Shown: in pieces, positions 1 through 64,000 of the stretch
How the letters are laid out: every line of letters starts with the position of its first letter
How positions within the stretch are numbered: position 1 is the stretch's first letter
IMG/VR virus record: IMGVR_UViG_3300044673_000278
Location: 187,694 to 251,693 of that record
Direction: 5' to 3' (one strand)
DNA length: 64,000 bases
Source: a virus
Taxonomy: Duplodnaviria; Heunggongvirae; Uroviricota; Caudoviricetes
Position numbers and translations under genes: made by a program
Notes under the pieces: generated by a model
Database searches by the model: none
What the model saw: only the letters and a program-made list of their open reading frames with translations
What the model was told of the DNA's origin: nothing

Positions 1-3000
1 GTACTTGATTACATTCAAGAAGTCAAACCTTATCACGTGCAAATTCGAGAATTCAACCTCAAGTACTTTGGTTCTGACACGTACCTTGGCGATGTGGCAG
101 ACTTCGATGTGCCGGCGTATTTCAACACCAGCCTTGAGATTCCGCAATTCACAAGTCCGATACTGTTGCCATATGCTCACAGCACTGTGCAAATCAGCAA
201 CGTATTGAGCGATGCCGCAGCATCCGACACAATTTGGACACGCTGGCCATACAGTCAGTGGTACAATAACTATCTGTTGGACATTGTGTCTATCACAGTA
301 GTTGATGGTGGATCGGGCTACACAGAAGCACCTGAAGTAACTATTGTAGGCGATGCCGACGAAGCTGCAACTGCTGTAGCAGTGATTAACAGTGTGGGAC
401 AAGTGGTCGCCGTTAACATAACATCCGCTGGTTCTGGCTATCGTTCACAACCCACTATATCTTTCTTTGGAGGAAACGGCGAGAGCGCTAGAGCATATGC
501 AGTGCTGATTGGCCAAGGCCAAGGTCAGTCTTACAATGTTTCTGTAACACCCAATGTGTTAGACAACTATAACTTAACACGATCGTTTAAGACTGTGTTG
601 AAGTATGACCGATACCAATATCAAACACAAGTTCAAACTTGGGTGTCAGGTACCACATACCTTGACGGTACCTTGGTTCGCTACGACAATCGAGTATGGC
701 GTGCAGCAAGCCCAGACAGTCAAGCGGTGTCTGACATAACATTCAACCTTGACAACTGGCAACCAGTTCCCGCTAGTGAACTCAGTGGTATTGACCGAAC
801 CATGGGTTACTATGTGCCTGGAGTCAACGAACCCGGCCTTGAGCTACCATTACTGGTTGACGGTATTGAATATCCAGGTGTTCAGGTATGGGGAGACTAC
901 TTCACCGGTAACGCCAAAATCGATGCTGATTACGTAAGCAGTTTCGCTGACATATTCTTAGGCACCCGCCCCACAGACATCAATGTCAATGGTGGCGAAT
1001 TCATCGGGCCTTACGAAGGTCACGCACCTGAAGAGCTAGTCAACGGTTCAGAGTTCGATACATTGGACATGAGAATCTATACTCGACCTGGCTCAGACTG
1101 GCAAATGAACGGCCACGGGTTCCAAATAGCAACAATTAACTATGTGTATCGCCCTGTCACTGACTTTGTTTTAAGTTGGGCAGGAGCAGTGGATCATCCT
1201 GTGCAGGTTCTAGTAAGCAACCAAACTACTGGACGAGATGCAATTTTGGATGTTGATTATTTTATAAACTGGAATGATCAAACCGTAGAAATCAGCCCCA
1301 GCGGCGGATTTAGCACAGGTGATATTGTCAACATCTCTGTGTACGAACTAGGTGGCGGCAGCCAGTTGTATCGAGCAAACTACATTGGTAGCGATATAGT
1401 TGATGACACTATTATTGTGCCAGTTAATTCTGCTGAGATCAACACTGTTGCAGTATTCGTCAATGGCGAAGCATCTAGCGTACCTACTTGGGAACCTTAT
1501 ATTGAGTCTCAAAACTGGATTATCACCGATGCATATGCGTTTAATACAGTAGTAAATTACTCAGATACCTATTACAGAGCCGTACAAGATGTACCAGCTG
1601 GAATTGCGATCACTGACACTGCATATTGGATCGAGTATGTTCCTACTCTGTTGAGCTTAGTTACATTGCCATTTACTCCTGAGTCTACAGATGGGTTAGC
1701 ATTGGTAGTGTTTGGCAACACAACGCCTGTACAACTCAGCTGGAGTACACCACAGCGTCAGTATATTGTGATTGATCAAGATATCATTGACACTGGAATA
1801 ATTGAGTTGGACAACAGTTTGCAAGGAACAAACACTGTAAACATGATTGTAACTCGCAATGGTTTGCGTTTAACACCGCCAGCAGGTATCGAATGGATTG
1901 GTGACGACAGTTCTGTGAGTTTTGGCCTGCCACAGCGACTAGGAACCAGCTTCTTGCAAAGTTCTATCAACGCACCCACAGACATACAGGTATGGGTCAA
2001 CAATGTGCTACAGGTACAAAGCGTTGGCGCTATCTCAGGTTCTTACAGTGTGTCAAACTGGGACGGTAGCAATACCCCAGGCCGTCAGGTAGTATTCAAT
2101 ACTCCGCCAGCTGCTGGCGACAGAATTTTGATCACTGTCAACACACTGGCCGATTACAATGTAGTTGATAATCTACTAGAGTTGGCTTTCTTGCCTACCT
2201 TTGGTGATGTTATTGCAGTGACTACCTGGAATGACACTTCGGAACAAGAAATCCTTACTCAAGTGTTTGTTGGACCTGTTGTAACCAGCTTGGTTGTGTC
2301 TGAAGGATTTGACGTTACTGAATTTGACGTAGGCACAGTAACTGGAGATCCAGGGTCTTTTGACTACAGCGTAGGCATCGGGCTCAACAAAAACGAGTTC
2401 TTGCTGCAACGTGAAAATGTCATTGCCAGCAGACTTTGGGTCACGCTCAATGGCACAAGATTGTTCGAAGGACAAGACTTTACTGTTGAAAACAACTACC
2501 TCATACTGTCGTCAGGCGCAATTGGCTTGTCTGACATAATGGTAGTAACTGAGTTCACTGACAGTATTGTACCTGAAGCTGCTGCATTCCGCATCTTCCA
2601 AGACATGCGCGGAGTACAAGCCACTTATAGAATCACTGCTAGCACAACCACTGCATTGACTCAGAATTTGACTGCGGATGCTGACATAATTTATGTTGCA
2701 AATGCTGCTGCTCTAACTGAGCCTAATTTGCCAGCTGGTCGTTTAGGTGTGATCACAATTGACGGAGAACGTATCATGTACCGCAATCGCGACACAGCGT
2801 TGAACACACTCAGTGGACTGCGTCGCGGAACTGCCGGTACAGGTGCTGCTGCACACTCAACAGGAGCAGCAGTTTACGACATAGGTGCAGGTAACCTGTT
2901 GGATCAACAGTACCAGGACTATGTTGTCAGCAATACCAGCGTAGGCGATGGTAGTACCACAGTGTTTGATGCACCAGATATTAGCTTGGTTATCCCAAAT

Positions 3001-3468
3001 CCTGATGATTCCAGCACACTGTATATCGACAACATGATCGAAGTGTATGTTGGTGGCACAAGACAGTATCCGTACAGCCAAGTTGATGCACCTGCTACTC
3101 AATATCGCTATGTGGTAACTTCTGTGAGCCCTGTAAGCATTGACTTTATAACATCCAACGATCCGTTGGATCCTATGTTACCACCCGCTGCCGGTGTTGA
3201 AGTAACTATACTACAACGTCGCGGTAAGTCGTGGTACAACACAGGTCCGATAATTCCAGCCACAGCAATGATTGCTGGACAGGAATACTTTATTCAGGAT
3301 CTAGGAACCACTGATTTTACCACAGTGGGTGCATTGGAAAATGCAACAGGTGTGTTCTTTACAGCAACCGGTCCAGCAGTGGGCACAGGCACAGTAACCA
3401 CAGCCGGTGACGGGGTTGCACTGCAAGAAAGTAGCACTATTGCTGCAAGGTTTTTGTGTGGAAATTAA
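1..3468 (+). CDS. Large tail-fibre/structural protein. The reading frame is open to nt 1, so the gene is 5'-truncated by the window.
   Basis: 1143-aa ORF with no in-frame stop upstream of the Met at 37. Low-complexity, Gly/Thr/Ser/Val-rich beta-type composition typical of phage fibre proteins. Confidence 0.6.
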   Translation, partial: VLDYIQEVKPYHVQIREFNLKYFGSDTYLGDVADFDVPAYFNTSLEIPQFTSPILLPYAHSTVQISNVLSDAAASDTIWTRWPYSQWYNNYLLDIVSITVVDGGSGYTEAPEVTIVGDADEAATAVAVINSVGQVVAVNITSAGSGYRSQPTISFFGGNGESARAYAVLIGQGQGQSYNVSVTPNVLDNYNLTRSFKTVLKYDRYQYQTQVQTWVSGTTYLDGTLVRYDNRVWRAASPDSQAVSDITFNLDNWQPVPASELSGIDRTMGYYVPGVNEPGLELPLLVDGIEYPGVQVWGDYFTGNAKIDADYVSSFADIFLGTRPTDINVNGGEFIGPYEGHAPEELVNGSEFDTLDMRIYTRPGSDWQMNGHGFQIATINYVYRPVTDFVLSWAGAVDHPVQVLVSNQTTGRDAILDVDYFINWNDQTVEISPSGGFSTGDIVNISVYELGGGSQLYRANYIGSDIVDDTIIVPVNSAEINTVAVFVNGEASSVPTWEPYIESQNWIITDAYAFNTVVNYSDTYYRAVQDVPAGIAITDTAYWIEYVPTLLSLVTLPFTPESTDGLALVVFGNTTPVQLSWSTPQRQYIVIDQDIIDTGIIELDNSLQGTNTVNMIVTRNGLRLTPPAGIEWIGDDSSVSFGLPQRLGTSFLQSSINAPTDIQVWVNNVLQVQSVGAISGSYSVSNWDGSNTPGRQVVFNTPPAAGDRILITVNTLADYNVVDNLLELAFLPTFGDVIAVTTWNDTSEQEILTQVFVGPVVTSLVVSEGFDVTEFDVGTVTGDPGSFDYSVGIGLNKNEFLLQRENVIASRLWVTLNGTRLFEGQDFTVENNYLILSSGAIGLSDIMVVTEFTDSIVPEAAAFRIFQDMRGVQATYRITASTTTALTQNLTADADIIYVANAAALTEPNLPAGRLGVITIDGERIMYRNRDTALNTLSGLRRGTAGTGAAAHSTGAAVYDIGAGNLLDQQYQDYVVSNTSVGDGSTTVFDAPDISLVIPNPDDSSTLYIDNMIEVYVGGTRQYPYSQVDAPATQYRYVVTSVSPVSIDFITSNDPLDPMLPPAAGVEVTILQRRGKSWYNTGPIIPATAMIAGQEYFIQDLGTTDFTTVGALENATGVFFTATGPAVGTGTVTTAGDGVALQESSTIAARFLCGN

Positions 3469-3633
3469 ACTGGATAAATAAAACACCATGCCAAATACTG
3501 ATTCTAAGAAACCCGTGCAAAACCCTGCTCCACAGTCGCAGCGCCGACCCAACGAGCAGGGCACTATAAGCGTAGAAGCACATATGCGTATTTTTGACCC
3601 AAAAACCAAACAAACTTACGTGGAGGGTCGAGC

Positions 3634-4239
3634 ATGATTATCCCCGGTTTAGCTAAAATCACTGGACATGTAAAGATACATGATCCCAACAACGGTGAAA
3701 TTTTTTACAACGATCACAATGCAATTCACTATGAAAACATCTCTATTGCCATGGCTCAAACTCTTAGCGATCGCAATATTGGATATATCTACGAAATGGC
3801 GTTTGGCAATGGCGGAAGCTCGGTAGATCCCACAGGCGTTATTACCTATTTGCCCCCTAACACAGTGGGTCAAAATGCTGACCTGTACAACCAAACATAT
3901 TCCAAAGTTGTCAATGACAACAGTGCCGCTGACACAGATCCTGAAAACAACAAAATGACAGTGCTGCACACAGCAGGCAATGTTTACACAGATATTTTGG
4001 TTCAGTGTTTGCTAGACTACGGCGAGCCACCTGAACAGCAAGCTTTTGACAACTCTACCAACTTCAACGGTGAGTTTGTGTTTGACGAACTTGGACTCAA
4101 AGTGTGGAACGGCTCTGCCGACAACTTGCGTCTGATTACACACGTTATTTTTCACCCGGTTCAAAAGAGCTTGAACCGACAAATTCAAATTGATTACACC
4201 CTGCGCATACAGACGCTGAGCAATATCAACGCTGTATAA
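3634..4239 (+). CDS. Hypothetical structural protein
   Basis: 201-aa ORF in the fibre-gene block. Its start ATG overlaps the TGA of a possible 49-codon upstream ORF (ATGA). Confidence 0.5.
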   Translation: MIIPGLAKITGHVKIHDPNNGEIFYNDHNAIHYENISIAMAQTLSDRNIGYIYEMAFGNGGSSVDPTGVITYLPPNTVGQNADLYNQTYSKVVNDNSAADTDPENNKMTVLHTAGNVYTDILVQCLLDYGEPPEQQAFDNSTNFNGEFVFDELGLKVWNGSADNLRLITHVIFHPVQKSLNRQIQIDYTLRIQTLSNINAV

Positions 4240-4266
4240 ATATAAGGAATAGGAACAGGTACTGAC

Positions 4267-6060
4267 ATGGCATATACAATTACTCTTACCGACGGCACAG
4301 TGTTTGCAACCATTGCTGACGGTACAATTAATACCAGCAGCTCGATGACACTGGTCGGCAAAAACTACGCTGGCTACGGAGATTTTCTAAACGAAAACTA
4401 CATTCACTTGCTGGAAAACGGTTCAAACACCACAGCACCCAGCGCACCGCTGACTGGTCAGCTTTGGTGGGACAAAACCAACAGCCTGCTCAAAGTATAC
4501 AACGGTTCGACATTCAAAACCATCAGTGCTGCTACCAGCTCTTCCACTGCTCCTACATCAAACGTCACTGGCGACCTGTGGTACGACACAGTAAACCAGC
4601 AGCTTAAAGTTTGGTCAGGCGCAGCGTTTATTGTTGTTGGTCCTGCTTATTCCAGCAGCCAAGGTACATCTGGTGCTATTCCTGAAACTATCACAGACAG
4701 CGTTGGTGCTACCAAGTATATTACCAGTATCTATGTCAACAACAACCGTGTGGCCATTGCTTATGATGGTGCTCAGTTTGTTCCGCAAGCTAGCTTGTTG
4801 AGTACATTCCCTATTATCTATCCTGGTATTACTTTAACAACTACTAATAGTCCTATTTTCGCTGGTACTGCCAACAACGCAAGTTACCTAAACAGCTTGC
4901 AGAGCTCGCAGTTCATGCGCAGTGATGCAAACACCAGCACCACTGGCACACTAAACGTTCTCAACAATTCAGGCTTGACTGTTGGTGCAACCAATGCTAT
5001 CAGCATGACACAGAGTACCAACGATGGCCTGGTGCGCAGCAGCATCAGTGGTGCTAACTTAACAATTCAAAGCAACGTTGGTGGAACTATTTTCAACGTT
5101 GCATCTGCACTGGGAGCCAACGGTACATTTGCTATTGCCAACGCTGCTACAGTAGGAACAACATTGGTTGCCACTGGCAACATCACTGGCGGCAACGTCA
5201 ACACTGCCGGTTTGGTATCAGCCACTGGCAACGTGCGCGGTGGTAACATTGTGTCTGTTGCCAGTATCTCTGGTGTAGGAGTTACAGCAACTGGCAACAT
5301 CACTGGTAACAACATCAGTTCTACTAATGCAATTTCTGCAGGAACCACTATCAGTGCAGCAGGTAACATCACTGCTGGTTCGGGTTCTTTCTTTATCGGT
5401 AACGGTAGTCAACTCACCGGTTTGAGTGCTGCTGTTAGCGTGACCAAAATTGAAAACGGCACATCGGTTGTGCAAATTGGTGCATCTGGCGGCAACGCCA
5501 ACGTCACTATCGGTGGCACCAGCAACGTGGTTGTGTTCACAACCAGTACCACATTCTTTGCAGGCAACGTCAGTGTACCTGCTATTGAAAAGACTGGTAC
5601 CAACGCAGTCGGTAACATCGGCAGTGCATCGAACTATTTTAACCGTGTGTTTGCTACTGCTACCACAGCACTGTACGCTGACGTTGCAGAACGCTTTGAA
5701 GCCGATGAGATCTTGAAGCCAGGTACTGTGGTTGAACTAGGCGGTGCTAAAGAAATTACTCGTGCCCGCGACGACCTAACTGAACGTGTGTTTGGCGTCA
5801 TAAGTACAAGACCTGCATATACTATGAACGGTGGAGCAGGGGATGATGACACCCACCCAGCAGTGGCCATGACTGGTCGTGTACCAGTTCAAGTGATTGG
5901 TGTAGTACGCAAAGGTGATCGTTTGGTCTCAGCAGGCAACGGATACGCTCGTTCTGCGCAACCCGGTGAAGCTACTGCATTCAACGTAATTGGTCGAGCA
6001 CTGGTTGACAAACTAGACCCAGAATCTGGTACAATTGAAGCAATTGTGACGATCAAATAA
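4267..6060 (+). CDS. Tail-fibre protein with repeated GNITGGN/GNVRGGN beta-helix-like repeats and a C-terminal chaperone-like domain
   Basis: N-terminus carries the conserved phage-fibre motif GQLWWDKTNSLLKVYNGSTF (recurs as GDLWYDTVNQQLKVWSG). Central part has ~10 degenerate 'GN(I/V)xxxN(I/V)' repeats. The C-terminal ~130 aa (ADVAERFEADEILKPG...ERVFGVIS) resembles an intramolecular-chaperone domain. Confidence 0.65.
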   Translation: MAYTITLTDGTVFATIADGTINTSSSMTLVGKNYAGYGDFLNENYIHLLENGSNTTAPSAPLTGQLWWDKTNSLLKVYNGSTFKTISAATSSSTAPTSNVTGDLWYDTVNQQLKVWSGAAFIVVGPAYSSSQGTSGAIPETITDSVGATKYITSIYVNNNRVAIAYDGAQFVPQASLLSTFPIIYPGITLTTTNSPIFAGTANNASYLNSLQSSQFMRSDANTSTTGTLNVLNNSGLTVGATNAISMTQSTNDGLVRSSISGANLTIQSNVGGTIFNVASALGANGTFAIANAATVGTTLVATGNITGGNVNTAGLVSATGNVRGGNIVSVASISGVGVTATGNITGNNISSTNAISAGTTISAAGNITAGSGSFFIGNGSQLTGLSAAVSVTKIENGTSVVQIGASGGNANVTIGGTSNVVVFTTSTTFFAGNVSVPAIEKTGTNAVGNIGSASNYFNRVFATATTALYADVAERFEADEILKPGTVVELGGAKEITRARDDLTERVFGVISTRPAYTMNGGAGDDDTHPAVAMTGRVPVQVIGVVRKGDRLVSAGNGYARSAQPGEATAFNVIGRALVDKLDPESGTIEAIVTIK

Positions 6061-6073
6061 TTAGGATTTTAGA

Positions 6074-7039
6074 ATGAGTTATACAGTTGGTGGATTAATT
6101 GAAGCTACAGATTACAACGGTTTTGTGAGCACCACTGTGGGCGCAAACGTAAATGCTACTTGGAGTACTAGCACTAGTTCAGCCGGCTACGGACAAACTG
6201 CGCTGGCCACTGTGAGTTCGGCTGGCACAGTGACCGCAGCCCAATGGGCCAGTCTGGTTAACACTATTGCTGCCATGGCCAACCACCAAGGCACCACAAT
6301 CACTGCTAGAACTGCTCCTACTGCTGGTACATTGATTTCTGTATTGAGTGCTGTAAACACCGACATTACTAACTGCTACAACAACCGCGGCAACGCAGTA
6401 GCAGTTGGAAGCCAATTCACCGGATGGACAGGAACTAACTCCAAGACCACTACTACATCTGGCGCCAGCTGGACTATTACTTTTACCAATACAGTGACGT
6501 TTGCAGATGCCAACGCAGCTCGATACTTCTTCAATGCTGGTGGCATTGTTGTGTTGGACGTTGCCAAGTCAGCCACAGGCCAAACAGGTGACCCAGAGTG
6601 GAACGACTTGGCCAATACACTGTGCGGCGAAATTCGATTCACAGGCGGCGCCTTTAGCCAGACCATTGCAGGTACTGTCTACACCGGTACAACCAAAATT
6701 GGCGGCACAGGCACACCCAACATTTTGACCACCGGTACTGGTTATTTTGACTTGACTCCGGGTGGTGCAGCAACTATCATTTACAAACAGTTTGCTGACA
6801 CTGCTCCATACACTGCAAACTTTATTCAACACAGTGTTGCACTAAACGCTGCATCGAACATCCTGACATTTACCACACTTTGGTCAGCTAGCGACGGCGA
6901 CCCAATTTCAGGTGGTACTGCAAGTTCGGGCGCAACACCAGGCACAGCACCCACAACCATCTGTACCTATTTCCCACCTAGTACCACATATCTAACCAAT
7001 ACCTGGGGTACACCCAGTATTGCTGCTACCACAGTATAA
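6074..7039 (+). CDS. Tail-fibre-associated/structural protein (Thr/Gly/Ala-rich)
   Basis: 321-aa ORF directly after the fibre gene, followed by an intrinsic terminator. Confidence 0.5.
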   Translation: MSYTVGGLIEATDYNGFVSTTVGANVNATWSTSTSSAGYGQTALATVSSAGTVTAAQWASLVNTIAAMANHQGTTITARTAPTAGTLISVLSAVNTDITNCYNNRGNAVAVGSQFTGWTGTNSKTTTTSGASWTITFTNTVTFADANAARYFFNAGGIVVLDVAKSATGQTGDPEWNDLANTLCGEIRFTGGAFSQTIAGTVYTGTTKIGGTGTPNILTTGTGYFDLTPGGAATIIYKQFADTAPYTANFIQHSVALNAASNILTFTTLWSASDGDPISGGTASSGATPGTAPTTICTYFPPSTTYLTNTWGTPSIAATTV

Positions 7040-7043
7040 CCAA

Positions 7044-7070
7044 AAGGCTCTTCGGAGCCTTTACTTTTCT
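7044..7070 (+). terminator. Rho-independent terminator ending the fibre operon
   Basis: Hairpin aaggctcttcggagcctt followed by a T-rich tract (tacttttctc). Confidence 0.6.
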
Positions 7071-7094
7071 CTAGTTTTCCTGTAAAATATCAAG

Positions 7095-7400
7095 ATGGAT
7101 ACTGATAATCTTGTTGCTCACGCACGAGCACGTTTTGATCATGCTGTTGCAAAACGCATACTCAAAGAAAAATACGAAGCCCGAATGCTGTTCGCTTATG
7201 CTGGCGGCATGTGGCGTGCTGGCCCAGAACTACAGACCACACTGCTGACCTGCCCAGGTACAGAAGCAGTGCTGTTGGATCTATACGAAAATCCTGTTCG
7301 AGTAGATACCAAAGAGTTATATGCTCAAAGTCAACAACGTTGGCAAGAACAGATGAACGCTTGGTTGGTAGAACACGAAGCAAACAATCGAAAACGATGA
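7095..7400 (+). CDS. Hypothetical protein
   Basis: 101-aa ORF; its stop TGA overlaps the next start (ATGA at 7397-7400). Confidence 0.45.
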   Translation: MDTDNLVAHARARFDHAVAKRILKEKYEARMLFAYAGGMWRAGPELQTTLLTCPGTEAVLLDLYENPVRVDTKELYAQSQQRWQEQMNAWLVEHEANNRKR

Positions 7401-8200
7401 CCACTGGCGCACTGATATTTGCATTCAACAATGAAAAAACCGACTACCTTGCTATGGCTGGGTGGAGTGCTCAACGCATTCGTCGCCACCTCAACATTCC
7501 AGTTGCAGTTGTCACAGACTGCACAGACCATAAACGAACTCAGGGATTTGATCGAGTCATTTGCACAGCAGCTGAATCCGGAGGAACCCGTTGGTTCGAG
7601 GATTATGCGTCTACTGTGTCTTGGCACAACGCTGGTCGTGTAAATGCCTACAATCTGTCACCCTGGGACGAAACCCTGGTACTGGATGCTGACTATGTGG
7701 TGTGTAGCGATGTACTAAGTCGTGTATGGAATTACAATCGTGATTTTTTGTGCTTCAAAAATGCATGGAATGCTGCCACTGGAGACATGTTAGAAGGATT
7801 AAACACTTTTGGGCGTTTAAAAATGCCCATGTGGTGGGCCACAGTGATGTATTTCCGACGGTCAAACTCGGCACAGTATATTTTTGATAGTATGCAAATG
7901 GTGCGGGACAATTGGCAGCACTACAGGGACTTGTATCACATTGATCGTGCAACCTATCGCAATGACTTTGCACTCAGTATTTCTCTAGGCATTGTAAGTG
8001 GACACACTCTACAGGTTGACAACATTCCTTGGAACCTAGCATCTGTGTTGCCAGATACCAAGCTCTCACAGTTAGATGAAGATTATTTTTCAATTGAGTA
8101 TCAAGATCAAAATGGTGTGCCACGCACAGTGGGCATATCAGGCACAGACTTTCATGCCATGGGCAAAGCACACCTGGAGAACATAATTGCGGCCCGTTGA
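7397..8200 (+). CDS. Putative nucleotide-sugar glycosyltransferase-like protein (DxD motif)
   Basis: Start re-assigned to the ATG at 7397 that overlaps the upstream stop. The ORF-track start at 7211 lies in the preceding gene's frame overlap. The motif LVLDADYVV is DxD-like. Confidence 0.45.
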   Translation: MTTGALIFAFNNEKTDYLAMAGWSAQRIRRHLNIPVAVVTDCTDHKRTQGFDRVICTAAESGGTRWFEDYASTVSWHNAGRVNAYNLSPWDETLVLDADYVVCSDVLSRVWNYNRDFLCFKNAWNAATGDMLEGLNTFGRLKMPMWWATVMYFRRSNSAQYIFDSMQMVRDNWQHYRDLYHIDRATYRNDFALSISLGIVSGHTLQVDNIPWNLASVLPDTKLSQLDEDYFSIEYQDQNGVPRTVGISGTDFHAMGKAHLENIIAAR

Positions 8201-8954
8201 AGAACAAGGTTACATTATTCCTGCATGGAACATAGGCGGTCGGGACTATGTGGACTGTGCCCGGACCTTGGCCAAAACACTGCTGCAACACAATCCTGCT
8301 GCACGTATCTGCTTGTTGACCAATGTGCCTGATGCTGCTGAACCTTTTTTGTTTGCCTACACTCATGTAGTACAAAACATTGATACCCAAAACCCCTGGG
8401 CCAATGACTGGCTGGTAGCAAAGCAAACGCCGTTTAGGGAAACTATCAAACTAGAAGCAGACATGCTGATAGCCACGCCCATTGATCATTGGTGGAACTT
8501 GTTTAGACATCGTGATGTTGTGATTTCAACAGGCTGCAGAAATTGGCAAGGAGAAATCAGTTCAGCAAGACAGTATCGTCGTTGTTTTGATGAGAACTCA
8601 CTGCCTGACGTGTACAACGCCATTACCTATTGGCGCCGCAGCGAAACAGCACAGGAATTTTTTGATCTAGTGCGTGACATATTTGTGAATTGGTCAGACG
8701 TTCGTAAACTGTTGAAGTACGCCGAAGATGTACCCAGCACAGATCTTGTGTATGCTGTAGCGGCTCAAATCATGGGACCAGAACGTGTGACCATGCCCTA
8801 TGCCAGCTATCCACAAATAGTGCATATGAAGCGACATCATGCCGGTACTGAAACTGAAGACTGGATGAAAGAACTAACATTCGAAATGAATCCCATTCGC
8901 ATCAACACAGTGGCACAATGGGGTGCTGTACACTACAGGGCACAGAGAACATGA
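8187..8954 (+). CDS. Hypothetical protein, possibly glycosyltransferase-like
   Basis: 255-aa ORF translationally coupled to its neighbours (overlapping start and stop). Confidence 0.4.
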
Positions 8955-9274
8955 TTGAATATGAAATGAACTTTGCTGAACCCCGGCCTGTGTTCTACAG
9001 ACTGTATCACAATGAGCAAGGTGTTCCGTTATTCTACAGCATGGAAGACTTGCCAGGTACATACATCGAAATTGACGCGGCAACATTTGCAAGGTCGCCC
9101 TCACGTGTGCGTGTGCGTGACGGTCGGCTGGTAGAGCTAACTTGGAAAACCACTGCAAGACTAGAACAAACAGATGACCGTGGAACGCCTTGCCATCCCC
9201 AAGACGTTGCCATTGTAGTCAACACCAAACAACCACACCAATGCTGGAGCAAACAAACTTATGAACAAAATTGA
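8951..9274 (+). CDS. Hypothetical protein
   Basis: Start moved to the ATG at 8951 (ATGA overlap with the upstream stop). About 107 aa. Confidence 0.4.
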
Positions 9275-10184
9275 CATCGCAGATTTAGACTGCATTTACC
9301 TAACATATGATGAACCTCAACGTGAAGAATTTTGGGTTAAAATTAAGAACATGGTGCCTTGGGCCAAACGGGTGGACGGTGTTAAAGGCAGCGATGCGGC
9401 TCACAAAGCGGCGGCCGCATCGTCGGATACAGATCGATTTATTCTCATCGATGGCGACAACATCCCCAATCCAGATTTTTTTAATCAAACGCTTGTTCTT
9501 CCTAACGAAGAATATGAGAACGCTGTGTTCCGTTGGCGAGCACGTAATCACATCAATGGACTGATGTATGGAAATGGTGGTTTATCTAGTTGGACTAAGA
9601 AGTTTGTTAATGATATGCAAACTCATGAACATTCAGATGGACGAGCGGAAACACAAGTGGAATTCTGTTTTGATCCCCTTTATTGGGCCATGCACGATTG
9701 TTTTTCTACGACCTATCCCAACGGATCGCCTTTCCAAGCCTGGCGTGCAGGGTTTCGTGAGGGTGTTAAAATGTGTCTGCAACGTGGCCGCAAGCCCACC
9801 ATCGAAGAGTTTAAGAATCAAGTTCTAAGAAACTTGGACAACTTGACTATCTGGCACAACGTGGGGTCAGACGTAGAACACGGCGAGTGGGCCATGGCTG
9901 GCGCACGCCAAGGCACATACATGACCATGCTCACAAACTGGGATCACACACAGGTACAGAACTTTGATGCCCTGGCCGAATTGTGGGAATCTGTAAAAGA
10001 TTCCAACCCACGTATTTTGTCCAATCAACTGGGCCCAGAAATTGGAACACAGTTAGCATTGCCTATGGCCATACTGGAATCAGAGCAAAGTGCATTCTTC
10101 AAACATCACTATCGATCAAATTGGCACAACCAAGGTGTCATGGTCAGAGAAATAGATGTTATTCGCAAGCTAGAAGGATGGTAA
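9261..10184 (+). CDS. GT-A-like glycosyltransferase-family protein, homologous to the C-terminal domain of the 1004-aa repeat protein
   Basis: [10 protein letters not shown] is a DxD-like motif. The segment ...[17 protein letters not shown]... closely matches ...TPWQAWRTAFREAIKLC... in ORF 26660-29674. Confidence 0.5.
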
Positions 10185-11563
10185 TGAACAAAGGCGACCA
10201 GAGCAAGTTCATGAGTTCAGCTGAACAAATGAAGCAGGATCTGGGTCCTGCTCTTTGTCTTGCCAAGTGGAAACAGGTTAGCTTTCACTTGCCTACTGGA
10301 CTCAACAACAGTTGTTACCATCCTCCACTGCATCAAATATCAGTGGAAGATCTAAAGCGCACTGGCGGCCTGCACAACACCGACCACAAGAAACAGCAAC
10401 GTAAATTGATGTTGAGTGGCCAACGCCCTAGTGAATGCCAATACTGCTGGAACATGGAAGACCTTGGGCAACTGTCTGATCGACACTACAGGTCAGGCGA
10501 ACCCTGGGCTGCTGTGGACTTTGAAAAAATTCGTAATTCAACCGGAGACGAAGATGATGTCATTCCCAGCTATGTTGAGGTTAATTTTAATAACGCTTGT
10601 AACCTTAAGTGCAGTTATTGTAGTCCCCAGTTTAGCTCTAGCTGGGGAGACGAAGCTAATCGTTATGGCGCTTATCCTACTTCCGTACCACACAATTCTC
10701 CAGAACATTTTACTGGGGCTAGACGTGTTATACCCGCTAGGGAAAGCAATCCCTACGTTGAAGCGTTTTGGCAGTGGTGGCCTACACTGTACCCGCAGCT
10801 TAGACATTTCCGAATGACCGGTGGCGAGCCACTGATGGACCGGAACACTTACAGAGTGTTTGACTATGTGTTGGCTCTTCCCAAACCTGATTTGCATTTA
10901 AATGTAACATCGAACTTTTCTGTGGAACCTGCACTGTTTGAAAAGTATTTGGACTATGTAAAACGACTGTGCAACACTCAAATTGAGCACTTCATGCAAT
11001 ACGTAAGTCTAGACTCTGGTCGTGGATTTCAAGCTGAATACATACGCCACGGTATGGATTCACAGCGTGTGGTCGGCAACGTCAATCGCTATTTGCACGA
11101 AGTTCCATATCGCAACAGCCTAACGTTTATTATCACAATGAACAACTTGAGTGTAACAGGGTTCCGCGAATACATGGAATGGATCTTGCATCTACGTAAG
11201 AGCTACTCTAAGACGTATCAACGTGTATGGTTTGACACACCTGTGCTGCGACAACCAGCCTGGCAGAGTCTGCAGATCTTGCCCGAAAGTTATGCAGCAA
11301 AATTAGAACAGTGCGCAGATTGGATGGCCACACAGGTCACTGCGGACGGGCTGCACGGCTTCCGCGATTACGAAGTACAACGTCTGCGTAGAGACATTGC
11401 ATGGATGCGTGAAGGACAAAAACAAAACAACGATACGGCCAAAGCAGACTTCTATCGTTTCTTTTCTGAACACGACCGTCGTCGAGGCACAGACTTCTTG
11501 CGTACTTTTCCTGAAATGAAAGCCTGGTGGGCAGAATGTGAGTATCATGCTAGGGCAGCATAA
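10184..11563 (+). CDS. Radical SAM enzyme, paralog 1, with an N-terminal Cys-rich twitch/SPASM-like domain
   Basis: CNLKCSYCSP is a CxxxCxxC motif and GGEPL is the SAM-binding glycine motif. The N-terminus reads C..W....TG...SCYHPP...CQYCW. Start set to the ATG at 10184 (TAATG overlap, GAAGGA SD). The ORF-track start at 9983 is an out-of-context 5' extension. Confidence 0.7.
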   Translation: MNKGDQSKFMSSAEQMKQDLGPALCLAKWKQVSFHLPTGLNNSCYHPPLHQISVEDLKRTGGLHNTDHKKQQRKLMLSGQRPSECQYCWNMEDLGQLSDRHYRSGEPWAAVDFEKIRNSTGDEDDVIPSYVEVNFNNACNLKCSYCSPQFSSSWGDEANRYGAYPTSVPHNSPEHFTGARRVIPARESNPYVEAFWQWWPTLYPQLRHFRMTGGEPLMDRNTYRVFDYVLALPKPDLHLNVTSNFSVEPALFEKYLDYVKRLCNTQIEHFMQYVSLDSGRGFQAEYIRHGMDSQRVVGNVNRYLHEVPYRNSLTFIITMNNLSVTGFREYMEWILHLRKSYSKTYQRVWFDTPVLRQPAWQSLQILPESYAAKLEQCADWMATQVTADGLHGFRDYEVQRLRRDIAWMREGQKQNNDTAKADFYRFFSEHDRRRGTDFLRTFPEMKAWWAECEYHARAA

Positions 11564-12659
11564 AATTGTTTGTGACGAATGGGCAGAAGTTTGGGATCTA
11601 CTCAAGCCCTATGCCGATGAAAGCTTCTGGCGCTGGACAGACGTTGACTTTGATCCTACAAAGATCTATATTGTAGGACGTGTGGTTCTCAAAGACAATT
11701 GGCAAGCTATTACAGACTTAGCTACTAAACACCCAGGGCGTATTGTGTTTTCAAATCCTGCCGAAGGCAGTGAAACCATACTGTTGCAGCTAAAACGTCT
11801 ACGTATCACAGAGCATGTGCGTGATGGACGCATAGGACTATTAACTTCAGGCGACTTAGAGCCTGGCTGGCACTATTGCAAAACAGACTGCTATTTTTCC
11901 AACATTGTGGAATATGATGAAAACCGGGCAGCACAAATACAGGCTGCTATGGATTACCGGCATCATCGTCCCTATCAATTTTTGTTCTTGAACGGCCGTC
12001 TACGGCCACACCGCAAATATCTAATAGATACTTTGAGAGACCTTGGACTGTTAGATCACGCACTATGGACCAATTTAGGTAGTCGTGTGGAAATGGGATT
12101 TACCTCATCGTTGACTACATTTCCAGTGGAGCCCATACGATTGTTGCCACCTGAGTATGAAATTGAACGTGCTGTACCTAACTTAACCACTGTAGAACAA
12201 CAGGGATTTGTCAAACATCAATTGTTTAACAATACCTGGGGCGATGCCATTGTAAATCCACGTTGTTACACGGACTCGTGGTTCAGTCTGGTAACAGAAA
12301 CTATTTTTGATTATCCTCATACATTCCGCACAGAAAAAATTTGGAAGCCCATACTGATGGCGCACCCTTTTGTAGTTGCTGCCAATCAGGGATACCTGCG
12401 AGACTTGCAAAACGCAGGATTTAAAACGTTTGGTCATTTAATAGATGAAAGTTACGATCAAATTGATCGCGCCGAAGTGCGAATAAGTCGTATAATAGAC
12501 ACAATGACCTGGCTGTGCAAAGATTCCAATGCTGCTGAATTCTGGGAAGCCAGCCGTGATATTTGTAAATACAATCAACAACATCTTGTGGAATACAATC
12601 GTCAACAGCGAGCTGAATTGCCACAACAACTCTTGACATATCTCAATGAACGATCTTGA
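11538..12659 (+). CDS. GT-B-like protein, paralog 1 (C-terminal Rossmann-like motif)
   Basis: C-terminal motif KPILMAHPFVVAANQGYLRDLQNAGFKTFGHLIDESYD is shared with ORFs 16857-17849, 24357-25547 and 25531-26661. Confidence 0.5.
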   Translation: MSIMLGQHKIVCDEWAEVWDLLKPYADESFWRWTDVDFDPTKIYIVGRVVLKDNWQAITDLATKHPGRIVFSNPAEGSETILLQLKRLRITEHVRDGRIGLLTSGDLEPGWHYCKTDCYFSNIVEYDENRAAQIQAAMDYRHHRPYQFLFLNGRLRPHRKYLIDTLRDLGLLDHALWTNLGSRVEMGFTSSLTTFPVEPIRLLPPEYEIERAVPNLTTVEQQGFVKHQLFNNTWGDAIVNPRCYTDSWFSLVTETIFDYPHTFRTEKIWKPILMAHPFVVAANQGYLRDLQNAGFKTFGHLIDESYDQIDRAEVRISRIIDTMTWLCKDSNAAEFWEASRDICKYNQQHLVEYNRQQRAELPQQLLTYLNERS

Positions 12660-13971
12660 ATTTCGCCGGGAAGTCCTGGACAAGTTAAGCGATAGTTTCT
12701 GTGCTGCAAAGTGGTATAATGCTACCATTTGGCTTGGTAGCGGCATGAGCACCAGCTGCCACCACCCGCCAGCTCACTTGGTGGACAAAGATAAAGTCCG
12801 GGCCAACCCTAGGCTGCTGCACAATACTCCGCAGAAAAAAGACGACCGACGCAAAATGTTGGCTGGCGAGCGCCCTGCAGGTTGCGAATACTGTTGGAAA
12901 ATCGAAGACATGGGACGCAATGCTATTTCGGACCGTGTGTACAAATCACGAATCTATCCCATAGAGGCCTTGCATGAAGCTAGAGCTACACCCGCAGATC
13001 AAGACGTCAACCTCCGTACTTTGGAAATTGCTTTCGATCGTACTTGTCAGTTTGCTTGCAGCTATTGCAACCCAGCTTTCAGTACGACATGGGTTAATGA
13101 TATTCGGCGTAACGGACCCTATAATGGTTTGGTTAGTGACGGCCGCAATCACTTCACTCACACTCATGACAGTAGTCAGCTCTATAAAATTACTGAGAGC
13201 AACCCATACATTGATGCTTTTTTCTCTTGGTGGGAGTCGGACCTACACCATACACTTCAGGAACTCAGAATCACAGGTGGAGAGCCCCTCATGTCCGGCC
13301 ACACCTGGCGACTCATTGATTGGTTCCGGGATAATCGCGGCCGTAGCCAGACTCGCTTGGCAATCAACTCAAATCTTGGTCCGCAGGTAGATATATATCG
13401 ACTGCTGGACTCTACTGAAGGCATGGATGTAGAAATCTACACTAGTCAGGAAGCAGTGGGCAAACAGGCAGAGTATATTAGAGATGGCTTGGATTACCCA
13501 CTTTGGCGTCAAAACGTCATGGCTTTGCTAGACGCGGGTCGCACTGTGCATGTTATGTGTACTATAAATGCACTGTGCTTGACTACACTGCCGCGCTTGT
13601 TGAATGAACTGGTAGAATGGAAACGCACATACGGGCGTGACCGTGTTAATTTCACTTTGAATATCCTACGCTTCCCGTCATTTCAATCGCCTTTGGTTTT
13701 ACCTGATCATTTACGTGAACAATTCAAAGGTGATTTGACACAATGGTTGGTCGATCACCGTGGCTATAGTTACATGCAAGAACACGAAATTAATCACACG
13801 CAACGATTAATAGATTATTTGGATGTTGTTAAAACTCCGCATTCAGATGCATTTGAAATGCCCAAGCTGCACAACGACTTTCGCGAGTTTTATCGACAGT
13901 ACGATCAACGCCGCGGACGAGATTTTGCTGAGTATTTCCCCGAATTAAAAGAATGGTATCAATCATTATGA
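12646..13971 (+). CDS. Radical SAM enzyme, paralog 2
   Basis: CQFACSYCNP (CxxxCxxC) and GGEPL motifs. N-terminal CAAKWYNATIWLGSGMSTSCHHPP...CEYCW. Confidence 0.7.
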   Translation: MNDLEFRREVLDKLSDSFCAAKWYNATIWLGSGMSTSCHHPPAHLVDKDKVRANPRLLHNTPQKKDDRRKMLAGERPAGCEYCWKIEDMGRNAISDRVYKSRIYPIEALHEARATPADQDVNLRTLEIAFDRTCQFACSYCNPAFSTTWVNDIRRNGPYNGLVSDGRNHFTHTHDSSQLYKITESNPYIDAFFSWWESDLHHTLQELRITGGEPLMSGHTWRLIDWFRDNRGRSQTRLAINSNLGPQVDIYRLLDSTEGMDVEIYTSQEAVGKQAEYIRDGLDYPLWRQNVMALLDAGRTVHVMCTINALCLTTLPRLLNELVEWKRTYGRDRVNFTLNILRFPSFQSPLVLPDHLREQFKGDLTQWLVDHRGYSYMQEHEINHTQRLIDYLDVVKTPHSDAFEMPKLHNDFREFYRQYDQRRGRDFAEYFPELKEWYQSL

Positions 13972-15650
13972 CTGTAGAACACACATTACAACATCTGCGC
14001 CAACAATATAATGTTGTAGCCGAAATTGATTTGAATTTTTGGAACGACAGTTATGAACAAAGTGTGGAAACTCTGATTCAAAAACTGCAACAAGCACATG
14101 CCCCTGCCTACACCGACAATCAACGCATTGTGTTTATACATCAACACGACTACTATGTTGGCCGCAGCACGGTTGGATTGATCTTAAAAAACATTCAAAT
14201 TCAATTGAACGAAGTTGATATCAGCAATTATTTTGCCATAGTGGTCAGCACTGCTGAAGATATCAGTGAGCAAATAAAGTCTCTTAAAGAAATCAGCACA
14301 GATTCTGTACCTGTGGGATTTGAATCAGCAGCAGGTGCTTTTGTTCGACATCAATTGGATCGCCATCCCTACAGCAGAAAAGAAGAATATCAATATGGAT
14401 CCAGCAATCCTATAAAAATTGACGTGAATGAATTGACTGACCGTGAACGTTTTTTGCTGACAGAAAGCCGGACATTTTGCATTTATCCTTGGATACACAT
14501 ACACGCTTATCCCACAGGCGAAGCCTATCCTTGCTGTCACGCTGAAATGAAGCCCGGTGTAGTGGGCAATTGTCGCACACAGACCTTGGAGGAAATATGG
14601 CAAGGGGAACCCATGCAGCGTCTGCGCGACGACATGCTAAACGAACGTGAACATCCTGCATGCACACGTTGTTACGAACAGGAAGCATCGGGGTTCTTTA
14701 GTGGTCGTAGATCTGCCAACAAGCATCACGGGCATCACATAAAGAAATTAGAAGAGAATCCGTTTGAATTAACGTATTGGGATATTCGATTCTCCAACCT
14801 TTGTAATCTACGTTGCCGCAGTTGCGGTCACATCTTCAGTAGCCAGTGGTATCAAGATCAAGCAAAACTAGCAGGACCAGAATGGAAACTCAATAATTCA
14901 GTGTTGAACTATGCTGGACGCACAGAAACGGACATGTGGCAACAGCTGGAACCACATCTTGATTATGTAGAACAAATTTACTTTGCCGGCGGCGAACCAC
15001 TGCTCATGGAAGAGCACTACAATATTCTAGAAGAATTAGTACGCCGTGGGCGCACAGATGTGCGATTGATCTACAACACCAATTTTACACACACCGACCT
15101 AAAAGGACGCAGTGTATTTGAATATTGGAAACAATTCAAGAGTGTGGCAGTGGGCGCTAGCCTAGACGACATGGGCAGTCGTGGGGAATACATTAGAAAA
15201 GGCACTGCATGGGGACAGGTTGAAAAGAATCGCGAAGACATGCTGCGAATTTGTCCCGAGGTAGACTTTTACATTAGCCCTACGCTGAGCATAATGAACG
15301 CACGTCATTTGCCCAAGTTTCATCGTGTGTGGGTCGAAAAGGGCCTAATTCGTGCGCAGGACTTGAATGTAAACATCCTACAAGATCCTGCACATTATAG
15401 AATTGACATTGCTACCCCAGAATACAAAGCAGAACTAACTGGCCTGTATCAACAACACGTAGCATGGTTGAAATCTGTAGGAGATCCGTTGGGCCGAGCC
15501 ACGCAGGGATTTGAATCCGCGATCACATTTATGAACGCCACAGACAACAGCCATTTGATTCCCAAGTTCTGGGAAAAAACCAATCAATTGGATGCTATTA
15601 GAAATGAAAGCTGCTTGGATATTATTCCCGAGCTAGGAGCCTTGAAATGA
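13968..15650 (+). CDS. Radical SAM enzyme, paralog 3 (longer N-terminal extension)
   Basis: CNLRCRSCGH and GGEPL motifs. N-terminal CIYPWIHIHAYPTGEAYPCCHAE...CTRCYEQE. Start set to the ATG at 13968 overlapping the upstream TGA (ATGA); the first in-frame ATG at 13953 is an alternative. Confidence 0.65.
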   Translation: MTVEHTLQHLRQQYNVVAEIDLNFWNDSYEQSVETLIQKLQQAHAPAYTDNQRIVFIHQHDYYVGRSTVGLILKNIQIQLNEVDISNYFAIVVSTAEDISEQIKSLKEISTDSVPVGFESAAGAFVRHQLDRHPYSRKEEYQYGSSNPIKIDVNELTDRERFLLTESRTFCIYPWIHIHAYPTGEAYPCCHAEMKPGVVGNCRTQTLEEIWQGEPMQRLRDDMLNEREHPACTRCYEQEASGFFSGRRSANKHHGHHIKKLEENPFELTYWDIRFSNLCNLRCRSCGHIFSSQWYQDQAKLAGPEWKLNNSVLNYAGRTETDMWQQLEPHLDYVEQIYFAGGEPLLMEEHYNILEELVRRGRTDVRLIYNTNFTHTDLKGRSVFEYWKQFKSVAVGASLDDMGSRGEYIRKGTAWGQVEKNREDMLRICPEVDFYISPTLSIMNARHLPKFHRVWVEKGLIRAQDLNVNILQDPAHYRIDIATPEYKAELTGLYQQHVAWLKSVGDPLGRATQGFESAITFMNATDNSHLIPKFWEKTNQLDAIRNESCLDIIPELGALK

Positions 15651-16864
15651 ACCTACCGCACGATAAATTTTGCGTATTACCGTGGATCAGCTTGGAAGCG
15701 TCGCCTATTGGCACAGTGCGCCCATGCTGCTTGGCCGATGACGAGATTTTAGATAATCAAGGCAACAAGTTTAGTCTACTCACTGCTGACTTCTCAGACA
15801 TACAAAACAGCGATAATATGCGCAGTCTAAGACAGCAATTTCTTGCCGGAGAGAAACCACAGACTTGTAGAAAATGCTGGAACGAAGAACGTGCAGGTCG
15901 TACATCAAAGCGTATGCATACCTTGGACAGACTCAAGCATGTGATTGGCAACACTGAGTGGACTGAGGATGCCAAACCCCTGATGTTCTTGGACTTGAAG
16001 CTGGGCAACATCTGCAACCTAAAATGCCGTATCTGCGGATCGTGGAGCTCTAGTCAGTTTGCCACAGAAGAAATCAATGACGCTCCACCAGAAGAAAAGA
16101 AGCATACATATGCTTATCAAATGTTACGTGCTGGTGCCTGGCCCAGAGAAAATCAACAGTTCTGGCAACAAATTGATCAACACTTAAATGATATTCGTTA
16201 CATTGAATTCACTGGTGGCGAGCCTTTTATGATCCGGGAACATTTCGCTATGTTGCAAGGCATTGTGGATCGTGGCATTGCTCATCAAGTTGAAATTCAT
16301 TACAACACCAATGGTACCATTTTCCCCGAAGAAGCCGAACACATTTGGAAGCATTTTAAAACAGTGGAAGTCGCATTCAGTATCGATGATGTAGGTGAAC
16401 GTTTTGAATATCAGCGAAGCAATGCTGTGTGGACAGAAGTGTGTGCTAACTTGGATCGTTTCCGTGATCTCAAAGAGATTTATCCCAATATTGTGCTGCA
16501 AGTATGCACCACAGTGAATGTGTTTAATGTTCGCTATTTGGATCAAGTAGCACATTGGATATACCGCAATCGAGAAAGCTTTAATTTTGTGTATTGGAAC
16601 ATGATGCACGATGCTTGGTATTTCTCCATTGCTACCTTGCCAGACACGGCAAAGCAAGCCATTGCTGACCACTTGCAAACAGCAGACATTCCTGCTGTGT
16701 ATCGAGAAGAAATCAATCGCATCATTGATTTTATGAATCGCGGTGCATCAACGGACGGATTTATGACACGCATGAAAATTCGTGACTTGGATCGCAAGCG
16801 CCAGCAAAACTTGGCCACTGTGGCTCCGGAATTTGCTGCACTGATTGAATACAGTTATGAGTAA
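15647..16864 (+). CDS. Radical SAM enzyme, paralog 4
   Basis: CNLKCRICGS and GGEPF motifs. N-terminal CVLPWISLEASPIGTVRPCC...CRKCWNEE. ATGA overlap with the upstream gene. Confidence 0.7.
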   Translation: MNLPHDKFCVLPWISLEASPIGTVRPCCLADDEILDNQGNKFSLLTADFSDIQNSDNMRSLRQQFLAGEKPQTCRKCWNEERAGRTSKRMHTLDRLKHVIGNTEWTEDAKPLMFLDLKLGNICNLKCRICGSWSSSQFATEEINDAPPEEKKHTYAYQMLRAGAWPRENQQFWQQIDQHLNDIRYIEFTGGEPFMIREHFAMLQGIVDRGIAHQVEIHYNTNGTIFPEEAEHIWKHFKTVEVAFSIDDVGERFEYQRSNAVWTEVCANLDRFRDLKEIYPNIVLQVCTTVNVFNVRYLDQVAHWIYRNRESFNFVYWNMMHDAWYFSIATLPDTAKQAIADHLQTADIPAVYREEINRIIDFMNRGASTDGFMTRMKIRDLDRKRQQNLATVAPEFAALIEYSYE

Positions 16865-17849
16865 AATCCGTTTCATTTACCAGCAAGGCAATTATCCCTG
16901 TTTTATAAACGGGGATATTCAGCGCATTGTTGAATCCTGGTACGACATTGAAGTGTATGATCCTGCCAAAACATACAATCCTCAGGACACTGTGATTCTA
17001 ATAACTCATGTAGAAGAAGTAGAAACAAGAAATAGCACTGGATGGTTTACCCCTTTTGAACAAGCTGGATTTAGAGTGGTAGTAGATCATTTGTGGGATA
17101 GCGATGTTGACACACCCAGCATGATCAAAAATGGTCGTTTAATTCTACGCAACGGTAATTGGGTTTGGTATAGAGAATGTATCAGATTCATTGAGCAAGG
17201 CTATCATACATATGAACCGCAAAGGAATTACAGTCATGCGTTCTTTATGCCCATGCACAAAACACGCTGGCACAGAGATCAAGCACAGGAACGACTGGCG
17301 CCTGTTTTGCAACACGCTTTATGGAGCTATGTTGAAAAAGGCATTCTTGTAGAAGGAGATGTAGATCATTCTACTCCTAGCAATATCTTTTGGGAATTCT
17401 ATGTCAATCCTGAGTGGTACAACAGTACATTTTTCAGTGTGGTATCTGAAAGTTACATGAGATCTGACCGGTGGGTTCAAAGTCCTTTTGTACCTAACTA
17501 TAGAACAGAAGTCAGTGAAAAGTTATTCAAGCCCTGTATGTTTTATCACCCCATGGTAGTGTATGGTTCATTGGGCACACTGGAATATCTGCACCGCGAA
17601 GGTTTTGAAACTTTTAGCAATCTCTGGGACGAAAGTTATGACACTGTGCCCACAGACCAGCAGCGCCACGATGTAGTGACCAAATTGATTCTGGACAATG
17701 TTGATAGATTTTTGCGAGGAGATCTTGGTATAGATTCGCTGACTCAACAAAAGCTCGAACACAATCACGCTAGAATATTTGACCACAACCTAGTGCTGCA
17801 AAGATTTGAACGTGAGATCATTGGTGACCTGCAAAGGTTCTTGGGATGA
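16857..17849 (+). CDS. GT-B-like protein, paralog 2
   Basis: C-terminal FKPCMFYHPMVVYGSLGTLEYLHREGFETFSNLWDESYD motif. First ATG at 16857 overlaps the upstream stop; the ORF-track start at 16845 is a TTG. Confidence 0.5.
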   Translation: MSKIRFIYQQGNYPCFINGDIQRIVESWYDIEVYDPAKTYNPQDTVILITHVEEVETRNSTGWFTPFEQAGFRVVVDHLWDSDVDTPSMIKNGRLILRNGNWVWYRECIRFIEQGYHTYEPQRNYSHAFFMPMHKTRWHRDQAQERLAPVLQHALWSYVEKGILVEGDVDHSTPSNIFWEFYVNPEWYNSTFFSVVSESYMRSDRWVQSPFVPNYRTEVSEKLFKPCMFYHPMVVYGSLGTLEYLHREGFETFSNLWDESYDTVPTDQQRHDVVTKLILDNVDRFLRGDLGIDSLTQQKLEHNHARIFDHNLVLQRFEREIIGDLQRFLG

Positions 17850-18448
17850 AACGAGTCTACGTCTGCGGTGATAGCTTTTGTGTGCCTGATCCTGACTACG
17901 GACCGTGCTGGGTTGATTATTTGGCGCAGCATAGATCTGTACATAATCTGGCACAGGTAGCAGCCACCAATTTAATGATTAGCATGCAAGTGGATCGTGC
18001 CATTGCAGAATCAGCTGATTTTGTTATAGTGCAAGGCACAGCATGCACTCGCAGTCAAACACGATATCAGGGCAAAATTGTACCCTACAGTTACCACACA
18101 GCCAGCGAAACAACCACTCCGTTTGACCGCACCAAACTCAGTGTACTCAAGCACTATTATGTTGAATTTTTTGATTTAGACTTGGCTATCTATGAGAATA
18201 AATGTATAATTGAAAATACCCTGCAGAAATTAGTCGACAGAGGTATTGATTTTTTGTTCGATCAAGGTGGATTCGAACATGCTAGCTTTGGCGGCGCCAC
18301 TGAGTATTTTACACAATACAGTCAATATCGCAGTGCAGTAAATCTGTGGGACCATGCACATACACGAGATTATAGGCCTTACTATCACATTGTAGATGAT
18401 GCTGTGCATCGCTCAGTGGCTGAATATTATACAAGGAAAACACAATGA
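17846..18448 (+). CDS. SGNH/GDSL-family hydrolase-like protein
   Basis: N-terminal VYVCGDSFCVP is a GDSx block I with the nucleophile Ser. 200 aa. Confidence 0.45.
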   Translation: MKRVYVCGDSFCVPDPDYGPCWVDYLAQHRSVHNLAQVAATNLMISMQVDRAIAESADFVIVQGTACTRSQTRYQGKIVPYSYHTASETTTPFDRTKLSVLKHYYVEFFDLDLAIYENKCIIENTLQKLVDRGIDFLFDQGGFEHASFGGATEYFTQYSQYRSAVNLWDHAHTRDYRPYYHIVDDAVHRSVAEYYTRKTQ

Positions 18449-19410
18449 AAAAAATTCTAGTGTGTGGCGCCGGGGGATTTATTGGTACCCATTTGGTTCG
18501 CAGTTTGCGAGCACAAGGCCATTATGTCATAGGTGCAGATCTGCACAGGCCTGAATTTAGTGCCACTGACGCCAACGAATTTCACATTGTGGATCTTCGC
18601 AACCAGCGACAAGTAACACGGCTAATCACAGCAGACATAGACGAAATATATCAGTTGGCAGCAGACATGGGCGGCGCAGGCTATATTTTCACAGGCAACA
18701 ATGATGCTGAAATCATGCACAATTCGGCTATCATTAATTTGAACATCCTACACGAAATGGTGTTTAAGAAAATCGAGAAGATCTTTTACAGTTCCAGTGC
18801 CTGCATTTATCCTGCATACAATCAAGAAGATCCTGACAATCCTGTAATGAGTGAGGAATCGGCCTACCCAGCAGCGCCCGATTCAGAATATGGATGGGAA
18901 AAGTTATTCAGTGAACGGTTGTATGCTACATTTGCTCGCAATCACGGCATAGATGTACGCATTGCAAGATTGCACAATGTATTTGGCCCAGAGTCGGCTT
19001 GGACTGGCGGCAGAGAAAAAGCACCTGCTGCACTGTGTCGCAAGGTAGCGCAGTGCGACAATCAAGGTATTATTGACGTTTGGGGCCCAGGCACACAAAC
19101 TCGTAGTTTCTTATATATAGATGAATGTATAGAAGGTATTCATAGACTTATGGCCAGTGATCATACACAGCCTATCAATATTGGTAGCAAAAGAATGATC
19201 AGCATAAATCAATTGGTGTTTTTAATTGCCGACCTGGCCAACAAGTCAGTGTCTATACGTAACATAGATGGGCCACGTGGCGTAATGGGACGCACCAGCG
19301 ATAATACTTTGATACAACAAGTCCTGGGGTGGGAACCACCGGACAACTTAGAACACGGATTAACGCAACTATACAATTGGATCAGTGAACAAATTTATGC
19401 AAAAGCCTGA
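18445..19410 (+). CDS. GDP-mannose 3,5-epimerase-like NAD-dependent epimerase (extended SDR)
   Basis: GAGGFIGTHL Rossmann motif, YSSSACIYP and a YGWEK catalytic YxxxK. The strings WTGGREKAPAALCRKV and TRSFLYIDECIEG are near-identical to plant GDP-mannose 3,5-epimerase. Confidence 0.75.
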   Translation: MKKILVCGAGGFIGTHLVRSLRAQGHYVIGADLHRPEFSATDANEFHIVDLRNQRQVTRLITADIDEIYQLAADMGGAGYIFTGNNDAEIMHNSAIINLNILHEMVFKKIEKIFYSSSACIYPAYNQEDPDNPVMSEESAYPAAPDSEYGWEKLFSERLYATFARNHGIDVRIARLHNVFGPESAWTGGREKAPAALCRKVAQCDNQGIIDVWGPGTQTRSFLYIDECIEGIHRLMASDHTQPINIGSKRMISINQLVFLIADLANKSVSIRNIDGPRGVMGRTSDNTLIQQVLGWEPPDNLEHGLTQLYNWISEQIYAKA

Positions 19411-20695
19411 CACACTGTGCCTAGCACCTTGGACACACACATATCTCAGTCCACAAACGGAGCGTAGAATGTGCTGTGCCAGTCGCGAGCCAGCACAGAA
19501 TTTTGAACAGTACATTGATACATCTGCTGGCACCGGGCGGTATATTCCGCTGACATTGGAACAGCACTGGAATTCAGAGCACATGCGAAGTGTACGCCGA
19601 AGAATGATGGCCGGAGAAACCTTGCCTGAGTGCGATGTGTGCAACAACAAACTGTTAAATACCTCAGTATATCGAGATTACTTTGGTCACCTCTTTGGAC
19701 ACAAACTAGATGAAGTCTACGCAACAACTACCGCTGACGGTTATACAACCATGGAGCCTGTGTCCTGGGACTATAGGTTCAGTAATCTCTGCAACTTTAA
19801 ATGTAGAACTTGCGGGGACATGCTCAGTTCTGCGTGGGAAAGCGAAGAGAAAACTCATGACATGGTTAATTGGGCAAATCCTAGTAATAACTGGATGCGC
19901 AGTGATGTTAGGCAGCAAATATCACAGTTTCAGGATACACAGATTGAGCAAGAATTCTCTGATGCTGTGGAACAGCATCGAGTAGAAGAAGTCTACTGGG
20001 TAGGCGGCGAACCCTTGATGTATGAACAACATTGGCGTTATATGAAACGCATTGTTGAATTAGGAGACGGAGGACGACTATATGCCAGGTACAACACTAA
20101 TCTCAGCAGGATTAGTTATCGCGGCTGTGACTTATATCGTGATCTGCTGGTACATGTACGCGACTGGCAAATTTGCGCCAGTATTGACGGAACAGGAACA
20201 ATCGGAGAGTACATACGTACTGGTCTGGACTATGGGGTTTTTCTAAAGAACTTCGAAGCTGGTGTGGCCGTACAAAAAAATCGTCGACAGATGAGATTGG
20301 ATTTTACGTTGACGCTGCCGGGCATGTTTGAAGTCAATGCAATACAACAGCTTGCTCGCACATACGATGTAGAGCTATTGGCCAAAGTGATCTTTAGTTT
20401 TACCCCAGATATTGCAATGAGTCCATTGGCTTTGCCCAGGCAGCTATTAGACGACTGGGTTGATGAGTTGGTACCCGAATGTACATCAGGGGCCATGCGC
20501 GATGTTCTACTACAGTTAAAGAATCGTCCTACGTTTGAACAACAATGGCCCGATCAATATCGTGCAGGGCTTGCAAAAGGCAAAGCTCGTGTGTTAAAAT
20601 TAGAAAGCATACGCACACAGTCAATAACCATGGGGGAAATATTGGCTCAGCGTCCAGAAGTATTGAAATGGTGGAACGAAATTGAACCCAATTGA
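19385..20695 (+). CDS. Radical SAM enzyme, paralog 5
   Basis: CNFKCRTCGD and GGEPL motifs. N-terminal CLAPWTHTYLSPQTERRMCC...CDVCNNK. Confidence 0.7.
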   Translation: MNKFMQKPDTLCLAPWTHTYLSPQTERRMCCASREPAQNFEQYIDTSAGTGRYIPLTLEQHWNSEHMRSVRRRMMAGETLPECDVCNNKLLNTSVYRDYFGHLFGHKLDEVYATTTADGYTTMEPVSWDYRFSNLCNFKCRTCGDMLSSAWESEEKTHDMVNWANPSNNWMRSDVRQQISQFQDTQIEQEFSDAVEQHRVEEVYWVGGEPLMYEQHWRYMKRIVELGDGGRLYARYNTNLSRISYRGCDLYRDLLVHVRDWQICASIDGTGTIGEYIRTGLDYGVFLKNFEAGVAVQKNRRQMRLDFTLTLPGMFEVNAIQQLARTYDVELLAKVIFSFTPDIAMSPLALPRQLLDDWVDELVPECTSGAMRDVLLQLKNRPTFEQQWPDQYRAGLAKGKARVLKLESIRTQSITMGEILAQRPEVLKWWNEIEPN

Positions 20696-21728
20696 AATGG
20701 ATCTCCGATCGGAGTCGGGCAATATATTAACTGTTTACATAGATGTAGCACACAACAGTCTAAGCCGCAAATGGGTCACAGCACTAAAGGAGTTAGTGGA
20801 AAATGATTACCATTTGGAAAAGAATTATTGCTGGTTTGGCTGGACTCAAAGCCGACGCAACGCCGAATACCTATGCGGATCCATTAACAGTAGTATCAAT
20901 GCTATTAATAGAGCTAACCTGGGTTATCGCATTGATTGCCCTAGTTACACAGTTTCTAACACAATAAAAGATGACTTGGATATCAATCATGAGCGCATGA
21001 ATTGGTTGCATCGATATTTTGAAGATCTGCAGGGTGTGTCGGGTAGAATGAGTCCCTACTACGAAGCAGCTGATGCAGAAACACGCTGGCATATACGCCA
21101 ACTCAATTTGTTGTGCCATGAATACGAAAGCCTGGTGCTGAGCATGCGCAAAGACGTACAGGCACCTGAGTGGAAAAGACCCAGTCAGCTGATGTGCTGG
21201 TTGCATGCACCGCGCTTTGAGTTGGATGAAGAAGACCACGAACTGTTTGGTATTGAAACCATTAATCGCAGCCTGGGTGGTGTGTATGTGGGGGTAAACA
21301 AAGCAGTAGGTAAACATCACTGGGAAGTATTCAATGATGAAGGTCGAGACAGTCGCATTGATGAACTAGTGACTACCACACTCAAAACTCAAACTGAAGC
21401 AGCAGGGGACTTTGACATTGAATGGGCTCGTGATCCGGGTGCATATCATTGGCAACAAGTAAAATTGCGAGAATTTCGCCAATGGCTGCTGGACAACGGT
21501 TTTGATCCCGACGACAAAAGTCTAACCATTGGACACCCCAAGGTTGCGCAGGTAGATCTTTTACGCAGTTTTGGCACAGAAGACTACCAACAAATCTGGA
21601 GCTTGTTGGCACAACACCTAGATGTATATAAAATCCGTGTAGACGGCTGCGAAGCTACATACAACTATAACTGGAGTGATCCAGATTATATGCAGCAGCA
21701 AGTGGCTGCAATCAAACAAGGAAAATAA
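20682..21728 (+). CDS. Hypothetical protein (348 aa)
   Basis: ORF with overlapping start inside the island. No recognisable motif. Confidence 0.45.
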   Translation: MNPIEMDLRSESGNILTVYIDVAHNSLSRKWVTALKELVENDYHLEKNYCWFGWTQSRRNAEYLCGSINSSINAINRANLGYRIDCPSYTVSNTIKDDLDINHERMNWLHRYFEDLQGVSGRMSPYYEAADAETRWHIRQLNLLCHEYESLVLSMRKDVQAPEWKRPSQLMCWLHAPRFELDEEDHELFGIETINRSLGGVYVGVNKAVGKHHWEVFNDEGRDSRIDELVTTTLKTQTEAAGDFDIEWARDPGAYHWQQVKLREFRQWLLDNGFDPDDKSLTIGHPKVAQVDLLRSFGTEDYQQIWSLLAQHLDVYKIRVDGCEATYNYNWSDPDYMQQQVAAIKQGK

Positions 21729-21827
21729 CATGGGCTGGATTCGAAGAATGATTGAGCGAATTCGTTTAGAAATTCGCTATCGTAAAAAACTCAAAGAACT
21801 GCGCAAGCGTGATCCATTCATTTACAA

Positions 21828-23306
21828 ATGAACATTCTTGGTATTTCAGCAGGATTTCATGATGCTGCCATTGCTGTACTCAGTGACTCTGGCGAAATAA
21901 GATTTGCCAGCCACAGCGAACGCTATAGCAAAAACAAGCATGACACAGACCTATGTGATGCTATCCTAGATGACATTGATCAGTACACCATAGGGCAGAT
22001 TGCATACTACGAACGTCCTTGGGCACGACAGTTGCGACAGCTATGGGCTGGTCAAGGCGTAGACTGGAATCAACTCACTGTGAAAGAAATTGTGCGCCAG
22101 CAAACTGGCTCAAGATTTCGCGGTGTAAAAGCTCGCGGATACAATCATCATCTATGCCATGCAGCCGCAGGGTTTCAAACATCGCCTTATAATCGTGCCA
22201 CAGTTGTTGTAATCGATGCCATTGGCGAATGGGACACAATAACAATATGGGGAGCAGAATATGATTCAAAAGGTCGTGCGCAGTATAAAAAACTTTGGAG
22301 TCGCGGTTACCCGCATTCAATTGGACTCTTCTACAGTGCAGCTACTAGCCGCGTTGGCCTACGCCCACTAGACGAAGAATACATACTCATGGGCATGGCC
22401 GCCTATGGTGAACGTGGATTCGGCAGTCTCATGCGTCAAGACCTTGTGGCTGATGCTTGGGAAATTGAGTTCAAGCAAAACCTGCACATGGGACTGGAGC
22501 AGAAGTATCTCAGTTATGTGGCGGACATGGACATTGCCGCTGGCGCACAAGATTTAGCCGAAGATCTCATCATGAATGTCATGCGTAGAGCTCGAGCATT
22601 TGGCTGGAGCAACAACCTTGTGTACATGGGCGGTGTTGCACTGAATTGCAGTGCCAATAGGAGGTTAGGTGAGTGTTTTGATAACATATGGATTATGCCT
22701 TGTCCTGGTGATGCTGGCTCTAGCCTGGGCGCCGCCGCACTGGCTTACGGTAGTAGGATTAATTGGCACGATGCTTTTCTGGGCCATGATATTAGAGGCC
22801 CTTACCCTGTTAATGCCATTCTGGACGAGCTTGTGTCTAATCGTATCGTTGGTGTTGCTAGTGGCCGTGCTGAGTTCGGTCCGCGAGCGTTAGGCAACAG
22901 AAGTTTATTAGCGGACCCTAGAGGTCCAGAAATCAAGGATCAAGTAAATGCAATCAAACGTAGACAAAAATTCCGACCCTTTGCCCCAGTTATTTTGGAG
23001 GAACTGGTTGATCATTACTTTGACATGCCTCGCAATTGGGATCGTAGTAGGTATATGCAAGTCGTCGCTACTTGTAGGCGTCCTGACTTATTTCCTGCTA
23101 TCGTTCACGCTGACGGGACTAGTCGTGTACAGACTGTGCCAAAAGATGGATCGGGAATACGAGAACTGCTTGAAAAATGGTATGTAATGACTGACTGCCC
23201 CATGCTGCTGAACACCAGCTTGAACATACGCGGTGAGCCTATGGTCAATGATCGATTAGACGCAGATAGATTTGAAAAGTTATACGGTGTACGAGTATGC
23301 AGTTAA
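21828..23306 (+). CDS. Carbamoyltransferase (NodU/CmcH/TobZ family)
   Basis: N-terminal MNILGISAGFHDAAIAVL is the Kae1/YgjD-like ASKHA motif of O-carbamoyltransferases. 492 aa. Confidence 0.7.
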   Translation: MNILGISAGFHDAAIAVLSDSGEIRFASHSERYSKNKHDTDLCDAILDDIDQYTIGQIAYYERPWARQLRQLWAGQGVDWNQLTVKEIVRQQTGSRFRGVKARGYNHHLCHAAAGFQTSPYNRATVVVIDAIGEWDTITIWGAEYDSKGRAQYKKLWSRGYPHSIGLFYSAATSRVGLRPLDEEYILMGMAAYGERGFGSLMRQDLVADAWEIEFKQNLHMGLEQKYLSYVADMDIAAGAQDLAEDLIMNVMRRARAFGWSNNLVYMGGVALNCSANRRLGECFDNIWIMPCPGDAGSSLGAAALAYGSRINWHDAFLGHDIRGPYPVNAILDELVSNRIVGVASGRAEFGPRALGNRSLLADPRGPEIKDQVNAIKRRQKFRPFAPVILEELVDHYFDMPRNWDRSRYMQVVATCRRPDLFPAIVHADGTSRVQTVPKDGSGIRELLEKWYVMTDCPMLLNTSLNIRGEPMVNDRLDADRFEKLYGVRVCS

Positions 23307-23309
23307 AAC

Positions 23310-23336
23310 AAAAGCCCCGACAGGGGCTTTGTTGTT
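23310..23336. terminator. Bidirectional intrinsic terminator between convergent genes
   Basis: Hairpin aaagccccgacaggggcttt flanked by A-rich and T-rich tracts. Confidence 0.6.
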
Positions 23337-24385
23337 TATAGATAAGTTTCTAAACCTCCACGACGACGGATATCCTGTGTGCAACAAGATATACCGCCGT
23401 CCCAGAAGTAGCTGTGACGCAACTCACTTATAATCGGATTGATCCGATGCTGCTTACAGTAATCAAACACCTGCTTGTTGTAGGCGCTGAAGATTACATT
23501 CTCTTCGTCTAGCACAAGACAGTTTACATCAAACACTGTCTCAGCCACAAATCCTGTCCATTTGGTTAGATATGTGTTCACAAAGTCTGTGAACTCTGGG
23601 GTAGGAGTTTGACCTTGCACATACCATGCACCGGGGCTGGATTCATATTTGAACTTGCCCACTTCCATGGCAGCCCAGATTGAACTATCCCAAATCTTGC
23701 ACACATCCCAGCCCGGGAAATCCTTGGCCAAGTCCAAGTTAACATCGTGCTTGCTACTGAGCAGCACGCCGGGCTTGAGTATGGCAAACACAGCATCACC
23801 GTGGCCGTCTGTGACAGCTTCGTGTATGCGATATTCCGGACCCAGCACATTGTCTACAATCCAACGTGTCTGCTCGGGCTTTAGGAAATCCGAATTGTCA
23901 AAAAACACATCACGGCCCACACGCACAATGCAACTGGCGCTGGCACCATTTAGGATACAATCAGGATCCCATTGGCTGCGATGTGGATTGACCACTGTGG
24001 CACCTTGACCAGCATAGTCATTGCAAATAGTGTCTAGTTCGGGCATGTTGAGCACACGCAACAGTTTGTCACCCAGTGTAATTTGCCAGTCACGTGGAGT
24101 CAGTGGGGGCAACGGCGCACCGCCACCTTCGGTTTGAAACCATACAAATTGATCTTTGTTGGGCAAATCAGGTCTACGAACAGTGGCACCGTAGCGTTGA
24201 ATAGTCTTGGCCAAGTTGTCAAGGTCTTCTTCGGTTTCTGCTAGGATCTGTTGCAGTTGGTTACGCACCTGCGGATTGTCGATGAAATCAAAATAATCAG
24301 GTGAGTAGGCGCGGCCTACAATTACTTCTTCCAGTGGTTGCCACGATGTATAACTGTTAACGATATTGCTCATGTATTTTCTCAA
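23336..24385 (-). CDS. Pentein-fold amidinotransferase/DDAH-like enzyme
   Basis: C-terminal FWDGGISCCTQDIRRRG resembles the catalytic-Cys motif (GGGxHCxT) of the amidinotransferase/arginine-deiminase superfamily. TDGHGD is a candidate His/Asp site. Confidence 0.45.
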   Translation of the reverse strand: MRKYMSNIVNSYTSWQPLEEVIVGRAYSPDYFDFIDNPQVRNQLQQILAETEEDLDNLAKTIQRYGATVRRPDLPNKDQFVWFQTEGGGAPLPPLTPRDWQITLGDKLLRVLNMPELDTICNDYAGQGATVVNPHRSQWDPDCILNGASASCIVRVGRDVFFDNSDFLKPEQTRWIVDNVLGPEYRIHEAVTDGHGDAVFAILKPGVLLSSKHDVNLDLAKDFPGWDVCKIWDSSIWAAMEVGKFKYESSPGAWYVQGQTPTPEFTDFVNTYLTKWTGFVAETVFDVNCLVLDEENVIFSAYNKQVFDYCKQHRINPIISELRHSYFWDGGISCCTQDIRRRGGLETYL

Positions 24386-25547
24386 TCAAGCTATTTAAAC
24401 GTTGACTCTTGTTGGCCTGAAATAATTGCTGGTTGTGTTCAATATCTCCACGGGCCTGCTCAAACAGCTCAGGAAGATTTCTACTGGCAGCAACTATGCT
24501 TTCTTTGAGAGCTTGCCAACGTTGTGTATGATTTGTGATAGCATCATATCTGTTGTCCAACACATTATCAAATGTTCTGTAACCCAAATCTCTTAGTGCC
24601 TGCAAACTGCCAGTAGCCCCAGCCACAAAGAACAGTTGTCCGTGCTTGATGGCTTTGAATGTTTTTTCTGTGACAAAAGCGCCGCCGCTTTGATCTACAT
24701 CAAATTGACTTTCCAACACAATTTGACAGTAGCTGTCGTTGTAAAACTTGGGCTCCATCACTGAGTGATTGTTGCGATCGCTGTCAGACAGATCATCGCA
24801 ATAGTAAGGAGCGTTCTGCAAGAATCTTGATCTATCGTAACGCAGACGTTGGATCAAATCAACTTCAATAGGGCAATCATTGTCTTCCCCCGTGGCTGCT
24901 TCACAATAACTCCAGTAACTGTGATCTAACACACCAGTGCGCCATAAGTCAGCCATCACAGTGGCACGCCACCATTTGTGTAGTCTGCTGAGACAAGTAA
25001 ATTGTTTGCTTCTAGGCAGTTGATGCACTGGCATAGGCTCAACATCAATGTTTCTTTGATAATACCAAAGCTCAAAATCGTCAAAATGCACAAAGCCATT
25101 GAGCTTGGCAGCAGCGGTGTTGGCACTGACAAACACGTAACACTGCGGTGGCAGCTCATGATCCAACAACAATTTGTCAATTCTTTGTTTGATTCTACCA
25201 GGGTTGTCACCTTCGTGATAGTAGAACAACAAACGTAGACGCTGCTGTTTCACTGCACGAGTCACGTCCTTGGGCAACAAGGAAATATAATCAATTGAAA
25301 AATCAAAGAATCCCAAGCCAATGGGGTACAGTGAATCAGCAGGAAAATTGTCGTTGATATTGAATATGTTGACTGCTACTCCGTGCTGATTGCAGTATTC
25401 TTGTAACCTCAGCGGTACTGTATAAGGCCAATGCTGACCAAATTCTCTCCAGGGTTGAGTGTATGGCCTGGCCTCGTGCTTGGTCAGCGCAGGGTATATT
25501 CTGCCTTTGAGAACTTGATCTGCAATTAGATTAAGGCTCAATTTCAT
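24357..25547 (-). CDS. GT-B-like protein, paralog 3
   Basis: C-terminal TEKTFKAIKHGQLFFVAGATGSLQALRDLGYRTFDNVLDNRYD motif. Confidence 0.5.
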   Translation of the reverse strand: MKLSLNLIADQVLKGRIYPALTKHEARPYTQPWREFGQHWPYTVPLRLQEYCNQHGVAVNIFNINDNFPADSLYPIGLGFFDFSIDYISLLPKDVTRAVKQQRLRLLFYYHEGDNPGRIKQRIDKLLLDHELPPQCYVFVSANTAAAKLNGFVHFDDFELWYYQRNIDVEPMPVHQLPRSKQFTCLSRLHKWWRATVMADLWRTGVLDHSYWSYCEAATGEDNDCPIEVDLIQRLRYDRSRFLQNAPYYCDDLSDSDRNNHSVMEPKFYNDSYCQIVLESQFDVDQSGGAFVTEKTFKAIKHGQLFFVAGATGSLQALRDLGYRTFDNVLDNRYDAITNHTQRWQALKESIVAASRNLPELFEQARGDIEHNQQLFQANKSQRLNSLIEKIHEQYR

Positions 25548-26661
25548 TCAGCATCTCAATGAGTTCTTTCCACAGCACTTTTTCAAATCCGCCATTGTAA
25601 AAATGGTTCCAATTGTGCTCAATTACTTCGCGACACTGATCAAACAACTGTTGTTTGGCTTCTACACTCAGTTGATCTAGACTGCGCAACAAACTAGCAA
25701 TGCGTTCTATGCGAACATCGTCCTCGGCATCGTCGTAACTTTCGTCCCATATGCCCTCAAAGGTTCGAAACCCGTATTCTCTGAGATATTTCAAACTGCC
25801 CTTGGTCCCAACAATAATAAATGGCATGCCCATGGCAATAGGTTTGAAAGTTTTTTCTGTGAGGTGCAATCTTTTTCCTGTGGCCACAGTTTCTGTCACA
25901 AGATACAACAAACTTTCAGCAGCTTCGTCAAACAGACTCAACCAGCAACTGTGCATGGGATGATCAGTTTCGCCGGCAAAATTGATTGGTAATTGTTGAG
26001 ATCCGAATACTTGCTCAATATCAGGATACTTGTTTTTTAATAATTTTACAGCATCAATGATATTGATATTCTCTGCTGGGCACACATCGGGGCAACTGAT
26101 GTGGTTGTCTAGCATGTTGTTTTTAAAGATATGGTACAACATTTCTAATCTATGTTGACGTTCGCCAGCAATGATTCTGTTTGGAGCAAGAAAAGTTTTG
26201 GTAATAGTTCGTTCAGTCCACGGCTTTATCAAAAACGTTTTGTCGTACCCGCGATACCAATCTAACGCAGCCCAGCCGTGAAAGAAATAGTACAAAGATT
26301 TCCACTTGAACCTAGAACATACGTATTCAACACTGACACTGTTTTTCTCACTGGTCATAACATATCCAGCATTTTTTATACGATTGGTATCAAAATTTTC
26401 AATTCGGTTATCGGTGTGAGTGATATCTAAGTTTAACCCTGCAACTTGGCTAAACGTAGGAAGATGAATGTTCAAATGTATTGGCTCTTGATCAAAAAAG
26501 AATATATAATTGTGTTCAGGGATGTCGTCTCTACCGTAGTTCATAACACTTTCGGGATCACTTCTGCCAAAAGGCTCACAGAAAAATGCTCTGTACCCGG
26601 GCCTATTCTTTTTTAACCAAGGCCAAAATGTATTGTTGTAGAGTTCGTCGATTCTAATCAT
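25531..26661 (-). CDS. GT-B-like protein, paralog 4
   Basis: C-terminal TEKTFKPIAMGMPFIIVGTKGSLKYLREYGFRTFEGIWDESYD motif. Confidence 0.5.
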   Translation of the reverse strand: MIRIDELYNNTFWPWLKKNRPGYRAFFCEPFGRSDPESVMNYGRDDIPEHNYIFFFDQEPIHLNIHLPTFSQVAGLNLDITHTDNRIENFDTNRIKNAGYVMTSEKNSVSVEYVCSRFKWKSLYYFFHGWAALDWYRGYDKTFLIKPWTERTITKTFLAPNRIIAGERQHRLEMLYHIFKNNMLDNHISCPDVCPAENINIIDAVKLLKNKYPDIEQVFGSQQLPINFAGETDHPMHSCWLSLFDEAAESLLYLVTETVATGKRLHLTEKTFKPIAMGMPFIIVGTKGSLKYLREYGFRTFEGIWDESYDDAEDDVRIERIASLLRSLDQLSVEAKQQLFDQCREVIEHNWNHFYNGGFEKVLWKELIEMLNEIEP

Positions 26662-29600
26662 GTTTGATGTTTTTTATATAGGAACTAAACCAAATCTATT
26701 GCCGCATGAACAATCTGCGGATAGCATTGAACATGCTCAAAGTTTGTGTCGTACAAGATTTTGTTGGATTGTATCGTACTTAGCGGATCTCGACGGTTGG
26801 GATTTTCTTTGGGAACCTGTGCCTTGGCAAGCCAATTTTGTTCATGTTTGGCCCAGCGAAGTAGAAGGATATGCTGCGGTACAACTAGTACCAAAAAACG
26901 TTGTCACTTTGGAGTATCACTATCACAACACAGTGGTGCCATCCAAGTCAAGACCAGAAAACTATTGCACACTGGTTGACTCAGAGTTTGACTATAATTG
27001 GTTGCCAAGCCCGTGGGATCCTCCTTACATTTATGTGTTTGGTAATCAGCATTGGCCTGCAGAAGTGCAGCCCACAGTGGAATATCATGTGCCTGGTGCT
27101 ACAGAACGCAAATACATGGAGTGGCCTGTGGCACAGTTAAAGCCGTGTCGTAACAACTGGCTATTGAACGAAAACATCGATGAAGAATCTTGGGATTGGT
27201 CTTGGCGGCCAGACCCAGGAGATCCACCTTACATCTATGTGTTTGGCAATCAATGGAACCCTCCTGAATACAAAACCAGTGTGGAATATCATGTGCCTGG
27301 TGCTACAGAACGCAAATACATGGGCGCTCGCACACAGCGTTTGCCCAACTATGGCAACAATTGGCGTGTGCTGCTCAGCGTCGAAGAGTTTGATTATAGC
27401 TGGGAACCAAATCCATTTGATCCTCCTTATATCTATGTGTTTGGCAATCAGTGGTATTCAGCAGAAGTTGAACCCACAGTGGAATACCACGTACCGGGTG
27501 CCACAGAACGCAAGTATGTTCATGATATTGCGGCCCGAGTTCAAGCCAACTCATTGAACTACTATCAACACTGTGCTGTGGAGTCGTTTGATTACTCATG
27601 GCATCCTGATCCCGGTGAGCCACCTTACATCTATGTGTTTGGAAATCAGTGGTATCCAGCAGAGATCATGCCCACAGTGGAATATCGTGTGCCAGGCGCC
27701 ACTGAGCGGAAGTACATGGATGCTCCGCGGGCAACATTGCCCCAGCGACACGACAATCGTTGGCATACCTTAGAAGATTGCGAGTGGGATTACAGTTGGG
27801 TACCCGATCCGGGAGATCCTCCTTACATCTATGTGTTTGGCAATCAGTGGTGGCCAGCAGAAAAATGGCCCACTGTAACATATACAGTGCCCGGTGCCAC
27901 AGAGCGCAAATACATGCAAGAGCCTGTGGCCAAGCTGTTGTCTAACACACAAAATTGGATCAGTTTGACAGATCGTCAGTTTGCATTTGACTACTCGTGG
28001 CAACCTGATCCTGGCGATTCACCTTACCGTTATGTGTTTGGTAACCAATGGCATAGTGCTGAAGTCATGCCCACAGTACAATGGCTACATCCAAATGCTG
28101 ACAAGAACACACCTATAAAATACATAGACTGGCCACGTGCAGAGTTACTGCCTGACTCAACCCTCTGGACACTGCCAGCAGGTGTAAATCCTGCCAGTGT
28201 AGACTTCTCCTGGGTACCAGATCCTGGCGAACCTCCCTACATATATCAATTTGCCACACAGCACCAGAAAACTGGTGGACCTGTGTACACAGTGCCCGGC
28301 GCCACTGAGATCAAATACCTTGAACACGTAGAGGTAAAAGTCGAAGCCGAAACTGTGCCCATTGTGGAAATTGATCACTTGGACGGCAATGCTGGACAGA
28401 TAGCCAATGTTGTCAAACGTGTGCGTTATTTTGACAACTACAGAGACACACTGATTCGCATTGCCAAGAGCCTTGTGGGTCAGCATGAGTTTGTGTGGGT
28501 ATGTTCCAGCATCTGTGATTACACAGGTTTTGACTTTACCTGGCATCCTGAGAAATGGCAAAACACCATGCTGCATGTATTTGCCAGCAATGATCAAAAG
28601 TTCGGCGACACATTCTACATGCATGTGCCTACCTTTGCTGAACGTGCTGAGAAGAAAGCACTGTTGGAATGGTATGCTGTGAATTATGTGCCGCGCAAGT
28701 CAGTGCCTCGCAGACCCATGCCAGTGATTGAACACACTGCTGATTCACATGTGGATGCTGTGAAGAACACAGACTGGGCAGGACCCGTGGCATTGTTCTC
28801 TACCAACGGTGTTCCTTTTACCTTGCCCACTGTCCCTCTTTGGCGTGAAGAAGTCAAAACAATTGTGCCACTCAGTGCTGGTGCCAGTGCAGTGATTGTG
28901 CCCAAGGTGGCCAAGGGCAGTGTCAAAACACAGTTGTACGACTATCCTTACATAGACAAAACACAAAGCAAGCGACACGGCGATCAACCGCTGGACATTG
29001 TGTTTATCAGTAACGGAGAAGCCAGTGCTGACAAAAACTATCGTCGACTAGAAGACAGCAAGTACAATCGCAACAATCGTCTAATGAGAGTTGACCGTGT
29101 AAATGGTCGTGCAGCAGCTTATCATGCCGCTGCTCGGGTCAGCACCACACCATGGTTCTTTGCTGTGTTTGCTAAGTTAGATGTTCGTATGGATTTTCCC
29201 TGGGATTGGCAACCTGATCGCATGCAACAGCCCAAGCACTATATCTTTCATGCGTTCAACCCTGTCACTGGATTGGAATATGGGCACCAAGCCATGATTG
29301 CCTACAACCGAGATCTAGTGTTGAACAACCCAGGCGTGGGCCTTGACTTTACGCTAGACAGCGCACACGAAGTTGTACCCATCAACTCAGGTACAGCATG
29401 GTACACAGACACACCGTGGCAAGCTTGGCGCACAGCGTTTAGAGAAGCAATCAAATTATGTGCCAGCATGCCCGATGTTGAAAGCGAATACAGACTCAAC
29501 GCCTGGCTCAACAACGGCGACGGATGGAATGGTGATTGGAGTCGACATGGTGCTGCTGATGGCGTTGAATACTATCAGCAGGTCAATGGAGATTTTGCAG

Positions 29601-29674
29601 AATTGAGGAAAAGCTACGAGTGGGACTGGCTGGCCAGTTATGCATTTATAAAAAGAGGGCTAACCAATGACTAA
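26660..29674 (+). CDS. 1004-aa protein with ~8 tandem ~75-aa repeats and a C-terminal GT-A-like domain
   Basis: Repeat unit: DYxWxPDPGDPPYIYVFGNQWxxAExxPTVEYHVPGATERKYM. C-terminal ~300 aa homologous to ORF 9261-10184 (QAWRTAFREAIKLC). Confidence 0.65.
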   Translation: MFDVFYIGTKPNLLPHEQSADSIEHAQSLCRTRFCWIVSYLADLDGWDFLWEPVPWQANFVHVWPSEVEGYAAVQLVPKNVVTLEYHYHNTVVPSKSRPENYCTLVDSEFDYNWLPSPWDPPYIYVFGNQHWPAEVQPTVEYHVPGATERKYMEWPVAQLKPCRNNWLLNENIDEESWDWSWRPDPGDPPYIYVFGNQWNPPEYKTSVEYHVPGATERKYMGARTQRLPNYGNNWRVLLSVEEFDYSWEPNPFDPPYIYVFGNQWYSAEVEPTVEYHVPGATERKYVHDIAARVQANSLNYYQHCAVESFDYSWHPDPGEPPYIYVFGNQWYPAEIMPTVEYRVPGATERKYMDAPRATLPQRHDNRWHTLEDCEWDYSWVPDPGDPPYIYVFGNQWWPAEKWPTVTYTVPGATERKYMQEPVAKLLSNTQNWISLTDRQFAFDYSWQPDPGDSPYRYVFGNQWHSAEVMPTVQWLHPNADKNTPIKYIDWPRAELLPDSTLWTLPAGVNPASVDFSWVPDPGEPPYIYQFATQHQKTGGPVYTVPGATEIKYLEHVEVKVEAETVPIVEIDHLDGNAGQIANVVKRVRYFDNYRDTLIRIAKSLVGQHEFVWVCSSICDYTGFDFTWHPEKWQNTMLHVFASNDQKFGDTFYMHVPTFAERAEKKALLEWYAVNYVPRKSVPRRPMPVIEHTADSHVDAVKNTDWAGPVALFSTNGVPFTLPTVPLWREEVKTIVPLSAGASAVIVPKVAKGSVKTQLYDYPYIDKTQSKRHGDQPLDIVFISNGEASADKNYRRLEDSKYNRNNRLMRVDRVNGRAAAYHAAARVSTTPWFFAVFAKLDVRMDFPWDWQPDRMQQPKHYIFHAFNPVTGLEYGHQAMIAYNRDLVLNNPGVGLDFTLDSAHEVVPINSGTAWYTDTPWQAWRTAFREAIKLCASMPDVESEYRLNAWLNNGDGWNGDWSRHGAADGVEYYQQVNGDFAELRKSYEWDWLASYAFIKRGLTND

Positions 29675-30332
29675 GCATTTTTCGGAATCAGAATTTATTT
29701 TAAATTTTGGTGACAGTTGGGCACATGGCGGCGATGTTGAACGAGATCAACGATATTGTTATTTGTTGTCGTGTAGTTTGAGAAAACAGTTAAAAGACTA
29801 CAGTGTATCTAGTAGTAGTGCTGGCAACATGATTTTACAGTTGCAGGAATTTTTAAACAACGATTACGATCCTAATCATAGTTACACTGCTTTGTTTTTT
29901 GTAACTGCACAGGAAAGACAGTTGTTGTTTGACAAACAAGGTCGTCCGGTTGATTTATCACCGCAATCAGATAGCGAATACTATCTAAAGTACTACAACA
30001 ATCGACTGGGCAATTTTTCTCTCAACAACACCTTGATTACTTTGCAAGCAATGTGCCGCAGATACAAAATCAATGATTACTATTTGTTGGGCTGGCAGTT
30101 GCCCACACTGTGGCACGAAGTAGACGTTACCAAATTTTATGATCATGCACAGAGTAATGCGTTAAACATGATGGCCGGTCCAGACGCACCCAGCTTGATC
30201 GATTTAATGACGCAGGGCCATCGTTGTTTGGTGTCGCCTACCAATGGGCATCCTAGCAAAGAGGGGCATAGGATGATCTATGAGCACTGGCTCAAGTGGA
30301 TACAGCAACCGCGGCCAGAACTTGATCGCTGA
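29667..30332 (+). CDS. SGNH/GDSL-family hydrolase-like protein
   Basis: N-terminal ILNFGDSWAHGG is a GDSx block I motif. Confidence 0.45.
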   Translation: MTKHFSESEFILNFGDSWAHGGDVERDQRYCYLLSCSLRKQLKDYSVSSSSAGNMILQLQEFLNNDYDPNHSYTALFFVTAQERQLLFDKQGRPVDLSPQSDSEYYLKYYNNRLGNFSLNNTLITLQAMCRRYKINDYYLLGWQLPTLWHEVDVTKFYDHAQSNALNMMAGPDAPSLIDLMTQGHRCLVSPTNGHPSKEGHRMIYEHWLKWIQQPRPELDR

Positions 30333-31407
30333 TGTATTCAACTTCAAGGTCTGTGAGTTCAGGGTACAGTGGCAAACTGAGAACTCTACGTGCTAGACTG
30401 GAACTCACAGCCAACATGTCGGGACCCGGCCACTGACGGTATACATCAATCTCGTGTATGGGACGCTCGTAATGCACACGAGTTTCAATCTTGCGATCTG
30501 CTAGCTTTTGTTTGACAGTATCACGACGGTCAATGTCAATCACAAACTTGTGATGTGCATGATTATGTGCGTTGCCTTCGTCGATCAAACAGCGTATCTT
30601 TGATCTATTGTCAAAACGTTCGCGCCAGTAATCTGATATTTTTGCACGCCGCGCCTGCCATTGATCAATGTATTGAGTTTTGACTAACATGGTAGCACAA
30701 TCTATTTCGCTCATGCGACTGTTGGTACCTGCATAGCCGTGCGTGGGTTTGCCGTTGTCTCTCCACGCCCTGGCAAATTCTGCAAGATCCAAACTGTCTG
30801 TGACCACAGCACCACCGTTGCCATAACAGCTTAGATTTTTCATGGGATCAAAACTGATAGCAGCAGCATCGCCTATGCGTTGGCAGTCATTGGACAACCA
30901 GTGTTGTGCAGCATCTTCGATCACAATGGTATTGGTAGCAACCCAGTGGTTCCAGGATCGCACATGTGCAGAATGTGTGATTGATTTGCCGTAAAGCCCT
31001 ACCAGCACCACAGCATCGTATTCTACCAACTGCGGAAACTTAGTATCGTCCATGATGCCATATGCATCGGTGTCAATAAAGTGAAGATCCCAGCCAGCAC
31101 GGATAAAAGCATTGGCAGTGGCCACGTAGGTAAAACTGGGCATGAACACTCTGGGGTGTTTGGCCAACTGTGTTGCCCAATACTCTGCAATGATTTCCAA
31201 GGCCTGTGTGCCCGAGTGGCAGGTCACAGCATACTTCACACGGTTCCGTTTGGCAAGCCAGTGCTCAAACTCCACAGTGTTGTTGCCGTTCATGAGAGCA
31301 CCTGAACGCAACACTTCATCGGTTGCGTTCAGTACTTGATCTCTCAGTGTGTTATACTGTTTTCGGAGACCAGTAAACGGAATTGTCAAGCCAGTCATAG
31401 TAGGCAC
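30292..31407 (-). CDS. DegT/DnrJ/EryC1/StrS-family PLP-dependent sugar aminotransferase
   Basis: Family-typical N-terminus. FDPMKNLSCYGNGGAV contains the PLP-binding Lys. 371 aa. Confidence 0.7.
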   Translation of the reverse strand: MPTMTGLTIPFTGLRKQYNTLRDQVLNATDEVLRSGALMNGNNTVEFEHWLAKRNRVKYAVTCHSGTQALEIIAEYWATQLAKHPRVFMPSFTYVATANAFIRAGWDLHFIDTDAYGIMDDTKFPQLVEYDAVVLVGLYGKSITHSAHVRSWNHWVATNTIVIEDAAQHWLSNDCQRIGDAAAISFDPMKNLSCYGNGGAVVTDSLDLAEFARAWRDNGKPTHGYAGTNSRMSEIDCATMLVKTQYIDQWQARRAKISDYWRERFDNRSKIRCLIDEGNAHNHAHHKFVIDIDRRDTVKQKLADRKIETRVHYERPIHEIDVYRQWPGPDMLAVSSSLARRVLSLPLYPELTDLEVEYISDQVLAAVAVST

Positions 31408-32323
31408 GGAAACCTTCTTTCACATCAACTTTGGGATCGTAACCAAGAATGGTACGAGCACGATCAATATTTAAGGCTCCGCGGCTGGGGAAGTCTTGAT
31501 CTCGATCTTGCACTTCAATGGTACCTTTGCCCACCATCTCTACAATCATTTCAGCAGCTTCCAGCAAGCTTACACTGTGAGATTTAGTGATGTTGTAGGT
31601 ATTGTTACGTGCCATAATCCGCGTAGCCGCAGCCACAATACCATCAGCTGCATCATCAACATACGTGAAGTCCAAAGTTTCTCCCGCTCCGTTGACTCGT
31701 AGCACACCACCACGCATTGCAGTGAGCATAAATTTTGCAACAACACGATCCTCCACATCCAAAGGACCGTATACCGCTGACGGGCGGATAATAACGTATT
31801 CCATACCAGTTCTGCGAGCATAGTCTTTGACAAGCCATTCTCCTGACAGTTTCATGATACCGTACTGTCCTTGCGGATTGCACGTATCATCTTCCAGCAC
31901 TTGATCTTCAAAGTCACCGTAGACCATAGAGCTAGAAATGTACACAAAGCGTTCTACTTTGTGTTTTTTGGCACTCTCGAGAAGATTGATCAATCCACGC
32001 ATCATGACTTCTGCGCCCCAACTGGGGTTGGCATTGACTACTTTTTGTCTAGGAAAACTAGCACAGTGAATGATCACTTCGGGCTTTTCTTTTTCTACAA
32101 TGGTGTCAATTTCGTACCCATCAGTAATGCACTGCTGATAATGAGTGTGAGGTTGCAGCTTCTTAAGACGCTCTGCCATAAGGTAATCGATCTCGCCTTG
32201 TGGGATAATACCATAGGTGGTGTGCGTGTCAATCACTGCCACAGTTTCGTCACGGCCTTGTAGTCGAGCCACAACATTGTGACCAATCAATCCGTGTCCG
32301 CCTGTTACTAAAAATTTACTCAT
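31352..32323 (-). CDS. NAD-dependent NDP-sugar epimerase/4,6-dehydratase (extended SDR)
   Basis: VTGGHGLIGHNV Rossmann motif, YISSSMVYG and YGIMK (YxxxK). Confidence 0.7.
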   Translation of the reverse strand: MSKFLVTGGHGLIGHNVVARLQGRDETVAVIDTHTTYGIIPQGEIDYLMAERLKKLQPHTHYQQCITDGYEIDTIVEKEKPEVIIHCASFPRQKVVNANPSWGAEVMMRGLINLLESAKKHKVERFVYISSSMVYGDFEDQVLEDDTCNPQGQYGIMKLSGEWLVKDYARRTGMEYVIIRPSAVYGPLDVEDRVVAKFMLTAMRGGVLRVNGAGETLDFTYVDDAADGIVAAATRIMARNNTYNITKSHSVSLLEAAEMIVEMVGKGTIEVQDRDQDFPSRGALNIDRARTILGYDPKVDVKEGFRAYYDWLDNSVYWSPKTV

Positions 32324-32655
32324 TTGTTTTTACCCCATTTAAGTCGCCAAAATACTTCGTCCTGTTCGCTGAGCCTGGCCATGATTCTAACACGATACCC
32401 ATAAGCGTTTATATCCATGTGTTGTAGATAGTAAGGTTGGGTAGCAGCATGCTCCATAACCCAGCATCCTGATTCGCTTTGCTGCCATTCCCAAATTGGT
32501 GCAGCAGCATAGATGTCAGGGTCATCGACGTCGCCTAACAGGAATTCATGCACACATACGTCACGAAAACGCACTGCGCGATCTCCAATGATTTTTACTT
32601 CTTCGGGTCGCCAGTGCGAATATTCTGCTGGTGCGTGTCGTTGAATCAAAGCCAT
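32320..32655 (-). CDS. Hypothetical protein (111 aa), cupin/sugar-epimerase-like?
   Basis: ORF overlapping the upstream stop. Its position between the dehydratase and thyX is compatible with a small sugar 3,5-epimerase, but no motif was verified. Confidence 0.35.
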   Translation of the reverse strand: MALIQRHAPAEYSHWRPEEVKIIGDRAVRFRDVCVHEFLLGDVDDPDIYAAAPIWEWQQSESGCWVMEHAATQPYYLQHMDINAYGYRVRIMARLSEQDEVFWRLKWGKNK

Positions 32656-32675
32656 ACCTTAGTATAGCAGATTGA

Positions 32676-33368
32676 TCAGTCCTTTGCAATCATATCGGTT
32701 GCCATGGGAAAGATTTTGGCAATGACTTCTGCACAGGCTCTGGCAATCAACATGTGTTCTTTTTGTGTGCCGTTGCCCGAACGCAGCTCAATAAAGTGAA
32801 TCCAACTACGCAGTGTACCATTCATGTACATGCGGCTCACAGTAAGACCTTCGGGCAGCACAGCACGGGCTTGTTCTTTGGCAATGCCATTTTTAATAGC
32901 CCAGGCATACTCTTGTTTCACTGAGAACAACACACGTTGTTGAGCACGTTCCCATTCGTAGGCCAGTAGACGTTGTTCTTGATTGTCTTGATCAAGCTCT
33001 ACACTGTTTTGTCGATTCTTGAGGTCCTGGAATCGAGCCTCACGTAGCACAAACGCTTGGTCAAGCTCAGCTGTAGGATCAGCATATCGCTGGGAAAACT
33101 CTTGGAAGCTGAAACTTCTGTGACGTAGAATCTGTCGGGCAATGTCACGGGTGGTGGTGATTTCACAACAGGCCGAGACCATTTCCAACGGGCTCCAATG
33201 CTTGTGCCGAACCAGGTATCGAATAAGTTTTTCGCTTGTTTCGGTATTGAATTGGTTGGCTGGATTGGACACACGGGCGCAATAGGCGATGAGTTCTTGG
33301 GCGTCGTCGATTCCCAGCTCTGCAAATGTCTCGGTGGGTTGGCTGTAGGATACAAGTTTAACATCCAT
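32676..33368 (-). CDS. thyX: FAD-dependent thymidylate synthase ThyX
   Basis: ThyX signature RHRSFSFQEFSQRY (RHR-x7-S). 230 aa. Confidence 0.8.
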   Translation of the reverse strand: MDVKLVSYSQPTETFAELGIDDAQELIAYCARVSNPANQFNTETSEKLIRYLVRHKHWSPLEMVSACCEITTTRDIARQILRHRSFSFQEFSQRYADPTAELDQAFVLREARFQDLKNRQNSVELDQDNQEQRLLAYEWERAQQRVLFSVKQEYAWAIKNGIAKEQARAVLPEGLTVSRMYMNGTLRSWIHFIELRSGNGTQKEHMLIARACAEVIAKIFPMATDMIAKD

Positions 33369-33369
33369 G

Positions 33370-33711
33370 TTACTTTAGTTTCTCTAAAATTTTATCAGTT
33401 TCGGGTTGGACAATTTCTGCGACCAAAGCAGCGTCAACAATGAATTCAATGTCGCGTACTTGGCCATCTAGCTCTAGCAGAGTTCGAGTAAGGACTGTTT
33501 CGATTTCTTCGATATCCAGTCCTTGCTTTCGTAGGGTATCAAGATTGATGGTTCGCTGTCGCTTACCATACATTTTAATGATTATTTTTTTAAGGCACTC
33601 AAGTGGGACTTCAGTCTTGGGTGCTTCCTTGATTAAATGTTCCCACTTGTCGAAAAATTCATCACTGAACAGCATTAGCAGCCACCGCTTTGCTCTTGGC
33701 TGGACGTCCAC
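33370..33711 (-). CDS. Hypothetical protein
   Basis: 113-aa ORF. The 5' end overlaps the upstream gene by 50 nt, so the true start is uncertain; an internal ATG at 33675 is possible. Confidence 0.4.
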   Translation of the reverse strand: MDVQPRAKRWLLMLFSDEFFDKWEHLIKEAPKTEVPLECLKKIIIKMYGKRQRTINLDTLRKQGLDIEEIETVLTRTLLELDGQVRDIEFIVDAALVAEIVQPETDKILEKLK

Positions 33712-34414
33712 GACGTGTGGCTTTTTCTACGGGTGCAGGTTCTTCGGCCGCTGGGGCAGCAGTTTCCTTGGGTACTACACCTGGGTGCATGCGCTCGGCT
33801 TCCTTTTTCATGCGGGCAGCTTCGGCAATCATGCCACGTGCTTCTTGCTCCATGCGCTTGGCTTGTGCAACCATGTTGGCAGCCAGAGCCTTGTCATCTA
33901 GAGCACTGTTGGCATCGGCTTGCATGGGAGGCAGTCCCTTTTGTGCTCGTGCAGCTTCCTCTTCAAGACGGCGGCGCTTGAACTCGCGCTCTTGTTCACG
34001 CTTGACAGCAGGATCGACCAAGCCAGAGTTGGCATCCAGCTCTTGCATACGCTTGCGAGCATCTTCACCGCTTTCCATTTCCTTGACCAGTCGGTTCAGT
34101 TCGTCCAGCTTGACAGAGCTAGCAGGTGTGGGAGTAACAATGACTTGATTGGTACTGACTTTCTTCAGCATGCCTTCGCGGTGCAATGCTTCCAGAATAG
34201 GGCGACCATCGGGCAGCAGGTTGCGATGCAGAGCATTGGCCAACACAGATTCTGCTTGACCCACTGGGCTCTCGATCACACGCATCACTGTGTCGTGAAT
34301 GTGTGTGGGCAGTACATCGGGATAAATCACAAGGCACATGTGTTCTTCGCCGGGGATTTCTCTAAAAATAATAGCAACCTTGCGGTCGCCGTGTCTTCCA
34401 ACATGTTTAAGCAT
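33662..34414 (-). CDS. Hypothetical protein with an Ala/Glu/Arg-rich coiled C-terminal half
   Basis: Start set to MLKHVG (ATG at 34414) preceded by AAGGAG and overlapping the upstream stop. The plus-strand ORFs across the same region are low-complexity mirror artefacts. Confidence 0.5.
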   Translation of the reverse strand: MLKHVGRHGDRKVAIIFREIPGEEHMCLVIYPDVLPTHIHDTVMRVIESPVGQAESVLANALHRNLLPDGRPILEALHREGMLKKVSTNQVIVTPTPASSVKLDELNRLVKEMESGEDARKRMQELDANSGLVDPAVKREQEREFKRRRLEEEAARAQKGLPPMQADANSALDDKALAANMVAQAKRMEQEARGMIAEAARMKKEAERMHPGVVPKETAAPAAEEPAPVEKATRRGRPAKSKAVAANAVQ

Positions 34415-34607
34415 TTTGATCTCCTTGTGCTTGTTGTTGCTGCTGACGCAGTTGTTCGGCACTGACTTCTAAGAACTTAGAAAGCTTGTCGTACAATGCG
34501 CCCACTTGACTCATTTCATTGACTTTGAATACGCCACGATTGGCGGCAAGTTCAATAAGTGCTTTGATACTGGCCATATCGGCCACTGTGAGTTGAACGT
34601 TTTCCAT
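34407..34607 (-). CDS. Hypothetical small protein
   Basis: 66 aa. Translationally coupled to the downstream gene. Confidence 0.45.
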   Translation of the reverse strand: MENVQLTVADMASIKALIELAANRGVFKVNEMSQVGALYDKLSKFLEVSAEQLRQQQQQAQGDQNA

Positions 34608-34672
34608 GCAGATATTTACTGTGCAAATGCCTGTGGAAATTATTTCTCACGGTGGTTTTGGCAAAATTGAGA

Positions 34673-34951
34673 TTACTTGTAGACTTTAACGTCGCGGTGT
34701 TTGACAAAAATCACAGTGTGAACTTGATCTTTGAACTTGATTGGGAGATCAACATGTACGCTGATGCGCGGACCTTCGAGTTCGCTGATCACTGTGTCGT
34801 TGCCCACAGTGCCCACAAACGGAATTTTATTCCACTTGCCAATCACTCGATCGCCAATTTGGTACACAGGTTTGTAACCTATGCGATTGAAGTAATCAGT
34901 TTGATTGCCCATTACTGCAACCGAATTTTGGACAGTTTGTAGTTGATCCAA
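34673..34951 (-). CDS. Hypothetical small protein
   Basis: 92 aa. Confidence 0.4.
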   Translation of the reverse strand: MDQLQTVQNSVAVMGNQTDYFNRIGYKPVYQIGDRVIGKWNKIPFVGTVGNDTVISELEGPRISVHVDLPIKFKDQVHTVIFVKHRDVKVYK

Positions 34952-35130
34952 ATCAGCACTGCTTGAACCACGGCCCAGGTGTATTCTTGTTTGACAAGGT
35001 TGTCAAGCATTCCAAATGCCAGCCAGCCAATGATAAACCAAGTGATAGCGTCTTGGTTACGCACGTACCAGTTTCTAAATTGTGTCATCATAGTTTTCTT
35101 TCGTGTACCAGCTGTTCGAATGTGCTCCAC
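34912..35130 (-). CDS. Hypothetical small membrane protein
   Basis: 72 aa with one hydrophobic helix (FIIGWLAFGML). Confidence 0.4.
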   Translation of the reverse strand: MEHIRTAGTRKKTMMTQFRNWYVRNQDAITWFIIGWLAFGMLDNLVKQEYTWAVVQAVLIWINYKLSKIRLQ

Positions 35131-35300
35131 AGTCGATCAAACTTCTTTTCGTAGTATGCAGCCAGTGTCTTGAAATCTTCTACGCTAGAACCTTGCTCAA
35201 TGAACATAGTGATGTCATTGGTCACTTTCCAGCACTCAAGAATTTCCTGTTCGAGATCAAAACGACTGCGAGTCGTTGTTTCAGTGTTTTCGCCACTCAT
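35088..35300 (-). CDS. Hypothetical small protein
   Basis: 70 aa. Confidence 0.4.
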   Translation of the reverse strand: MSGENTETTTRSRFDLEQEILECWKVTNDITMFIEQGSSVEDFKTLAAYYEKKFDRLWSTFEQLVHERKL

Positions 35301-35496
35301 TTTGTGCTACCTTTGCTTCGTGCCAAATTTTCTTTAGGATCGCCCATATAGGGTATGCGAAGTATCCAAATGCAAACCCATAGATAAACGGTCCCAGTGC
35401 ATTTAAAAAGTCCGTCATACAATCTTTCCAATACCGTACCAGATCAGCTGATCCAGTTCGTGCTGATAGTCCCGGCCTTCTCTGCGCTTGATCCAA
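35281..35496 (-). CDS. Hypothetical small membrane protein
   Basis: 71 aa with a hydrophobic segment (FIYGFAFGYFAYPIWAIL). Confidence 0.4.
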   Translation of the reverse strand: MDQAQRRPGLSARTGSADLVRYWKDCMTDFLNALGPFIYGFAFGYFAYPIWAILKKIWHEAKVAQNEWRKH

Positions 35497-35645
35497 ACCT
35501 GTGTCAACAACTCACGCATTGAATCACCGTCAATGTATTTGCTGTTAAGGTCCAGCCCACGGCGTTCCATTTCTTCAATGAGATCATCGTCGTCAAAGCT
35601 GTCAAGATCAACGTCTACTTCAACTTCAGTGTATACCGTGGGCAT
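35415..35645 (-). CDS. Hypothetical small acidic protein
   Basis: 76 aa. Confidence 0.4.
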   Translation of the reverse strand: MPTVYTEVEVDVDLDSFDDDDLIEEMERRGLDLNSKYIDGDSMRELLTQVWIKRREGRDYQHELDQLIWYGIGKIV

Positions 35646-35655
35646 TTGGCACTCC

Positions 35656-36450
35656 TTACTTGGGCAGCATCAAGCTGGTCATGTTGCTAGGCACAACGAT
35701 AGTCTGAACCTTGCCGTTCTTAATACCTTCTGAGATGTTAAGAGCAGCCTGAGCATTCATGAATGCAATGGAACTGGCTGAGTTGTTAGCCAGAGCAGCC
35801 ATACGGCGTGCTTCTGCTTCAGCAGTCTTGACTTCAACTTCTTTCTGCTTGAGCTCGTTCTTGGCACGAACCAGTTCGTTGGCGCTGGCCACCACACTGT
35901 CAGCTGGCATGACATTACGAATCATAACTTGGCTGATAGTAATACTACCGTCCAGTTTTTCTTCAGCAAGGTTGCGAGTGATTTCATCCTTGATAAAGTT
36001 TTCCATGTCAGTGCGATTGTCTGCCATGTCCAATGCTTCGTACTTACGTGCAGCCTTGTAGATAGCATTGCGAGCGTTCTGAACGATGTAATTGTACATC
36101 AGGTAAACGTCGCCCTTGTGTTCTGCGTGGAACGATTTGTTCTTGGTGCTATACAGTTCAGCAACCTGGTTCTGGTTGATGTTGTACACAACCACAGCAT
36201 CCAAATCTTTCATGGTACTGTTGTCTTTGGCCACAGGGGTCATATTCTCAAGAGAGACATTGACGTCCTTGACGGGGAAGGTCAACACATCACCAACAAG
36301 AACCTGATTGAACGAGCCGGGTAGCAGTTCTCCGGACTTGACTTGTTTGTCAAAGCCCACACGCACACCAACTTCGCCAGTTTCAATACGGGTACAGCCA
36401 GTGGCCAGCACAGCAGCGGCCAGGATGGAAAGGGTAGCAAAACGTTTCAT
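35656..36450 (-). CDS. SPFH (band-7/prohibitin/HflC-like) domain lipoprotein
   Basis: Start set to MKRFATLSILAAAVLATGC, a signal peptide with lipobox LATGC. The body has SPFH-like beta/alpha segments and a C-terminal coiled coil (ELVRAKNELKQKEVEVKTAEAEARR). Confidence 0.6.
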   Translation of the reverse strand: MKRFATLSILAAAVLATGCTRIETGEVGVRVGFDKQVKSGELLPGSFNQVLVGDVLTFPVKDVNVSLENMTPVAKDNSTMKDLDAVVVYNINQNQVAELYSTKNKSFHAEHKGDVYLMYNYIVQNARNAIYKAARKYEALDMADNRTDMENFIKDEITRNLAEEKLDGSITISQVMIRNVMPADSVVASANELVRAKNELKQKEVEVKTAEAEARRMAALANNSASSIAFMNAQAALNISEGIKNGKVQTIVVPSNMTSLMLPK

Positions 36451-36547
36451 ATCAAAGAACTCCAGTAGAAAAAAGGAAAAAACAAACCGCAAAGCCCAGT
36501 GCAAAATACAAGGGCCTCAGCCAAAAATCGTTAATCATAACAGTCCT

Positions 36548-36733
36548 TTAGAACATGATTACAACAAAAGAAAGTAGCACACCGGCTACAGCAGAACATA
36601 GTGTAGCATAGGCAACATATTTTGTCAACTGCCACTGCTCCTTTCCAGCTAGACTGCGCCAAGCGGAAATACCAAATCCAATCGCTAAAGAAAGGATCAA
36701 CCACATTAATAGTGCTCGGACCATTATTTGCAC
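36548..36733 (-). CDS. Small membrane protein
   Basis: 61 aa with two hydrophobic helices. Confidence 0.4.
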   Translation of the reverse strand: MQIMVRALLMWLILSLAIGFGISAWRSLAGKEQWQLTKYVAYATLCSAVAGVLLSFVVIMF

Positions 36734-36885
36734 ACCTTTGCAATATCATCTACGGGCATTTTTGCTTCAATAGCAGCGATTCGGCACTGCTGGCGATTGT
36801 AAGTTTCGATGCCTAGACCCACAAACATGCTGCCAAAAAGGCCTACCAATATAACTGCCAACCATTTCATTTCCATATCGACCTC

Positions 36886-37074
36886 TCAAGGATAACTGGG
36901 ATCACGTTCTGCTACCAGCGGAACATTCCGCCACTCGCTCCACTGCATGTTTTTGGCACTGTCAGGAAACGGGCCCAGCCCTGCGTAGACAGTGACATCT
37001 ATTTTTTGCCGGTACTGTAGTCGCTTCTCGCCTTCTACAGGAACAAACCAACGCAGTTCAATCATCACTCCCAC
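36886..37074 (-). CDS. Hypothetical small protein
   Basis: 62 aa. Confidence 0.35.
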   Translation of the reverse strand: MGVMIELRWFVPVEGEKRLQYRQKIDVTVYAGLGPFPDSAKNMQWSEWRNVPLVAERDPSYP

Positions 37075-37295
37075 TCCTGAATTTTAGCATCTGTCATGAT
37101 TTCTGTATCCACTTCGTGGAAGTCGTACTCAACAGGTTCGCCATCCTCGTCCACTTGCTGACGGATAAAGTCGATACGAGCTTGGCGTTTTTCGGCACTG
37201 TCAAAAACTTCGCAAGGTGTGTAGAAGGTGTTCCAGGCCTCGCGATTACCGTAGTCAACATCGTAATACAGCAGATAAAGTTTCATTTTTGGCAC
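37065..37295 (-). CDS. Hypothetical small protein
   Basis: 76 aa, translationally coupled. Confidence 0.4.
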   Translation of the reverse strand: MPKMKLYLLYYDVDYGNREAWNTFYTPCEVFDSAEKRQARIDFIRQQVDEDGEPVEYDFHEVDTEIMTDAKIQEWE

Positions 37296-37477
37296 TCCTT
37301 GCCTAGTTGTTTTTCAGCTTCGGTTTGGCGTTCCCAAAGGATACTTTCGTACCCTTTGTAGAACAGCCATGTGTCGCACACAGCCAGCACACTTAGAAAG
37401 ATCCAAAAACCAAGCCACGCCATGTCACTTCTTCCGTTCTTCTTCGTAGTATGCATGAGCACCCCAGGGCGGAACAA
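37283..37477 (-). CDS. Hypothetical small membrane protein
   Basis: 64 aa with an N-terminal transmembrane segment. Confidence 0.35.
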   Translation of the reverse strand: MFRPGVLMHTTKKNGRSDMAWLGFWIFLSVLAVCDTWLFYKGYESILWERQTEAEKQLGKECQK

Positions 37478-38702
37478 TGGTAGTGGTACCGTGCAGGATC
37501 CAAGTCACGTCACAGTATTCTTCATCGCCCCACGAACCAAACGGGTAGCCGTCTGTGAACACAACCAGCCGGCGCGGCTGAATGTCTTCGTCCTTGAGGT
37601 AACGATAGATAGCAGTGAAGTCAGTGCCACCACCGCCAGCAGGTTCATAGTCAATGATACTATCCAGGTTGTCGGAATTGTACTGTGCAGGATTGTAAGT
37701 TTCAGTGTCGAAGCTGAACACATGAATCTTGTATGCAGGGAACGAATCCATGATGCCTTGGATTTCGCCTAGGAAGTCCTTGAGCATTTTCTCGCCGATT
37801 GAGCCCGAAGTGTCAATTGCAATAGCAATGTCGATCATTTCGTCGTTCTTCATGCCGGGCATCACAGCGTCCATGTGCCAGCCACGACGGCTTGCTCGCA
37901 TCCAAGTGAAGTCCGACTTGATGGTGCTTTCAAGGTTCATGCGTAGCAGTTCGCGCCAGTTCATCTGGGGCTCGGTGAGCTCCTTGATCAGTCGCATAAC
38001 GCCTGCAGGAATGTTGCCAGCACCGTCCACAGTTTGAGCCGCAGCCAGCATGGCTTCTTTGATCTCGTCCTTGATCTGTTGACGTTCAGCATCGGAAAGC
38101 TTGGGGCGGCCTTTACCTTCTTTGTCGCCGTCGCCATCACCTTCGCTGTCACCTTCTCCGTCAAGGTGCTCGTCGATCATCTTGTCCAGCAGATCAGAGA
38201 TGTTGATCTTTTGTGCGTTTTCAAACAGTTTGTCGTAGATCTCTTCGGAGCTCATGCCGTCGTACTTGGAATCGTGCAGGCAAGGCACAGTGGTGATCTT
38301 TTCGCCCACACGGTGCTTGATCAAGTCTGCGTTGACAGCAAAGTCGTTGGCAATGTTGAACAGTTGCGGATCACGATCGCCACGGCGGCCAAAGTGATCG
38401 TAAACACAGTGCAGAACCTCGTGACCAAACAGGAATTCGATCTCCTTGGGACGAAGCATCTGAATGAAACGGCTGTTGTAGTAGAAGTGGCGGCCGTCTG
38501 TGGCGGCAGTGCTACACCATTCATCAGCATTGACCAGCTTGAGTCGGGTAGCAAGGTTGCCAAAGAAGCTGGCACGAAGCAGGAGGCCCACGCGGGCAGT
38601 GATCAGTTTTTCGCGAACTTCGCGGTCAATCTTGGGGTCAGTGGGACCCAACAGGTTAGCAAATTTTTGTTTGTCGTCTTTGGTCTGGGTAGTTGCAGTC
38701 AT
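37425..38702 (-). CDS. VWA-domain protein with an N-terminal HExxH metallopeptidase-like domain (DUF2201/CoxE-like), partner of the MoxR ATPase
   Basis: HEVLHCVYDHF is an HExxH motif. DIAIAIDTSGSIG is a VWA MIDAS motif (DxSGS). Start re-set to the ATG at 38702 (AAAGGA SD) because promoter P1 (-10 at 38727-38732) lies inside the ORF-track 5' extension. Confidence 0.65.
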   Translation of the reverse strand: MTATTQTKDDKQKFANLLGPTDPKIDREVREKLITARVGLLLRASFFGNLATRLKLVNADEWCSTAATDGRHFYYNSRFIQMLRPKEIEFLFGHEVLHCVYDHFGRRGDRDPQLFNIANDFAVNADLIKHRVGEKITTVPCLHDSKYDGMSSEEIYDKLFENAQKINISDLLDKMIDEHLDGEGDSEGDGDGDKEGKGRPKLSDAERQQIKDEIKEAMLAAAQTVDGAGNIPAGVMRLIKELTEPQMNWRELLRMNLESTIKSDFTWMRASRRGWHMDAVMPGMKNDEMIDIAIAIDTSGSIGEKMLKDFLGEIQGIMDSFPAYKIHVFSFDTETYNPAQYNSDNLDSIIDYEPAGGGGTDFTAIYRYLKDEDIQPRRLVVFTDGYPFGSWGDEEYCDVTWILHGTTTIVPPWGAHAYYEEERKK

Positions 38703-38726
38703 GTCAGTCCTTTGTGTCAATGTGTT

Positions 38727-38755
38727 ATTATAGCACAATGCGAATTATTGATCAA
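38727..38755 (-). promoter_or_regulatory. Sigma70-type promoter P1: TTGATC-17-TATAAT with upstream TG
   Basis: Minus-strand reading ttgatcaataattcgcattgtgcTATAAT. Confidence 0.6.
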
Positions 38756-39126
38756 ATCCAGCGTCCTGCATTGTCAATTTCATCACGGGTGAATTGTCCG
38801 CCTGAACGGTCGGGATTTTGTTGCCAATGTGCCCAAGTAGAAAACTCTTTACCTTTCACTTCACACTCAACAAGATCATCCAAGATGCGGTTGAGTTCGT
38901 CAATGTTGATTTTCAGGAACTCAATGGTTGCCCTATTAGCAACTATCTCGCTGGTTGAGTTGAACCAGCCTTGTTCGTTTCGCTCGATCTTCTCTGCCAG
39001 CATCTTTTCCTTGCCGGCGATTGTGTTCTTCAGGTTAGTGATTACGGTTTGCAGGTTCATATCAAACTCCTTTGGCGGCAAGATAGCCCAACAATGCCAA
39101 TGCGGCAAAGTTAAACACAATAGCAA
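38752..39126 (-). CDS. Hypothetical protein
   Basis: 124 aa. Confidence 0.45.
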   Translation of the reverse strand: MLLCLTLPHWHCWAILPPKEFDMNLQTVITNLKNTIAGKEKMLAEKIERNEQGWFNSTSEIVANRATIEFLKINIDELNRILDDLVECEVKGKEFSTWAHWQQNPDRSGGQFTRDEIDNAGRWI

Positions 39127-39147
39127 CGAAACACCAAAATAACGCTG

Positions 39148-39393
39148 TCATTCTTCAATTCCAAAATGTTGTTTGACCTTGCCTAAATCAGGAATGCCAT
39201 TGTCGTTAGCACTCTCGTTCATAATGAAGTCGTACATTTCTTCCAACAATACCTCGGCGAACTTTGCGTCCACACTGTCTTGTAGTTCACGATTGTGACG
39301 AATGTTTTCCCAGAAATATTCCTTTTTACACATATTCTGTTTGGCAACAAAATCAAAAGCCTGTTTTTGAAGTTCTCGAATTCGTTCGTTCAT
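39148..39393 (-). CDS. Hypothetical small protein
   Basis: 81 aa. Confidence 0.45.
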   Translation of the reverse strand: MNERIRELQKQAFDFVAKQNMCKKEYFWENIRHNRELQDSVDAKFAEVLLEEMYDFIMNESANDNGIPDLGKVKQHFGIEE

Positions 39394-39602
39394 ACCAACT
39401 CCAGTTCTTCAATATGCAGGGCACGGCGATCAATACCGTATTCACCAATCATAAACTCGACGTCTGCTTCTGCAGCCTCGCGGCTTTGAAACGCTCGGTC
39501 ACAATTCTCCCATTGAGTGCCATCGCCAGTGTCAGACATGTCAATTTGCACAATGTAGATTTTCATCTCAGGCCTTTCGAACGGCAAACAGTTGGAACTC
39601 AA
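39390..39602 (-). CDS. Hypothetical small acidic protein
   Basis: 70 aa, overlapping start and stop. Confidence 0.45.
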   Translation of the reverse strand: MSSNCLPFERPEMKIYIVQIDMSDTGDGTQWENCDRAFQSREAAEADVEFMIGEYGIDRRALHIEELELV

Positions 39603-39858
39603 AAGTCAGCAAGGTCACAGCCCAGCCGCGGATTTCGGGATTGGGGCTCTGGCGGAAGCCAACCATCTTGGTGTTGCGAACCATGTCAAAATTCCAACCG
39701 ATTGCATCCAGAAACAAGGAGCCGGCAACCAGCACAACAAAGAAGGGCCAGAACACACTACCAATGATCACAGCCTGACAATCTTGATGCGGAGTGCGAA
39801 CTGCGGCCAGGGCTTGCAGAACAAAAATGATTGCCACGTAACCGATTGCGTATTCCAT
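39568..39858 (-). CDS. Small membrane protein (3 TM helices)
   Basis: 96 aa, hydrophobic throughout. Confidence 0.45.
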   Translation of the reverse strand: MEYAIGYVAIIFVLQALAAVRTPHQDCQAVIIGSVFWPFFVVLVAGSLFLDAIGWNFDMVRNTKMVGFRQSPNPEIRGWAVTLLTFEFQLFAVRKA

Positions 39859-39888
39859 TCAGTGCTCCTTTTTGCTGTCTATGTGTAT

Positions 39889-39917
39889 ATTATAGCAGTT
39901 CGGGTATTTTTGAGCAA
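39889..39917 (-). promoter_or_regulatory. Sigma70-type promoter P2: TTGCTC-17-TATAAT
   Basis: Minus strand: ttgctcaaaaatacccgaactgcTATAAT. Upstream of the gene that starts at 39858. Confidence 0.6.
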
Positions 39918-39979
39918 CCAAAATTGTAGTACTAAAAAAGTATACATTTTTGGTGATCAGAACGTTTTACAGCGTTTTT

Positions 39980-40288
39980 TCAGATGATTCGTGTGTCCGC
40001 GCCTGCTGGATTGTTTAAGTAGCGCAACAAAAACCAACTCTGTGTACTTTCGTTGTAGAAATCCAGGTGTATTTGTTCTTCTGCATAGTGGCGCACCCTC
40101 TCGCCTGATCGATCAAACGGAATCCACTCAGTGTGTTTGCGTACTGTGAATCCTAGTTCGCGTTTCAGCACAAAACTGAGGTTGATTGTTGGACCATGTT
40201 CAGCCCGAATACGCCGCCAGATTGCATCCCAGTCACTGGCGTTTTTAAATATCACTAGATTCTTCTTTACAATCACCTTTGAGGACAT
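39980..40288 (-). CDS. Hypothetical protein
   Basis: 102 aa. Confidence 0.45.
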   Translation of the reverse strand: MSSKVIVKKNLVIFKNASDWDAIWRRIRAEHGPTINLSFVLKRELGFTVRKHTEWIPFDRSGERVRHYAEEQIHLDFYNESTQSWFLLRYLNNPAGADTRII

Positions 40289-40586
40289 TCCAAAATCTCC
40301 AAGTTTTGTCGTACAGATCTACGTCCTCTCGGTGACGTATGAAAATAGTTATCTTGGTTCCGCCTTCAAAATCCCAGCGATCTCCGCGAGTGCCAAGTGT
40401 AGCCCTGCACCATTTTACACGGGCCAAGGCATCAACATCGTGTGCCTTGAAGTCAAATCTGTGTGTCATTCCGCGCATGGATGCACCATTTGAAACCAGC
40501 TGAGTTCTTGATCTCCTTTGAGATAAATGCGGTAGTTTTTGTATTGCACTGCATAAGCCCAATGCGGATTGATTTGGTCGTCCCAT
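40245..40586 (-). CDS. Hypothetical protein
   Basis: 113 aa. Confidence 0.4.
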   Translation of the reverse strand: MGRPNQSALGLCSAIQKLPHLSQRRSRTQLVSNGASMRGMTHRFDFKAHDVDALARVKWCRATLGTRGDRWDFEGGTKITIFIRHREDVDLYDKTWRFWNVLKGDCKEESSDI

Positions 40587-40801
40587 GGCTCAAATCGTCG
40601 ATTGAGAATCCGTGCCATGTCGTTCATAGTTTCAACATCCTGACTCCAACCCCAGGTTTGATTCATCCAGCGCCTGGCTCGATCAAAGTCCAGCACGCCA
40701 GTGCCGGTCCATTCGCTTCGTGTGAACTCTAAACACCAGCGAAAGTTTTTGCTCCAGGCATAACGATTGTCTAACTTAACTACCTTGTATTGCATAAGCA
40801 A
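40466..40801 (-). CDS. Hypothetical protein
   Basis: 111 aa. The frame overlaps 40245-40586, so one of the two may be spurious. Confidence 0.35.
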   Translation of the reverse strand: MLMQYKVVKLDNRYAWSKNFRWCLEFTRSEWTGTGVLDFDRARRWMNQTWGWSQDVETMNDMARILNRRFEPWDDQINPHWAYAVQYKNYRIYLKGDQELSWFQMVHPCAE

Positions 40802-40844
40802 AAAGGGGCAGTGTTGCCACTGCCCCCGTCCTCACCACCACAGT

Positions 40845-41930
40845 TTAGGCGCTAGCCTGGAGGATGTACTTACCAAAACGCTGGTGGAACTCGTCGAAGT
40901 TCTTGAGCTTGGTAGGCTGGAACGGCAGGTTGTAAGTGGTCAGTGCAATACGAGCACCCATAACAACCAGCTCGGTCTCAAAGTTCTTCATCATGTAGCC
41001 GAAGAAGTTGTCTGCCATCTCGTGGAACTTCTTGTCTTCGATCTTGTTCTCAATCGCAGACTTGAGTTCGTAGCACATGGAAATCACCAGCGAGTACATC
41101 GCCGACACTTCCTTGACGTTGAGGTCCTTGACCTTGCCGTTGAGGATATCAATCGGAGCAGGCATACGACCTGCAATCTTGCGGTGAGCCATGAACTTCA
41201 CAGCAAGGCCTTCGCCCACAGTACCTGCAATTAGGTTCATTGCAGTGTCGTCGTCCAGGCTTTCGTCCTCCAACAGCTGGCTAACAAAGTGCCACGAACG
41301 CGGAGTAGCGAATGCACGGCTGGAGCTCTTGGCATCAAAGTCGTAGAGGTCCTGCTTGGCAAAGCTCAGGTAACCAACCACGTCCTTGTGCTCATTGTGT
41401 TGCACAGCCCACTCTTGCCAGCTAGCAAAGTCCACCTTCATTTCCTGGTGCAGGAAGCGGTTTGCCAGCGGAGTAGGCATGCGGAAAGTAACACCTTTGT
41501 CGCTTTCACGGTTACCTGCGGCAACGATAACCACGTTGTCAGGCAGCACATACTTGCCAATTCGGCGGTTCAGGATCAGCTGGTAGGCAGCCGATTGCAC
41601 TGAGGCAGGGGCCGAGTTCATTTCGTCCAGGAACAGGACCACAACAGGATACTGAGCGGCAGTGTCAGCATCGGGCAGATCGATGGGAGGGGCCCAGTCC
41701 ATCTTGCCATTTTCTTTGTTGAAATACGGAATACCACGAATGTCAGTGGGCTCCATCTGACCTAGTCGCAGGTCATACATGATACCGCCCAGGTCTTGGG
41801 TAATACCTTCAACCAGTTCGGACTTGCCGATACCAGGAGGGCCCCACAGGAAGATAGGACGCTTGACTTTGAATGCAGTCAGAATAGACTTGCGGGCTTG
41901 GACGGAAGTGACGGTGCGGGTATCGCTCAT
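40845..41930 (-). CDS. MoxR/CobS-like AAA+ ATPase
   Basis: Walker A RPIFLWGPPGIGKSE, a Walker B-like VVLFLDEMN, and a length of 361 aa typical of CobS/MoxR. Confidence 0.7.
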   Translation of the reverse strand: MSDTRTVTSVQARKSILTAFKVKRPIFLWGPPGIGKSELVEGITQDLGGIMYDLRLGQMEPTDIRGIPYFNKENGKMDWAPPIDLPDADTAAQYPVVVLFLDEMNSAPASVQSAAYQLILNRRIGKYVLPDNVVIVAAGNRESDKGVTFRMPTPLANRFLHQEMKVDFASWQEWAVQHNEHKDVVGYLSFAKQDLYDFDAKSSSRAFATPRSWHFVSQLLEDESLDDDTAMNLIAGTVGEGLAVKFMAHRKIAGRMPAPIDILNGKVKDLNVKEVSAMYSLVISMCYELKSAIENKIEDKKFHEMADNFFGYMMKNFETELVVMGARIALTTYNLPFQPTKLKNFDEFHQRFGKYILQASA

Positions 41931-41999
41931 TGCATTGCCTTTCGGTGGTGGGAAAAATGTTTAACTAAGCTTCTATTGTATGCGAAGTTGAATTTCTAG

Positions 42000-42177
42000 T
42001 CAACTGTTGATTGTTGCAAAAGGACTACAGTCTTCCGATTGCTTTTGTTCGATGATCTCTGCGGCTTCAACCACAAAGTGTACAGGGATCTCTAGGTCGC
42101 GGGCCACTTGAGCAAAGCTCTTGCCTTGTTCTAGCATGTCCTCGATGTCTAGTACTAGATCACTCATTCTGCTCATG
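42000..42177 (-). CDS. Small helix-turn-helix protein (58 aa), not in the ORF track
   Basis: MSRMSDLVLDIEDMLEQGKSFAQVARDLEIPVHFVVEAAEII... contains an HTH-like KSFAQVARDLEIP. It sits directly downstream of promoter P3. Confidence 0.45.
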
Positions 42178-42208
42178 GTGTGCTCCTTTGTTGCTGTCTA
42201 TGTGTGTA

Positions 42209-42236
42209 TTATAGCAGACCTGGAATTTCAGGTCAA
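42209..42236 (-). promoter_or_regulatory. Sigma70 promoter P3: TTGACC-17-TATAAT
   Basis: Minus strand: ttgacctgaaattccaggtctgcTATAAT. Confidence 0.65.
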
Positions 42237-42261
42237 AAAATAACCCCGACCAGCGGGGTTG
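42232..42261 (-). terminator. Rho-independent terminator (minus strand)
   Basis: Minus strand: AACCCCGCTGGTCGGGGTT hairpin followed by ATTTTTTGACC. Lies just downstream of the PP-loop gene's stop. Confidence 0.65.
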
Positions 42262-42281
42262 CAAAATGTAACACTTGAGTA

Positions 42282-43409
42282 TTACAATTTTTTAACAGGC
42301 CACATTCCTGTGATGAATCCTGTAAAAGTAACATTGCCATCTATGGTATTGAAATACTTTTTGTCAACGACTTTTTGTAGATAGGCAAAATTGTCTCGTT
42401 GCAGACCTCGAAGTTTTTCTTCGTATCCAACTTTGAACAACAAAGTATCCAATCCAAAGTTCATGTCCTTGGGCTTTTCTACTTGAAAAAATCTCAAATC
42501 CAACTTGGGATAAATTATTGCTCTTGACGCAGTTTCGTAAAATTGTCTATGAGCTGGATTGCTGACCGGCCATTGGATGAATTGTTTGAATTGTGGCATG
42601 CTTTCAAAAAATTTAACCAGCAGGTGAGCTTGCTTGGCCAGGATCTTCCAGCTGTCTTTGCTCCAATAAAACAAATCAAATCCCACATTTTGTTTGTAAA
42701 ATGCAGAGCTAAACGTAGGACCGTTGGCAGTTAGTACATCTAAAAAATACAACCGATAGGCATTGTCGTTGATACACACCCTGGGTTTGTCTGTCCCAAA
42801 CACAACACCGACATTTTCACCGTTGTTGATTCGATCACGAATGGACGGAATCAGTTGCAAATCCCATTTGGCATTTGCATAGGGTGTAAAGTTGTGATTG
42901 CGATCGGCAATGAAGTCGTCAGCTAGCTTGATGCCGCTGATGGCCTCAACCCAATCGTACACAGTGATTTTTATGTTTGGGTGGTCGTTGGCTAGTTTCT
43001 GTAGTCTGGGCTTGATGTTAAAATCCCATTCCGAAAGGATATTGTTCCAACTAAAATTTGTGCTGTCAGGAACATAGGTGTTTCGTAGACTGTCTGCCCA
43101 GATTACAACAATCTCGTCGATTCGAATGTTGTTTTCTAAGCAAACGTCAAGAATGGTTTGACTGTCTGAGCCACCGCTGTACATCAGCACAAGGTAGTCG
43201 TACTTTTCTCTCAGTTGTTGAGCACGTTGTTTATACAGTTCGTAGATATCTTCGGCAGGTTCTTGTGTCCAGTCGATGTGATCAAAAAAATCATTGTTGA
43301 ATTTCCACTCAACATGAATGTTTTGTTTGGTTCCCTCCAGCAAGGCCGCAACCTTGCTGGTGAACACAGTATTGCCTACAGTATAATAACCTGTGTCGGT
43401 GTTGATCAC
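42282..43409 (-). CDS. PP-loop (SGGxDS) ATP-pyrophosphatase family protein, paralog 1
   Basis: LVLMYSGGSDSQTILDV PP-loop motif. 375 aa. A paralog lies at 50446-51606. Confidence 0.55.
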   Translation of the reverse strand: MINTDTGYYTVGNTVFTSKVAALLEGTKQNIHVEWKFNNDFFDHIDWTQEPAEDIYELYKQRAQQLREKYDYLVLMYSGGSDSQTILDVCLENNIRIDEIVVIWADSLRNTYVPDSTNFSWNNILSEWDFNIKPRLQKLANDHPNIKITVYDWVEAISGIKLADDFIADRNHNFTPYANAKWDLQLIPSIRDRINNGENVGVVFGTDKPRVCINDNAYRLYFLDVLTANGPTFSSAFYKQNVGFDLFYWSKDSWKILAKQAHLLVKFFESMPQFKQFIQWPVSNPAHRQFYETASRAIIYPKLDLRFFQVEKPKDMNFGLDTLLFKVGYEEKLRGLQRDNFAYLQKVVDKKYFNTIDGNVTFTGFITGMWPVKKL

Positions 43410-44314
43410 TGCCAGTACTTTCTGATAACAGTTCGTTGAGATTGAATGTTGTCTACAAGTTTTTGACCTGTCAACCCATCTGCACTGCTGACTGCATTGT
43501 CAGCAAAGGTTTGAAATTTTTCTTGACGGACAATAAACTCAATGCGTTTTGCTAGCAGTTCTTTAAACGCAGGATCAGCATTTTTAGGCACTGCAATACC
43601 AAACCAAGACTCAATGTTGGCTAGTTCTTTGCTGTTGAGTGCAAAATTTTGATACTGTTTGAGTCTGGAAGTTTTGCCAGTTGCAGTATAGCCAACAACT
43701 TTGAACTTGCCTTCTTCGGCTACACCAACGCCGCCGCCGGAGTCAAATGCCAGATCAAGAGTTCCGTCGATCAAGCTAGGATACATTTGAGGACCGTTTT
43801 TAAACATTACCACATTGGTATCCAAACCATAGGCCTTGGCAAGGTACTGTACTACAGTGCGGTTTGGCCCTTGAAACACACCAACGTTGATTGGTCTCTT
43901 TAGAGATTTAAGATATGAAACATATTCATCCAAGCTCTTGACTGCAGGAGTACGGTTAGGACCGTACCACACTGTGGGGAAATTTACCACTTTGACAACC
44001 ATTTCAAGATCGTCGCCGTGTGTTTTGGCATCAGGAAACAGATACTTGTTGTAAAGAATCATAGTGCCGCCAGCGCAGATAGCCTTGTTGGCAGCAGTGC
44101 TGTCTAGCATGTCTCGAGATGCAATTTCTCCTGATGCTCCTTGTTTTAAGTGCAACACAGAAGATGTTTGGAAATAAGTGTCATATGTGTTCCACAATGT
44201 GCGGCACACAGTTTCTAAGTTTCCTCCGGCAAAAGGCAACCATACATTGTTGATTTCTTTTGCGTGAGCAAAAATTGGCAGTGCCAATGCTAGGGATAAT
44301 AAAAATTTAGTCAT
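43406..44314 (-). CDS. Secreted periplasmic substrate-binding-protein-like protein (TctC/Bug-like?)
   Basis: Signal peptide MTKFLLSLALALPIFAHA. About 300 aa of alpha/beta SBP-like sequence including FDSGGGVGVAEEG. Confidence 0.4.
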   Translation of the reverse strand: MTKFLLSLALALPIFAHAKEINNVWLPFAGGNLETVCRTLWNTYDTYFQTSSVLHLKQGASGEIASRDMLDSTAANKAICAGGTMILYNKYLFPDAKTHGDDLEMVVKVVNFPTVWYGPNRTPAVKSLDEYVSYLKSLKRPINVGVFQGPNRTVVQYLAKAYGLDTNVVMFKNGPQMYPSLIDGTLDLAFDSGGGVGVAEEGKFKVVGYTATGKTSRLKQYQNFALNSKELANIESWFGIAVPKNADPAFKELLAKRIEFIVRQEKFQTFADNAVSSADGLTGQKLVDNIQSQRTVIRKYWQ

Positions 44315-44513
44315 AGAAATCCTTTCAAAGTAATTTTAACATTACAAGTAGTTGAAGTCAATGCTAGTGATAGAATATCACACACGGGATAGCGGCGTTC
44401 TGAGCATAACATGTCAGTAAAGGGGTTTCACTACCCCAGGCGTCACTGTTTTTGATACCGACGTCGGCCCCTGCCGGCGTTGCATTAGTATTTATTATAC
44501 TGATAATGCAATC

Positions 44514-44536
44514 AAAAAAATAGCCCTTGCGGGCTA
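44514..44536 (-). terminator. Rho-independent terminator (minus strand)
   Basis: Minus strand: TAGCCCGCAAGGGCTA hairpin followed by TTTTTTTGA. Confidence 0.6.
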
Positions 44537-44760
44537 TGAGTTACCGGTTACGTTTCCGGTGCCGCCCTATGGTGTCGGCCGTTCCACGATCACCCAACCG
44601 CTTCAACGTGTCTGCAGACCAGTGCAGTAGAGGTCAAGGCCGACTGCTACCTTTTATTAGTACCGGTTACGAATCCGGTGCAAGCATTTGGTTCTTGCCG
44701 CTCGACCCTTGGCCTTACTTTCACCCATCGCTACTTCAACATGCTTGCGCAGAGGTCAAG
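44537..44760. ncRNA. Two tandem ~110-nt structured RNA repeats (candidate riboswitch-like or sRNA elements)
   Basis: R1 spans 44537-44647 and R2 spans 44648-44760. Shared blocks are taccggttacgWWtccggtgc, tcacccaWcSctWcttcaacRtg and agaggtcaaggc. The closing stem covaries (GGCC/GGCC in R1, GCCTT/AAGGC in R2). Each repeat has a CCGG...CCGG hairpin. Confidence 0.5.
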
Positions 44761-44944
44761 GCGTGACGCCACCTTCTAACTGTTCAATTCGATCAGCAGC
44801 TTCTTCCAACAAGTCTGCAATGCGGTCTGGACGACCTTCTTGCACTGATTTGCGATCTCGAATCTGCCTACGAATCTCTGCTCGCTTACGCAGGCGAAAG
44901 ATTAGGCTCTGTTCGCTAACTGGCAAGTGACTTTCGTCTTTCAT
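44756..44944 (-). CDS. Hypothetical small basic protein
   Basis: 62 aa with an AAGGAG SD 5 nt upstream. Confidence 0.45.
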   Translation of the reverse strand: MKDESHLPVSEQSLIFRLRKRAEIRRQIRDRKSVQEGRPDRIADLLEEAADRIEQLEGGVTP

Positions 44945-44953
44945 GCCAACTCC

Positions 44954-45268
44954 TTAAAAGGGAATGTCATCATCCCAGAAGGATTCTACTTTTTTAGGCT
45001 TGGGTGCAACATAATCAGGATCGCCAAAGTTATTGAACACTTCCTGATAGTCGCCGCGCAGCCTGTCCTGATTGTCAGTAAGAATCTCTATCTTTTCAAG
45101 TTCAGTCCATGGGCGGTCCGGATGGTGGATTGTTACATATCCGTTTGTATATGTACCTTGCCACGCACCGTTTACTACCCAGAAGTCAAACTCTGTTGGT
45201 GATTTTTCTTGCTCAACATCAACTAGCAGACTAGGCTGATCTTTTGTACCTAACATTAATCTCATCAC
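44954..45268 (-). CDS. Hypothetical protein
   Basis: 104 aa. Confidence 0.5.
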   Translation of the reverse strand: MMRLMLGTKDQPSLLVDVEQEKSPTEFDFWVVNGAWQGTYTNGYVTIHHPDRPWTELEKIEILTDNQDRLRGDYQEVFNNFGDPDYVAPKPKKVESFWDDDIPF

Positions 45269-46203
45269 GCACCTACAAAGTTACGAACCCATGCCAGTCG
45301 AGCTTGCTCGTCCATGGCTGTATACTCCGCAATGTTAGCACGGATAGCATCCACCAAGGGATAGTATTCTTCGTCTAGATTGTGCTTGATGTCCCGGTTC
45401 AAGTCCACTAGCTTGTCTGTGCGTGGATTGCGGGCAACCCATTTTGAAGTCAAGTAGTAAGGTGATTTGATCTTGGCACTTACACCATCTTGAGTATAGA
45501 ATACATAACCTTCGTGCTTACAACCTTTGGCATCTTCTTTTAATTGTGCCATAGTCAAGAATCCTGCGGCTGGACTATAACAGTTAAAAGTGTTGGCCAA
45601 ATCTAGGATTACCCCTGGGCTGTGACCAACCTTGCTACGCCACGAGTTTTCACGATAGCCTAGTACATACATGCCTGGCTTTTCTGGTATGATGTGCGGA
45701 TCGTTTGGGTGAACACATTCGAACATCACAGTCATGCCACGCAAGTCGTCATTGGCAAAAGCCATTTGCCAATCAGCCCATGGAGCATGAGTTAGCATCA
45801 TTTCCTTGGCCATGGCAACATAGTCGCTGTCTGTGCTACCTGTAGTAGACACTAGAACATCTCCGTTATACCAAGTGCAAGCAACCATAAAGCCGTTGAC
45901 CTTACGGAATGCAATTACTTCAGTCTCGTCTGAGAGCACTGGTGCTTCTTTTTCGATACCGTAGTTATAAATCTTGGTAAAAGGATACGACACCAAGTTG
46001 AAGTCGGCATCTACAATAGACCCGCGACATTCAGCAATGTAGTCGTTCCACAGGTTATCGTAGAATACCTTCTTCTTGTATTTCAGCACATAGATACCTT
46101 CGCCGGCTGGCTTCATATTCACCAGCCCTGAAGTCTCTACATACCGCTTCAATTCTTCTTTAAACACTTTCAACTCCGAAATGCTGTTTGAACAAATTAG
46201 CAT
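45265..46203 (-). CDS. Putative ATP-dependent RNA ligase (nucleotidyltransferase superfamily, Rnl-like)
   Basis: Candidate motif I RKVNGFMV (Kx[D/N]G), motif IV EGYVFY and motif V DGVSAKIK. 312 aa, a size typical of phage RNA ligases. Confidence 0.45.
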   Translation of the reverse strand: MLICSNSISELKVFKEELKRYVETSGLVNMKPAGEGIYVLKYKKKVFYDNLWNDYIAECRGSIVDADFNLVSYPFTKIYNYGIEKEAPVLSDETEVIAFRKVNGFMVACTWYNGDVLVSTTGSTDSDYVAMAKEMMLTHAPWADWQMAFANDDLRGMTVMFECVHPNDPHIIPEKPGMYVLGYRENSWRSKVGHSPGVILDLANTFNCYSPAAGFLTMAQLKEDAKGCKHEGYVFYTQDGVSAKIKSPYYLTSKWVARNPRTDKLVDLNRDIKHNLDEEYYPLVDAIRANIAEYTAMDEQARLAWVRNFVGA

Positions 46204-46402
46204 CTGTTGAATCTTTAATCACAATGCTAAAGTTAAGTTTGTTTGATTCCGCTGAATAATAAAATTCACCAGAGCCATTTGTTCTAAGCCAATCTAACAC
46301 TTGGGATTGGTTAGGTTGACCCGGGGGCCAGGGTATAACAGTCCAGCCGCGTTCCTGCATCTTGGCAAAGGATGAACGATAATAGCGGCCGGTCTCTTTC
46401 AT
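46160..46402 (-). CDS. Hypothetical small protein
   Basis: 80 aa. Confidence 0.4.
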   Translation of the reverse strand: MKETGRYYRSSFAKMQERGWTVIPWPPGQPNQSQVLDWLRTNGSGEFYYSAESNKLNFSIVIKDSTDANLFKQHFGVESV

Positions 46403-46404
46403 TC

Positions 46405-46635
46405 TTAAACTCCGAAATGTTGTTTAATCAATACCTGTGCTGTGTCCATTGTTTGTGATGCCACAACACGATCAAGACCATCCAAACGATTCATTTCTGC
46501 TATCAATACATCGGCACATTCCCGAACAATCAACTCGGCGAACTTTTTATATTGAAAATCATCAAGATCGACTCGACCCCATGCATCAAGCCTTGCGCCA
46601 GATTGCATCATAAGTTCATCGATTCGTTGGTTCAT
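46405..46635 (-). CDS. Hypothetical small protein
   Basis: 76 aa. Confidence 0.4.
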   Translation of the reverse strand: MNQRIDELMMQSGARLDAWGRVDLDDFQYKKFAELIVRECADVLIAEMNRLDGLDRVVASQTMDTAQVLIKQHFGV

Positions 46636-47180
46636 TGTTCAACTCCTACATATCGGCTGGCCTCAGCATGAAGACCTCGGTCACCCTTGGTCATCACTGC
46701 AAGGAGAAGTCTCTTTTCTTCGAGATAAACTCGAGCAAACTCAGGATCGTGTTGCATGATGCTTCGGCTGTTGCTGATAAGGTCAGCGAGCTTGATCGTC
46801 TGAACTTCAGCAGGTGCTTGAGCAGTGTGCTCACGGTCGATACGCTTGCGAGTGGCTCTGTTGCCATCTTCGGGTCGACTCACATCTGTAAGCCAGTTGA
46901 CCATAGTAGCAATGTCGATACCGAATGCCATGTGTACGTCAGTAAACGTGCAACCAGTATCTTCGATCACATCGTGAAGCCAAGCAGCCGCAACCATGTC
47001 AGGGGTACTACCCGGAACGCTGGCAACAATGCTGGCAACTTCTGCTGGGTGAACGATGTAAGGCTCACCGGTATACTTGCGGACTTGCTTCACACTGGCG
47101 TGAGCAGCCATGGCATACACTTGCGCCTTGCGCACAACGTCCATACCGCCAAGTTCCATAGTAAATCCTTCCATGCTCAC
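46632..47180 (-). CDS. HD-domain metal-dependent phosphohydrolase
   Basis: H...HPAEVASIV...LHDVIEDT is the HD motif. 182 aa. Confidence 0.6.
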   Translation of the reverse strand: MSMEGFTMELGGMDVVRKAQVYAMAAHASVKQVRKYTGEPYIVHPAEVASIVASVPGSTPDMVAAAWLHDVIEDTGCTFTDVHMAFGIDIATMVNWLTDVSRPEDGNRATRKRIDREHTAQAPAEVQTIKLADLISNSRSIMQHDPEFARVYLEEKRLLLAVMTKGDRGLHAEASRYVGVEQ

Positions 47181-47198
47181 TCCTTATCCAACACATGT

Positions 47199-47227
47199 AT
47201 TATAACATTTTGGGAAATTCTGGGCAA
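47199..47227 (-). promoter_or_regulatory. Sigma70 promoter P4: TTGCCC-17-TATAAT
   Basis: Minus strand: ttgcccagaatttcccaaaatgtTATAAT. Nearly identical to P5. Confidence 0.65.
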
Positions 47228-47229
47228 CT

Positions 47230-47258
47230 AAAAAAGTAGTATTCAATCACTACTTTTA
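47230..47258 (-). terminator. Rho-independent terminator (minus strand)
   Basis: Minus strand: AAAGTAGTGATTGAATACTACTTT hairpin followed by TTTAG. Confidence 0.55.
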
Positions 47259-47636
47259 AAGGCCCAACAGTTCACGTTCTTCGTCGCTCAGCAGTTCACG
47301 AACCTTGCGTTCTGCTTCCTTCTTGACTTGATAGCGGCGTTCCAATTCGGCACGTTCTTCTTCGAGACGATCAACAGTGTAAGTCAAGTCTTCCAGTGCC
47401 GCTTGGCCACCTTCACTCCAAGCATAGGTCAGAAAATAGTCGCTACGATAACGATCGTTGCGGTCCTCGACGTTGAAACGCCCGTCTTTAACAGTCAACG
47501 TCAAAGTAGGTTCTGCGCTAACACGCTCTAGCAGGTTCATCAGTCGCAGTGGGTAAGCAGAGCGTTCTGCTTCCAGACGTTCTTCACGCTCGCGGGCTTC
47601 ACGTTCCAGACGCTCTGCTTTGGTTTCACGTGCCAT
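47256..47636 (-). CDS. Hypothetical charged coiled-coil protein
   Basis: 126 aa, Glu/Arg-rich. Confidence 0.45.
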   Translation of the reverse strand: MARETKAERLEREAREREERLEAERSAYPLRLMNLLERVSAEPTLTLTVKDGRFNVEDRNDRYRSDYFLTYAWSEGGQAALEDLTYTVDRLEEERAELERRYQVKKEAERKVRELLSDEERELLGL

Positions 47637-47666
47637 TTTGGGCTCCTTGTTTCTTACTATGCTCTA

Positions 47667-47695
47667 ATTATAGCATTTTGGGAAATTCTGGGCAA
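47667..47695 (-). promoter_or_regulatory. Sigma70 promoter P5: TTGCCC-17-TATAAT
   Basis: Minus strand: ttgcccagaatttcccaaaatgcTATAAT. Confidence 0.65.
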
Positions 47696-47697
47696 CC

Positions 47698-47723
47698 AAA
47701 ATTTTGTAATACTCAAGTATTAC
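47698..47723 (-). terminator. Rho-independent terminator (minus strand)
   Basis: Palindromic hairpin GTAATACTTGAGTATTAC followed by AAAATTTTGG. Confidence 0.5.
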
Positions 47724-47724
47724 A

Positions 47725-48267
47725 TTAGTGATGCGCCCGAATTGCACCCTTTAGCGCATCTGCAATCATAGCATCAAAGTCGCTGACCACACGGCCTGTG
47801 GCGTCAAACGCAACGTCACGAGCGCGATACCCCTCCATGCCTGTTTTACCACCGTGAACGTGTCCATAAAAATGCACAGCGCCACGATGCATTTGATCCC
47901 ACTCCCAAATAGGGTAGTGCATCATAATGACCAAGGTACCGTTGTGGTTATAACGCAGGTACTGATGTGTTTCACGTAAGCAGGCTCGGAACTCAGGGTC
48001 TTGCAACAGCTTGCGATCGTGGTTGCCCTCGATCAAGATCTTGGCACCGTTGAGTCGATGCATGATGTTTGCTGCCTTGGGTGCAGGCAAGAATGCCACG
48101 TCGCCTAGGATAAACACTTCGTCCTCGGGTGCAACACTTCGGTTCCATTCTTCAATCATGCACTCGTTCATATGGTCCACATCACGGAACCCTGCACGGG
48201 TCACAGGACAGAACTTCATGATGTTGGCGTGACCAAAGTGCAAGTCACTGGTGATCCACTTTTTCAT
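47725..48267 (-). CDS. Calcineurin-like metallophosphoesterase
   Basis: Motifs TSDLHFGH, ILGDV and GNHD. Start set to MKKW (ATG at 48267) overlapping the upstream stop. Confidence 0.65.
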   Translation of the reverse strand: MKKWITSDLHFGHANIMKFCPVTRAGFRDVDHMNECMIEEWNRSVAPEDEVFILGDVAFLPAPKAANIMHRLNGAKILIEGNHDRKLLQDPEFRACLRETHQYLRYNHNGTLVIMMHYPIWEWDQMHRGAVHFYGHVHGGKTGMEGYRARDVAFDATGRVVSDFDAMIADALKGAIRAHH

Positions 48268-48728
48268 TATACTCTCCAAATTTCTGCAAAACCTTCTTCC
48301 AAGGTTGGCATTTCAAAACTGTAAATCATAGACTTGATCACAGCATCAGGAATGTTCTTGCCTGGGCGACTGGCAAGTCGACGAGCAAGCTCTGCACCGT
48401 CGGGCGTGGCAAATACCACAGCAATATGCTCATAGTCGGGCAGCATGGCAAACTTTTTGCGTCGAGACTTGATGTTGACTGAAGTTTGATCCCAGATCAC
48501 ATCCAGGCCGTTCTCCCTACAATGCACAACATGATCAGCCATGAGTTTCACAGCAGTTGGCATGTATTCGTCAAACACTTCTGAGTAGGTTCGACCTTGC
48601 TGGGCAGCATAGGTCTCAACGTGCGCATCAGTGCTGACAACGTTCAAGCCCAGAGCCCAGGTTTGATTACGTATCCAGGTACTTTTGCCCGATCCGGGCA
48701 CTCCGATCAATTGATAACAGCGAGGCAT
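48267..48728 (-). CDS. P-loop polynucleotide-kinase-like kinase (T4 Pnk kinase-domain-like)
   Basis: CYQLIGVPGSGKSTWIRNQ matches the T4 Pnk N-terminal Walker A region (GCPGSGKSTWA). About 153 aa. Start taken as MPRCYQ. Confidence 0.55.
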   Translation of the reverse strand: MPRCYQLIGVPGSGKSTWIRNQTWALGLNVVSTDAHVETYAAQQGRTYSEVFDEYMPTAVKLMADHVVHCRENGLDVIWDQTSVNIKSRRKKFAMLPDYEHIAVVFATPDGAELARRLASRPGKNIPDAVIKSMIYSFEMPTLEEGFAEIWRV

Positions 48729-49207
48729 TATCGATCCCATCCTATGTTAGTATTCCTCCAATCATTGTCATGATCGTAGGGTTTTTCGTTGCTGTCGTAA
48801 GTCCAGCCCAGTTGCCGCATCAACTTCTGTTTGACACGCAAGTTAGGAATTCTAGTGCGTTCGCAATCTTGGAATCCCATCATTACACCCACCTCGGCCA
48901 CAGCGCCTGAACGGCAGATACCAGCATAGCAATGCACGACCACGTTCATGTGATTAGCTAGTGCATGTTTCAGCAAGCTCACAATCTCTGCGGCTTGAGT
49001 ATCGCTGATTTTTGCTTCGTCTGGGAACCCGTCTCGGTCCTCAGCGTCCAGGAACTCAAAGCGATGTGTTTCTTTGAACTCATGCGCAGGGGTGGGCCAC
49101 CACGAGGTAGCAGGATCCATGATCTGGATCAGCATGCTATTAGCACCGGCTTCGTGATGAAATCTCAGTGGTATATCAGCGGCAGCAACGTTTTCGATCC
49201 AGGGCAT
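48728..49207 (-). CDS. Cys-based (CX5R) dual-specificity/PTP-like phosphatase
   Basis: VVHCYAGICRSG is an HCxxGxxR(S/T) active-site motif. Confidence 0.6.
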   Translation of the reverse strand: MPWIENVAAADIPLRFHHEAGANSMLIQIMDPATSWWPTPAHEFKETHRFEFLDAEDRDGFPDEAKISDTQAAEIVSLLKHALANHMNVVVHCYAGICRSGAVAEVGVMMGFQDCERTRIPNLRVKQKLMRQLGWTYDSNEKPYDHDNDWRNTNIGWDR

Positions 49208-49226
49208 AAAAAATCTCCTAATGCGT

Positions 49227-49255
49227 ATTATAGCACATCAGGAGATTTGGATCAA
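49227..49255 (-). promoter_or_regulatory. Sigma70 promoter P6: TTGATC-17-TATAAT
   Basis: Minus strand: ttgatccaaatctcctgatgtgcTATAAT. Confidence 0.6.
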
Positions 49256-49268
49256 GTATACCTAAGTA

Positions 49269-49520
49269 TTACTTTTGATTTCTACGCTGATTGCGCTCTG
49301 TGGGTGCGTCTTTGAGCAAGTAACTGCGGCCAATCAAGCCGTGTTCAATTTCGCCTAGCGCAGTTACGCCTGCACTGTGGTTGCTCAACAGCTTGGGTCG
49401 ATGCCCAGCATTGAGTTCTCGGGTTCTAGCAGCCGCAATCAAGATAAGGTCATATCTGTTGCCCACTGCTTCAACAGCACCGCTGCTGGAAATTCCTGTT
49501 AGTTCGTCAAGTTTCTTCAT
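49269..49520 (-). CDS. Hypothetical small protein
   Basis: 83 aa. Confidence 0.45.
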   Translation of the reverse strand: MKKLDELTGISSSGAVEAVGNRYDLILIAAARTRELNAGHRPKLLSNHSAGVTALGEIEHGLIGRSYLLKDAPTERNQRRNQK

Positions 49521-49812
49521 TTGTTAGTCCGTTTGAATGTCTGTCTCTATTTGCTTCTAGGTTTTGAAATAGTCGTTTTTCTTGTGCAGTGAGTCGATCC
49601 TTGTGTGTTTTACGAGGATTACCGCACATAAAACATTTTGGATTGCCACAGTCCATGGCATGATGTTTGGCATGCCTGTGGGGTTCTCGGATATGCTTGT
49701 CGTTGAATCCCAGTCCGTGTTGTCGGGCAATTTTAACTTGCCTAGCAATGGCCACATCAGTTTTGTGACGTCGACGCGAATTGATGAATTTGGCTAGATC
49801 GTTGCTCACGGT
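49507..49812 (-). CDS. Small Cys/His-rich (zinc-finger-like) protein with a probable GTG start
   Basis: Promoter P10 lies inside the ORF-track ORF (49507-49986). A GTG at 49812 is preceded by AAAGGA. The protein contains HRHAKHHAMDCGNPKCFMCGNPRK. Confidence 0.35.
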   Translation of the reverse strand, partial: TVSNDLAKFINSRRRHKTDVAIARQVKIARQHGLGFNDKHIREPHRHAKHHAMDCGNPKCFMCGNPRKTHKDRLTAQEKRLFQNLEANRDRHSNGLTNEET

Positions 49813-49853
49813 GATCCTTTGTAAATGTTTGATATTTACGTATATTCTAACAC

Positions 49854-49882
49854 ATTGTACTTTTATGCAAAATACTTGTCTA
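49854..49882 (-). promoter_or_regulatory. Sigma70-like promoter P10: TAGACA-17-TACAAT
   Basis: Minus strand: tagacaagtattttgcataaaagTACAAT. Confidence 0.45.
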
Positions 49883-50458
49883 CATTGTTTGACGAATGAA
49901 ATAATCTGGAGCTTGCTCAACCGACAGCAACCACGGGTAGATCGGGGTTTTGAACTGAAATTTATAAACTCCGTTTTGACCAGCAAACTCTCCAGGCACT
50001 TGGGGTTGGTTGTTGTTTTCGCACCAATACTGTCCGGTGTCTTCGATCACACGGTGCATAGACAAATTTTCTATGTGTACAGAGTCAATTCTTATCATGG
50101 TTGATACTTCGCCAATGTCTGGTATAAAATCATGATGTTTGGAATCAAATCCAGACATTGTGATCTGCAAGCAATGATCTACCTGAGTTTCAGAATCTTC
50201 GAACAGATGATTTAACACTATACTTTTGTCAAGTGTACTGCTGATTAAAATTTTGCCGTCGAGCTCTATTGATACATGTAACTCTTGGTATGAATACTGA
50301 TACCGATCACCGAATCGCTGACGGTGGTCACTGCTGGGCACCCATTCTTGTTGATTGATCATGGTACCACTTGATAAAGCTATATCAATGGTTGCTTGTT
50401 TAATGTATGACGGCTTTCCCGGAATAGGCTGATAGTACATAATCTTCAGTGTATGCAA
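49880..50458 (-). CDS. Hypothetical protein
   Basis: 192 aa. Confidence 0.5.
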   Translation of the reverse strand: MHTLKIMYYQPIPGKPSYIKQATIDIALSSGTMINQQEWVPSSDHRQRFGDRYQYSYQELHVSIELDGKILISSTLDKSIVLNHLFEDSETQVDHCLQITMSGFDSKHHDFIPDIGEVSTMIRIDSVHIENLSMHRVIEDTGQYWCENNNQPQVPGEFAGQNGVYKFQFKTPIYPWLLSVEQAPDYFIRQTM

Positions 50459-51606
50459 TTAAAAATATAATCAAGACTGTTTCCGTACTTGGTATCAAAC
50501 TCTTTCTTGCTCAACAGAGGTAAGTTGTCTGTTCTAATCACAGATAAATCATCCAATATGCATATCCATCTTAGATCTAGCAATTCTGTTTTCTTACGTT
50601 TATAAACTGAAAATTGTATGCTATTCGCCTTGCATGTGTTTTCTAAGTATTCGTGACTTGGATAAAATTGATGGATGTACTCTTTTAGAAATTTTTTGTA
50701 GGTTTTATATTCGCCGCCGGGTTCAATGATACGGTCGGTATTGTTCCACATGTAATCTTCGAATTCTGCAAAATCAAAGAAACCTTGAAACATGTCGATT
50801 GATGGTGATTGTTGGTTGAAGAAAAAATTGATATCCCTTGGTACAAACACCTGGCTTTTGTTTATAGAATAAAACCACCACCTGGCTTCTAAAACTGTTC
50901 GAATATCTTTTCCGGATTTGCGAAAGTATCCTTCGCAAAAATCAATTAGCTGTTGATTTTGTGTTTTTTTGTAGAAAAAATCTTTCCAGCTTTGTAACAG
51001 GCCGTTGGGGCCTATACTTTCAAAAAAAGTGTCGTCGATGCTTGCAGTGAATTCGTCACCGCCGTGACCGGTAATGTTAATACCATCAAATGTGTTGTTG
51101 ATGTATATGTCACCGCTGATATCAACTGTTTGTAAGCTAGGGAATTTTTTTGTCACAAACTCAAAAAAATCACGATTCTCGTAAAGACTATAGGGAGAAT
51201 AGATTAGCCTGAGTTGGTCAATGTTGGGTGCATGTTTTAGAAAAGCAGTGACCATAGTGGTAGAATCTATGCCACCGCTCCAAAACAAGTTGAGATGATG
51301 ATTTTGTTGAGTGTATTGATTAACTCGATTGTGGAAAACAGTTTCTAAGGGTAGATTTGTTTGTGGGGGTTGCCAGGGCCGGATCACATGAAAATTCAGC
51401 GGCCACTTGAGTTCGGCTGTTCGATCCACAGGGTCACCTTTTGGCTCTGTAGAAAAAATAGCATTGATATCAACTAAATGATTGTAATCAACAAAATCTT
51501 TGATTTTAAAAATTTCGCCTACTTGTTGATAGTTGATATTTTTCCAACGAAGTAGATTAAAAAAATACTGATGGTTAACTGCCAACAGCAGAGGTTTTGA
51601 AATCAT
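50446..51606 (-). CDS. PP-loop (SGGxDS) ATP-pyrophosphatase family protein, paralog 2
   Basis: LFWSGGIDSTTMVTAF. 386 aa. Confidence 0.55.
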   Translation of the reverse strand: MISKPLLLAVNHQYFFNLLRWKNINYQQVGEIFKIKDFVDYNHLVDINAIFSTEPKGDPVDRTAELKWPLNFHVIRPWQPPQTNLPLETVFHNRVNQYTQQNHHLNLFWSGGIDSTTMVTAFLKHAPNIDQLRLIYSPYSLYENRDFFEFVTKKFPSLQTVDISGDIYINNTFDGINITGHGGDEFTASIDDTFFESIGPNGLLQSWKDFFYKKTQNQQLIDFCEGYFRKSGKDIRTVLEARWWFYSINKSQVFVPRDINFFFNQQSPSIDMFQGFFDFAEFEDYMWNNTDRIIEPGGEYKTYKKFLKEYIHQFYPSHEYLENTCKANSIQFSVYKRKKTELLDLRWICILDDLSVIRTDNLPLLSKKEFDTKYGNSLDYIFNCIH

Positions 51607-51875
51607 GCATTTCTATTCAATATTGGCCTTAGACCCATTAACAACTTTTCTAGATCTAAATCAGCTATGTCGTCTGTATCGAAATCGTAAATTTTTTTTA
51701 GAACCTGTGTTTCGTAGTCGTTTAACTGCTGAAGCATTCTAAATCTGCGTTTATAAACAGTTGGGTCTGTGGCATTAACTATCAGCTCGTTGAACAATGT
51801 TTTTCTGGCTAAATCAGTTCGTTCTAAAAATTGTTTTAGTAATTTTATTTTATAGAATTTGGTGTTAATAGACAT
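51603..51875 (-). CDS. Hypothetical small protein
   Basis: 90 aa, translationally coupled. Confidence 0.45.
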   Translation of the reverse strand: MSINTKFYKIKLLKQFLERTDLARKTLFNELIVNATDPTVYKRRFRMLQQLNDYETQVLKKIYDFDTDDIADLDLEKLLMGLRPILNRNA

Positions 51876-51881
51876 TTATCA

Positions 51882-52148
51882 TCAGTTAGTAACTGCGCTG
51901 ATTACAGCATGCGGATATTTACTAAGAATAAAACTAACCCATGCATCGGCGGCTTCTTGTGTAGGCCAATGTCTTAATGCAACTGAATTGCCATCGTCGT
52001 CACGGCTCCACTCTTTTGTAGTGTAAGCACTCATTTCTGCAGGGTCAACTCCCTGAAGTAAACTCTCTACAAACTGATCCATCTCGTCCAGTTCGACTTG
52101 TGTGCGACGAGTGTCGTCTTTTGACCATGTTACCAAGGTGTTAAACAT
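51882..52148 (-). CDS. Hypothetical small protein
   Basis: 88 aa. Confidence 0.45.
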   Translation of the reverse strand: MFNTLVTWSKDDTRRTQVELDEMDQFVESLLQGVDPAEMSAYTTKEWSRDDDGNSVALRHWPTQEAADAWVSFILSKYPHAVISAVTN

Positions 52149-52238
52149 AATAATCTCCTATGTTATATTGCAATTATTTATTCTAACCTGGTAACGATAC
52201 ACAGCCTTTGCTGTGTATGCGTTAAAACTCAGTGTGTA

Positions 52239-52802
52239 TTACAACAAACCTTCGGCTTGCAGTGTAGCAACAGTTTCGTCGCTGAGTGTGATCTCAGTGC
52301 GAACATTGAGCTCCAAGATTCGATCCTGAAGTTGTTGCTTGCTCTTTTTGAGCTCGCTCACAGTCTTCTTGATGCCAGCAATGTCCTCGGCGGTAAACAC
52401 ACTGGTATTCACAGTGTCATTGTATCCGTACAGTCTCTCGCTTTTGCTTTCGGCAATTTTGCGAAGCTTACCAGCTAGCACATCTGCACTCTGCCGCACT
52501 TCCTTGCCGGCTAGGCCAGTGTAGAACTGGATTTGCTTTTCCAAGGAAGCAACCAGTGTAAGATTTTCGTTGATGCCTGCATTGTGGTTTGCATCTGCTA
52601 CACTCTGGCGGATGTCAAGCAATGCGCCGATCAGGCGGTCTCGACGCCTGATACCGGCACTTACGTCGGCAGCGGCCCGAGCAATTTCGTCTTCTGGCTT
52701 GTGGAATTCTGTGAGAGAAATTTCAGTCTTGATGTCAATCTGCTTCAGCGCATCATTGATGGCGTTTTGCAGAACAGCGGCTTTACGTAAGGTAATTTTC
52801 AT
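52239..52802 (-). CDS. Hypothetical coiled-coil protein
   Basis: 187 aa. Confidence 0.5.
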   Translation of the reverse strand: MKITLRKAAVLQNAINDALKQIDIKTEISLTEFHKPEDEIARAAADVSAGIRRRDRLIGALLDIRQSVADANHNAGINENLTLVASLEKQIQFYTGLAGKEVRQSADVLAGKLRKIAESKSERLYGYNDTVNTSVFTAEDIAGIKKTVSELKKSKQQLQDRILELNVRTEITLSDETVATLQAEGLL

Positions 52803-53155
52803 TTTTTCTTCCTATTCAAACAACAACAATAAGGTGGCAAAAGCAAGGTCAAGTGACTGACAGAACAAGGTGCAAACGATCTATTGATCTTAATCAAAGC
52901 ACAAACAACAAGACACAGAGGCCTGCGTATTTCTGGTGATCAAATCACAAAGCTGATAACCATTCACGGGATTCCAGAACATACAAGCACGGATCAGTTT
53001 TCAAGACTGATTGTCCATAATTGATGCATCGTAAGGCACAAGGCCAACAACGATACGGCGTCAGTTCTCATCTACCCTGCTTTGCCTATCAACGCATTTC
53101 TGCGCTGACAAAAACATATTATACACTAAGCAGGCAGTGCTGCCTAGTGTTTTGG

Positions 53156-53626
53156 TTAGGCTGCTCGCAGACCTTTGAATCGGTCAGCAGCGTAACTGGC
53201 AGCAAAAGCATGCGGCTTCACAAACGGAACCACGTTGCAAGTGCCTTTGATGTAGCCCACAGCTTGGCTGATAACACAGCTTGAGCCATAGTGTTCGTCG
53301 GGGTTGATGTCCAAGTGAACTTCAACGTGACGACCTTCCAGTACTTCTGCCAACTGTAGGTACAGTTCTGAGACCTTGTACACTTCAGTCATGAGTCGCA
53401 TGGCAGGCTTGCCGGGCTTGGCATCCCACACTGGCTCGCGATGTACTTCGCCGAAGATCTTACAACCGTTGTTGCCATTGATATGCACAACGATGGCTAG
53501 AATGTAGTCGGCGTACCAACGACCGTCAACTCGCAGACGTTCACTGTCACAGCCCAGATAGATTTTGGTCTCTGGAGTCTGCGCTTCGATGAACTGGCGA
53601 ACTTCTTCTAGATTGATCTTCTTCAT
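53156..53626 (-). CDS. Hypothetical protein
   Basis: 156 aa. The gene is immediately upstream of the tRNA array. Confidence 0.5.
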   Translation of the reverse strand: MKKINLEEVRQFIEAQTPETKIYLGCDSERLRVDGRWYADYILAIVVHINGNNGCKIFGEVHREPVWDAKPGKPAMRLMTEVYKVSELYLQLAEVLEGRHVEVHLDINPDEHYGSSCVISQAVGYIKGTCNVVPFVKPHAFAASYAADRFKGLRAA

Positions 53627-53643
53627 TTTTGGCTTTCTTGAAA

Positions 53644-53720
53644 TGGTGCCCCCAGCGGGACTCGAACCCGCAAAATTCTGATTTTGAGTCAGACACGTAT
53701 ACCAATTCCATCACAGGGGC
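53644..53720 (-). tRNA. tRNA with anticodon CAA (Leu-type anticodon) but class-I architecture
   Basis: Acceptor GCCCCTG/TGGGGGC, A73, CCA encoded. Anticodon stem TCTGA/TCAGA with loop CTCAAAA. Variable arm only ATTTT. T-arm GCGGG-TTCGAGT-CCCGC. Confidence 0.5.
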
Positions 53721-53777
53721 ATTGGTTATTCAAGTATATATTATACTTGAAGTCTGGTTTGTTGTAAACCAGGTTCT

Positions 53778-53855
53778 TGGTCGGTGTAGCAAGATTCGAA
53801 CTTGCGACCCCTTGCACCCCATGCAAGTGCGCTACCCAGGCTGCGCTATACACCG
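53778..53855 (-). tRNA. tRNA-Pro (GGG)
   Basis: Anticodon stem CTTGC/GCAAG with loop ATGGGGT. T-loop TTCGAAT. CCA encoded. Confidence 0.6.
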
Positions 53856-53936
53856 TAATTGGCACGCCCTTCGGGAATCGAACCTTCGACTCTGTGGTTT
53901 TGGACACCCAGAGATCAGCCAGAGTGAGCGCATGAT
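53856..53936 (-). pseudogene. tRNA-like remnant (Trp-like anticodon loop UCCAAAA; no acceptor stem)
   Basis: Contains GGTTCGATTCC and GTCCAAAACC, but the acceptor and T stems do not pair. Confidence 0.3.
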
Positions 53937-54012
<76 letters not shown>

Positions 54013-54467
54013 ATTATATTCGTTCGCGCTTGACGCGACCTATGCGACTGGCTTTGTTCCAGTCATATGCAACACCGTCTGGGCAAACACCATCACGAAT
54101 GCTGTCTACTCCAAACATACCTACAATTTCAAAACCATCGCCTGAGATGGTAACAAAACGATTCAACAACTTGGCATGAGCCATTGCTAGATCCAGTCCA
54201 GCAAACGATGTTTCTACACCGTCACATTCAACTATAAACAATTTTTTCTCTTTTCTCTACAACAACAATAAAATGCAAACAACCGGTTTCGCTAGGGCGT
54301 GTGGCTGAGGACTATCGACCAGGGTTTGGCGCTCCGGCTCCCACAATGGATAATCTTTGACACCGGCAACAGTCAGGAACCTCTCATTCCTGCAACTTTC
54401 CGTCAGATGCGCATCACTGCGCAGAGCCATCCGGGGTATTACCCCTACACGTTTTTTGTTTGCAAAC

Positions 54468-54544
54468 TGGTGCCCTGGGCGGGACTCGAACCCGCAGCGC
54501 CACGGACCTCAACCGTGTGTGTTTGCCAATTTCACCACCTGGGC
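54468..54544 (-). tRNA. tRNA with anticodon GAG (Leu-type) but class-I architecture
   Basis: Anticodon stem CACGG/CCGTG with loop TTGAGGT. A73. Variable arm GCGCT. One A-A mismatch in the acceptor stem. Confidence 0.45.
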
Positions 54545-54555
54545 ATAGATCTTGG

Positions 54556-54631
54556 TGCGTGATGAGAGATTCGAACTCCCGACATCCAACGAGTCAAATT
54601 GGCACTCTACCAACTGAGTTAATCACGCAGA
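54556..54631 (-). tRNA. tRNA-Val (GAC), tentative
   Basis: Acceptor GCGTGAT/ATCACGC. Anticodon loop TTGACTC with a pyrimidine at position 37. T-loop TTCGAAT. Confidence 0.5.
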
Positions 54632-54680
54632 TTGCTGATTACTTGTCCTATTATACGCCATCAGCAAAGGCGAAGCTTGG

Positions 54681-54755
54681 TGTCCCTGGTAGGAATCGAA
54701 CCTGCATCTACTCTTTAGGAGAGAGTTGTTCTATCCATTGAACTACAGGGACTGA
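54681..54755 (-). tRNA. tRNA-Arg (CCT)
   Basis: Acceptor GTCCCTG/CAGGGAC. Anticodon loop CTCCTAA. Confidence 0.6.
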
Positions 54756-54760
54756 GATGG

Positions 54761-54836
54761 TGCCGCCTCCCGGGATCGAACCAGGTTCCAAGGATTTTCA
54801 GTCCTCCGCAATGACCACATTTGCTAAAGCGGCATT
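54761..54836 (-). tRNA. tRNA-Phe (GAA)
   Basis: Anticodon loop CTGAAAA. T-loop TTCGATC. Confidence 0.6.
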
Positions 54837-54838
54837 AT

Positions 54839-55001
54839 TTCTTTGGTGCAGGAACTTTCTTCAGCAGTTCACGTTTGATCAAACAATCACGTTGAGTGCC
54901 TTCGCGAAATACTCGCAAGTATTCCACACCGTCTATGCGTTGCACATCCTGAAGATTTGTGCAATAAAAACGTTCACGGTTTCGCATGTTTTCAAAATAC
55001 A
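54839..55001 (-). CDS. Small hypothetical protein (53 aa), not in the ORF track
   Basis: AAGGAG SD 7 nt upstream of the ATG at 55001. Protein: MKTVYFENMRNRERFYCTNLQDVQRIDGVEYLRVFREGTQRDCLIKRELLKKVPAPKK. Confidence 0.45.
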
Positions 55002-55037
55002 CTGTTTTCATAGATGTGCTCCTTGTTGAATTTGAGT

Positions 55038-55190
55038 AAATGCTTGTAGGATTCGAACCTACCCCTGCGTCCGCCTTCTCCGCTTACTCAGTCTGCAAAC
55101 CTTTAATCGGATACTACCTTCTGCTGTGCTAGCCAGTACACCTAACAACCTGTCCGAGTTCATTGCAGTGCCCTCGGAGCAGTCTCAAAA
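55038..55190 (-). ncRNA. Conserved ~150-nt structured element, copy A, ending in a tRNA-like T-arm
   Basis: Shares long conserved blocks (CACTGCAATG, TAGCACAGCAGAAGGTAGTA, GTTTGCAGACTgAGTAAGCGGaGAAGGCGGACGCAGGG, TTCGAATCC) with copy B at 56745-56900. Confidence 0.45.
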
Positions 55191-55193
55191 CTT

Positions 55194-55541
55194 TTACCAG
55201 TAGTAGAGATGTGGCTTGCGACCCACGCTGGGCACGTCAGCATCCACAAGATCTTCTACTCGATATTTTACAATTTGTCTCTCCCACTCTCGGCCACGAG
55301 TACGTTGTGGCTGATTCATAAACTCACGCACCCACCACATGGGAGTGGGCATGCCGTGATATTCTTGGTAGTGACGTTTTTTCTTGGTCTTTACTCCGGG
55401 CTTCTGAATGTAGCACCAGAAGTTATACCAGTACTGAAACTCAGTGCTCCACTTCTGATATGGAACTCGTTCCATACCATAATCCCAGCGAGACTCGGGA
55501 TATCTGAGTTCCCAAGGTTGATCTTTATACGATCGTGACAT
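55194..55541 (-). CDS. Hypothetical Trp/Tyr-rich protein
   Basis: 115 aa. Confidence 0.5.
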   Translation of the reverse strand: MSRSYKDQPWELRYPESRWDYGMERVPYQKWSTEFQYWYNFWCYIQKPGVKTKKKRHYQEYHGMPTPMWWVREFMNQPQRTRGREWERQIVKYRVEDLVDADVPSVGRKPHLYYW

Positions 55542-55597
55542 AGTTTTCTCCTTAGTATCACAATCGCATAATCATCTCCTTGTAAAAAATTATTTAG

Positions 55598-55689
55598 TGG
55601 TGGAAGCGGTGAGATTCGAACTCACGGGACCTGTTAAGGACCGACGGTTTTCAAGACCGTTGCAATAAACCGGGCTCTGCCACGCTTCC
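55598..55689 (-). tRNA. tRNA-Ser (TGA), class II
   Basis: Acceptor GGAAGCG/CGCTTCC. Anticodon loop CTTGAAA. Long variable arm. Confidence 0.65.
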
Positions 55690-55696
55690 GTTGTCT

Positions 55697-55774
55697 TGGA
55701 GTCTCGGGTAGGATTCAAACCTACGAATCAAACGCTTTGCAGGCGCAGCCATTAAATCACTCTGGTACCGAGAC
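55697..55774 (-). tRNA. tRNA-Cys (GCA)
   Basis: Anticodon loop CTGCAAA. U73 discriminator. Confidence 0.55.
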
Positions 55775-55781
55775 ATGAAAT

Positions 55782-55858
55782 TGGTCGGAGTACAAGGATT
55801 CGAACCTTGGACCTCTTGCTCCCAAAGCAAGCGCACTACCAGGCTGTGCTACACTCCG
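55782..55858 (-). tRNA. tRNA-Pro (TGG)
   Basis: Anticodon stem CTTGC/GCAAG with loop TTTGGGA. Confidence 0.6.
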
Positions 55859-55865
55859 AATAAAC

Positions 55866-55940
55866 TGGTACCTGGACACGGTTTCGAACCGCGGACCCTC
55901 TCCGTGTAAAGGAGACGCTCTACCCCTGAGCTATCCAGGC
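55866..55940 (-). tRNA. tRNA-Val (TAC)
   Basis: Anticodon loop TTTACAC. T-loop TTCGAAA. Confidence 0.6.
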
Positions 55941-55946
55941 AATGTT

Positions 55947-56020
55947 TGGAGCGGCGTGCGAGAATCGAACTCGCGACTTTAGCTTGGAAGGCTAAGGTAA
56001 TACCATTTTACGAACGCCGC
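55947..56020 (-). tRNA. tRNA-Gly (TCC)
   Basis: Anticodon loop CTTCCAA. U73. Confidence 0.6.
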
Positions 56021-56218
56021 TTAAATACACTATGCAACAACGTGACTTCTATGCTGCCAACGGTTGGGTGCAAATACACCTCTGCGTCAACGACACAGCA
56101 GACACCTGCTACATCTACGTCAATGATATTTACAATCAAAAACTGACCATGCGTTTTTTCACGGACACCACGGAAGCGATGTTGTGGATCAACAGCATAG
56201 ACACATTGTGAATATCAC

Positions 56219-56295
56219 TGGTGCCGCCACATGGATTTGAACCATGGACCCCCGCCTTATCAAGACGGTGCTCTAACCAACTGAGCTATGGAGGC
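56219..56295 (-). tRNA. tRNA-Ile (GAT)
   Basis: Anticodon loop TTGATAA. T-loop TTCAAAT. Confidence 0.6.
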
Positions 56296-56436
56296 AAATT
56301 TTTTCAACTACTTTTTAAAGAACAAACTGCATTGTAACAGCAATATCTTTGTTTGTCAACTGGCCGGTCCTGCAGGAATCGAACCCACATCGCCAAGTTC
56401 GAAGCATGGCATTCTATCCGTTGAAATAAAGGCCCT

Positions 56437-56511
56437 TGGTGGTTGTAGTTGGTATCGATCCAACCTCCTGGGCTTATGAAGCCCGTGCGCATCCGTCTAC
56501 GCCATACAACC
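56437..56511 (-). tRNA. tRNA-Met or Ile2 (CAT)
   Basis: Anticodon loop TTCATAA. T-loop variant ATCGATA. Confidence 0.55.
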
Positions 56512-56521
56512 AAAACTTCTT

Positions 56522-56596
56522 TGGGGTGACCACTGGGAATCGAACCCAGACTAAGAGAATCACAATCTCTGTTGCTAACCGTTACAACATGGCCAC
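56522..56596 (-). tRNA. tRNA-His (GTG)
   Basis: Anticodon loop TTGTGAT. C73. Confidence 0.6.
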
Positions 56597-56744
56597 ACCA
56601 AAGAAGTTTACCATATAAAAACACTCCCAATATCGGTTCAATGCTGGCACAAAGAACCTTTCGCCTCTGCCAGGAGACCGAAGAGATCGCCCGCTTCAAT
56701 TGCGGGATCTGTCCGTCACGAATGTTTTTATATGGTGACAAACA

Positions 56745-56900
56745 AATGCCTTGGGATTCGAACCCAACCCTGCGTCCGCCTTCGCCGCTTACTAAGTCTG
56801 CAAACTTTTCGTCGGGTACTACCTTCTGCTGTGCTACCAACACACCATGCAGCCTGTCACAAGCCATTGCAGTGTCTTGTGAGCAGTCTTGTACCATATA
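56745..56900 (-). ncRNA. Conserved ~150-nt structured element, copy B, ending in a tRNA-like T-arm
   Basis: Homologous to copy A. T-arm TTGGG-TTCGAAT-CCCAA. Confidence 0.45.
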
Positions 56901-57186
56901 GAAACACACTAACGAACCTGGCTGTGGGGTTCGACCCCACTGTTTCCCGTAGCACCAGCGGTACTGCTACGATACCGGTTAATGTGTTTGCATATGGCGG
57001 TACATGAGTTAACCTAAAACTAGTCTAATATCGCGGCCGCAATATTTCGTCTATGTCTTAGGATATACACGTTGGTACCTTGCGTACCTCACGTACCATA
57101 TGTAAACACACTAAAGCTCTCTTATCTGCATCACTAGACATTTTGTCGTAGCGTCGGTCATTGTACCCGATTAATGTGTTTGCATA

Positions 57187-57260
57187 TGGTAGGGGTGTTC
57201 GGGAACGATCCGAATTTTACCGGTTAAAAGCCGGTTACTTCACCTTAAAGTTTCACCCCC
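57187..57260 (-). tRNA. tRNA-Lys (TTT)
   Basis: Acceptor GGGGGTG/CACCCCT. Anticodon loop CTTTTAA. T-loop variant ATCGTTC. Confidence 0.55.
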
Positions 57261-57263
57261 ATA

Positions 57264-57338
57264 TGGTCCACAGCCTGAGAATCGAACTCAGTTAATCCGG
57301 GTAAGAGCCGGGTACTTCGCCAGCAAAGTTTGCTGTGG
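57264..57338 (-). tRNA. tRNA-Lys (CTT)
   Basis: Acceptor CCACAGC/GCTGTGG. Anticodon loop CTCTTAC. T-loop TTCGATT. Confidence 0.55.
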
Positions 57339-57424
57339 ATGGATTTCGTATTAAATTATCTTTAACGAGCCATCCATGTTACCATACGGGGTTACAGAAT
57401 GGCTCTACATTTTAGCAGTTCGCT

Positions 57425-58186
57425 TCATATAGTTCCTTGTTTAATTCTTCCTCTAACCCAACCGATAGGTATACTATCAGTAGAGTTTTGTCTTTTGTTA
57501 CTAACTCCGTCGTTAATCCAAATTGTGCCACGATTATTGCCATAATTTAGATTTGCTTTGTCTTCGCTAGTTCGTTTTGATACAGTTTCTTTGTATGCCT
57601 GTATCCTTCTTTCTTTATCACCAAACCCGACACCTTTATATAAAGCAGACATTTTAGCAGATTGTTTTTCTTTCCTGCTGTTAAGTTCTTCTTCAGGCTT
57701 GTTGATCCAAGAATTGCATTTTTGTTTGTAGACTTCCTTTTCCTCGGGCGTTTTGTTGGCCCACGGATTAGAGTGTTTTCTGTGTTGCTCCTTCTTCTCT
57801 TCAGGCAACGTTTTCCAATATTCTTTTTTAGAGTTTTTATAATCTTCTCTTAACTGGACAAATTCATCAACAGTTAATTGGCGACGGTCTACTCTGTTGG
57901 TAGTCATTAAATGAAACGCACATGACATTTGCTGATTACCATATGCTTTCCACAATAGGTAATGTGCTTCGTAATGTTGGGCGGTAGTCAAGTGTACCAC
58001 ATTTGATTTTTCATTTGAGCCTCCCATACTACGTGGCAAAATATGATGTAGTTCGGTTTTTAAGTTGCTGTCACTAACGGCACTCGCTATTAGCGTCATA
58101 TACAAATCTAAAAACTCTTGATTTTTCGGTGTAGGTAATAAGTCTTTCATATACTTATTTAGTCCACACGCACTATTCTGCACCAT
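57425..58186 (-). CDS. HNH homing-endonuclease-like protein
   Basis: HHILPRSMGGSNEKSNVVHLTTAQHYEAH is an HNH motif. 253 aa, inside the tRNA array. Confidence 0.6.
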   Translation of the reverse strand: MVQNSACGLNKYMKDLLPTPKNQEFLDLYMTLIASAVSDSNLKTELHHILPRSMGGSNEKSNVVHLTTAQHYEAHYLLWKAYGNQQMSCAFHLMTTNRVDRRQLTVDEFVQLREDYKNSKKEYWKTLPEEKKEQHRKHSNPWANKTPEEKEVYKQKCNSWINKPEEELNSRKEKQSAKMSALYKGVGFGDKERRIQAYKETVSKRTSEDKANLNYGNNRGTIWINDGVSNKRQNSTDSIPIGWVRGRIKQGTI

Positions 58187-58256
58187 ACGGGGGTCTAGGA
58201 TGACACTATGGTTTGCCTGAGCGTTTCATAGTGTTACCTCTTTTGTTTAAGTTCTA

Positions 58257-58285
58257 ATTATACAACAATTGCAGAATGTTGTCAA
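58257..58285 (-). promoter_or_regulatory. Consensus sigma70 promoter P7: TTGACA-17-TATAAT
   Basis: Minus strand: ttgacaacattctgcaattgttgTATAAT. Upstream of the HNH gene. Confidence 0.7.
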
Positions 58286-58294
58286 CTGTTTTTT

Positions 58295-58372
58295 TGGTGC
58301 GTCCCGAGGAATTCGAATCCCCAACCTCACGGCTTCGTAGGCCGGTGTTCTATCCAGTTGAACTAGAGACGC
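58295..58372 (-). tRNA. tRNA-Arg (ACG)
   Basis: Acceptor GCGTCTC/GGGACGC. Anticodon loop CTACGAA. Confidence 0.6.
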
Positions 58373-58377
58373 GGTGT

Positions 58378-58457
58378 TTGGCCCTTGAGGTCACTGTCGA
58401 AGGTGACGTTACCTACCATTGGCTAGGGTGTGCACGGCCCCGCTTAACTCAAGGATA
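58378..58457 (-). pseudogene. tRNA-like element with a paired acceptor stem (CCTTGAG/CTCAAGG) but an aberrant 8-nt T-loop and body
   Basis: rc: CCTTGAG...GTCAC-CTTCGACA-GTGAC-CTCAAGG-G-CCA. Confidence 0.3.
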
Positions 58458-58460
58458 TGT

Positions 58461-58536
58461 TGGTGCTGCCTCCAGGTTACGATCCTGGTTCCTCGGATTT
58501 TCAGTCCGTCGCTATGACCACATCAGCTAAAGCAGC
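58461..58536 (-). tRNA. tRNA-Phe (GAA), second diverged copy
   Basis: Anticodon loop CTGAAAA. T-loop variant ATCGTAA. About 80% identical to the 54761 copy. Confidence 0.55.
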
Positions 58537-59117
58537 ATTATTTCTTGATATTCTTCTTTTTCAACTACCGCAATATTTTTATCAGGGTAAGTTTGAAGAA
58601 CTATCTTCATTTTTTCTTTATCATCACCCCACCAAAAACCTTTTACTTCAACATACATATCGTAGTCAGGAAGATAAAAGTCAGGAGTGTACGAACGAAT
58701 TTTTCCGTTCATCTCATACTTTAATGTATCTTTGTTTGTTTTGAGCTTAATCCATTGTATATTCAGCTGTTCGAACTTAGCAGCAATATCGCGCTCCCAA
58801 GTACCTTGAACTTTTTGGCCAGCAATTTCGTACCACTTGGCACGACCGCCTTTATTGTTAATAGAAAGCTTTTCACTAATTTTACGTTTAGACTCAGCGG
58901 AATGCTTTTTTCCAGCAAAGGTGCCAGGCAGTCCTTTGTTCCAAGCAGTTGGTAACTCAGATCCTTGCTTTTTTGCAAGTATATACTGATTGCTACCTTG
59001 TTTTCCGGTCATGCCGTTTTTGTAAACCCTGTTTAGATTGCTAGGGCAACATCGCTGATGATTACGTAGAGAGTTTTCGCTTTTACACTCTTTTTGACAA
59101 AATTTACAAATAAACAT
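58527..59117 (-). CDS. PD-(D/E)xK nuclease-like homing endonuclease with an N-terminal Zn finger
   Basis: CKFCQKEC...CC zinc finger. YTPDFYLPDYDMYVEVKG is a PD...(D/E)xK motif. AGGAGA SD. Confidence 0.55.
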   Translation of the reverse strand: MFICKFCQKECKSENSLRNHQRCCPSNLNRVYKNGMTGKQGSNQYILAKKQGSELPTAWNKGLPGTFAGKKHSAESKRKISEKLSINNKGGRAKWYEIAGQKVQGTWERDIAAKFEQLNIQWIKLKTNKDTLKYEMNGKIRSYTPDFYLPDYDMYVEVKGFWWGDDKEKMKIVLQTYPDKNIAVVEKEEYQEIMLL

Positions 59118-59182
59118 ATTATCTCCTATGTTTATTTAGCCCAGTCTGCTGCTCTACCTGATGAGCTACCGCGGCGTTGAAT

Positions 59183-59260
59183 TGGTCTCCATGGTACGAT
59201 TCGAACGTACAGCCTCCTGACTCCAGATCAGGCCGTCTACCAGATTGACATTACACAGAG
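59183..59260 (-). tRNA. tRNA with an atypical anticodon loop UCUGGAG (UGG-like, C33)
   Basis: Good acceptor (CTCTGTG/CATGGAG) and T-arm (GTACG-TTCGAAT-CGTAC). The anticodon loop lacks U33. Confidence 0.4.
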
Positions 59261-59269
59261 ATTAGAAGT

Positions 59270-59346
59270 TGGTCTTTGTAGCAGGGTTCGAACCTGCGAC
59301 CCCTAGTCCCCCAGACTAGTGCGCTACCTGGCTGCGCTATACAAAG
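59270..59346 (-). tRNA. tRNA-Pro (GGG), second copy
   Basis: Anticodon loop CTGGGGG. Paralogous to the 53778 copy. Confidence 0.55.
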
Positions 59347-59397
59347 ATAAAAAAGCCCAGGGACAGTCATCACGTCAGGAGTGGGTATAGGCTTGAG

Positions 59398-59471
59398 TGG
59401 TGCTCTTACCAGGTATCGATCCTGGGTTTCTACATTACCAATGTAGTGTAATGCCTTTATACTATAAGAGC
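59398..59471 (-). tRNA. tRNA-Thr (GGT)
   Basis: Anticodon loop TTGGTAA. T-loop variant ATCGATA. Confidence 0.55.
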
Positions 59472-59517
59472 GATTTGGAGCGGGAGTAGACTTACAAAAT
59501 GTAAAAGTTACCTTCAT

Positions 59518-59934
59518 TTAGTAACTCTTTCCTTCTGCGTACCTTTGCCGTCTAGTATGTCTGCCGTTGCCTTTGTTCCTATTTTTATAGGTACTTGTTT
59601 GACTATGACAGTTGGGGCAAATTAAACACAAATTTTCTTTACTATTGTTTTCGCTATTGCCATCTTTATGCTCTAGCTCTAATACAATTTCTTTGTCGTT
59701 CCAAGTTTCGATATCACATACTGAGCATTTGTTGCCATAGTTTTCAGCAAGGTATCTTTTTAATCTTGCCTTGCCGGGAGATTTGTTCTCCCAGTTTGCG
59801 ATAGCATCTCTATAGTTCTGCTCTTGCTGACACGCAATTGAACAAAACAAGTTATTTTTAGATAACCTAAATCCTGATTCTTTATTACATACTGTACAAT
59901 TATATGTGTACGGATGAATTTTTGGCTTTCCCAT
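59518..59934 (-). CDS. HNH endonuclease
   Basis: ELEHKDGNSENNSKENLCLICPNCH is an HNH motif, preceded by a CxxC zinc finger. 138 aa. Confidence 0.6.
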   Translation of the reverse strand: MGKPKIHPYTYNCTVCNKESGFRLSKNNLFCSIACQQEQNYRDAIANWENKSPGKARLKRYLAENYGNKCSVCDIETWNDKEIVLELEHKDGNSENNSKENLCLICPNCHSQTSTYKNRNKGNGRHTRRQRYAEGKSY

Positions 59935-59978
59935 TGGTATAGCACTCCTTACATTTATTTATGCTATATCAATAAAAA

Positions 59979-60054
59979 TGGTGCCCTTTGAGAGATTTGA
60001 ACTCCCGACCTCCCGCTTACAAGGCGGATGCACTAGCCACTGTGCTAAAAGGGC
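59979..60054 (-). tRNA. tRNA-Thr (TGT)
   Basis: Anticodon loop CTTGTAA. T-loop TTCAAAT. Confidence 0.6.
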
Positions 60055-60059
60055 AAATT

Positions 60060-60135
60060 TGGAGCGGGTAAGGGGATTCGAACCCCTGACATTCACGTTG
60101 GCAACGTGATGCTCTACCAACTGAGCTACACCCGC
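60060..60135 (-). tRNA. tRNA-Gly (GCC)
   Basis: Anticodon loop TTGCCAA. U73. Confidence 0.6.
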
Positions 60136-60142
60136 AATATTT

Positions 60143-60217
60143 TGGCTCCCCAGCGTGGGCTCGAACCACGGACCAACGGATTAACAGTCCGCTACTCTAC
60201 CACTGAGCTACAAGGGA
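60143..60217 (-). tRNA. tRNA-Asn (GTT)
   Basis: U1-A72 and G73. Anticodon loop CTGTTAA. Confidence 0.6.
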
Positions 60218-60223
60218 ATATTC

Positions 60224-60313
60224 TGGCGGTGCGACTGAGACTCGAACTCAGAAACCGGCTTTCACCGATCGACGGATTAGCAATCCGCTCCAATACCATT
60301 ATGGGACCGCACC
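60224..60313 (-). tRNA. tRNA-Ser (GCT), class II
   Basis: Anticodon loop TTGCTAA. Long variable arm. G73. Confidence 0.6.
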
Positions 60314-60359
60314 ATGAACTTTTTACTTATAGACGGCACTGTGGCCACCTACAAAAACT

Positions 60360-60438
60360 TGGCTCCGTATCTGGGAATCGAACCCAGCTAATCATTGATT
60401 AACAGTCAAGCCCATGCACCATGCTTGGATTCTACGGA
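60360..60438 (-). tRNA. tRNA-Asn (GTT), second copy with an enlarged D-loop
   Basis: Anticodon loop CTGTTAA. G73. One acceptor mismatch. Confidence 0.45.
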
Positions 60439-60446
60439 ATAAAAAT

Positions 60447-60521
60447 TGGTTGCCACGGACAATTTCGAAATGTCGACCTATCGCTTATCAAGCGAGTGCT
60501 CTTCCTCTGAGCTACGCGGCA
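60447..60521 (-). tRNA. tRNA-Ile (GAT), second copy
   Basis: Anticodon loop TTGATAA. T-loop TTCGAAA. Confidence 0.5.
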
Positions 60522-60524
60522 ATC

Positions 60525-60598
60525 TGGCACGGGTACTAGGGCTCGAACCTAGAACGACAGAGTCAAAGTCTGTGGTGTTACCATTACACTATACCCGA
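60525..60598 (-). tRNA. tRNA-Gln (TTG)
   Basis: Unpaired U1-U72 and G73. Anticodon loop CTTTGAC. Confidence 0.55.
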
Positions 60599-60607
60599 AC
60601 AAAAACT

Positions 60608-60681
60608 TGGCGTACCCACTAGGACTCGAACCTAGACTGACGGTTTTGGAGACCGCGATGCTGCCATTACACTATGGATAC
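60608..60681 (-). tRNA. tRNA-Trp (CCA)
   Basis: Anticodon stem CGGT/ACCG with loop CTCCAAA. G73. Confidence 0.6.
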
Positions 60682-60690
60682 ATTAACATA

Positions 60691-60765
60691 TGGTGGACCG
60701 TAGGAGAATCGAACTCCTGCCCGAGGCTTGCAAAGCCACTGTGCTACCACTATCACTAACAGCCC
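60691..60765 (-). tRNA. tRNA-Ala (TGC)
   Basis: G3:U70. Anticodon loop TTTGCAA. Confidence 0.6.
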
Positions 60766-60768
60766 ATA

Positions 60769-60864
60769 CATTCTAAAACACACTTGAGTAGGATTCGAAC
60801 CTACCCGGGTGATCAAACCCTATGTGCCTACCTGGGAGCGACCCAGCCAAGAGTGTTTTAGAAT
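60769..60864 (-). repeat. 18-bp inverted repeat (CATTCTAAAACACTCTTG) flanking a tRNA-like core that has a T-arm but no acceptor stem
   Basis: Plus strand: cattctaaaacacacttg ... caagagtgttttagaatg. The core contains GTAGG-TTCGAAT-CCTAC. Confidence 0.4.
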
Positions 60865-61023
60865 GCAGTGTATTGCTACACCACATGACGGGGTTGATAC
60901 CCCGACCAGGAGTCTTACTACCAGTGTTATCGCCACTGGATTCATGTGTCCTGTCCGCCCGGTTTCAAACTGTTTTGGGTGTGTTTGAGGTACTGCGTCT
61001 ACCTATGTCCCACCATAAAAAAA

Positions 61024-61053
61024 CCCTGGAGTTTTTAGTTCCAGGGTCTTTTG
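61024..61053 (+). terminator. Plus-strand intrinsic terminator
   Basis: ccctggagtttttagttccaggg hairpin followed by tcttttg. Confidence 0.55.
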
Positions 61054-61250
61054 TATTCTTTGAGATTAGATTCTAGGAATCTTCTCTGCTACAAAGGACC
61101 CAGGACTTCCTGGAATACTATTCACAGTCGCAAAACCGCGTGACCAGGCTTGTGTCTGGAGGCACATTGCGGATTTCGGCAGTGAATGAGTGATAGCAGT
61201 CATTTTATTTCCTTGGGTTACTTGTCAGCATCGCTGCTGTCTAAGTGTTA

Positions 61251-61279
61251 ATTATACTTTACTTAGCGATTGTTGTCAA
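61251..61279 (-). promoter_or_regulatory. Consensus sigma70 promoter P8: TTGACA-17-TATAAT
   Basis: Minus strand: ttgacaacaatcgctaagtaaagTATAAT. Confidence 0.65.
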
Positions 61280-61536
61280 CCACTAAATGTTTTTCAGTGC
61301 TGTATTTATACCTCGCGACGAAAAACTACGAATTGGATGCGGGTGACAGATTCGAACTGCCGATGCACCGAGCTTATGAGACTGGTGTGGTGGCCACCCT
61401 ACCCGCTGTAATTATTTATCTATTCTGAAACACACTATCTGCGGGAATCTCACCCTATGTCAGCTTAATGTGTTTTAGAATAGTGGAGGACTGAGAATAC
61501 ATCTCTCCCAACAACACCTCGAGCATTATTACCAGC

Positions 61537-62175
61537 CTTGCGAGCCAGCTTTCTCTCGACTTCCACTAGATCCATATTGCTATGTAATCTAGTCTGCTGT
61601 CAGCATCGCCGTTTTTAAAGACAGGCAGTAGTCTTGTCGCCATATGCTATTCTACGCTTTCTATCCCGTTGACCTTGCGAGCCATTCAAGTGCGCTAACA
61701 CCTTACGAAACTTCTTGCATAAACAGATTTCACCTTGCGAGTTACGTCTGACTTGATTACCTTGCGGCTCAAGTATTAGATGCTTTTCACATATGACCGA
61801 GTCAGTCTTTGCGTTTTATATAAGGTTGGATTTGAACCAACAGCCTATTCCTTAAAAGGGAACTGCACTACCATTGTGCTACTTAACCTACTGCGATGTG
61901 CTGACTCAGTTGCTGCATACTCTTTTGGAATACACAATACAACACACCACGTTCCTTTGGTCTTGCGGACTACTCAGACGTCTTTTGCGATCAGTGTCGG
62001 GTCTCGGCTTTCGCATACCTCCACTTACCACTCAAACTGCATACGAGCCCTTGAGTGCAACCCCTCGGACAAATACGCTACCCTTTCTCATACCAATTAA
62101 CTGGACTGGTTTTGTTGTGAGGTCAGCACCACCTGTTACTCTCTAATGACTTGCGTTACCCTTGCAGGCGCTTGA
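61537..62175. repeat. Five dispersed copies of a CCTTGCGAG-like motif in an ORF-free region (iteron-like)
   Basis: Copies at about 61540, 61671, 61733, 61760 and 62159, with consensus (A/T)(A/C)CCTTGCGAG(C/T). Confidence 0.4.
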
Positions 62176-62570
62176 GCCACTAATTCTTTCCACAACTTCC
62201 AGCGTCATTGTTACAACCACCGGTCTTATCAGTGATCGCTACCTCACGGTAGTGAGCAGGCTTGTCTAAACGAACCATTGCTGGCGGAGTTGCGTAGGCT
62301 TACCTCCTTTGGCTGTGTCACCACAGTTATTCTTCACTAGACAGCAAGCTGCCTAGTAGGACATTAAACTGCCCTTGTATTCTATTGTAACATCAACTGC
62401 TGAACTTGTCAACAACTAATTTTACCAAATCTGTAAACAACTGCACACTATGCAGGACTTGAACCTGCCAACACTGCTCCATTCGGGGCAATGCTAGATC
62501 CACCTCTATCAGCGTGTACGGCGCCTTGATGTGCATGTGTTTAAAGACTTTTGTTACTGTCTAAGTATCT

Positions 62571-62599
62571 ATTGTATGACAAACGTCTTTGCTTGTCAA
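62571..62599 (-). promoter_or_regulatory. Sigma70 promoter P9: TTGACA-17-TACAAT
   Basis: Minus strand: ttgacaagcaaagacgtttgtcaTACAAT. Confidence 0.55.
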
Positions 62600-62802
62600 A
62601 CAGTTTTGGATAAACTGATCCGCCTACTACCCTGCGTTTAAAGGTGCTGAACACATTGCTGCGCTCACTTCCTTCCACCAACATGGTTTGACCGTGACTA
62701 GCAGTCGTGACTAGATTAGTCCCAGAGGCAGTGGATCAACAGGTGTCCCTTGGTAGTTGGGCCCATCGTCATTGAGTTTCTGACACAGGCGGACAGTTTA
62801 AC

Positions 62803-62894
62803 TGGTAGGAGTGGAGAGGATCGAACTCTCTCAAGAACGCTAATCTGGCGCTAAAAGGTTTATAAAACCTCCCTGACTACCAAGTCTCACTCCC
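62803..62894 (-). tRNA. Class-II (long variable arm) tRNA-like gene with an unusual anticodon arm (UAU-like)
   Basis: Acceptor GGGAGTG/CACTCCT, A73, CCA encoded. T-arm GAGAG-TTCGATC-CTCTC. Anticodon arm AGGTTT-TAT-AAACCT. Confidence 0.4.
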
Positions 62895-62992
62895 ATTGAA
62901 AAACACACTCTTGAACAGTCCTTCAACGTACAGTCGCTGTCTCCCTTACTGATCGGGCGGATCTGTGAGTGTGTTTATCAATGGAGTCTTGT

Positions 62993-63067
62993 TGGTACAC
63001 CGTATGGGTTTCGATCCCATCTCACTAGTTTGAAGGACTAGCGGCCACCCCAGCTGCCTCACGGTGT
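62993..63067 (-). tRNA. tRNA-Glu (TTC), tentative
   Basis: Acceptor ACACCGT/ACGGTGT. Anticodon loop CCTTCAA. T-loop variant ATCGAAA. Overlaps the 3' end of the endonuclease ORF. Confidence 0.45.
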
Positions 63068-63642
63068 GTATATTGATTATGTCCCGACACAACTCTGTTA
63101 CCTTTTAACGAGCACGAGCGAGAACAATATACTTTGGTATACTTTGATGATTTATCCTTGCCAAAGATGTTACCGCAGCAAGCACATGTATACTCAAATT
63201 TTGGTTTGTATTCATCGTAAAGTGACTTATAGTTTTTAGTATAAGTGGACTTCACATAGTTGAATTCTTCTTGTAAATCATCGGCTCTTAATACCACAAC
63301 TTCGTATCCGTTGTTGTTTGCTATTAAAGTCTTTGCATCAACTTTGGCTTGATCTTCAAAGCCCTTTATTTCAATAATCTTGTTGTTCTGAACAAAGTCG
63401 GGAAAATATTTTTTTCCGTTGAACTCTAAGAATCCTTCAAATCGATTAAAGTCTAGGCCATGATCAAGTTGGTATATGACCCAGCACAACTCATATGTTG
63501 ATCCGCAATAGATACCTTTGTAGTATCCTGTTTTTGCTCTGCCTGAACCGGGACGGTAACCTCCTTTTGAAGCTTTACCGCCACAAGTTCTAGAGCAATA
63601 TTTGTTTTTAGCATCTTTACCACAAACAATACATGAGTTCAT
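63025..63642 (-). CDS. Homing-endonuclease-like protein (Zn finger plus PD-(D/E)xK motif)
   Basis: Start set to MNSCIVCGK (ATG at 63642, AAGGA SD). FPDFVQNNKIIEIKG is a PD-(D/E)xK-like motif. Its 3' end overlaps tRNA-Glu. Confidence 0.5.
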   Translation of the reverse strand: MNSCIVCGKDAKNKYCSRTCGGKASKGGYRPGSGRAKTGYYKGIYCGSTYELCWVIYQLDHGLDFNRFEGFLEFNGKKYFPDFVQNNKIIEIKGFEDQAKVDAKTLIANNNGYEVVVLRADDLQEEFNYVKSTYTKNYKSLYDEYKPKFEYTCACCGNIFGKDKSSKYTKVYCSRSCSLKGNRVVSGHNQYTHREAAGVAASPSN

Positions 63643-63931
63643 ATTAAGTTCCTTTGTATTATTTATGACGACCTTGATTTTTATTGACCTCACCAGAAGT
63701 CTAATGCGACATGTTGAATTTGAGAGTAGTGCCACCCTGTTATAGGCACCATTCACCCGATTTAACAAGTCCGGACGGGATTCGGTACGTCACTTGGGAT
63801 TCATCCAGCGTGGTAACCATGCTACACCGATCTTCCGATCGGCCGGGAGTCGAACCCGCTTGCCTTCTATTACTCAGTACCTTCGAAGAATACTGCATAA
63901 CGTGACTTCACTTGCTGACACTCTCAAAACT

Positions 63932-64000
63932 TGGCGGTCTTAGGGGGTAACGATCCCCTTCTTCGAGCGTGACAAGCCGTCGTGCGTCCATGAACACTTT
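63932..64000 (-). tRNA. tRNA, 3' portion only (truncated by the window end)
   Basis: 3' end ...AGGGG-ATCGTTA-CCCCT-AAGACCG-CCA. The 5' half lies beyond 64000. Confidence 0.3.

Follow-up and report, generated by a model that had tools for sequence, protein, structure and literature searches.

Organization of the gene cluster

The window, a stretch of 64,000 nucleotides (positions 187,694 to 251,693 of the IMG/VR record IMGVR_UViG_3300044673_000278), belongs to an uncultured large phage, related contigs of which reach up to 364 kb. It carries a cluster whose genes all lie on the minus strand. The initial annotation had listed five enzymes here, and all of them were found in place, in exact agreement with the ORF ends and with intact catalytic residues. 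The genome had also been credited with more than 30 tRNAs, and 33 tRNA genes were counted in the window. The features, all on the minus strand, are as follows.

53644..63067 (-), 33 tRNA genes in an array that shares the strand of the cluster
49227..49255 (-), promoter-like site P1, TTGATC-17-TGcTATAAT, preceding the gene of the Cys phosphatase (match to consensus only)
48728..49207 (-), divergent dual-specificity (CX5R) cysteine phosphatase, 159 aa (conserved loop, fold)
48267..48728 (-), P-loop kinase of the 5'-OH polynucleotide-kinase clade, 153 aa from the ATG at 48728 (Pfam, profile)
47725..48267 (-), binuclear metallophosphoesterase of the aq_1665/AQ1575 type, 180 aa (phrog_547, AF2 model, Foldseek)
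47667..47695 (-), promoter-like site P2, TTGCCC-17-TGcTATAAT (consensus match)
47256..47636 (-), small charged ORF, 126 aa, poorly conserved, having a promoter-like site of its own (comparison of related loci)
47199..47227 (-), promoter-like site P3, near-identical to P2 (consensus match)
46632..47180 (-), RelA/SpoT-type HD hydrolase, a small alarmone hydrolase homologue, 180-182 aa (Pfam, PDB, TIGR00691)
46405..46635 (-), small ORF, 76 aa, of a multi-copy family, MNERIxEL...KFAELIVxEC...HFGVEE (homologues)
46160..46402 (-), small ORF, 80 aa (comparison with related loci)
45265..46203 (-), short Rnl1-family ATP-dependent RNA ligase, 312 aa (Pfam, PHROG, profile, motifs)
44954..45268 (-), small ORF, 104 aa, in overlap with the stop codon of the ligase gene (ORF list)
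44520..44537 (-), terminator-like hairpin, ATAGCCC-GCAA-GGGCTAT with a T run behind it, at the end of the cluster (match to consensus only)

The cluster is framed by three sigma70-like promoter sites in tandem and a single terminator-like hairpin, all recognized by sequence consensus. The sigma70-like extended -10 motif occurs five times in the window, P1 included, compared with 0.03 copies expected by chance. Unit 1 comprises the Cys-phosphatase, kinase and metallophosphoesterase genes, unit 2 a single small ORF (47256..47636), and unit 3 the genes for the SpoT-like HD hydrolase and the Rnl1 ligase, with two small ORFs between them. Within unit 1, TAATG stop/start overlaps connect the kinase gene to both of its neighbours, which points to translational coupling of the three genes. 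The true start of the kinase is M5 of the listed ORF; M5 is likewise taken as the start of the metallophosphoesterase, because its homologues are 180 aa long.

The small ORFs differ in their distribution. ORF 47256..47636 has homologues in only two related loci, and no match in Pfam, PHROG or NCBIfam. For ORF 46405..46635, family searches gave no match, and 46 homologues, often adjoining the ligase, were found in related loci. ORF 44954..45268 is present in four related loci and matches no Pfam or PHROG family. ORF 46160..46402, homologues of which were not found in the related loci, is flanked on either side by the 20-nt direct repeat AAACARCATTTCGGAGTT and is probably an insertion.

RNA ligase and Pnk-clade kinase

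On sequence grounds, the ligase is firmly assigned to the Rnl1 family, which narrows the Rnl-type ligase originally proposed. The family profile retrieves T4 Rnl1 at 9e-28, the second match being at 9e-5, and Rnl2 is absent from its matches. The protein itself scores 44.4 bits against Pfam RNA_lig_T4_1 (cut-off 28.3) and matches phrog_562 at 6e-51. Motifs KVNG (K101), FECV (E162), EGYV (E231) and KIKS (K244, K246) are conserved at a level of at least 97% in 75 homologues, and residues R60, K101, E162, E231, G232, K244 and K246 are invariant in the family. The lysine nucleophile, on which the earlier assignment hinged, is thus conserved, as K101 aligns with the nucleophile K99 of the T4 enzyme. 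The true start may be a GTG at 46167, and most relatives align only from residue 13 on. Similar ligases occur in 706 phage records. The C-terminal region that follows motif V has about half as many residues as the tRNA-binding domain of T4 Rnl1, a feature that weighs against the RNA-repair reading of the cluster.

The kinase, which had been annotated as Pnk-type, falls in the T4 Pnk clade. It matches Pfam AAA_33 at 2.4e-20, and the top solved structures retrieved by its family profile are T4 Pnk (5.5e-15) and Pnkp1 (2e-14), followed by PSTK, CthPnk (4e-12) and mammalian PNKP (1e-9). Its invariant residues are G9, G14, K15, D34 and T82, with R117 nearly invariant as well. Against the RNA-repair reading, T4 Pnk has an arginine three residues past the catalytic aspartate (DDYR), where the window kinase has a valine. 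The kinase-plus-ligase family phrog_8238 (737 positions) is matched by the ligase at 3.1e-17 and weakly by the kinase (0.003), which aligns to its N-terminal part.

Phosphoesterases

The metallophosphoesterase matches phrog_547 at 1.6e-47 and carries the motifs DLH, GD, GNHD, H and GHVH, in which D8, H10, D56, N82, H83, H117, H136 and H138 are invariant. Its active site is intact, in keeping with the calcineurin-like enzyme initially described, yet it is of the aq_1665 type rather than of the lambda-phosphatase/CthPnkp type. The AF2 model (pLDDT 90) is closest to 1xm7 (Foldseek, 3e-8) and then to the Pseudomonas putida nuclease MPE (6nvp, 5e-4), and 1xm7 is the sole PDB match of the family profile. 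The lambda-phosphatase/CthPnkp type was rejected, since lambda phosphatase comes no higher than 37th by fold and goes undetected by profile. The nearest solved relative has no assigned function and the second nearest is a single-stranded DNA nuclease, which weighs against RNA repair. The arginine that confers monoesterase activity on lambda phosphatase and CthPnkp is missing. In CthPnkp, this residue (Arg237) is needed for monoesterase activity but is dispensable for diesterase activity (Keppetipola and Shuman 2007, PMC2190708), and the window enzyme is therefore predicted to be a diesterase. Arg24, located elsewhere in the protein and invariant in the family, could nevertheless restore monoesterase activity.

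The CX5R phosphatase of the initial annotation has an intact active site and a dual-specificity-phosphatase fold, albeit a divergent one. The HCYAGICRSG loop is invariant across the family, the fold matches are generic protein or lipid dual-specificity phosphatases throughout, and the weak Pfam matches of the family include PTP-NADK.

The HD protein matches Pfam HD_4 (2.3e-15, 57 bits), covers positions 2-124 of the TIGR00691 profile, and conserves H44, H69, D70, E73, D74, D133 and N137. Its PDB matches are Rel (1.5e-15), Mesh1 (1e-13) and SAH (1e-4); given these matches, which range from 1e-15 to 1e-4, an assignment as generic RNA phosphatase was rejected. Membership of the HD family thus stands, in its RelA/SpoT (Mesh1/SAH) branch, but the known chemistry of this branch is not the healing of anticodon nicks with which the protein had been credited. 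RelA/SpoT-type hydrolases cleave the 3'-pyrophosphate from (p)ppGpp, (p)ppApp or tRNA CCA ends. Removal of tRNA 3'-pyrophosphate by small alarmone hydrolases has been described (bioRxiv 10.1101/2021.04.30.441581). Judging from its family, the most likely substrates of the HD protein would be 3'-pyrophosphates on (p)ppGpp/(p)ppApp, or on tRNA CCA ends that toxSAS/CapRel-type defences have pyrophosphorylated, and it probably has a job separate from RNA end repair. An RNA polymerase omega homologue is encoded 2 kb upstream of the SpoT-like HD gene.

Conservation of the cluster in other phages

In 80 related viral contigs, the neighbours of the ligase are the metallophosphoesterase (78 contigs), the Cys phosphatase (71), the kinase (51) and the HD protein (50); they are all on the ligase strand and are arranged in 11 gene orders. 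In 33 related contigs with full flanks, the four are present in 33, 31, 26 and 21, respectively, with 11 gene orders. Clustering around the ligase is not due to chance. The reverse does not hold for the Cys phosphatase, which is not bound to the ligase: in a broader set of 26 contigs with full flanks centred on it, a partner is absent from the surrounding 5 kb in 12, and only two have the ligase, which counts against the RNA-repair reading. It does recur directly beside the kinase and the metallophosphoesterase in several orders, being no more than 300 nt away from the former in 17 loci and from the latter in 12.

The ligase/kinase/metallophosphoesterase core is recurrent across many phage genera. 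Among distant cultured phages, the ligase lies close to an AAA_33 kinase and a metallophosphoesterase in ACP17, RSP15, ZCKP1, pEp_SNUABM_01, rV5, PAK_P4, Athena and Pyxpy02, and adjoins the kinase in Cr30; in cyanophage BUCT-ZZ01, ligase, kinase, metallophosphoesterase and Cys phosphatase are found inside 8.5 kb. In all nine ligase-centred cultured-phage loci examined, the metallophosphoesterase is at most about 2.5 kb from the Rnl1 ligase. Five separate lineages of cultured phages have the HD gene within their ligase cluster, and P0250/P0391 feature a natural metallophosphoesterase–HD_4 fusion. The less ordinary elements here are this fusion and the Cys-phosphatase/kinase/metallophosphoesterase sub-module, which is found in one cultured phage only.

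Comparison with known systems

Phage T4 counters the PrrC anticodon nuclease with Pnkp (PseT) and RnlA (gp63), and the heal-then-seal logic is alike. The ligases belong to the same family, residues of motifs I, III, IV and V being aligned, and the kinases to the same clade, the alignment of the window kinase's profile starting at residue 1 of T4 Pnk. In contrast, T4 fuses the kinase to a HAD (DxDxT) 3'-phosphatase, whereas the window kinase stands alone and is accompanied by a binuclear metallophosphoesterase and a Cys phosphatase. The window ligase is also about 60 residues shorter at the C terminus, and scores 29.9 bits against a T4 RnlA equivalog cut-off of 242. The bacterial Pnkp-Hen1/Pnkp1-Rnl-Hen1 systems (Clostridium thermocellum, Capnocytophaga gingivalis) likewise unite an ATP-dependent RNA ligase with a binuclear metallophosphoesterase and a kinase of the polynucleotide-kinase clade, and the window kinase has the kinase domains of CthPnk and Pnkp1 among its best structural-database matches. 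Their domains are, however, fused in one polypeptide with a lambda-phosphatase-like esterase carrying Arg237, while the window has separate genes and an aq_1665-type enzyme lacking this arginine; no Hen1 methyltransferase was found among the ORFs scanned around the cluster.

The initial annotation presented the split architecture, with a calcineurin-type instead of a HAD-type phosphatase, as distinctive. This is not a novelty. The triad of metallophosphoesterase, short Rnl1 (33-45% identical) and AAA_33 kinase is annotated in adjacent or nearby genes in rV5-like, phAPEC8-like, PAK_P-like, Otagovirus-like and other phages (Thalassavirus, ACP17, RSP15), and an HD_4 gene is also present in ACP17, RSP15, PAK_P4 and Pyxpy02. 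The concept exists in outline in the comparative-genomics literature, in which phage ATP-grasp RNA ligases are described as partners of polynucleotide kinases and of phosphoesterases of the HAD, calcineurin-like or HD type (Iyer et al. 2021, PMC7824862). Triad phages differ in that their kinase belongs to a shorter subfamily (134-150 aa, with about 20% identity to that of the window) and in that they lack the Cys phosphatase; the window-type kinase adjoins a full-length Rnl1 in Cr30 and BUCT-ZZ01. No biochemical study of the triad was found in the literature searched.

The HD protein resembles Mesh1, ATfaRel and PaSpo of phage SSU5, which are also single-domain RelA/SpoT hydrolases with an H...HD...ED...D...N active site. 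Such enzymes act on (p)ppGpp or (p)ppApp by hydrolysis; for MESH1 and ATfaRel, the 3'-pyrophosphate of tRNA is a further substrate, and toxSAS toxins are neutralised by PaSpo. Here, as in several other phages, the gene instead lies inside an RNA-ligase cluster, an association not found in the literature searched. Runella slithyformis HD-Pnk provides a precedent for a repair cluster of HD phosphoesterase, polynucleotide kinase and ligase (PMC6097658), as does the Pnk of phage RM378 for HD end healing, at least as cited in PMC2190708. In Runella, HD is fused to the kinase. The window protein clearly belongs to the RelA/SpoT subfamily.

Possible functions of the cluster

Family assignments with intact active sites, co-expression signals, linkage, fusions and the literature suggest that the locus is probably an RNA end-healing-and-sealing gene cluster. 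The kinase, phosphatase and ligase repair set initially proposed fits the ligase-kinase-metallophosphoesterase linkage kept across many lineages. The metallophosphoesterase, as a predicted diesterase, would open the cyclic phosphate; the Cys phosphatase, whose chemistry is monoester hydrolysis, would take off the remaining 2'- or 3'-phosphate; the kinase would phosphorylate the 5'-OH; and the ligase, adenylylated on K101, would seal the break. The cluster would thus be a candidate kit for mending RNA, be it tRNA or other RNA, cut by host defences, similar to known kits but with extra parts.

It is possible, though less probable, that the genes form a loose counter-defence island rather than one pathway, in which RNA repair is the task of only the ligase, kinase and metallophosphoesterase, alarmone degradation by the HD protein blunts the stringent response or toxSAS toxins, and the Cys phosphatase acts on an unrelated protein or small molecule. 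HD homologues are found in 260 phage records, the closest ones in cultured phages being in unrelated gene contexts, which also speaks against the RNA-repair reading; the omega homologue recalls the bacterial rpoZ-spoT pairing and hence stringent-response control. The Cys phosphatase is frequently alone in related phages and its fold matches are generic, and the PAK_P4 and Pyxpy02 clusters abut Prs/NAMPT-type NAD genes and a macro domain, typical of accessory islands. Such a loose assemblage is, however, at odds with the coupling of the Cys phosphatase to the kinase and metallophosphoesterase, its recurrence beside them, the five lineages with the HD protein in the ligase cluster, and the HD fusion in P0250.

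That fusion, which ties the esterase to an alarmone-type hydrolase, would also suit a scheme in which all enzymes but a functionally separate ligase act on free nucleotides or nucleotide signals (2',3'-cyclic nucleotides, alarmones, phosphorylated NAD/ADP-ribose derivatives). The kinase, metallophosphoesterase and Cys phosphatase often lack a ligase within 10 kb, PTP-NADK is among the weak matches of the Cys phosphatase, and calcineurin-like and HD-alarmone esterases are listed among anti-nucleotide-signal enzymes (Iyer et al. 2021, PMC7824862). We consider this scheme unlikely, as the best solved matches of the kinase profile are polynucleotide and tRNA kinases rather than nucleotide kinases, the kinase aligns within phrog_8238, and the metallophosphoesterase accompanies the ligase in the nine cultured-phage loci. 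Very improbable is a metallophosphoesterase that trims ends, like the Pseudomonas ligase-associated nuclease PdeM/MPE, in a module whose role is to process damaged ends of DNA or RNA and not to remove phosphates. The GNHD motif without the motif II arginine is a Mre11/diesterase pattern and 6nvp is the second-best structural match, but this match is weak (TM 0.47, 18% identity), the NCBIfam hit to PdeM (TIGR04123, E 0.003) scores 17 bits, far under the cut-off of 150, and the partner is an RNA ligase, not a DNA ligase.

Gene organization and expression signals

The cluster comprises five enzyme genes that lie within a run of minus-strand ORFs at 44.5-49.3 kb, and the coordinates of the initial annotation coincide exactly with the ORF ends. 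Genes were assigned using Pfam, PHROGs and NCBIfam.

Enzyme genes of the cluster
45265-46203, minus strand: RNA ligase, 312 aa; RNA_lig_T4_1, 44.4 bits; phrog_562, 6e-51
46632-47180, minus strand: HD protein, 182 aa; HD_4, 57.1 bits
47725-48279 (as listed), minus strand: metallophosphoesterase, 184 aa; phrog_547, 1.6e-47
48267-48740 (as listed), minus strand: kinase, 157 aa; AAA_33, 2.4e-20, with weaker matches to polynucleotide-kinase models
48728-49207, minus strand: Cys phosphatase, 159 aa; weak DSP/PTP matches across the HCX5R loop

Judging by the lengths of homologues and by independent gene calls, both the kinase and the metallophosphoesterase truly start at their fifth codon. Consequently, the Cys phosphatase/kinase and kinase/metallophosphoesterase junctions both read TAATG, with a one-base overlap. 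The ligase start may also lie downstream, at 46167, since most relatives begin to align at residue 13 and the GTG at 46167 is preceded by a suitably spaced GGAG. The cluster shares its strand with 33 tRNA genes at 53644-63067, in agreement with the more than 30 tRNAs initially reported.

The minus strand of the window has five copies, where chance predicts 0.03, of a sigma70-like motif that includes an extended -10 element (TTGNNC...TGNTATAAT). Three of them fall squarely within the cluster's three intergenic gaps, and the two flanking a 126-aa ORF (47256-47636) differ at a single position across 29 nt.

Promoter-like and terminator-like sequences (consensus matches)
49227-49255, minus strand: sigma70-like promoter motif
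47667-47695, minus strand: sigma70-like promoter motif
47199-47227, minus strand: sigma70-like promoter motif
42208-42236, minus strand: sigma70-like promoter motif
39889-39917, minus strand: sigma70-like promoter motif
44537-44520: strong terminator-like hairpin downstream of the cluster

If the promoter matches are real, the cluster would be transcribed by the host polymerase and probably expressed early.

Two small ORFs separate the ligase and HD genes. The ORF at 46405-46635 (minus strand) belongs to a multi-copy family with conserved ends (MNERIxEL...KFAELIVxEC...HFGVEE), also found in many related loci, in which a GGAG usable by the next gene lies within the conserved C-terminal codons. 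The 80-aa ORF at 46160-46402 (minus strand) is unrelated to this family and ends alike; a 20-nt direct repeat flanks it, which suggests an insertion. The shared "KQHFGV" ends were not attributed to a simple duplication despite the repeat, as the motif is the conserved C-terminus of the multi-copy family.

The ligase is of the Rnl1 type

The RNA_lig_T4_1 score of the ligase exceeds the Pfam cut-off (28.3 bits), upholding its annotation as an Rnl-type enzyme. Among solved structures, the ligase profile matches T4 Rnl1 at 9e-28; the next match is at 9e-5, and Rnl2 is absent. In a phmmer search of the PDB, T4 Rnl1 was the sole match. K101, in the KVNG motif, aligns with the T4 nucleophile K99, R60 with R54, E162 with E159, E231/G232 with E227/G228, and K244/K246 with K240/K242. 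None of these positions varies among 13 diverse homologues, and each is conserved to at least 97% in a set of 75; the nucleophilic lysine, whose loss would have argued against a ligase, is therefore retained. The protein is predicted from its sequence to join 5'-phosphate and 3'-OH RNA ends in an ATP-dependent manner.

The ligase is not a T4 RnlA equivalog, as it scores 29.9 bits against the TIGR02308 cut-off of 242 (NCBIfam). Roughly 66 residues follow motif V, compared with about 132 in T4 Rnl1, so that the C-terminal tRNA-specificity domain has only about half its T4 length, and the profile alignment stops at T4 residue 296.

The kinase resembles the T4 Pnk kinase domain

A profile built from the ligase-linked kinases of 20 phages has T4 Pnk as its top solved match (5.5e-15), which bears out the proposed T4 Pnk-like identity. 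Other solved matches are Capnocytophaga Pnkp1 (2e-14), the Clostridium thermocellum Pnkp kinase domain (4e-12), mammalian PNKP (1e-9) and the tRNA kinase PSTK. Two kinase subfamilies, the window type and a shorter one of 134-150 aa, share only about 20% identity; across both, the GxxGxGK(S/T) motif, D34 and one threonine are invariant, and the lid arginine nearly so. D34 falls on the catalytic aspartate of T4 Pnk (DDY segment). In T4 Pnk, an arginine occurs three residues past this aspartate (DDYR), whereas the window kinase has a valine at that position. Moreover, T4-type bifunctional Pnkp carries a fused C-terminal HAD (DxDxT) 3'-phosphatase, whereas the window protein is a kinase domain alone of 153 aa. 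Bacterial Pnkp, which works with Hen1, combines three catalytic domains in a single polypeptide, in contrast to the three separate genes of the window; the bacterial Pnkp model TIGR04075 matches the kinase only (25.6 bits, cut-off 750).

The metallophosphoesterase is a predicted diesterase

The enzyme was initially described as a calcineurin-type phosphatase. The superfamily motifs and fold are present, while an affiliation with the lambda-phosphatase/CthPnkp type is not upheld. All five motifs (DxH, GD, GNH[D/E], H and GHxH) are found, and D8, H10, D56, N82, H83, H117, H136 and H138 are invariant. The window protein has no Pfam match at 0.01, and some homologues carry PF00149 or PF12850. An AF2 model (pLDDT 90) adopts the sandwich fold and best matches 1xm7 (Aquifex aq_1665; E 3e-8), followed by other metallophosphoesterases, including the Pseudomonas putida ligase-associated ssDNA nuclease MPE (5e-4) and LpxH. 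Lambda phosphatase ranks only 37th (E 0.058), and a search of the PDB with the family profile returned aq_1665 as the sole match, with neither CthPnkp nor lambda phosphatase.

Motif II reads GDVAF, with A58 and F59 invariant, and thus lacks the equivalent of CthPnkp Arg237. This arginine is required for monoesterase but not diesterase activity, and metallophosphoesterases devoid of it (Mre11, MJ0936 and Rv0805) are diesterases only (Keppetipola and Shuman, PMC2190708). By analogy with these enzymes, we predict that the window protein is a 2',3'-cyclic phosphodiesterase that would be unable to complete 3' healing alone.

The Cys phosphatase

The CX5R phosphatase proposed earlier was confirmed as an HCX5R(S/T) P-loop on a PTP fold, and the HCxAGxCRSG signature and D54 are invariant in the family. 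Every member yields weak, sub-threshold matches, among which is PTP-SAK, the "Swiss Army Knife" RNA-repair PTP; these matches single out no subfamily of known substrate, whether protein, lipid, RNA 5'-triphosphate or RNA-repair PTP. There are 2066 metagenome homologues, and cyanophage BUCT-ZZ01 is the only cultured phage represented.

The HD protein is a RelA/SpoT hydrolase domain

The HD_4 score is well above the cut-off (27.2), and the protein is indeed an HD hydrolase, as annotated; the role in nick healing assigned to it most likely does not hold. The protein is a single domain matched by TIGR00691 over positions 2-124. Its solved matches are Rel (1.5e-15), Mesh1 (1e-13) and small alarmone hydrolases (to 1e-4), and residues H44, H69, D70, E73, D74, D133 and N137, which form the H...HD...ED...D...N set, are at least 97% conserved. 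By sequence, it is a RelA/SpoT hydrolase domain, and on the strength of the structure matches we abandoned a generic RNA 3'-phosphatase identity. MESH1 and ATfaRel strip the 3'-pyrophosphate that toxSAS toxins place on tRNA CCA ends (bioRxiv 10.1101/2021.04.30.441581), and HD-alarmone esterases are counted among the counter-signal enzymes of jumbo phages (Iyer et al. 2021, PMC7824862). This assignment, along with the published chemistry of such alarmone hydrolases, makes a nick-healing phosphatase improbable; the candidate substrates are (p)ppGpp, (p)ppApp and the 3'-pyrophosphate of tRNA.

Two metagenomic proteins of 356 aa (P0250 and P0391), from two sources and differing at five positions, are natural fusions of an aq_1665-type metallophosphoesterase to a RelA/SpoT HD_4 domain, both active sites being intact. 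Of about 19,000 family representatives, the 150 top-ranking ones showed HD_4 as the only such partner, and none was fused to a kinase or a ligase.

Conservation of the neighbourhood

The phage is uncultured, and no near-identical DNA was found in 50,697 phage records. IMG/VR contains 239 ligase relatives at 74-84% identity, on contigs of up to 364 kb. In 80 related loci, the partner genes always lie on the ligase strand, in 11 different orders.

Partner genes beside the ligase in related loci
Metallophosphoesterase: 78/80 loci; 33/33 with full flanks
Cys phosphatase: 71/80 loci; 31/33 with full flanks
Kinase: 51/80 loci; 26/33 with full flanks
HD protein: 50/80 loci; 21/33 with full flanks

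The association extends to the distant cultured phages ACP17, RSP15, ZCKP1, pEp_SNUABM_01, rV5, PAK_P4, Athena and Pyxpy02, in which the metallophosphoesterase lies within about 2.5 kb of the ligase and an AAA_33 kinase adjoins the ligase; HD_4 is also kept in ACP17, RSP15, PAK_P4 and Pyxpy02. In two T4-like phages, Cr30 and BUCT-ZZ01, the window-type kinase adjoins a full-length Rnl1, and BUCT-ZZ01 features the ligase, kinase, metallophosphoesterase and Cys phosphatase inside 8.5 kb. A fusion of kinase and ligase is suggested by the PHROG family phrog_8238 (737 positions), one end of which is matched by the ligase (3.1e-17) and the other, weakly, by the kinase (0.003).

In 79 more diverse loci of 20 kb centred on the Cys phosphatase, the metallophosphoesterase (35/79) and the kinase (25/79) occur within 5 kb, often directly adjacent. 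A ligase lies nearby in only 5 of the 79, and 12 of the 26 fully flanked loci lack any partner. ORFs neighbouring the cluster encode no recognizable Hen1, RtcB, RlaP, CCA-adding enzyme or Tpt1.

In the Pseudomonas phages PAK_P4 (locus L087, 5280-8791) and Pyxpy02 (locus L089, 5845-8939), genes resembling those for ribose-phosphate pyrophosphokinase and nicotinamide phosphoribosyltransferase come after the ligase cluster, and the PAK_P4 interval also includes a macro domain. This arrangement suggests a larger counter-defence island.

Function of the cluster

The most economical reading is that the cluster is an RNA heal-and-seal kit, in which the diesterase, the monoesterase, the kinase and the ligase would act in that sequence, and an alarmone or 3'-pyrophosphate hydrolase would be co-located, and may be physically associated, with the repair enzymes. 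We infer that tRNA is the substrate; which host nuclease is countered, and what the Cys phosphatase and the HD protein do, are likewise inferences. Some probability attaches to other readings. The genes may form a loose counter-defence island, as the solitary Cys-phosphatase loci and the NAD-type genes of the Pseudomonas phages would allow; the TAATG coupling of the Cys phosphatase to the kinase and metallophosphoesterase, and the metallophosphoesterase–HD fusion, speak for a closer unit. They may instead degrade nucleotide signals, a reading in keeping with the metallophosphoesterase–HD fusion and less so with a Pnk-like kinase and a metallophosphoesterase that stays close to an Rnl1 ligase. 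The metallophosphoesterase might also act as a nuclease, given its fold match to the P. putida enzyme, which is weaker than that to aq_1665.

A more ambitious, rather unlikely extension of the heal-and-seal reading is that these genes together serve tRNA 3' ends as a multi-tool kit, countering several host attacks together. The SpoT-like hydrolase would take off the CCA-end 3'-pyrophosphate added by CapRel/toxSAS defences, the arginine-less metallophosphoesterase would open the 2',3'-cyclic phosphates that anticodon nucleases leave behind, the Cys phosphatase would clear the resulting monoester, and the kinase and short ligase would complete repair. The metallophosphoesterase–HD fusion and the recurrence of HD_4 in ligase clusters would then stem from a single physical machine that heals 3' ends, and aq_1665-type metallophosphoesterases (about 19,000 sequence clusters) would gain their first assigned role.

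Defences that target tRNA (PrrC, RloC, PARIS, retrons, Cas13, Cas12a3 and CapRel) are now viewed as a major arm of bacterial immunity. To our knowledge, T4 Pnkp and Rnl1 constitute the only phage repair pathway with biochemistry worked out. The core triad of short Rnl1 ligase, AAA_33 kinase and aq_1665-type metallophosphoesterase is found in hundreds of sequenced phages, including the therapy-relevant PAK_P-like, rV5-like and phAPEC8-like groups; our search of open-access papers found no biochemistry for it. Many genomes already carry annotations of the triad, at times as "RNA ligase/RNA repair", and phage ATP-grasp RNA ligases working with separate kinases and HAD, calcineurin-like or HD esterases have been proposed (PMC7824862). 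The split, calcineurin-type architecture highlighted initially is therefore not new. Apparently undescribed in the open-access literature covered are the coupled Cys phosphatase/kinase/metallophosphoesterase sub-module, the metallophosphoesterase–HD fusion and the diesterase-plus-monoesterase logic. In the window, the triad is joined by a Cys phosphatase under tight coupling and by a hydrolase of the alarmone type, an arrangement that suggests a division of labour, diesterase then monoesterase. Confirmation would provide a function for a very large metallophosphoesterase family and reveal whether the alarmone hydrolases of phages also serve in the repair of tRNA ends.

Other features of the window

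An RNA polymerase omega subunit homologue is encoded at 49269-49520 (minus strand; Rpb6, 41.5 bits in Pfam; TIGR00690, 33.3 bits, cut-off 23.6) and keeps its synteny with the cluster in several related contigs. Its position, 2 kb upstream of the SpoT-like hydrolase gene, recalls the bacterial rpoZ-spoT pairing. The sole omega matches among the 50,697 "phage" records were discarded, as they look like bacterial rpoZ-spoT DNA.

The tRNA array includes a full-length GOLLD RNA at 61488-61950 (minus strand; Rfam RF02032, 198.9 bits, gathering score 150, E 4.7e-55), in which a tRNA-Lys(UUU) gene (61817-61888) is embedded. A weak additional tRNA-like Rfam match (59187-59259, minus strand, 31.5 bits) has no ARAGORN call. 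The ORF at 58527-59117 (minus strand), also within the array, combines a zinc finger and a Phage_endo_I-like domain (Pfam, 1e-8) and may encode a homing-type nuclease.

A homologue of TctC/Bug-type periplasmic solute-binding proteins maps to 43406-44314 (minus strand; Pfam TctC, 3.4e-8), and its hydrophobic N-terminus, read by eye, looks like a signal peptide. ORFs of 375 and 386 aa at 42282-43409 and 50446-51606 (both minus strand) feature an SGGxDS PP-loop-like motif and have no Pfam match; a distant copy recurs in related contigs.

Follow-up and report, generated by a model that had tools for sequence, protein, structure and literature searches.

The closest analogue of the RNA described here is species 1 RNA of phage T4 (rnaC), a molecule of ~139 nt whose gene shares its strand with the surrounding tRNA cluster, in which the homing endonuclease gene segB is also located. 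This RNA combines a closing stem with expanded arms (folding z of -4.6), and at its 3' end a canonical T arm (CCGGG-UUCGAAU-CCCGG) precedes an acceptor-like strand. The rnaC record is annotated as a small stable RNA only, and we know of no function assigned to it. The bacterial Y RNA-like tRNA mimics YrlA (RF02553) are described as non-chargeable ncRNAs in which a tRNA-like T arm and D arm are joined to a second module, and have been proposed to act as bipartite adaptors (PMC4201824; bioRxiv 10.1101/312249). Finally, GOLLD, ROOL and OLE are reported to form homo-oligomeric complexes (PMC12286853), and GOLLD occurs in the same tRNA arrays as the element studied here at 7 of ~25 loci.

The element was found in a 64,000-nt stretch of viral DNA (hereafter the window, i.e., the whole stretch analyzed), in which a preliminary description had noted two regions aligning over ~150 nt and ending in a canonical T arm. 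Both regions are present and alignable, all of the shared blocks then quoted as well as the T arm were recovered in the two copies, and the RNA-like strand is the minus strand (Table 1). Within the window, the 20-mer TAGCACAGCAGAAGGTAGTA and the 26-mer AGTAAGCGGNGAAGGCGGACGCAGGG each occur exactly twice, vs. 0.01 and 0.00 occurrences expected from shuffles. The copies, A and B, are 79.6% identical end to end (82% mean column identity with flanks), and a cmsearch of the whole window with R1, a covariance model built from the family, returned no third copy. Each copy is closer to those of other contigs (90-93% identity) than to its neighbor, and for this reason A and B look like old paralogues that were both retained.

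Table 1. Positions of the two element copies, their parts and associated features in the window.
Feature	Position	Strand	Details
Copy A, whole element (P1 5' strand to P1 3' strand)	55032..55188	-	R1 140.9 bits, E 1.5e-41, model positions 1-171
Copy A flanks (class 2), terminal stem P1	55032..55188	-	UUGAG/CUCAA
Copy A hairpin H1	55150..55182	-	CUG-C-UC + 8 layers; hexaloop CUGCAA 55163-55168
Copy A acceptor-like 5' strand	within 55126..55147	-	UGUU 55144-55147, pairs with AGCA 55041-44
Copy A positions 8-9 and D arm	within 55126..55147	-	GUGU-ACUGGCUA-GCAC
Copy A long arm	55067..55124	-	Py, AGUA/GAA loop, Px (UCCG/CGGA), GAAA/AGUAA loop, H3
Copy A long-arm tip hexaloop	55093-55098	-	UUGCAG
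Copy A variable loop, T arm, acceptor-like 3' strand	55037..55066	-	AGGG; GUAGG-UUCGAAU-CCUAC; AGCA, then UUU, A
Copy B, whole element	56738..56892	-	R1 136.8 bits, E 2.6e-40
Copy B flanks (class 1)	56738..56892	-	ACAAG/UUUGU
Copy B hairpin H1	56854..56886	-	hexaloop CUGCAA 56867-56872
Copy B acceptor-like 5' strand	within 56831..56851	-	UGCA 56848-56851, pairs with GGCA 56747-50
Copy B positions 8-9 and D arm	within 56831..56851	-	GUGU-GUUGGUA-GCAC
Copy B long arm	56772..56829	-	Px CCG/CGG; tip hexaloop UUGCAG 56798-56803
Copy B variable loop, T arm, acceptor-like 3' strand	56743..56771	-	AGGG; UUGGG-UUCGAAU-CCCAA; GGCA, then UUU, G
Motif M (GTTTCTATATGG within TAGTGTGTTTCTATATGGTAC)	56894..56905	-	just upstream of copy B; promoter-like
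GOLLD (RF02032)	61488-61950		separate locus in the window

Searches of public viral and metagenome contigs recovered 49 further distinct homologues (100-140 bits), for 51 distinct sequences in all. These 49 came solely from uncultured viral or metagenomic contigs, and the element was found neither in 50,697 GenBank phage records nor in the GTDB species genomes. One search pattern, GAAGGCGGACGCNGG, matched >119 loci, nearly all of them chance GC-rich matches, and was discarded. Family members diverge to 64-69% identity and keep 51 invariant columns. No Rfam 15 family matched the element (E ≤ 10 in the window, E ≤ 1 in 13 homologous loci), ARAGORN returned no match at default settings, intron and tmRNA modes included, and our literature searches retrieved no description of such a family. 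The observation of two conserved copies is confirmed, and they represent a previously uncatalogued RNA of ~155 nt, with a tRNA elbow but neither anticodon nor free acceptor end. Among the candidates listed in the preliminary description, that of a novel tRNA-like sRNA family is the one that stands, and with covariation across 48 sequences and no Rfam match we consider it very probable that this is a genuine structured tRNA-like ncRNA family.

From 5' to 3', the family fold consists of a terminal stem (P1), a 5' hairpin (H1), an acceptor-like helix, a D arm, a long arm, a variable loop and a T arm. Hairpin H1 changes on both sides at 8 of its 13 pairs (its stem reads CGAG/CUCG in copy A and ACAA/UUGU in copy B), and its CUGCAA loop is invariant (50/50 sequences). 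Acceptor pairing, first thought to be missing, does exist in the form of four base pairs, UG(Y)N / N'(R)CA, immediately 3' of the T stem. Covariation in this helix is seen at pair 44/160 (permutation p 0.007) and at pair 45/159 (permutation p 0.0004), and further out the helix is enclosed by the 5-bp leader/trailer stem P1 pairing both ends of the element. Closing a 7-8 nt loop with an invariant GG, the D stem has the strands GUGU/GCAC, replaced in 4 sequences by AUGU/GCAU (GC to AU changes). In the place of an anticodon arm stands an irregular arm of 58-66 nt with two AGUA/GAA internal loops, proposed to be of the bulged-G type, and a UUGCAG tip that is perfectly complementary to the H1 loop over 6 nt; its helices Py, Px and H3 show changes on both sides across the family (helices 5-8). 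A 4-nt variable loop leads to a covarying T stem (helix 9) with a canonical UUCGAAU loop (UUCGAUU in one subgroup).

Several other pairings were considered and rejected. Pairing 5' GACUGCU with 3' AGCAUUU as the acceptor stem combines an invariant 5' strand with a varying 3' strand, giving C-A and U-C mismatches, and UG(Y)N is the alternative partner that covaries with this 3' strand. Similarly, pairing 5' CUGCUC with the GA(C)GCAG preceding the T arm was dropped because the GC in the latter was found to covary with the beginning of the long arm instead (GC to CG, pair 67/136). A CAU/AUG extension of the long arm holds for one subgroup but not for the remaining ones, and its pairing is in competition with the D stem; a CUGAGUA reminiscent of hammerheads in copy A lacks conservation across the family.

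The covariation check with homologues supports the family folding as one structure. Across the 48 aligned sequences, 91.7% of cells pair vs. 73.5 ± 0.6% when shuffled (0 of 500 shuffles reached the observed value), and the covariation score is 0.488 vs. 0.164 when shuffled and ≤ 0.09 with partners slid, all in sequences from related phages, for which such shuffle statistics overstate independence. Changes on both sides affect 29 of the 43 pairs and touch every helix; the columns of Px were set by a best-pairing search, so that its 100% pairing holds by construction. In both hexaloops, at the base of H1 and at the acceptor top, variation is absent or confined to a single sequence (L261), a variant with an altered H1 base in which the helix is kept; some of these invariant blocks were demanded by the search patterns, which amounts to an ascertainment bias. 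Conserved G.U pairs are specific to the minus strand, which fixes it as the RNA strand. The alignment used was segment-anchored and padded with N; a structure derived by RNAalifold from a plain MAFFT alignment had missed the long-arm helices through misalignment and was replaced. Single-sequence MFE energies were no better than those of shuffles (z -0.40 and -0.26 for the two copies), and the corresponding folds were inconsistent and left unused.

The tRNA-like parts of the element (acceptor 5' strand, positions 8-9, D arm, position 26, variable loop, T arm, acceptor 3' strand) follow one another in the same order and at the same spacing as in a canonical tRNA, and the T loop (type UUCRANY on a 5-bp stem), the D-loop GG and the genomic slot are also shared. 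The D arm is that of a tRNA (3-4 bp stem, GG loop, 2 nt after the acceptor strand), and real tRNAs of the window align to R1 model positions 44-160. The two molecules differ in the arm that replaces the anticodon arm, in the extra 5' hairpin, and in the P1 stem that pairs the ends, with no encoded CCA. Where a tRNA has a 5-bp anticodon stem and a 7-nt loop, the element has 2 standard pairs after position 26 and a hexaloop tip; where a tRNA has 7 acceptor pairs and a free NCCA end, 4 pairs are supported and the next three would be G.U, G.U and Y-U. Neither the default ARAGORN run nor RF00005, even at E ≤ 10, matched the element.

An unusual functional tRNA (intron-containing, spliced or recoding), or a tmRNA-like molecule working on ribosomes, would account for the canonical T arm, D arm and variable loop within a tRNA array, and a lowered ARAGORN threshold does yield, in copy B, a tRNA call whose 53-nt intron lies at a non-standard position. 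Copy A gave no such call at any threshold used, ARAGORN -i found nothing in either copy at default (stem positions 27-31/39-43 are unpaired), and the would-be anticodon stem has 2 of 5 standard pairs with no conserved 7-nt loop; the intron-containing tRNA initially suggested is rejected. The insert is also much too short for a group I intron. A permuted tRNA, likewise suggested, is rejected because the acceptor 5' strand is followed in collinear order by the D arm, the T arm and the acceptor 3' strand. Together with the missing CCA, the paired ends and the failure of the Rfam tRNA and tmRNA models, these observations make a functional tRNA or tmRNA-like molecule extremely unlikely.

With respect to tmRNA specifically, its tRNA-like domain also combines a T arm, an acceptor helix and a long helix at the place of the anticodon stem, with no anticodon, and short sequence resemblances (GUAGUACC and GGACGC) had been noted. 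Both of these belong to the conserved AGUA/GAA internal loops, however, and the element differs from tmRNA in having a true D stem and in lacking CCA, G3:U70 (the equivalent position is Y-U), pseudoknots and a conserved tag reading frame (by eye, copies A and B have no frame with a common stop). ARAGORN -m came back empty, the Rfam tmRNA models scored 10.9-12.4 bits on the T arm alone vs. a gathering score of 47, and one homologous contig (L143) carries a genuine permuted tmRNA adjoining the element; the tmRNA-fragment candidate is rejected. The tmRNA in L143 is of the beta type, a hint that the hosts may be Betaproteobacteria.

The comparison with T4 species 1 RNA is closer, yet it is one of analogy rather than homology: R1 aligned to a 17-nt T arm only in rnaC (13.9 bits), with no detectable homology. 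In rnaC, the long arm is at the D-arm position and a short hairpin at the anticodon position, and the 5' hairpin, the CUGCAA/UUGCAG loop pair and the AGUA/GAA-flanked helix are all absent. The element may nonetheless be viewed as a modern, covariation-supported counterpart of the T4 "species 1/2" stable RNAs. The YrlA model (RF02553) did not match the element, and reached 21-25 bits on real tRNAs only (gathering score, 69). In YrlA, whose acceptor is capped, the two ends come together on the anticodon side as the Ro-binding stem, whereas those of the element pair on the acceptor side. The GOLLD model (RF02032) did not match the element either.

All of the 48 elements scanned, both window copies included, lie within same-strand tRNA arrays, often ~5 nt past one tRNA and ~12 nt ahead of the next (5-9 nt and 11-16 nt for most class 2 copies). 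Copy A itself lies 6 nt downstream of an ORF stop codon, and the RBS and ATG of the following ORF come ~10 nt after it. The neighboring tRNAs encode CCA and the element does not; no conserved neighboring protein gene hints at a partner. The explanation that fits best overall, and that we hold to be somewhat better than an even bet, is an uncatalogued ncRNA family in jumbo-phage tRNA slots acting as a non-chargeable tRNA mimic. Each copy would encode a structured ncRNA occupying a tRNA slot in a clade of uncultured jumbo phages and transcribed together with the tRNAs, and class 2 elements (such as copy A) would be freed by the processing that releases their tRNA neighbors. The 4-bp acceptor-like helix would stack on the canonical T arm, next to a normal D arm with its GG and the 4-nt variable loop, to form a tRNA-like core whose acceptor end is shut in a predicted three-way junction by the terminal stem and the 5' hairpin. 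Because the anticodon arm is replaced by an irregular rod and the acceptor end is closed, such an RNA should be able neither to decode nor to be charged.

These same slots, spacings and ORF-proximal position of copy A would also suit a cis-acting processing or punctuation module, in which a tRNA-shaped fold guides cuts by RNase P, RNase Z or RNase E with no function in trans. Precedents for tRNA-shaped processing signals include mitochondrial tRNA punctuation and the MALAT1 mascRNA, and the leader and trailer of the tRNA-His, which R1 matches at 18.8 bits, pair as well. For such a role, however, an acceptor/T minihelix would suffice, yet ~100 more nt are conserved, including the two invariant hexaloops and the two internal loops. 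In addition, two diverged paralogues are both kept, and the acceptor end is closed rather than offered as a cleavage site, so that we judge a purely cis-acting module unlikely.

As a non-chargeable tRNA mimic, the element may engage a host or phage factor that binds tRNA elbows, with the rod and loops binding a second partner or locking the fold. By analogy with the Y RNA-like tRNA mimics, we infer that its likeliest role is that of a decoy or adaptor, and propose this only tentatively. The tRNA arrays of phages are commonly interpreted as inventories of decoders, and a structured RNA that sits in a tRNA slot and would neither decode nor be chargeable, kept by a giant-phage clade at times as two old paralogous copies, would give the tRNA islands that contain GOLLD a defined partner. 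It could also offer a compact test case for viral exploitation of the machinery that recognizes tRNAs (RNase P, modification enzymes, tRNA-targeting defence nucleases), and R1 is ready for use in the annotation of metagenomic phages.

The two hexaloops invite further speculation. One could imagine, as a long shot, a phage-made, tRNA-shaped building block or sponge whose loops are functional partners, with CUGCAA(U) imitating the anticodon loop of tRNA-Cys(GCA) and UUGCAG displaying, with extended complementarity, the UGC codon that matches it. The loops could then pair between molecules into RNA-only oligomers, as described for GOLLD and ROOL, or the tip loop could capture the tRNA-Cys anticodon in the manner of a T-box specifier, with the 5' hairpin competing as a built-in mimic; either outcome, if true, would be a new viral use of tRNA mimicry. 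Self-assembly as the main explanation, i.e., head-to-tail pairing of CUGCAA and UUGCAG between molecules into dimers, rings or cages, draws on a 6-nt complementarity between invariant loops whose chance for two given hexamers is ~1 in 4096, on the co-occurrence with GOLLD in the arrays, and on the precedent of GOLLD, ROOL and OLE (PMC12286853). Nevertheless, it appears improbable, as the two loops are invariant and show no loop-loop covariation, their complementarity fits an intramolecular lock or a shared UGCA protein-binding motif equally, and the GOLLD of the window contains neither hexamer.

The flanks of the element differ between classes. Motif M is conserved upstream of all class 1 homologues, and class 1 transcription (copy B type) might begin at this motif of the element's own. 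An inverted copy lies at 56724-56735, and inverted copies flank copy B as well as 20 of the 22 class 1 homologues. A long (~18-20 bp) flanking stem was considered as part of the class 1 RNA, and rejected: the repeats are conserved in sequence, as inverted repeats, and do not covary in the way of a stem, and two homologues have the 5' motif only. For these reasons, the class 1 flanking repeats are treated as a DNA-level or promoter-like signal.

Such repeats, the homing and HNH endonuclease genes scattered through the array, and a truncated copy fused to a tRNA-Arg in one contig (L189) are what one would expect if the element as a whole were a DNA-level unit (a mobile cassette, a homing-endonuclease target or an attachment site with inverted repeats) or a decaying duplicate of a tRNA. 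The compensatory changes that keep RNA pairing in every helix, the strand-specific G.U pairs and the class 2 copies, which have no inverted repeats, speak against this reading, and the 51 invariant columns would not be expected of a pseudogene at such divergence. The copies are not degraded duplicates of a flanking tRNA devoid of conserved structure, and we consider a DNA-level element or pseudogene very unlikely. Around copy B, six exact copies of motif M, of alternating orientation, are found between 56611 and 57189.

The two regions that the preliminary description had paired do align, on the minus strand: copy A and copy B of the element are 79.6% identical end to end, and of a 20-mer and a 26-mer shared between them the window holds exactly two copies each, where chance would give virtually none. 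R1, a covariance model built from the element family, found no third copy in the window. Both copies are closer to copies on other contigs (90-93% identity) than to each other (80%), which suggests old paralogues that have both been retained.

Features of the window discussed here (scores as indicated)
Feature	Coordinates	Strand	Score or remark
tRNA array (33 tRNA genes)	53.6 to 63.1 kb	minus
Small ORF beside copy A	~54840-55010	minus	RBS AAGGAG
Copy A	55032-55188	minus	R1 140.9 bits
115-aa ORF	55194-55541	minus	stop codon 6 nt upstream of copy A
tRNA-His plus flanks	56512-56607	minus	R1 18.8 bits
GTTTNNATATGG copies	56611-57189		six, exact
Spacer between GTTTNNATATGG copies	56622-56735		z -5.0
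Copy B	56738-56892	minus	R1 136.8 bits
Unit between GTTTNNATATGG copies	56890-56990		z -2.9
~100-nt unit between GTTTNNATATGG copies	56997-57096		z -6.2
Homing/HNH/endonuclease-I-like ORF	57425-58186	minus
Homing/HNH/endonuclease-I-like ORF	58527-59117	minus
Weak tRNA	59187-59259	minus	Rfam 31.5 bits; missed by ARAGORN
Homing/HNH/endonuclease-I-like ORF	59518-59934	minus
GOLLD RNA, full-length	61488-61950	minus	Rfam 198.9 bits
tRNA-Lys(ttt), embedded in GOLLD	61817-61888
tRNA-Ile(tat), 92 nt	62803-62894	minus	ARAGORN call, unreported by Rfam
Homing/HNH/endonuclease-I-like ORF	63025-63768	minus

Exact-pattern scans of IMG/VR and a metagenome collection, with chance matches and duplicates discarded, gave an alignment set of 48 distinct full-length sequences, the window's two copies included, which a diverged variant (L261) joined later. 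Complete copies scored 111.6-139.8 bits with R1 (L261, 99.9 bits), one per locus in the flanks fetched, on contigs of up to 250-356 kb; one virion protein encoded in the window has its matches in jumbo phages (Sinorhizobium Phosso, Agrobacterium Atu_ph07, PA5oct and Rak2-like phages). The element was not found in 50,697 GenBank phage records (blastn), and scanning 185,579 species-representative genomes for its patterns returned chance matches only. Across the family, 51 alignment columns are invariant although the sequences diverge to 64-69% identity, which rules out decaying duplicates of a tRNA, an origin that the preliminary description had allowed for.

Plain MAFFT alignment with RNAalifold recovered the terminal stem (P1), the 5' hairpin (H1), a long-arm helix (H3) and the T stem, and indications of more helices came from scanning column pairs. 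The sequences were then parsed into segments anchored on invariant blocks and realigned with N padding, and pairs were counted. In this alignment 91.7% of cells form a standard pair, against 73.5 +/- 0.6% after shuffling (0 of 500 shuffles as high) and 33-44% with partners slid, although the shuffle statistics overstate independence because the sequences come from related phages. The covariation score (0.488 vs. 0.164 shuffled and <= 0.09 slid) and the pairs changed on both sides (29 of 43 vs. 23.8 and 6-14) support the same single fold; single-sequence folding energies of the copies are unremarkable. The element family is thus conserved with a fold supported by covariation, and we consider it very improbable that the sequence acts as a DNA-level element, a reading we rank fourth.

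P1 joins both ends through 5 bp in three covarying versions and is separated by a single unpaired A from H1, a long hairpin whose base (CUG-C-UC/GACAG; C-G replaced by A-U in L261, with the helix kept) is followed by four covarying pairs, two mostly purine-purine positions, two covarying closing pairs and the hexaloop CUGCAA. A dinucleotide GY leads to a 4-bp acceptor-like helix, UG(Y)N/N'(R)CA, where no acceptor pairing had previously been found; it covaries at two positions (C-G/U.G/U-A, p 0.007, and U-A/G-C/A-U, p 0.0004, permutation). Two nucleotides at tRNA positions 8-9 precede a D stem (GUGU/GCAC; four sequences have AUGU/GCAU) with an invariant GG in its 7-8 nt loop, and one nucleotide at tRNA position 26 precedes the long arm. 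After a variable loop of 3-4 nt (mostly AGGG), the 3' end comprises the T arm, the acceptor-like 3' strand, UUU plus a purine, and the P1 3' strand. The window's real tRNAs align to R1 positions 44-160, which confirms a tRNA shape for the 3' two-thirds of R1.

The long arm begins with two pairs (GC/GC or CC/GG) and a purine-rich internal loop, AGUA opposite GAA, which we take to be a putative bulged-G (sarcin-ricin or loop E) motif consensus; one subgroup has a Watson-Crick GC helix instead. The next helix, Px (3-6 bp), occurs in many compensatory versions across the family (CCG/CGG, CUAAC/GUUAG, CUAGAC/GUCUAG, UACACA/UGUGUA, GCAG/UUGC, CUAG/CUAG); its columns were set by a best-pairing search in a narrow range, so that its 100% pairing is by construction, the diversity of its complementary pairs not. 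Beyond a second internal loop (GAAA opposite AGUAA), H3 is a 3-bp covarying stem below the hexaloop UUGCAG. Both hexaloops are invariant (CUGCAA formed part of most search patterns, UUGCAG did not) and perfectly complementary, for which chance is ~1 in 4096 with two given hexamers, and they could be a candidate intramolecular lock or intermolecular contact. Self-assembly of the RNA, third among our readings, appears improbable. CUGCAA(U) also resembles the tRNA-Cys(GCA) anticodon loop, including that of the window's own tRNA-Cys gene, and UUGCAG contains a UGC codon.

All 48 elements lie within tRNA arrays whose tRNAs are all on the element's strand (ARAGORN-based script), with two types of flank. 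Most class 2 copies (copy A type; P1 = UUGAG/CUCAA) start 5-9 nt past one tRNA's CCA and end 11-16 nt ahead of the next tRNA, thus filling the place of a tRNA. The neighbours of copy A, however, are two small ORFs, of which the 115-aa ORF has no Pfam or PHROG match; the same flanks of the element recur in L136, L167 and L169. A conserved motif, TAGTGTGTTTCTATATGGTAC, lies ahead of class 1 copies (the type of copy B; P1 = ACAAG/UUUGU, with UAUAG/CUAUA in two sequences), and its inverted copy comes after them in 20 of 22 cases. Since flanks swapped between sequences give nearly the same duplex energy as native pairs, and two homologues carry the 5' motif only, we read it as a DNA-level or promoter-like signal, not an RNA stem. 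Around copy B, GTTTNNATATGG strictly alternates in orientation, every adjoining pair being able to close a stable structure, and looks like a promoter or cassette boundary; one intervening unit (56890-56990) contains a T-arm-like hairpin, GUGGGGUCGAACCCCAC. The tRNA-His leader AAACUUCUUU is complementary to its trailer AAGAAGUUU, and processing in the window's array may generally involve such pairing. That the element itself is a cis-acting processing module is our second-ranked reading, and an unlikely one.

Neither ARAGORN (whole window) nor Rfam 15 (whole window at gathering thresholds; 54.8-57.4 kb at E <= 10) recognised the copies, and the overlaps from this previously suggested scan were noise (RAGATH-33, 15 bits; tmRNA, 10.9 bits on the T arm). 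A decoding tRNA was rejected, as the element has no 5-bp anticodon stem, 7-nt loop or encoded CCA, unlike neighbouring tRNAs, which do encode CCA, and its ends are paired. Among the identities initially proposed, an intron-containing tRNA was ruled out (ARAGORN -i negative at defaults, with a lone sub-threshold call for copy B only), a permuted tRNA conflicts with the collinear parts, and a tmRNA-like fragment fails with ARAGORN -m and Rfam tmRNA models; a functional tRNA or tmRNA is the fifth and least credible of our readings. The novel tRNA-like sRNA family also proposed is supported by the covarying fold and the lack of an Rfam 15 match. YrlA was discarded (RF02553 gave no match), as was homology to T4 species 1 RNA (rnaC), of which R1 aligns the T arm alone (13.9 bits); the two are alike in genomic setting, terminal T arm and expanded cloverleaf-like fold.

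The element thus has a tRNA-type elbow, but neither an anticodon loop nor a free CCA end. It would be released together with the tRNAs and accumulate as a closed ~155-nt species, offering its T-loop/D-loop elbow and acceptor/T stack to tRNA-shape-recognising proteins, and the long arm and internal loops would bind another partner or rigidify the molecule. As our first-ranked reading we tentatively propose a tRNA mimic with a decoy or adaptor role; the five readings together leave some of the probability unassigned. Known here from computation, the element groups with tRNA-like stable RNAs and viral tRNA mimics. No description of it turned up in literature searches, and annotated phage records do not contain it; it could be among the 8,495 unnamed candidate structured RNAs that a 2023 catalogue drew from IMG/VR (PMC10690425).

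GOLLD lies inside the fetched flanks of six other element loci (L199, L203, L172, L152, L164, L003), and the four endonuclease ORFs are dispersed among the window's tRNA genes, as is segB in the T4 tRNA cluster. On contig L143 a genuine permuted tmRNA of Betaproteobacteria type (5117-5468, minus; 141-145 bits) coexists with an element copy ~1 kb away, which hints at a betaproteobacterial host. At L189 (1414-1579, plus) a truncated copy (5' hairpin, acceptor 5' strand and D-arm start only) is fused, across a stretch of ~30 nt, with a tRNA-Arg(ACG) of normal form, evidence for rearrangement within arrays. L259 (4424-4586, plus) and L260 (1897-2059, minus) hold a solitary tRNA-Gly(tcc)-like gene, unrelated to the element and the only tRNA gene of its 32-kb viral contig; its perfect 7-bp acceptor, 44-nt insertion in the anticodon arm and 9-bp hairpin upstream resemble the element in layout (5' hairpin, then a tRNA with expanded anticodon arm). 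In the window, the tRNA-Ile(tat) and the weak tRNA may be further atypical tRNA-like genes, and 9983-23306 and 37425-41930 carry auxiliary genes unusual for phages: four radical SAM ORFs (one with SPASM) and a carbamoyltransferase clustered in the first and, farther along, a MoxR-type AAA ATPase accompanied by a VWA/metallopeptidase protein.
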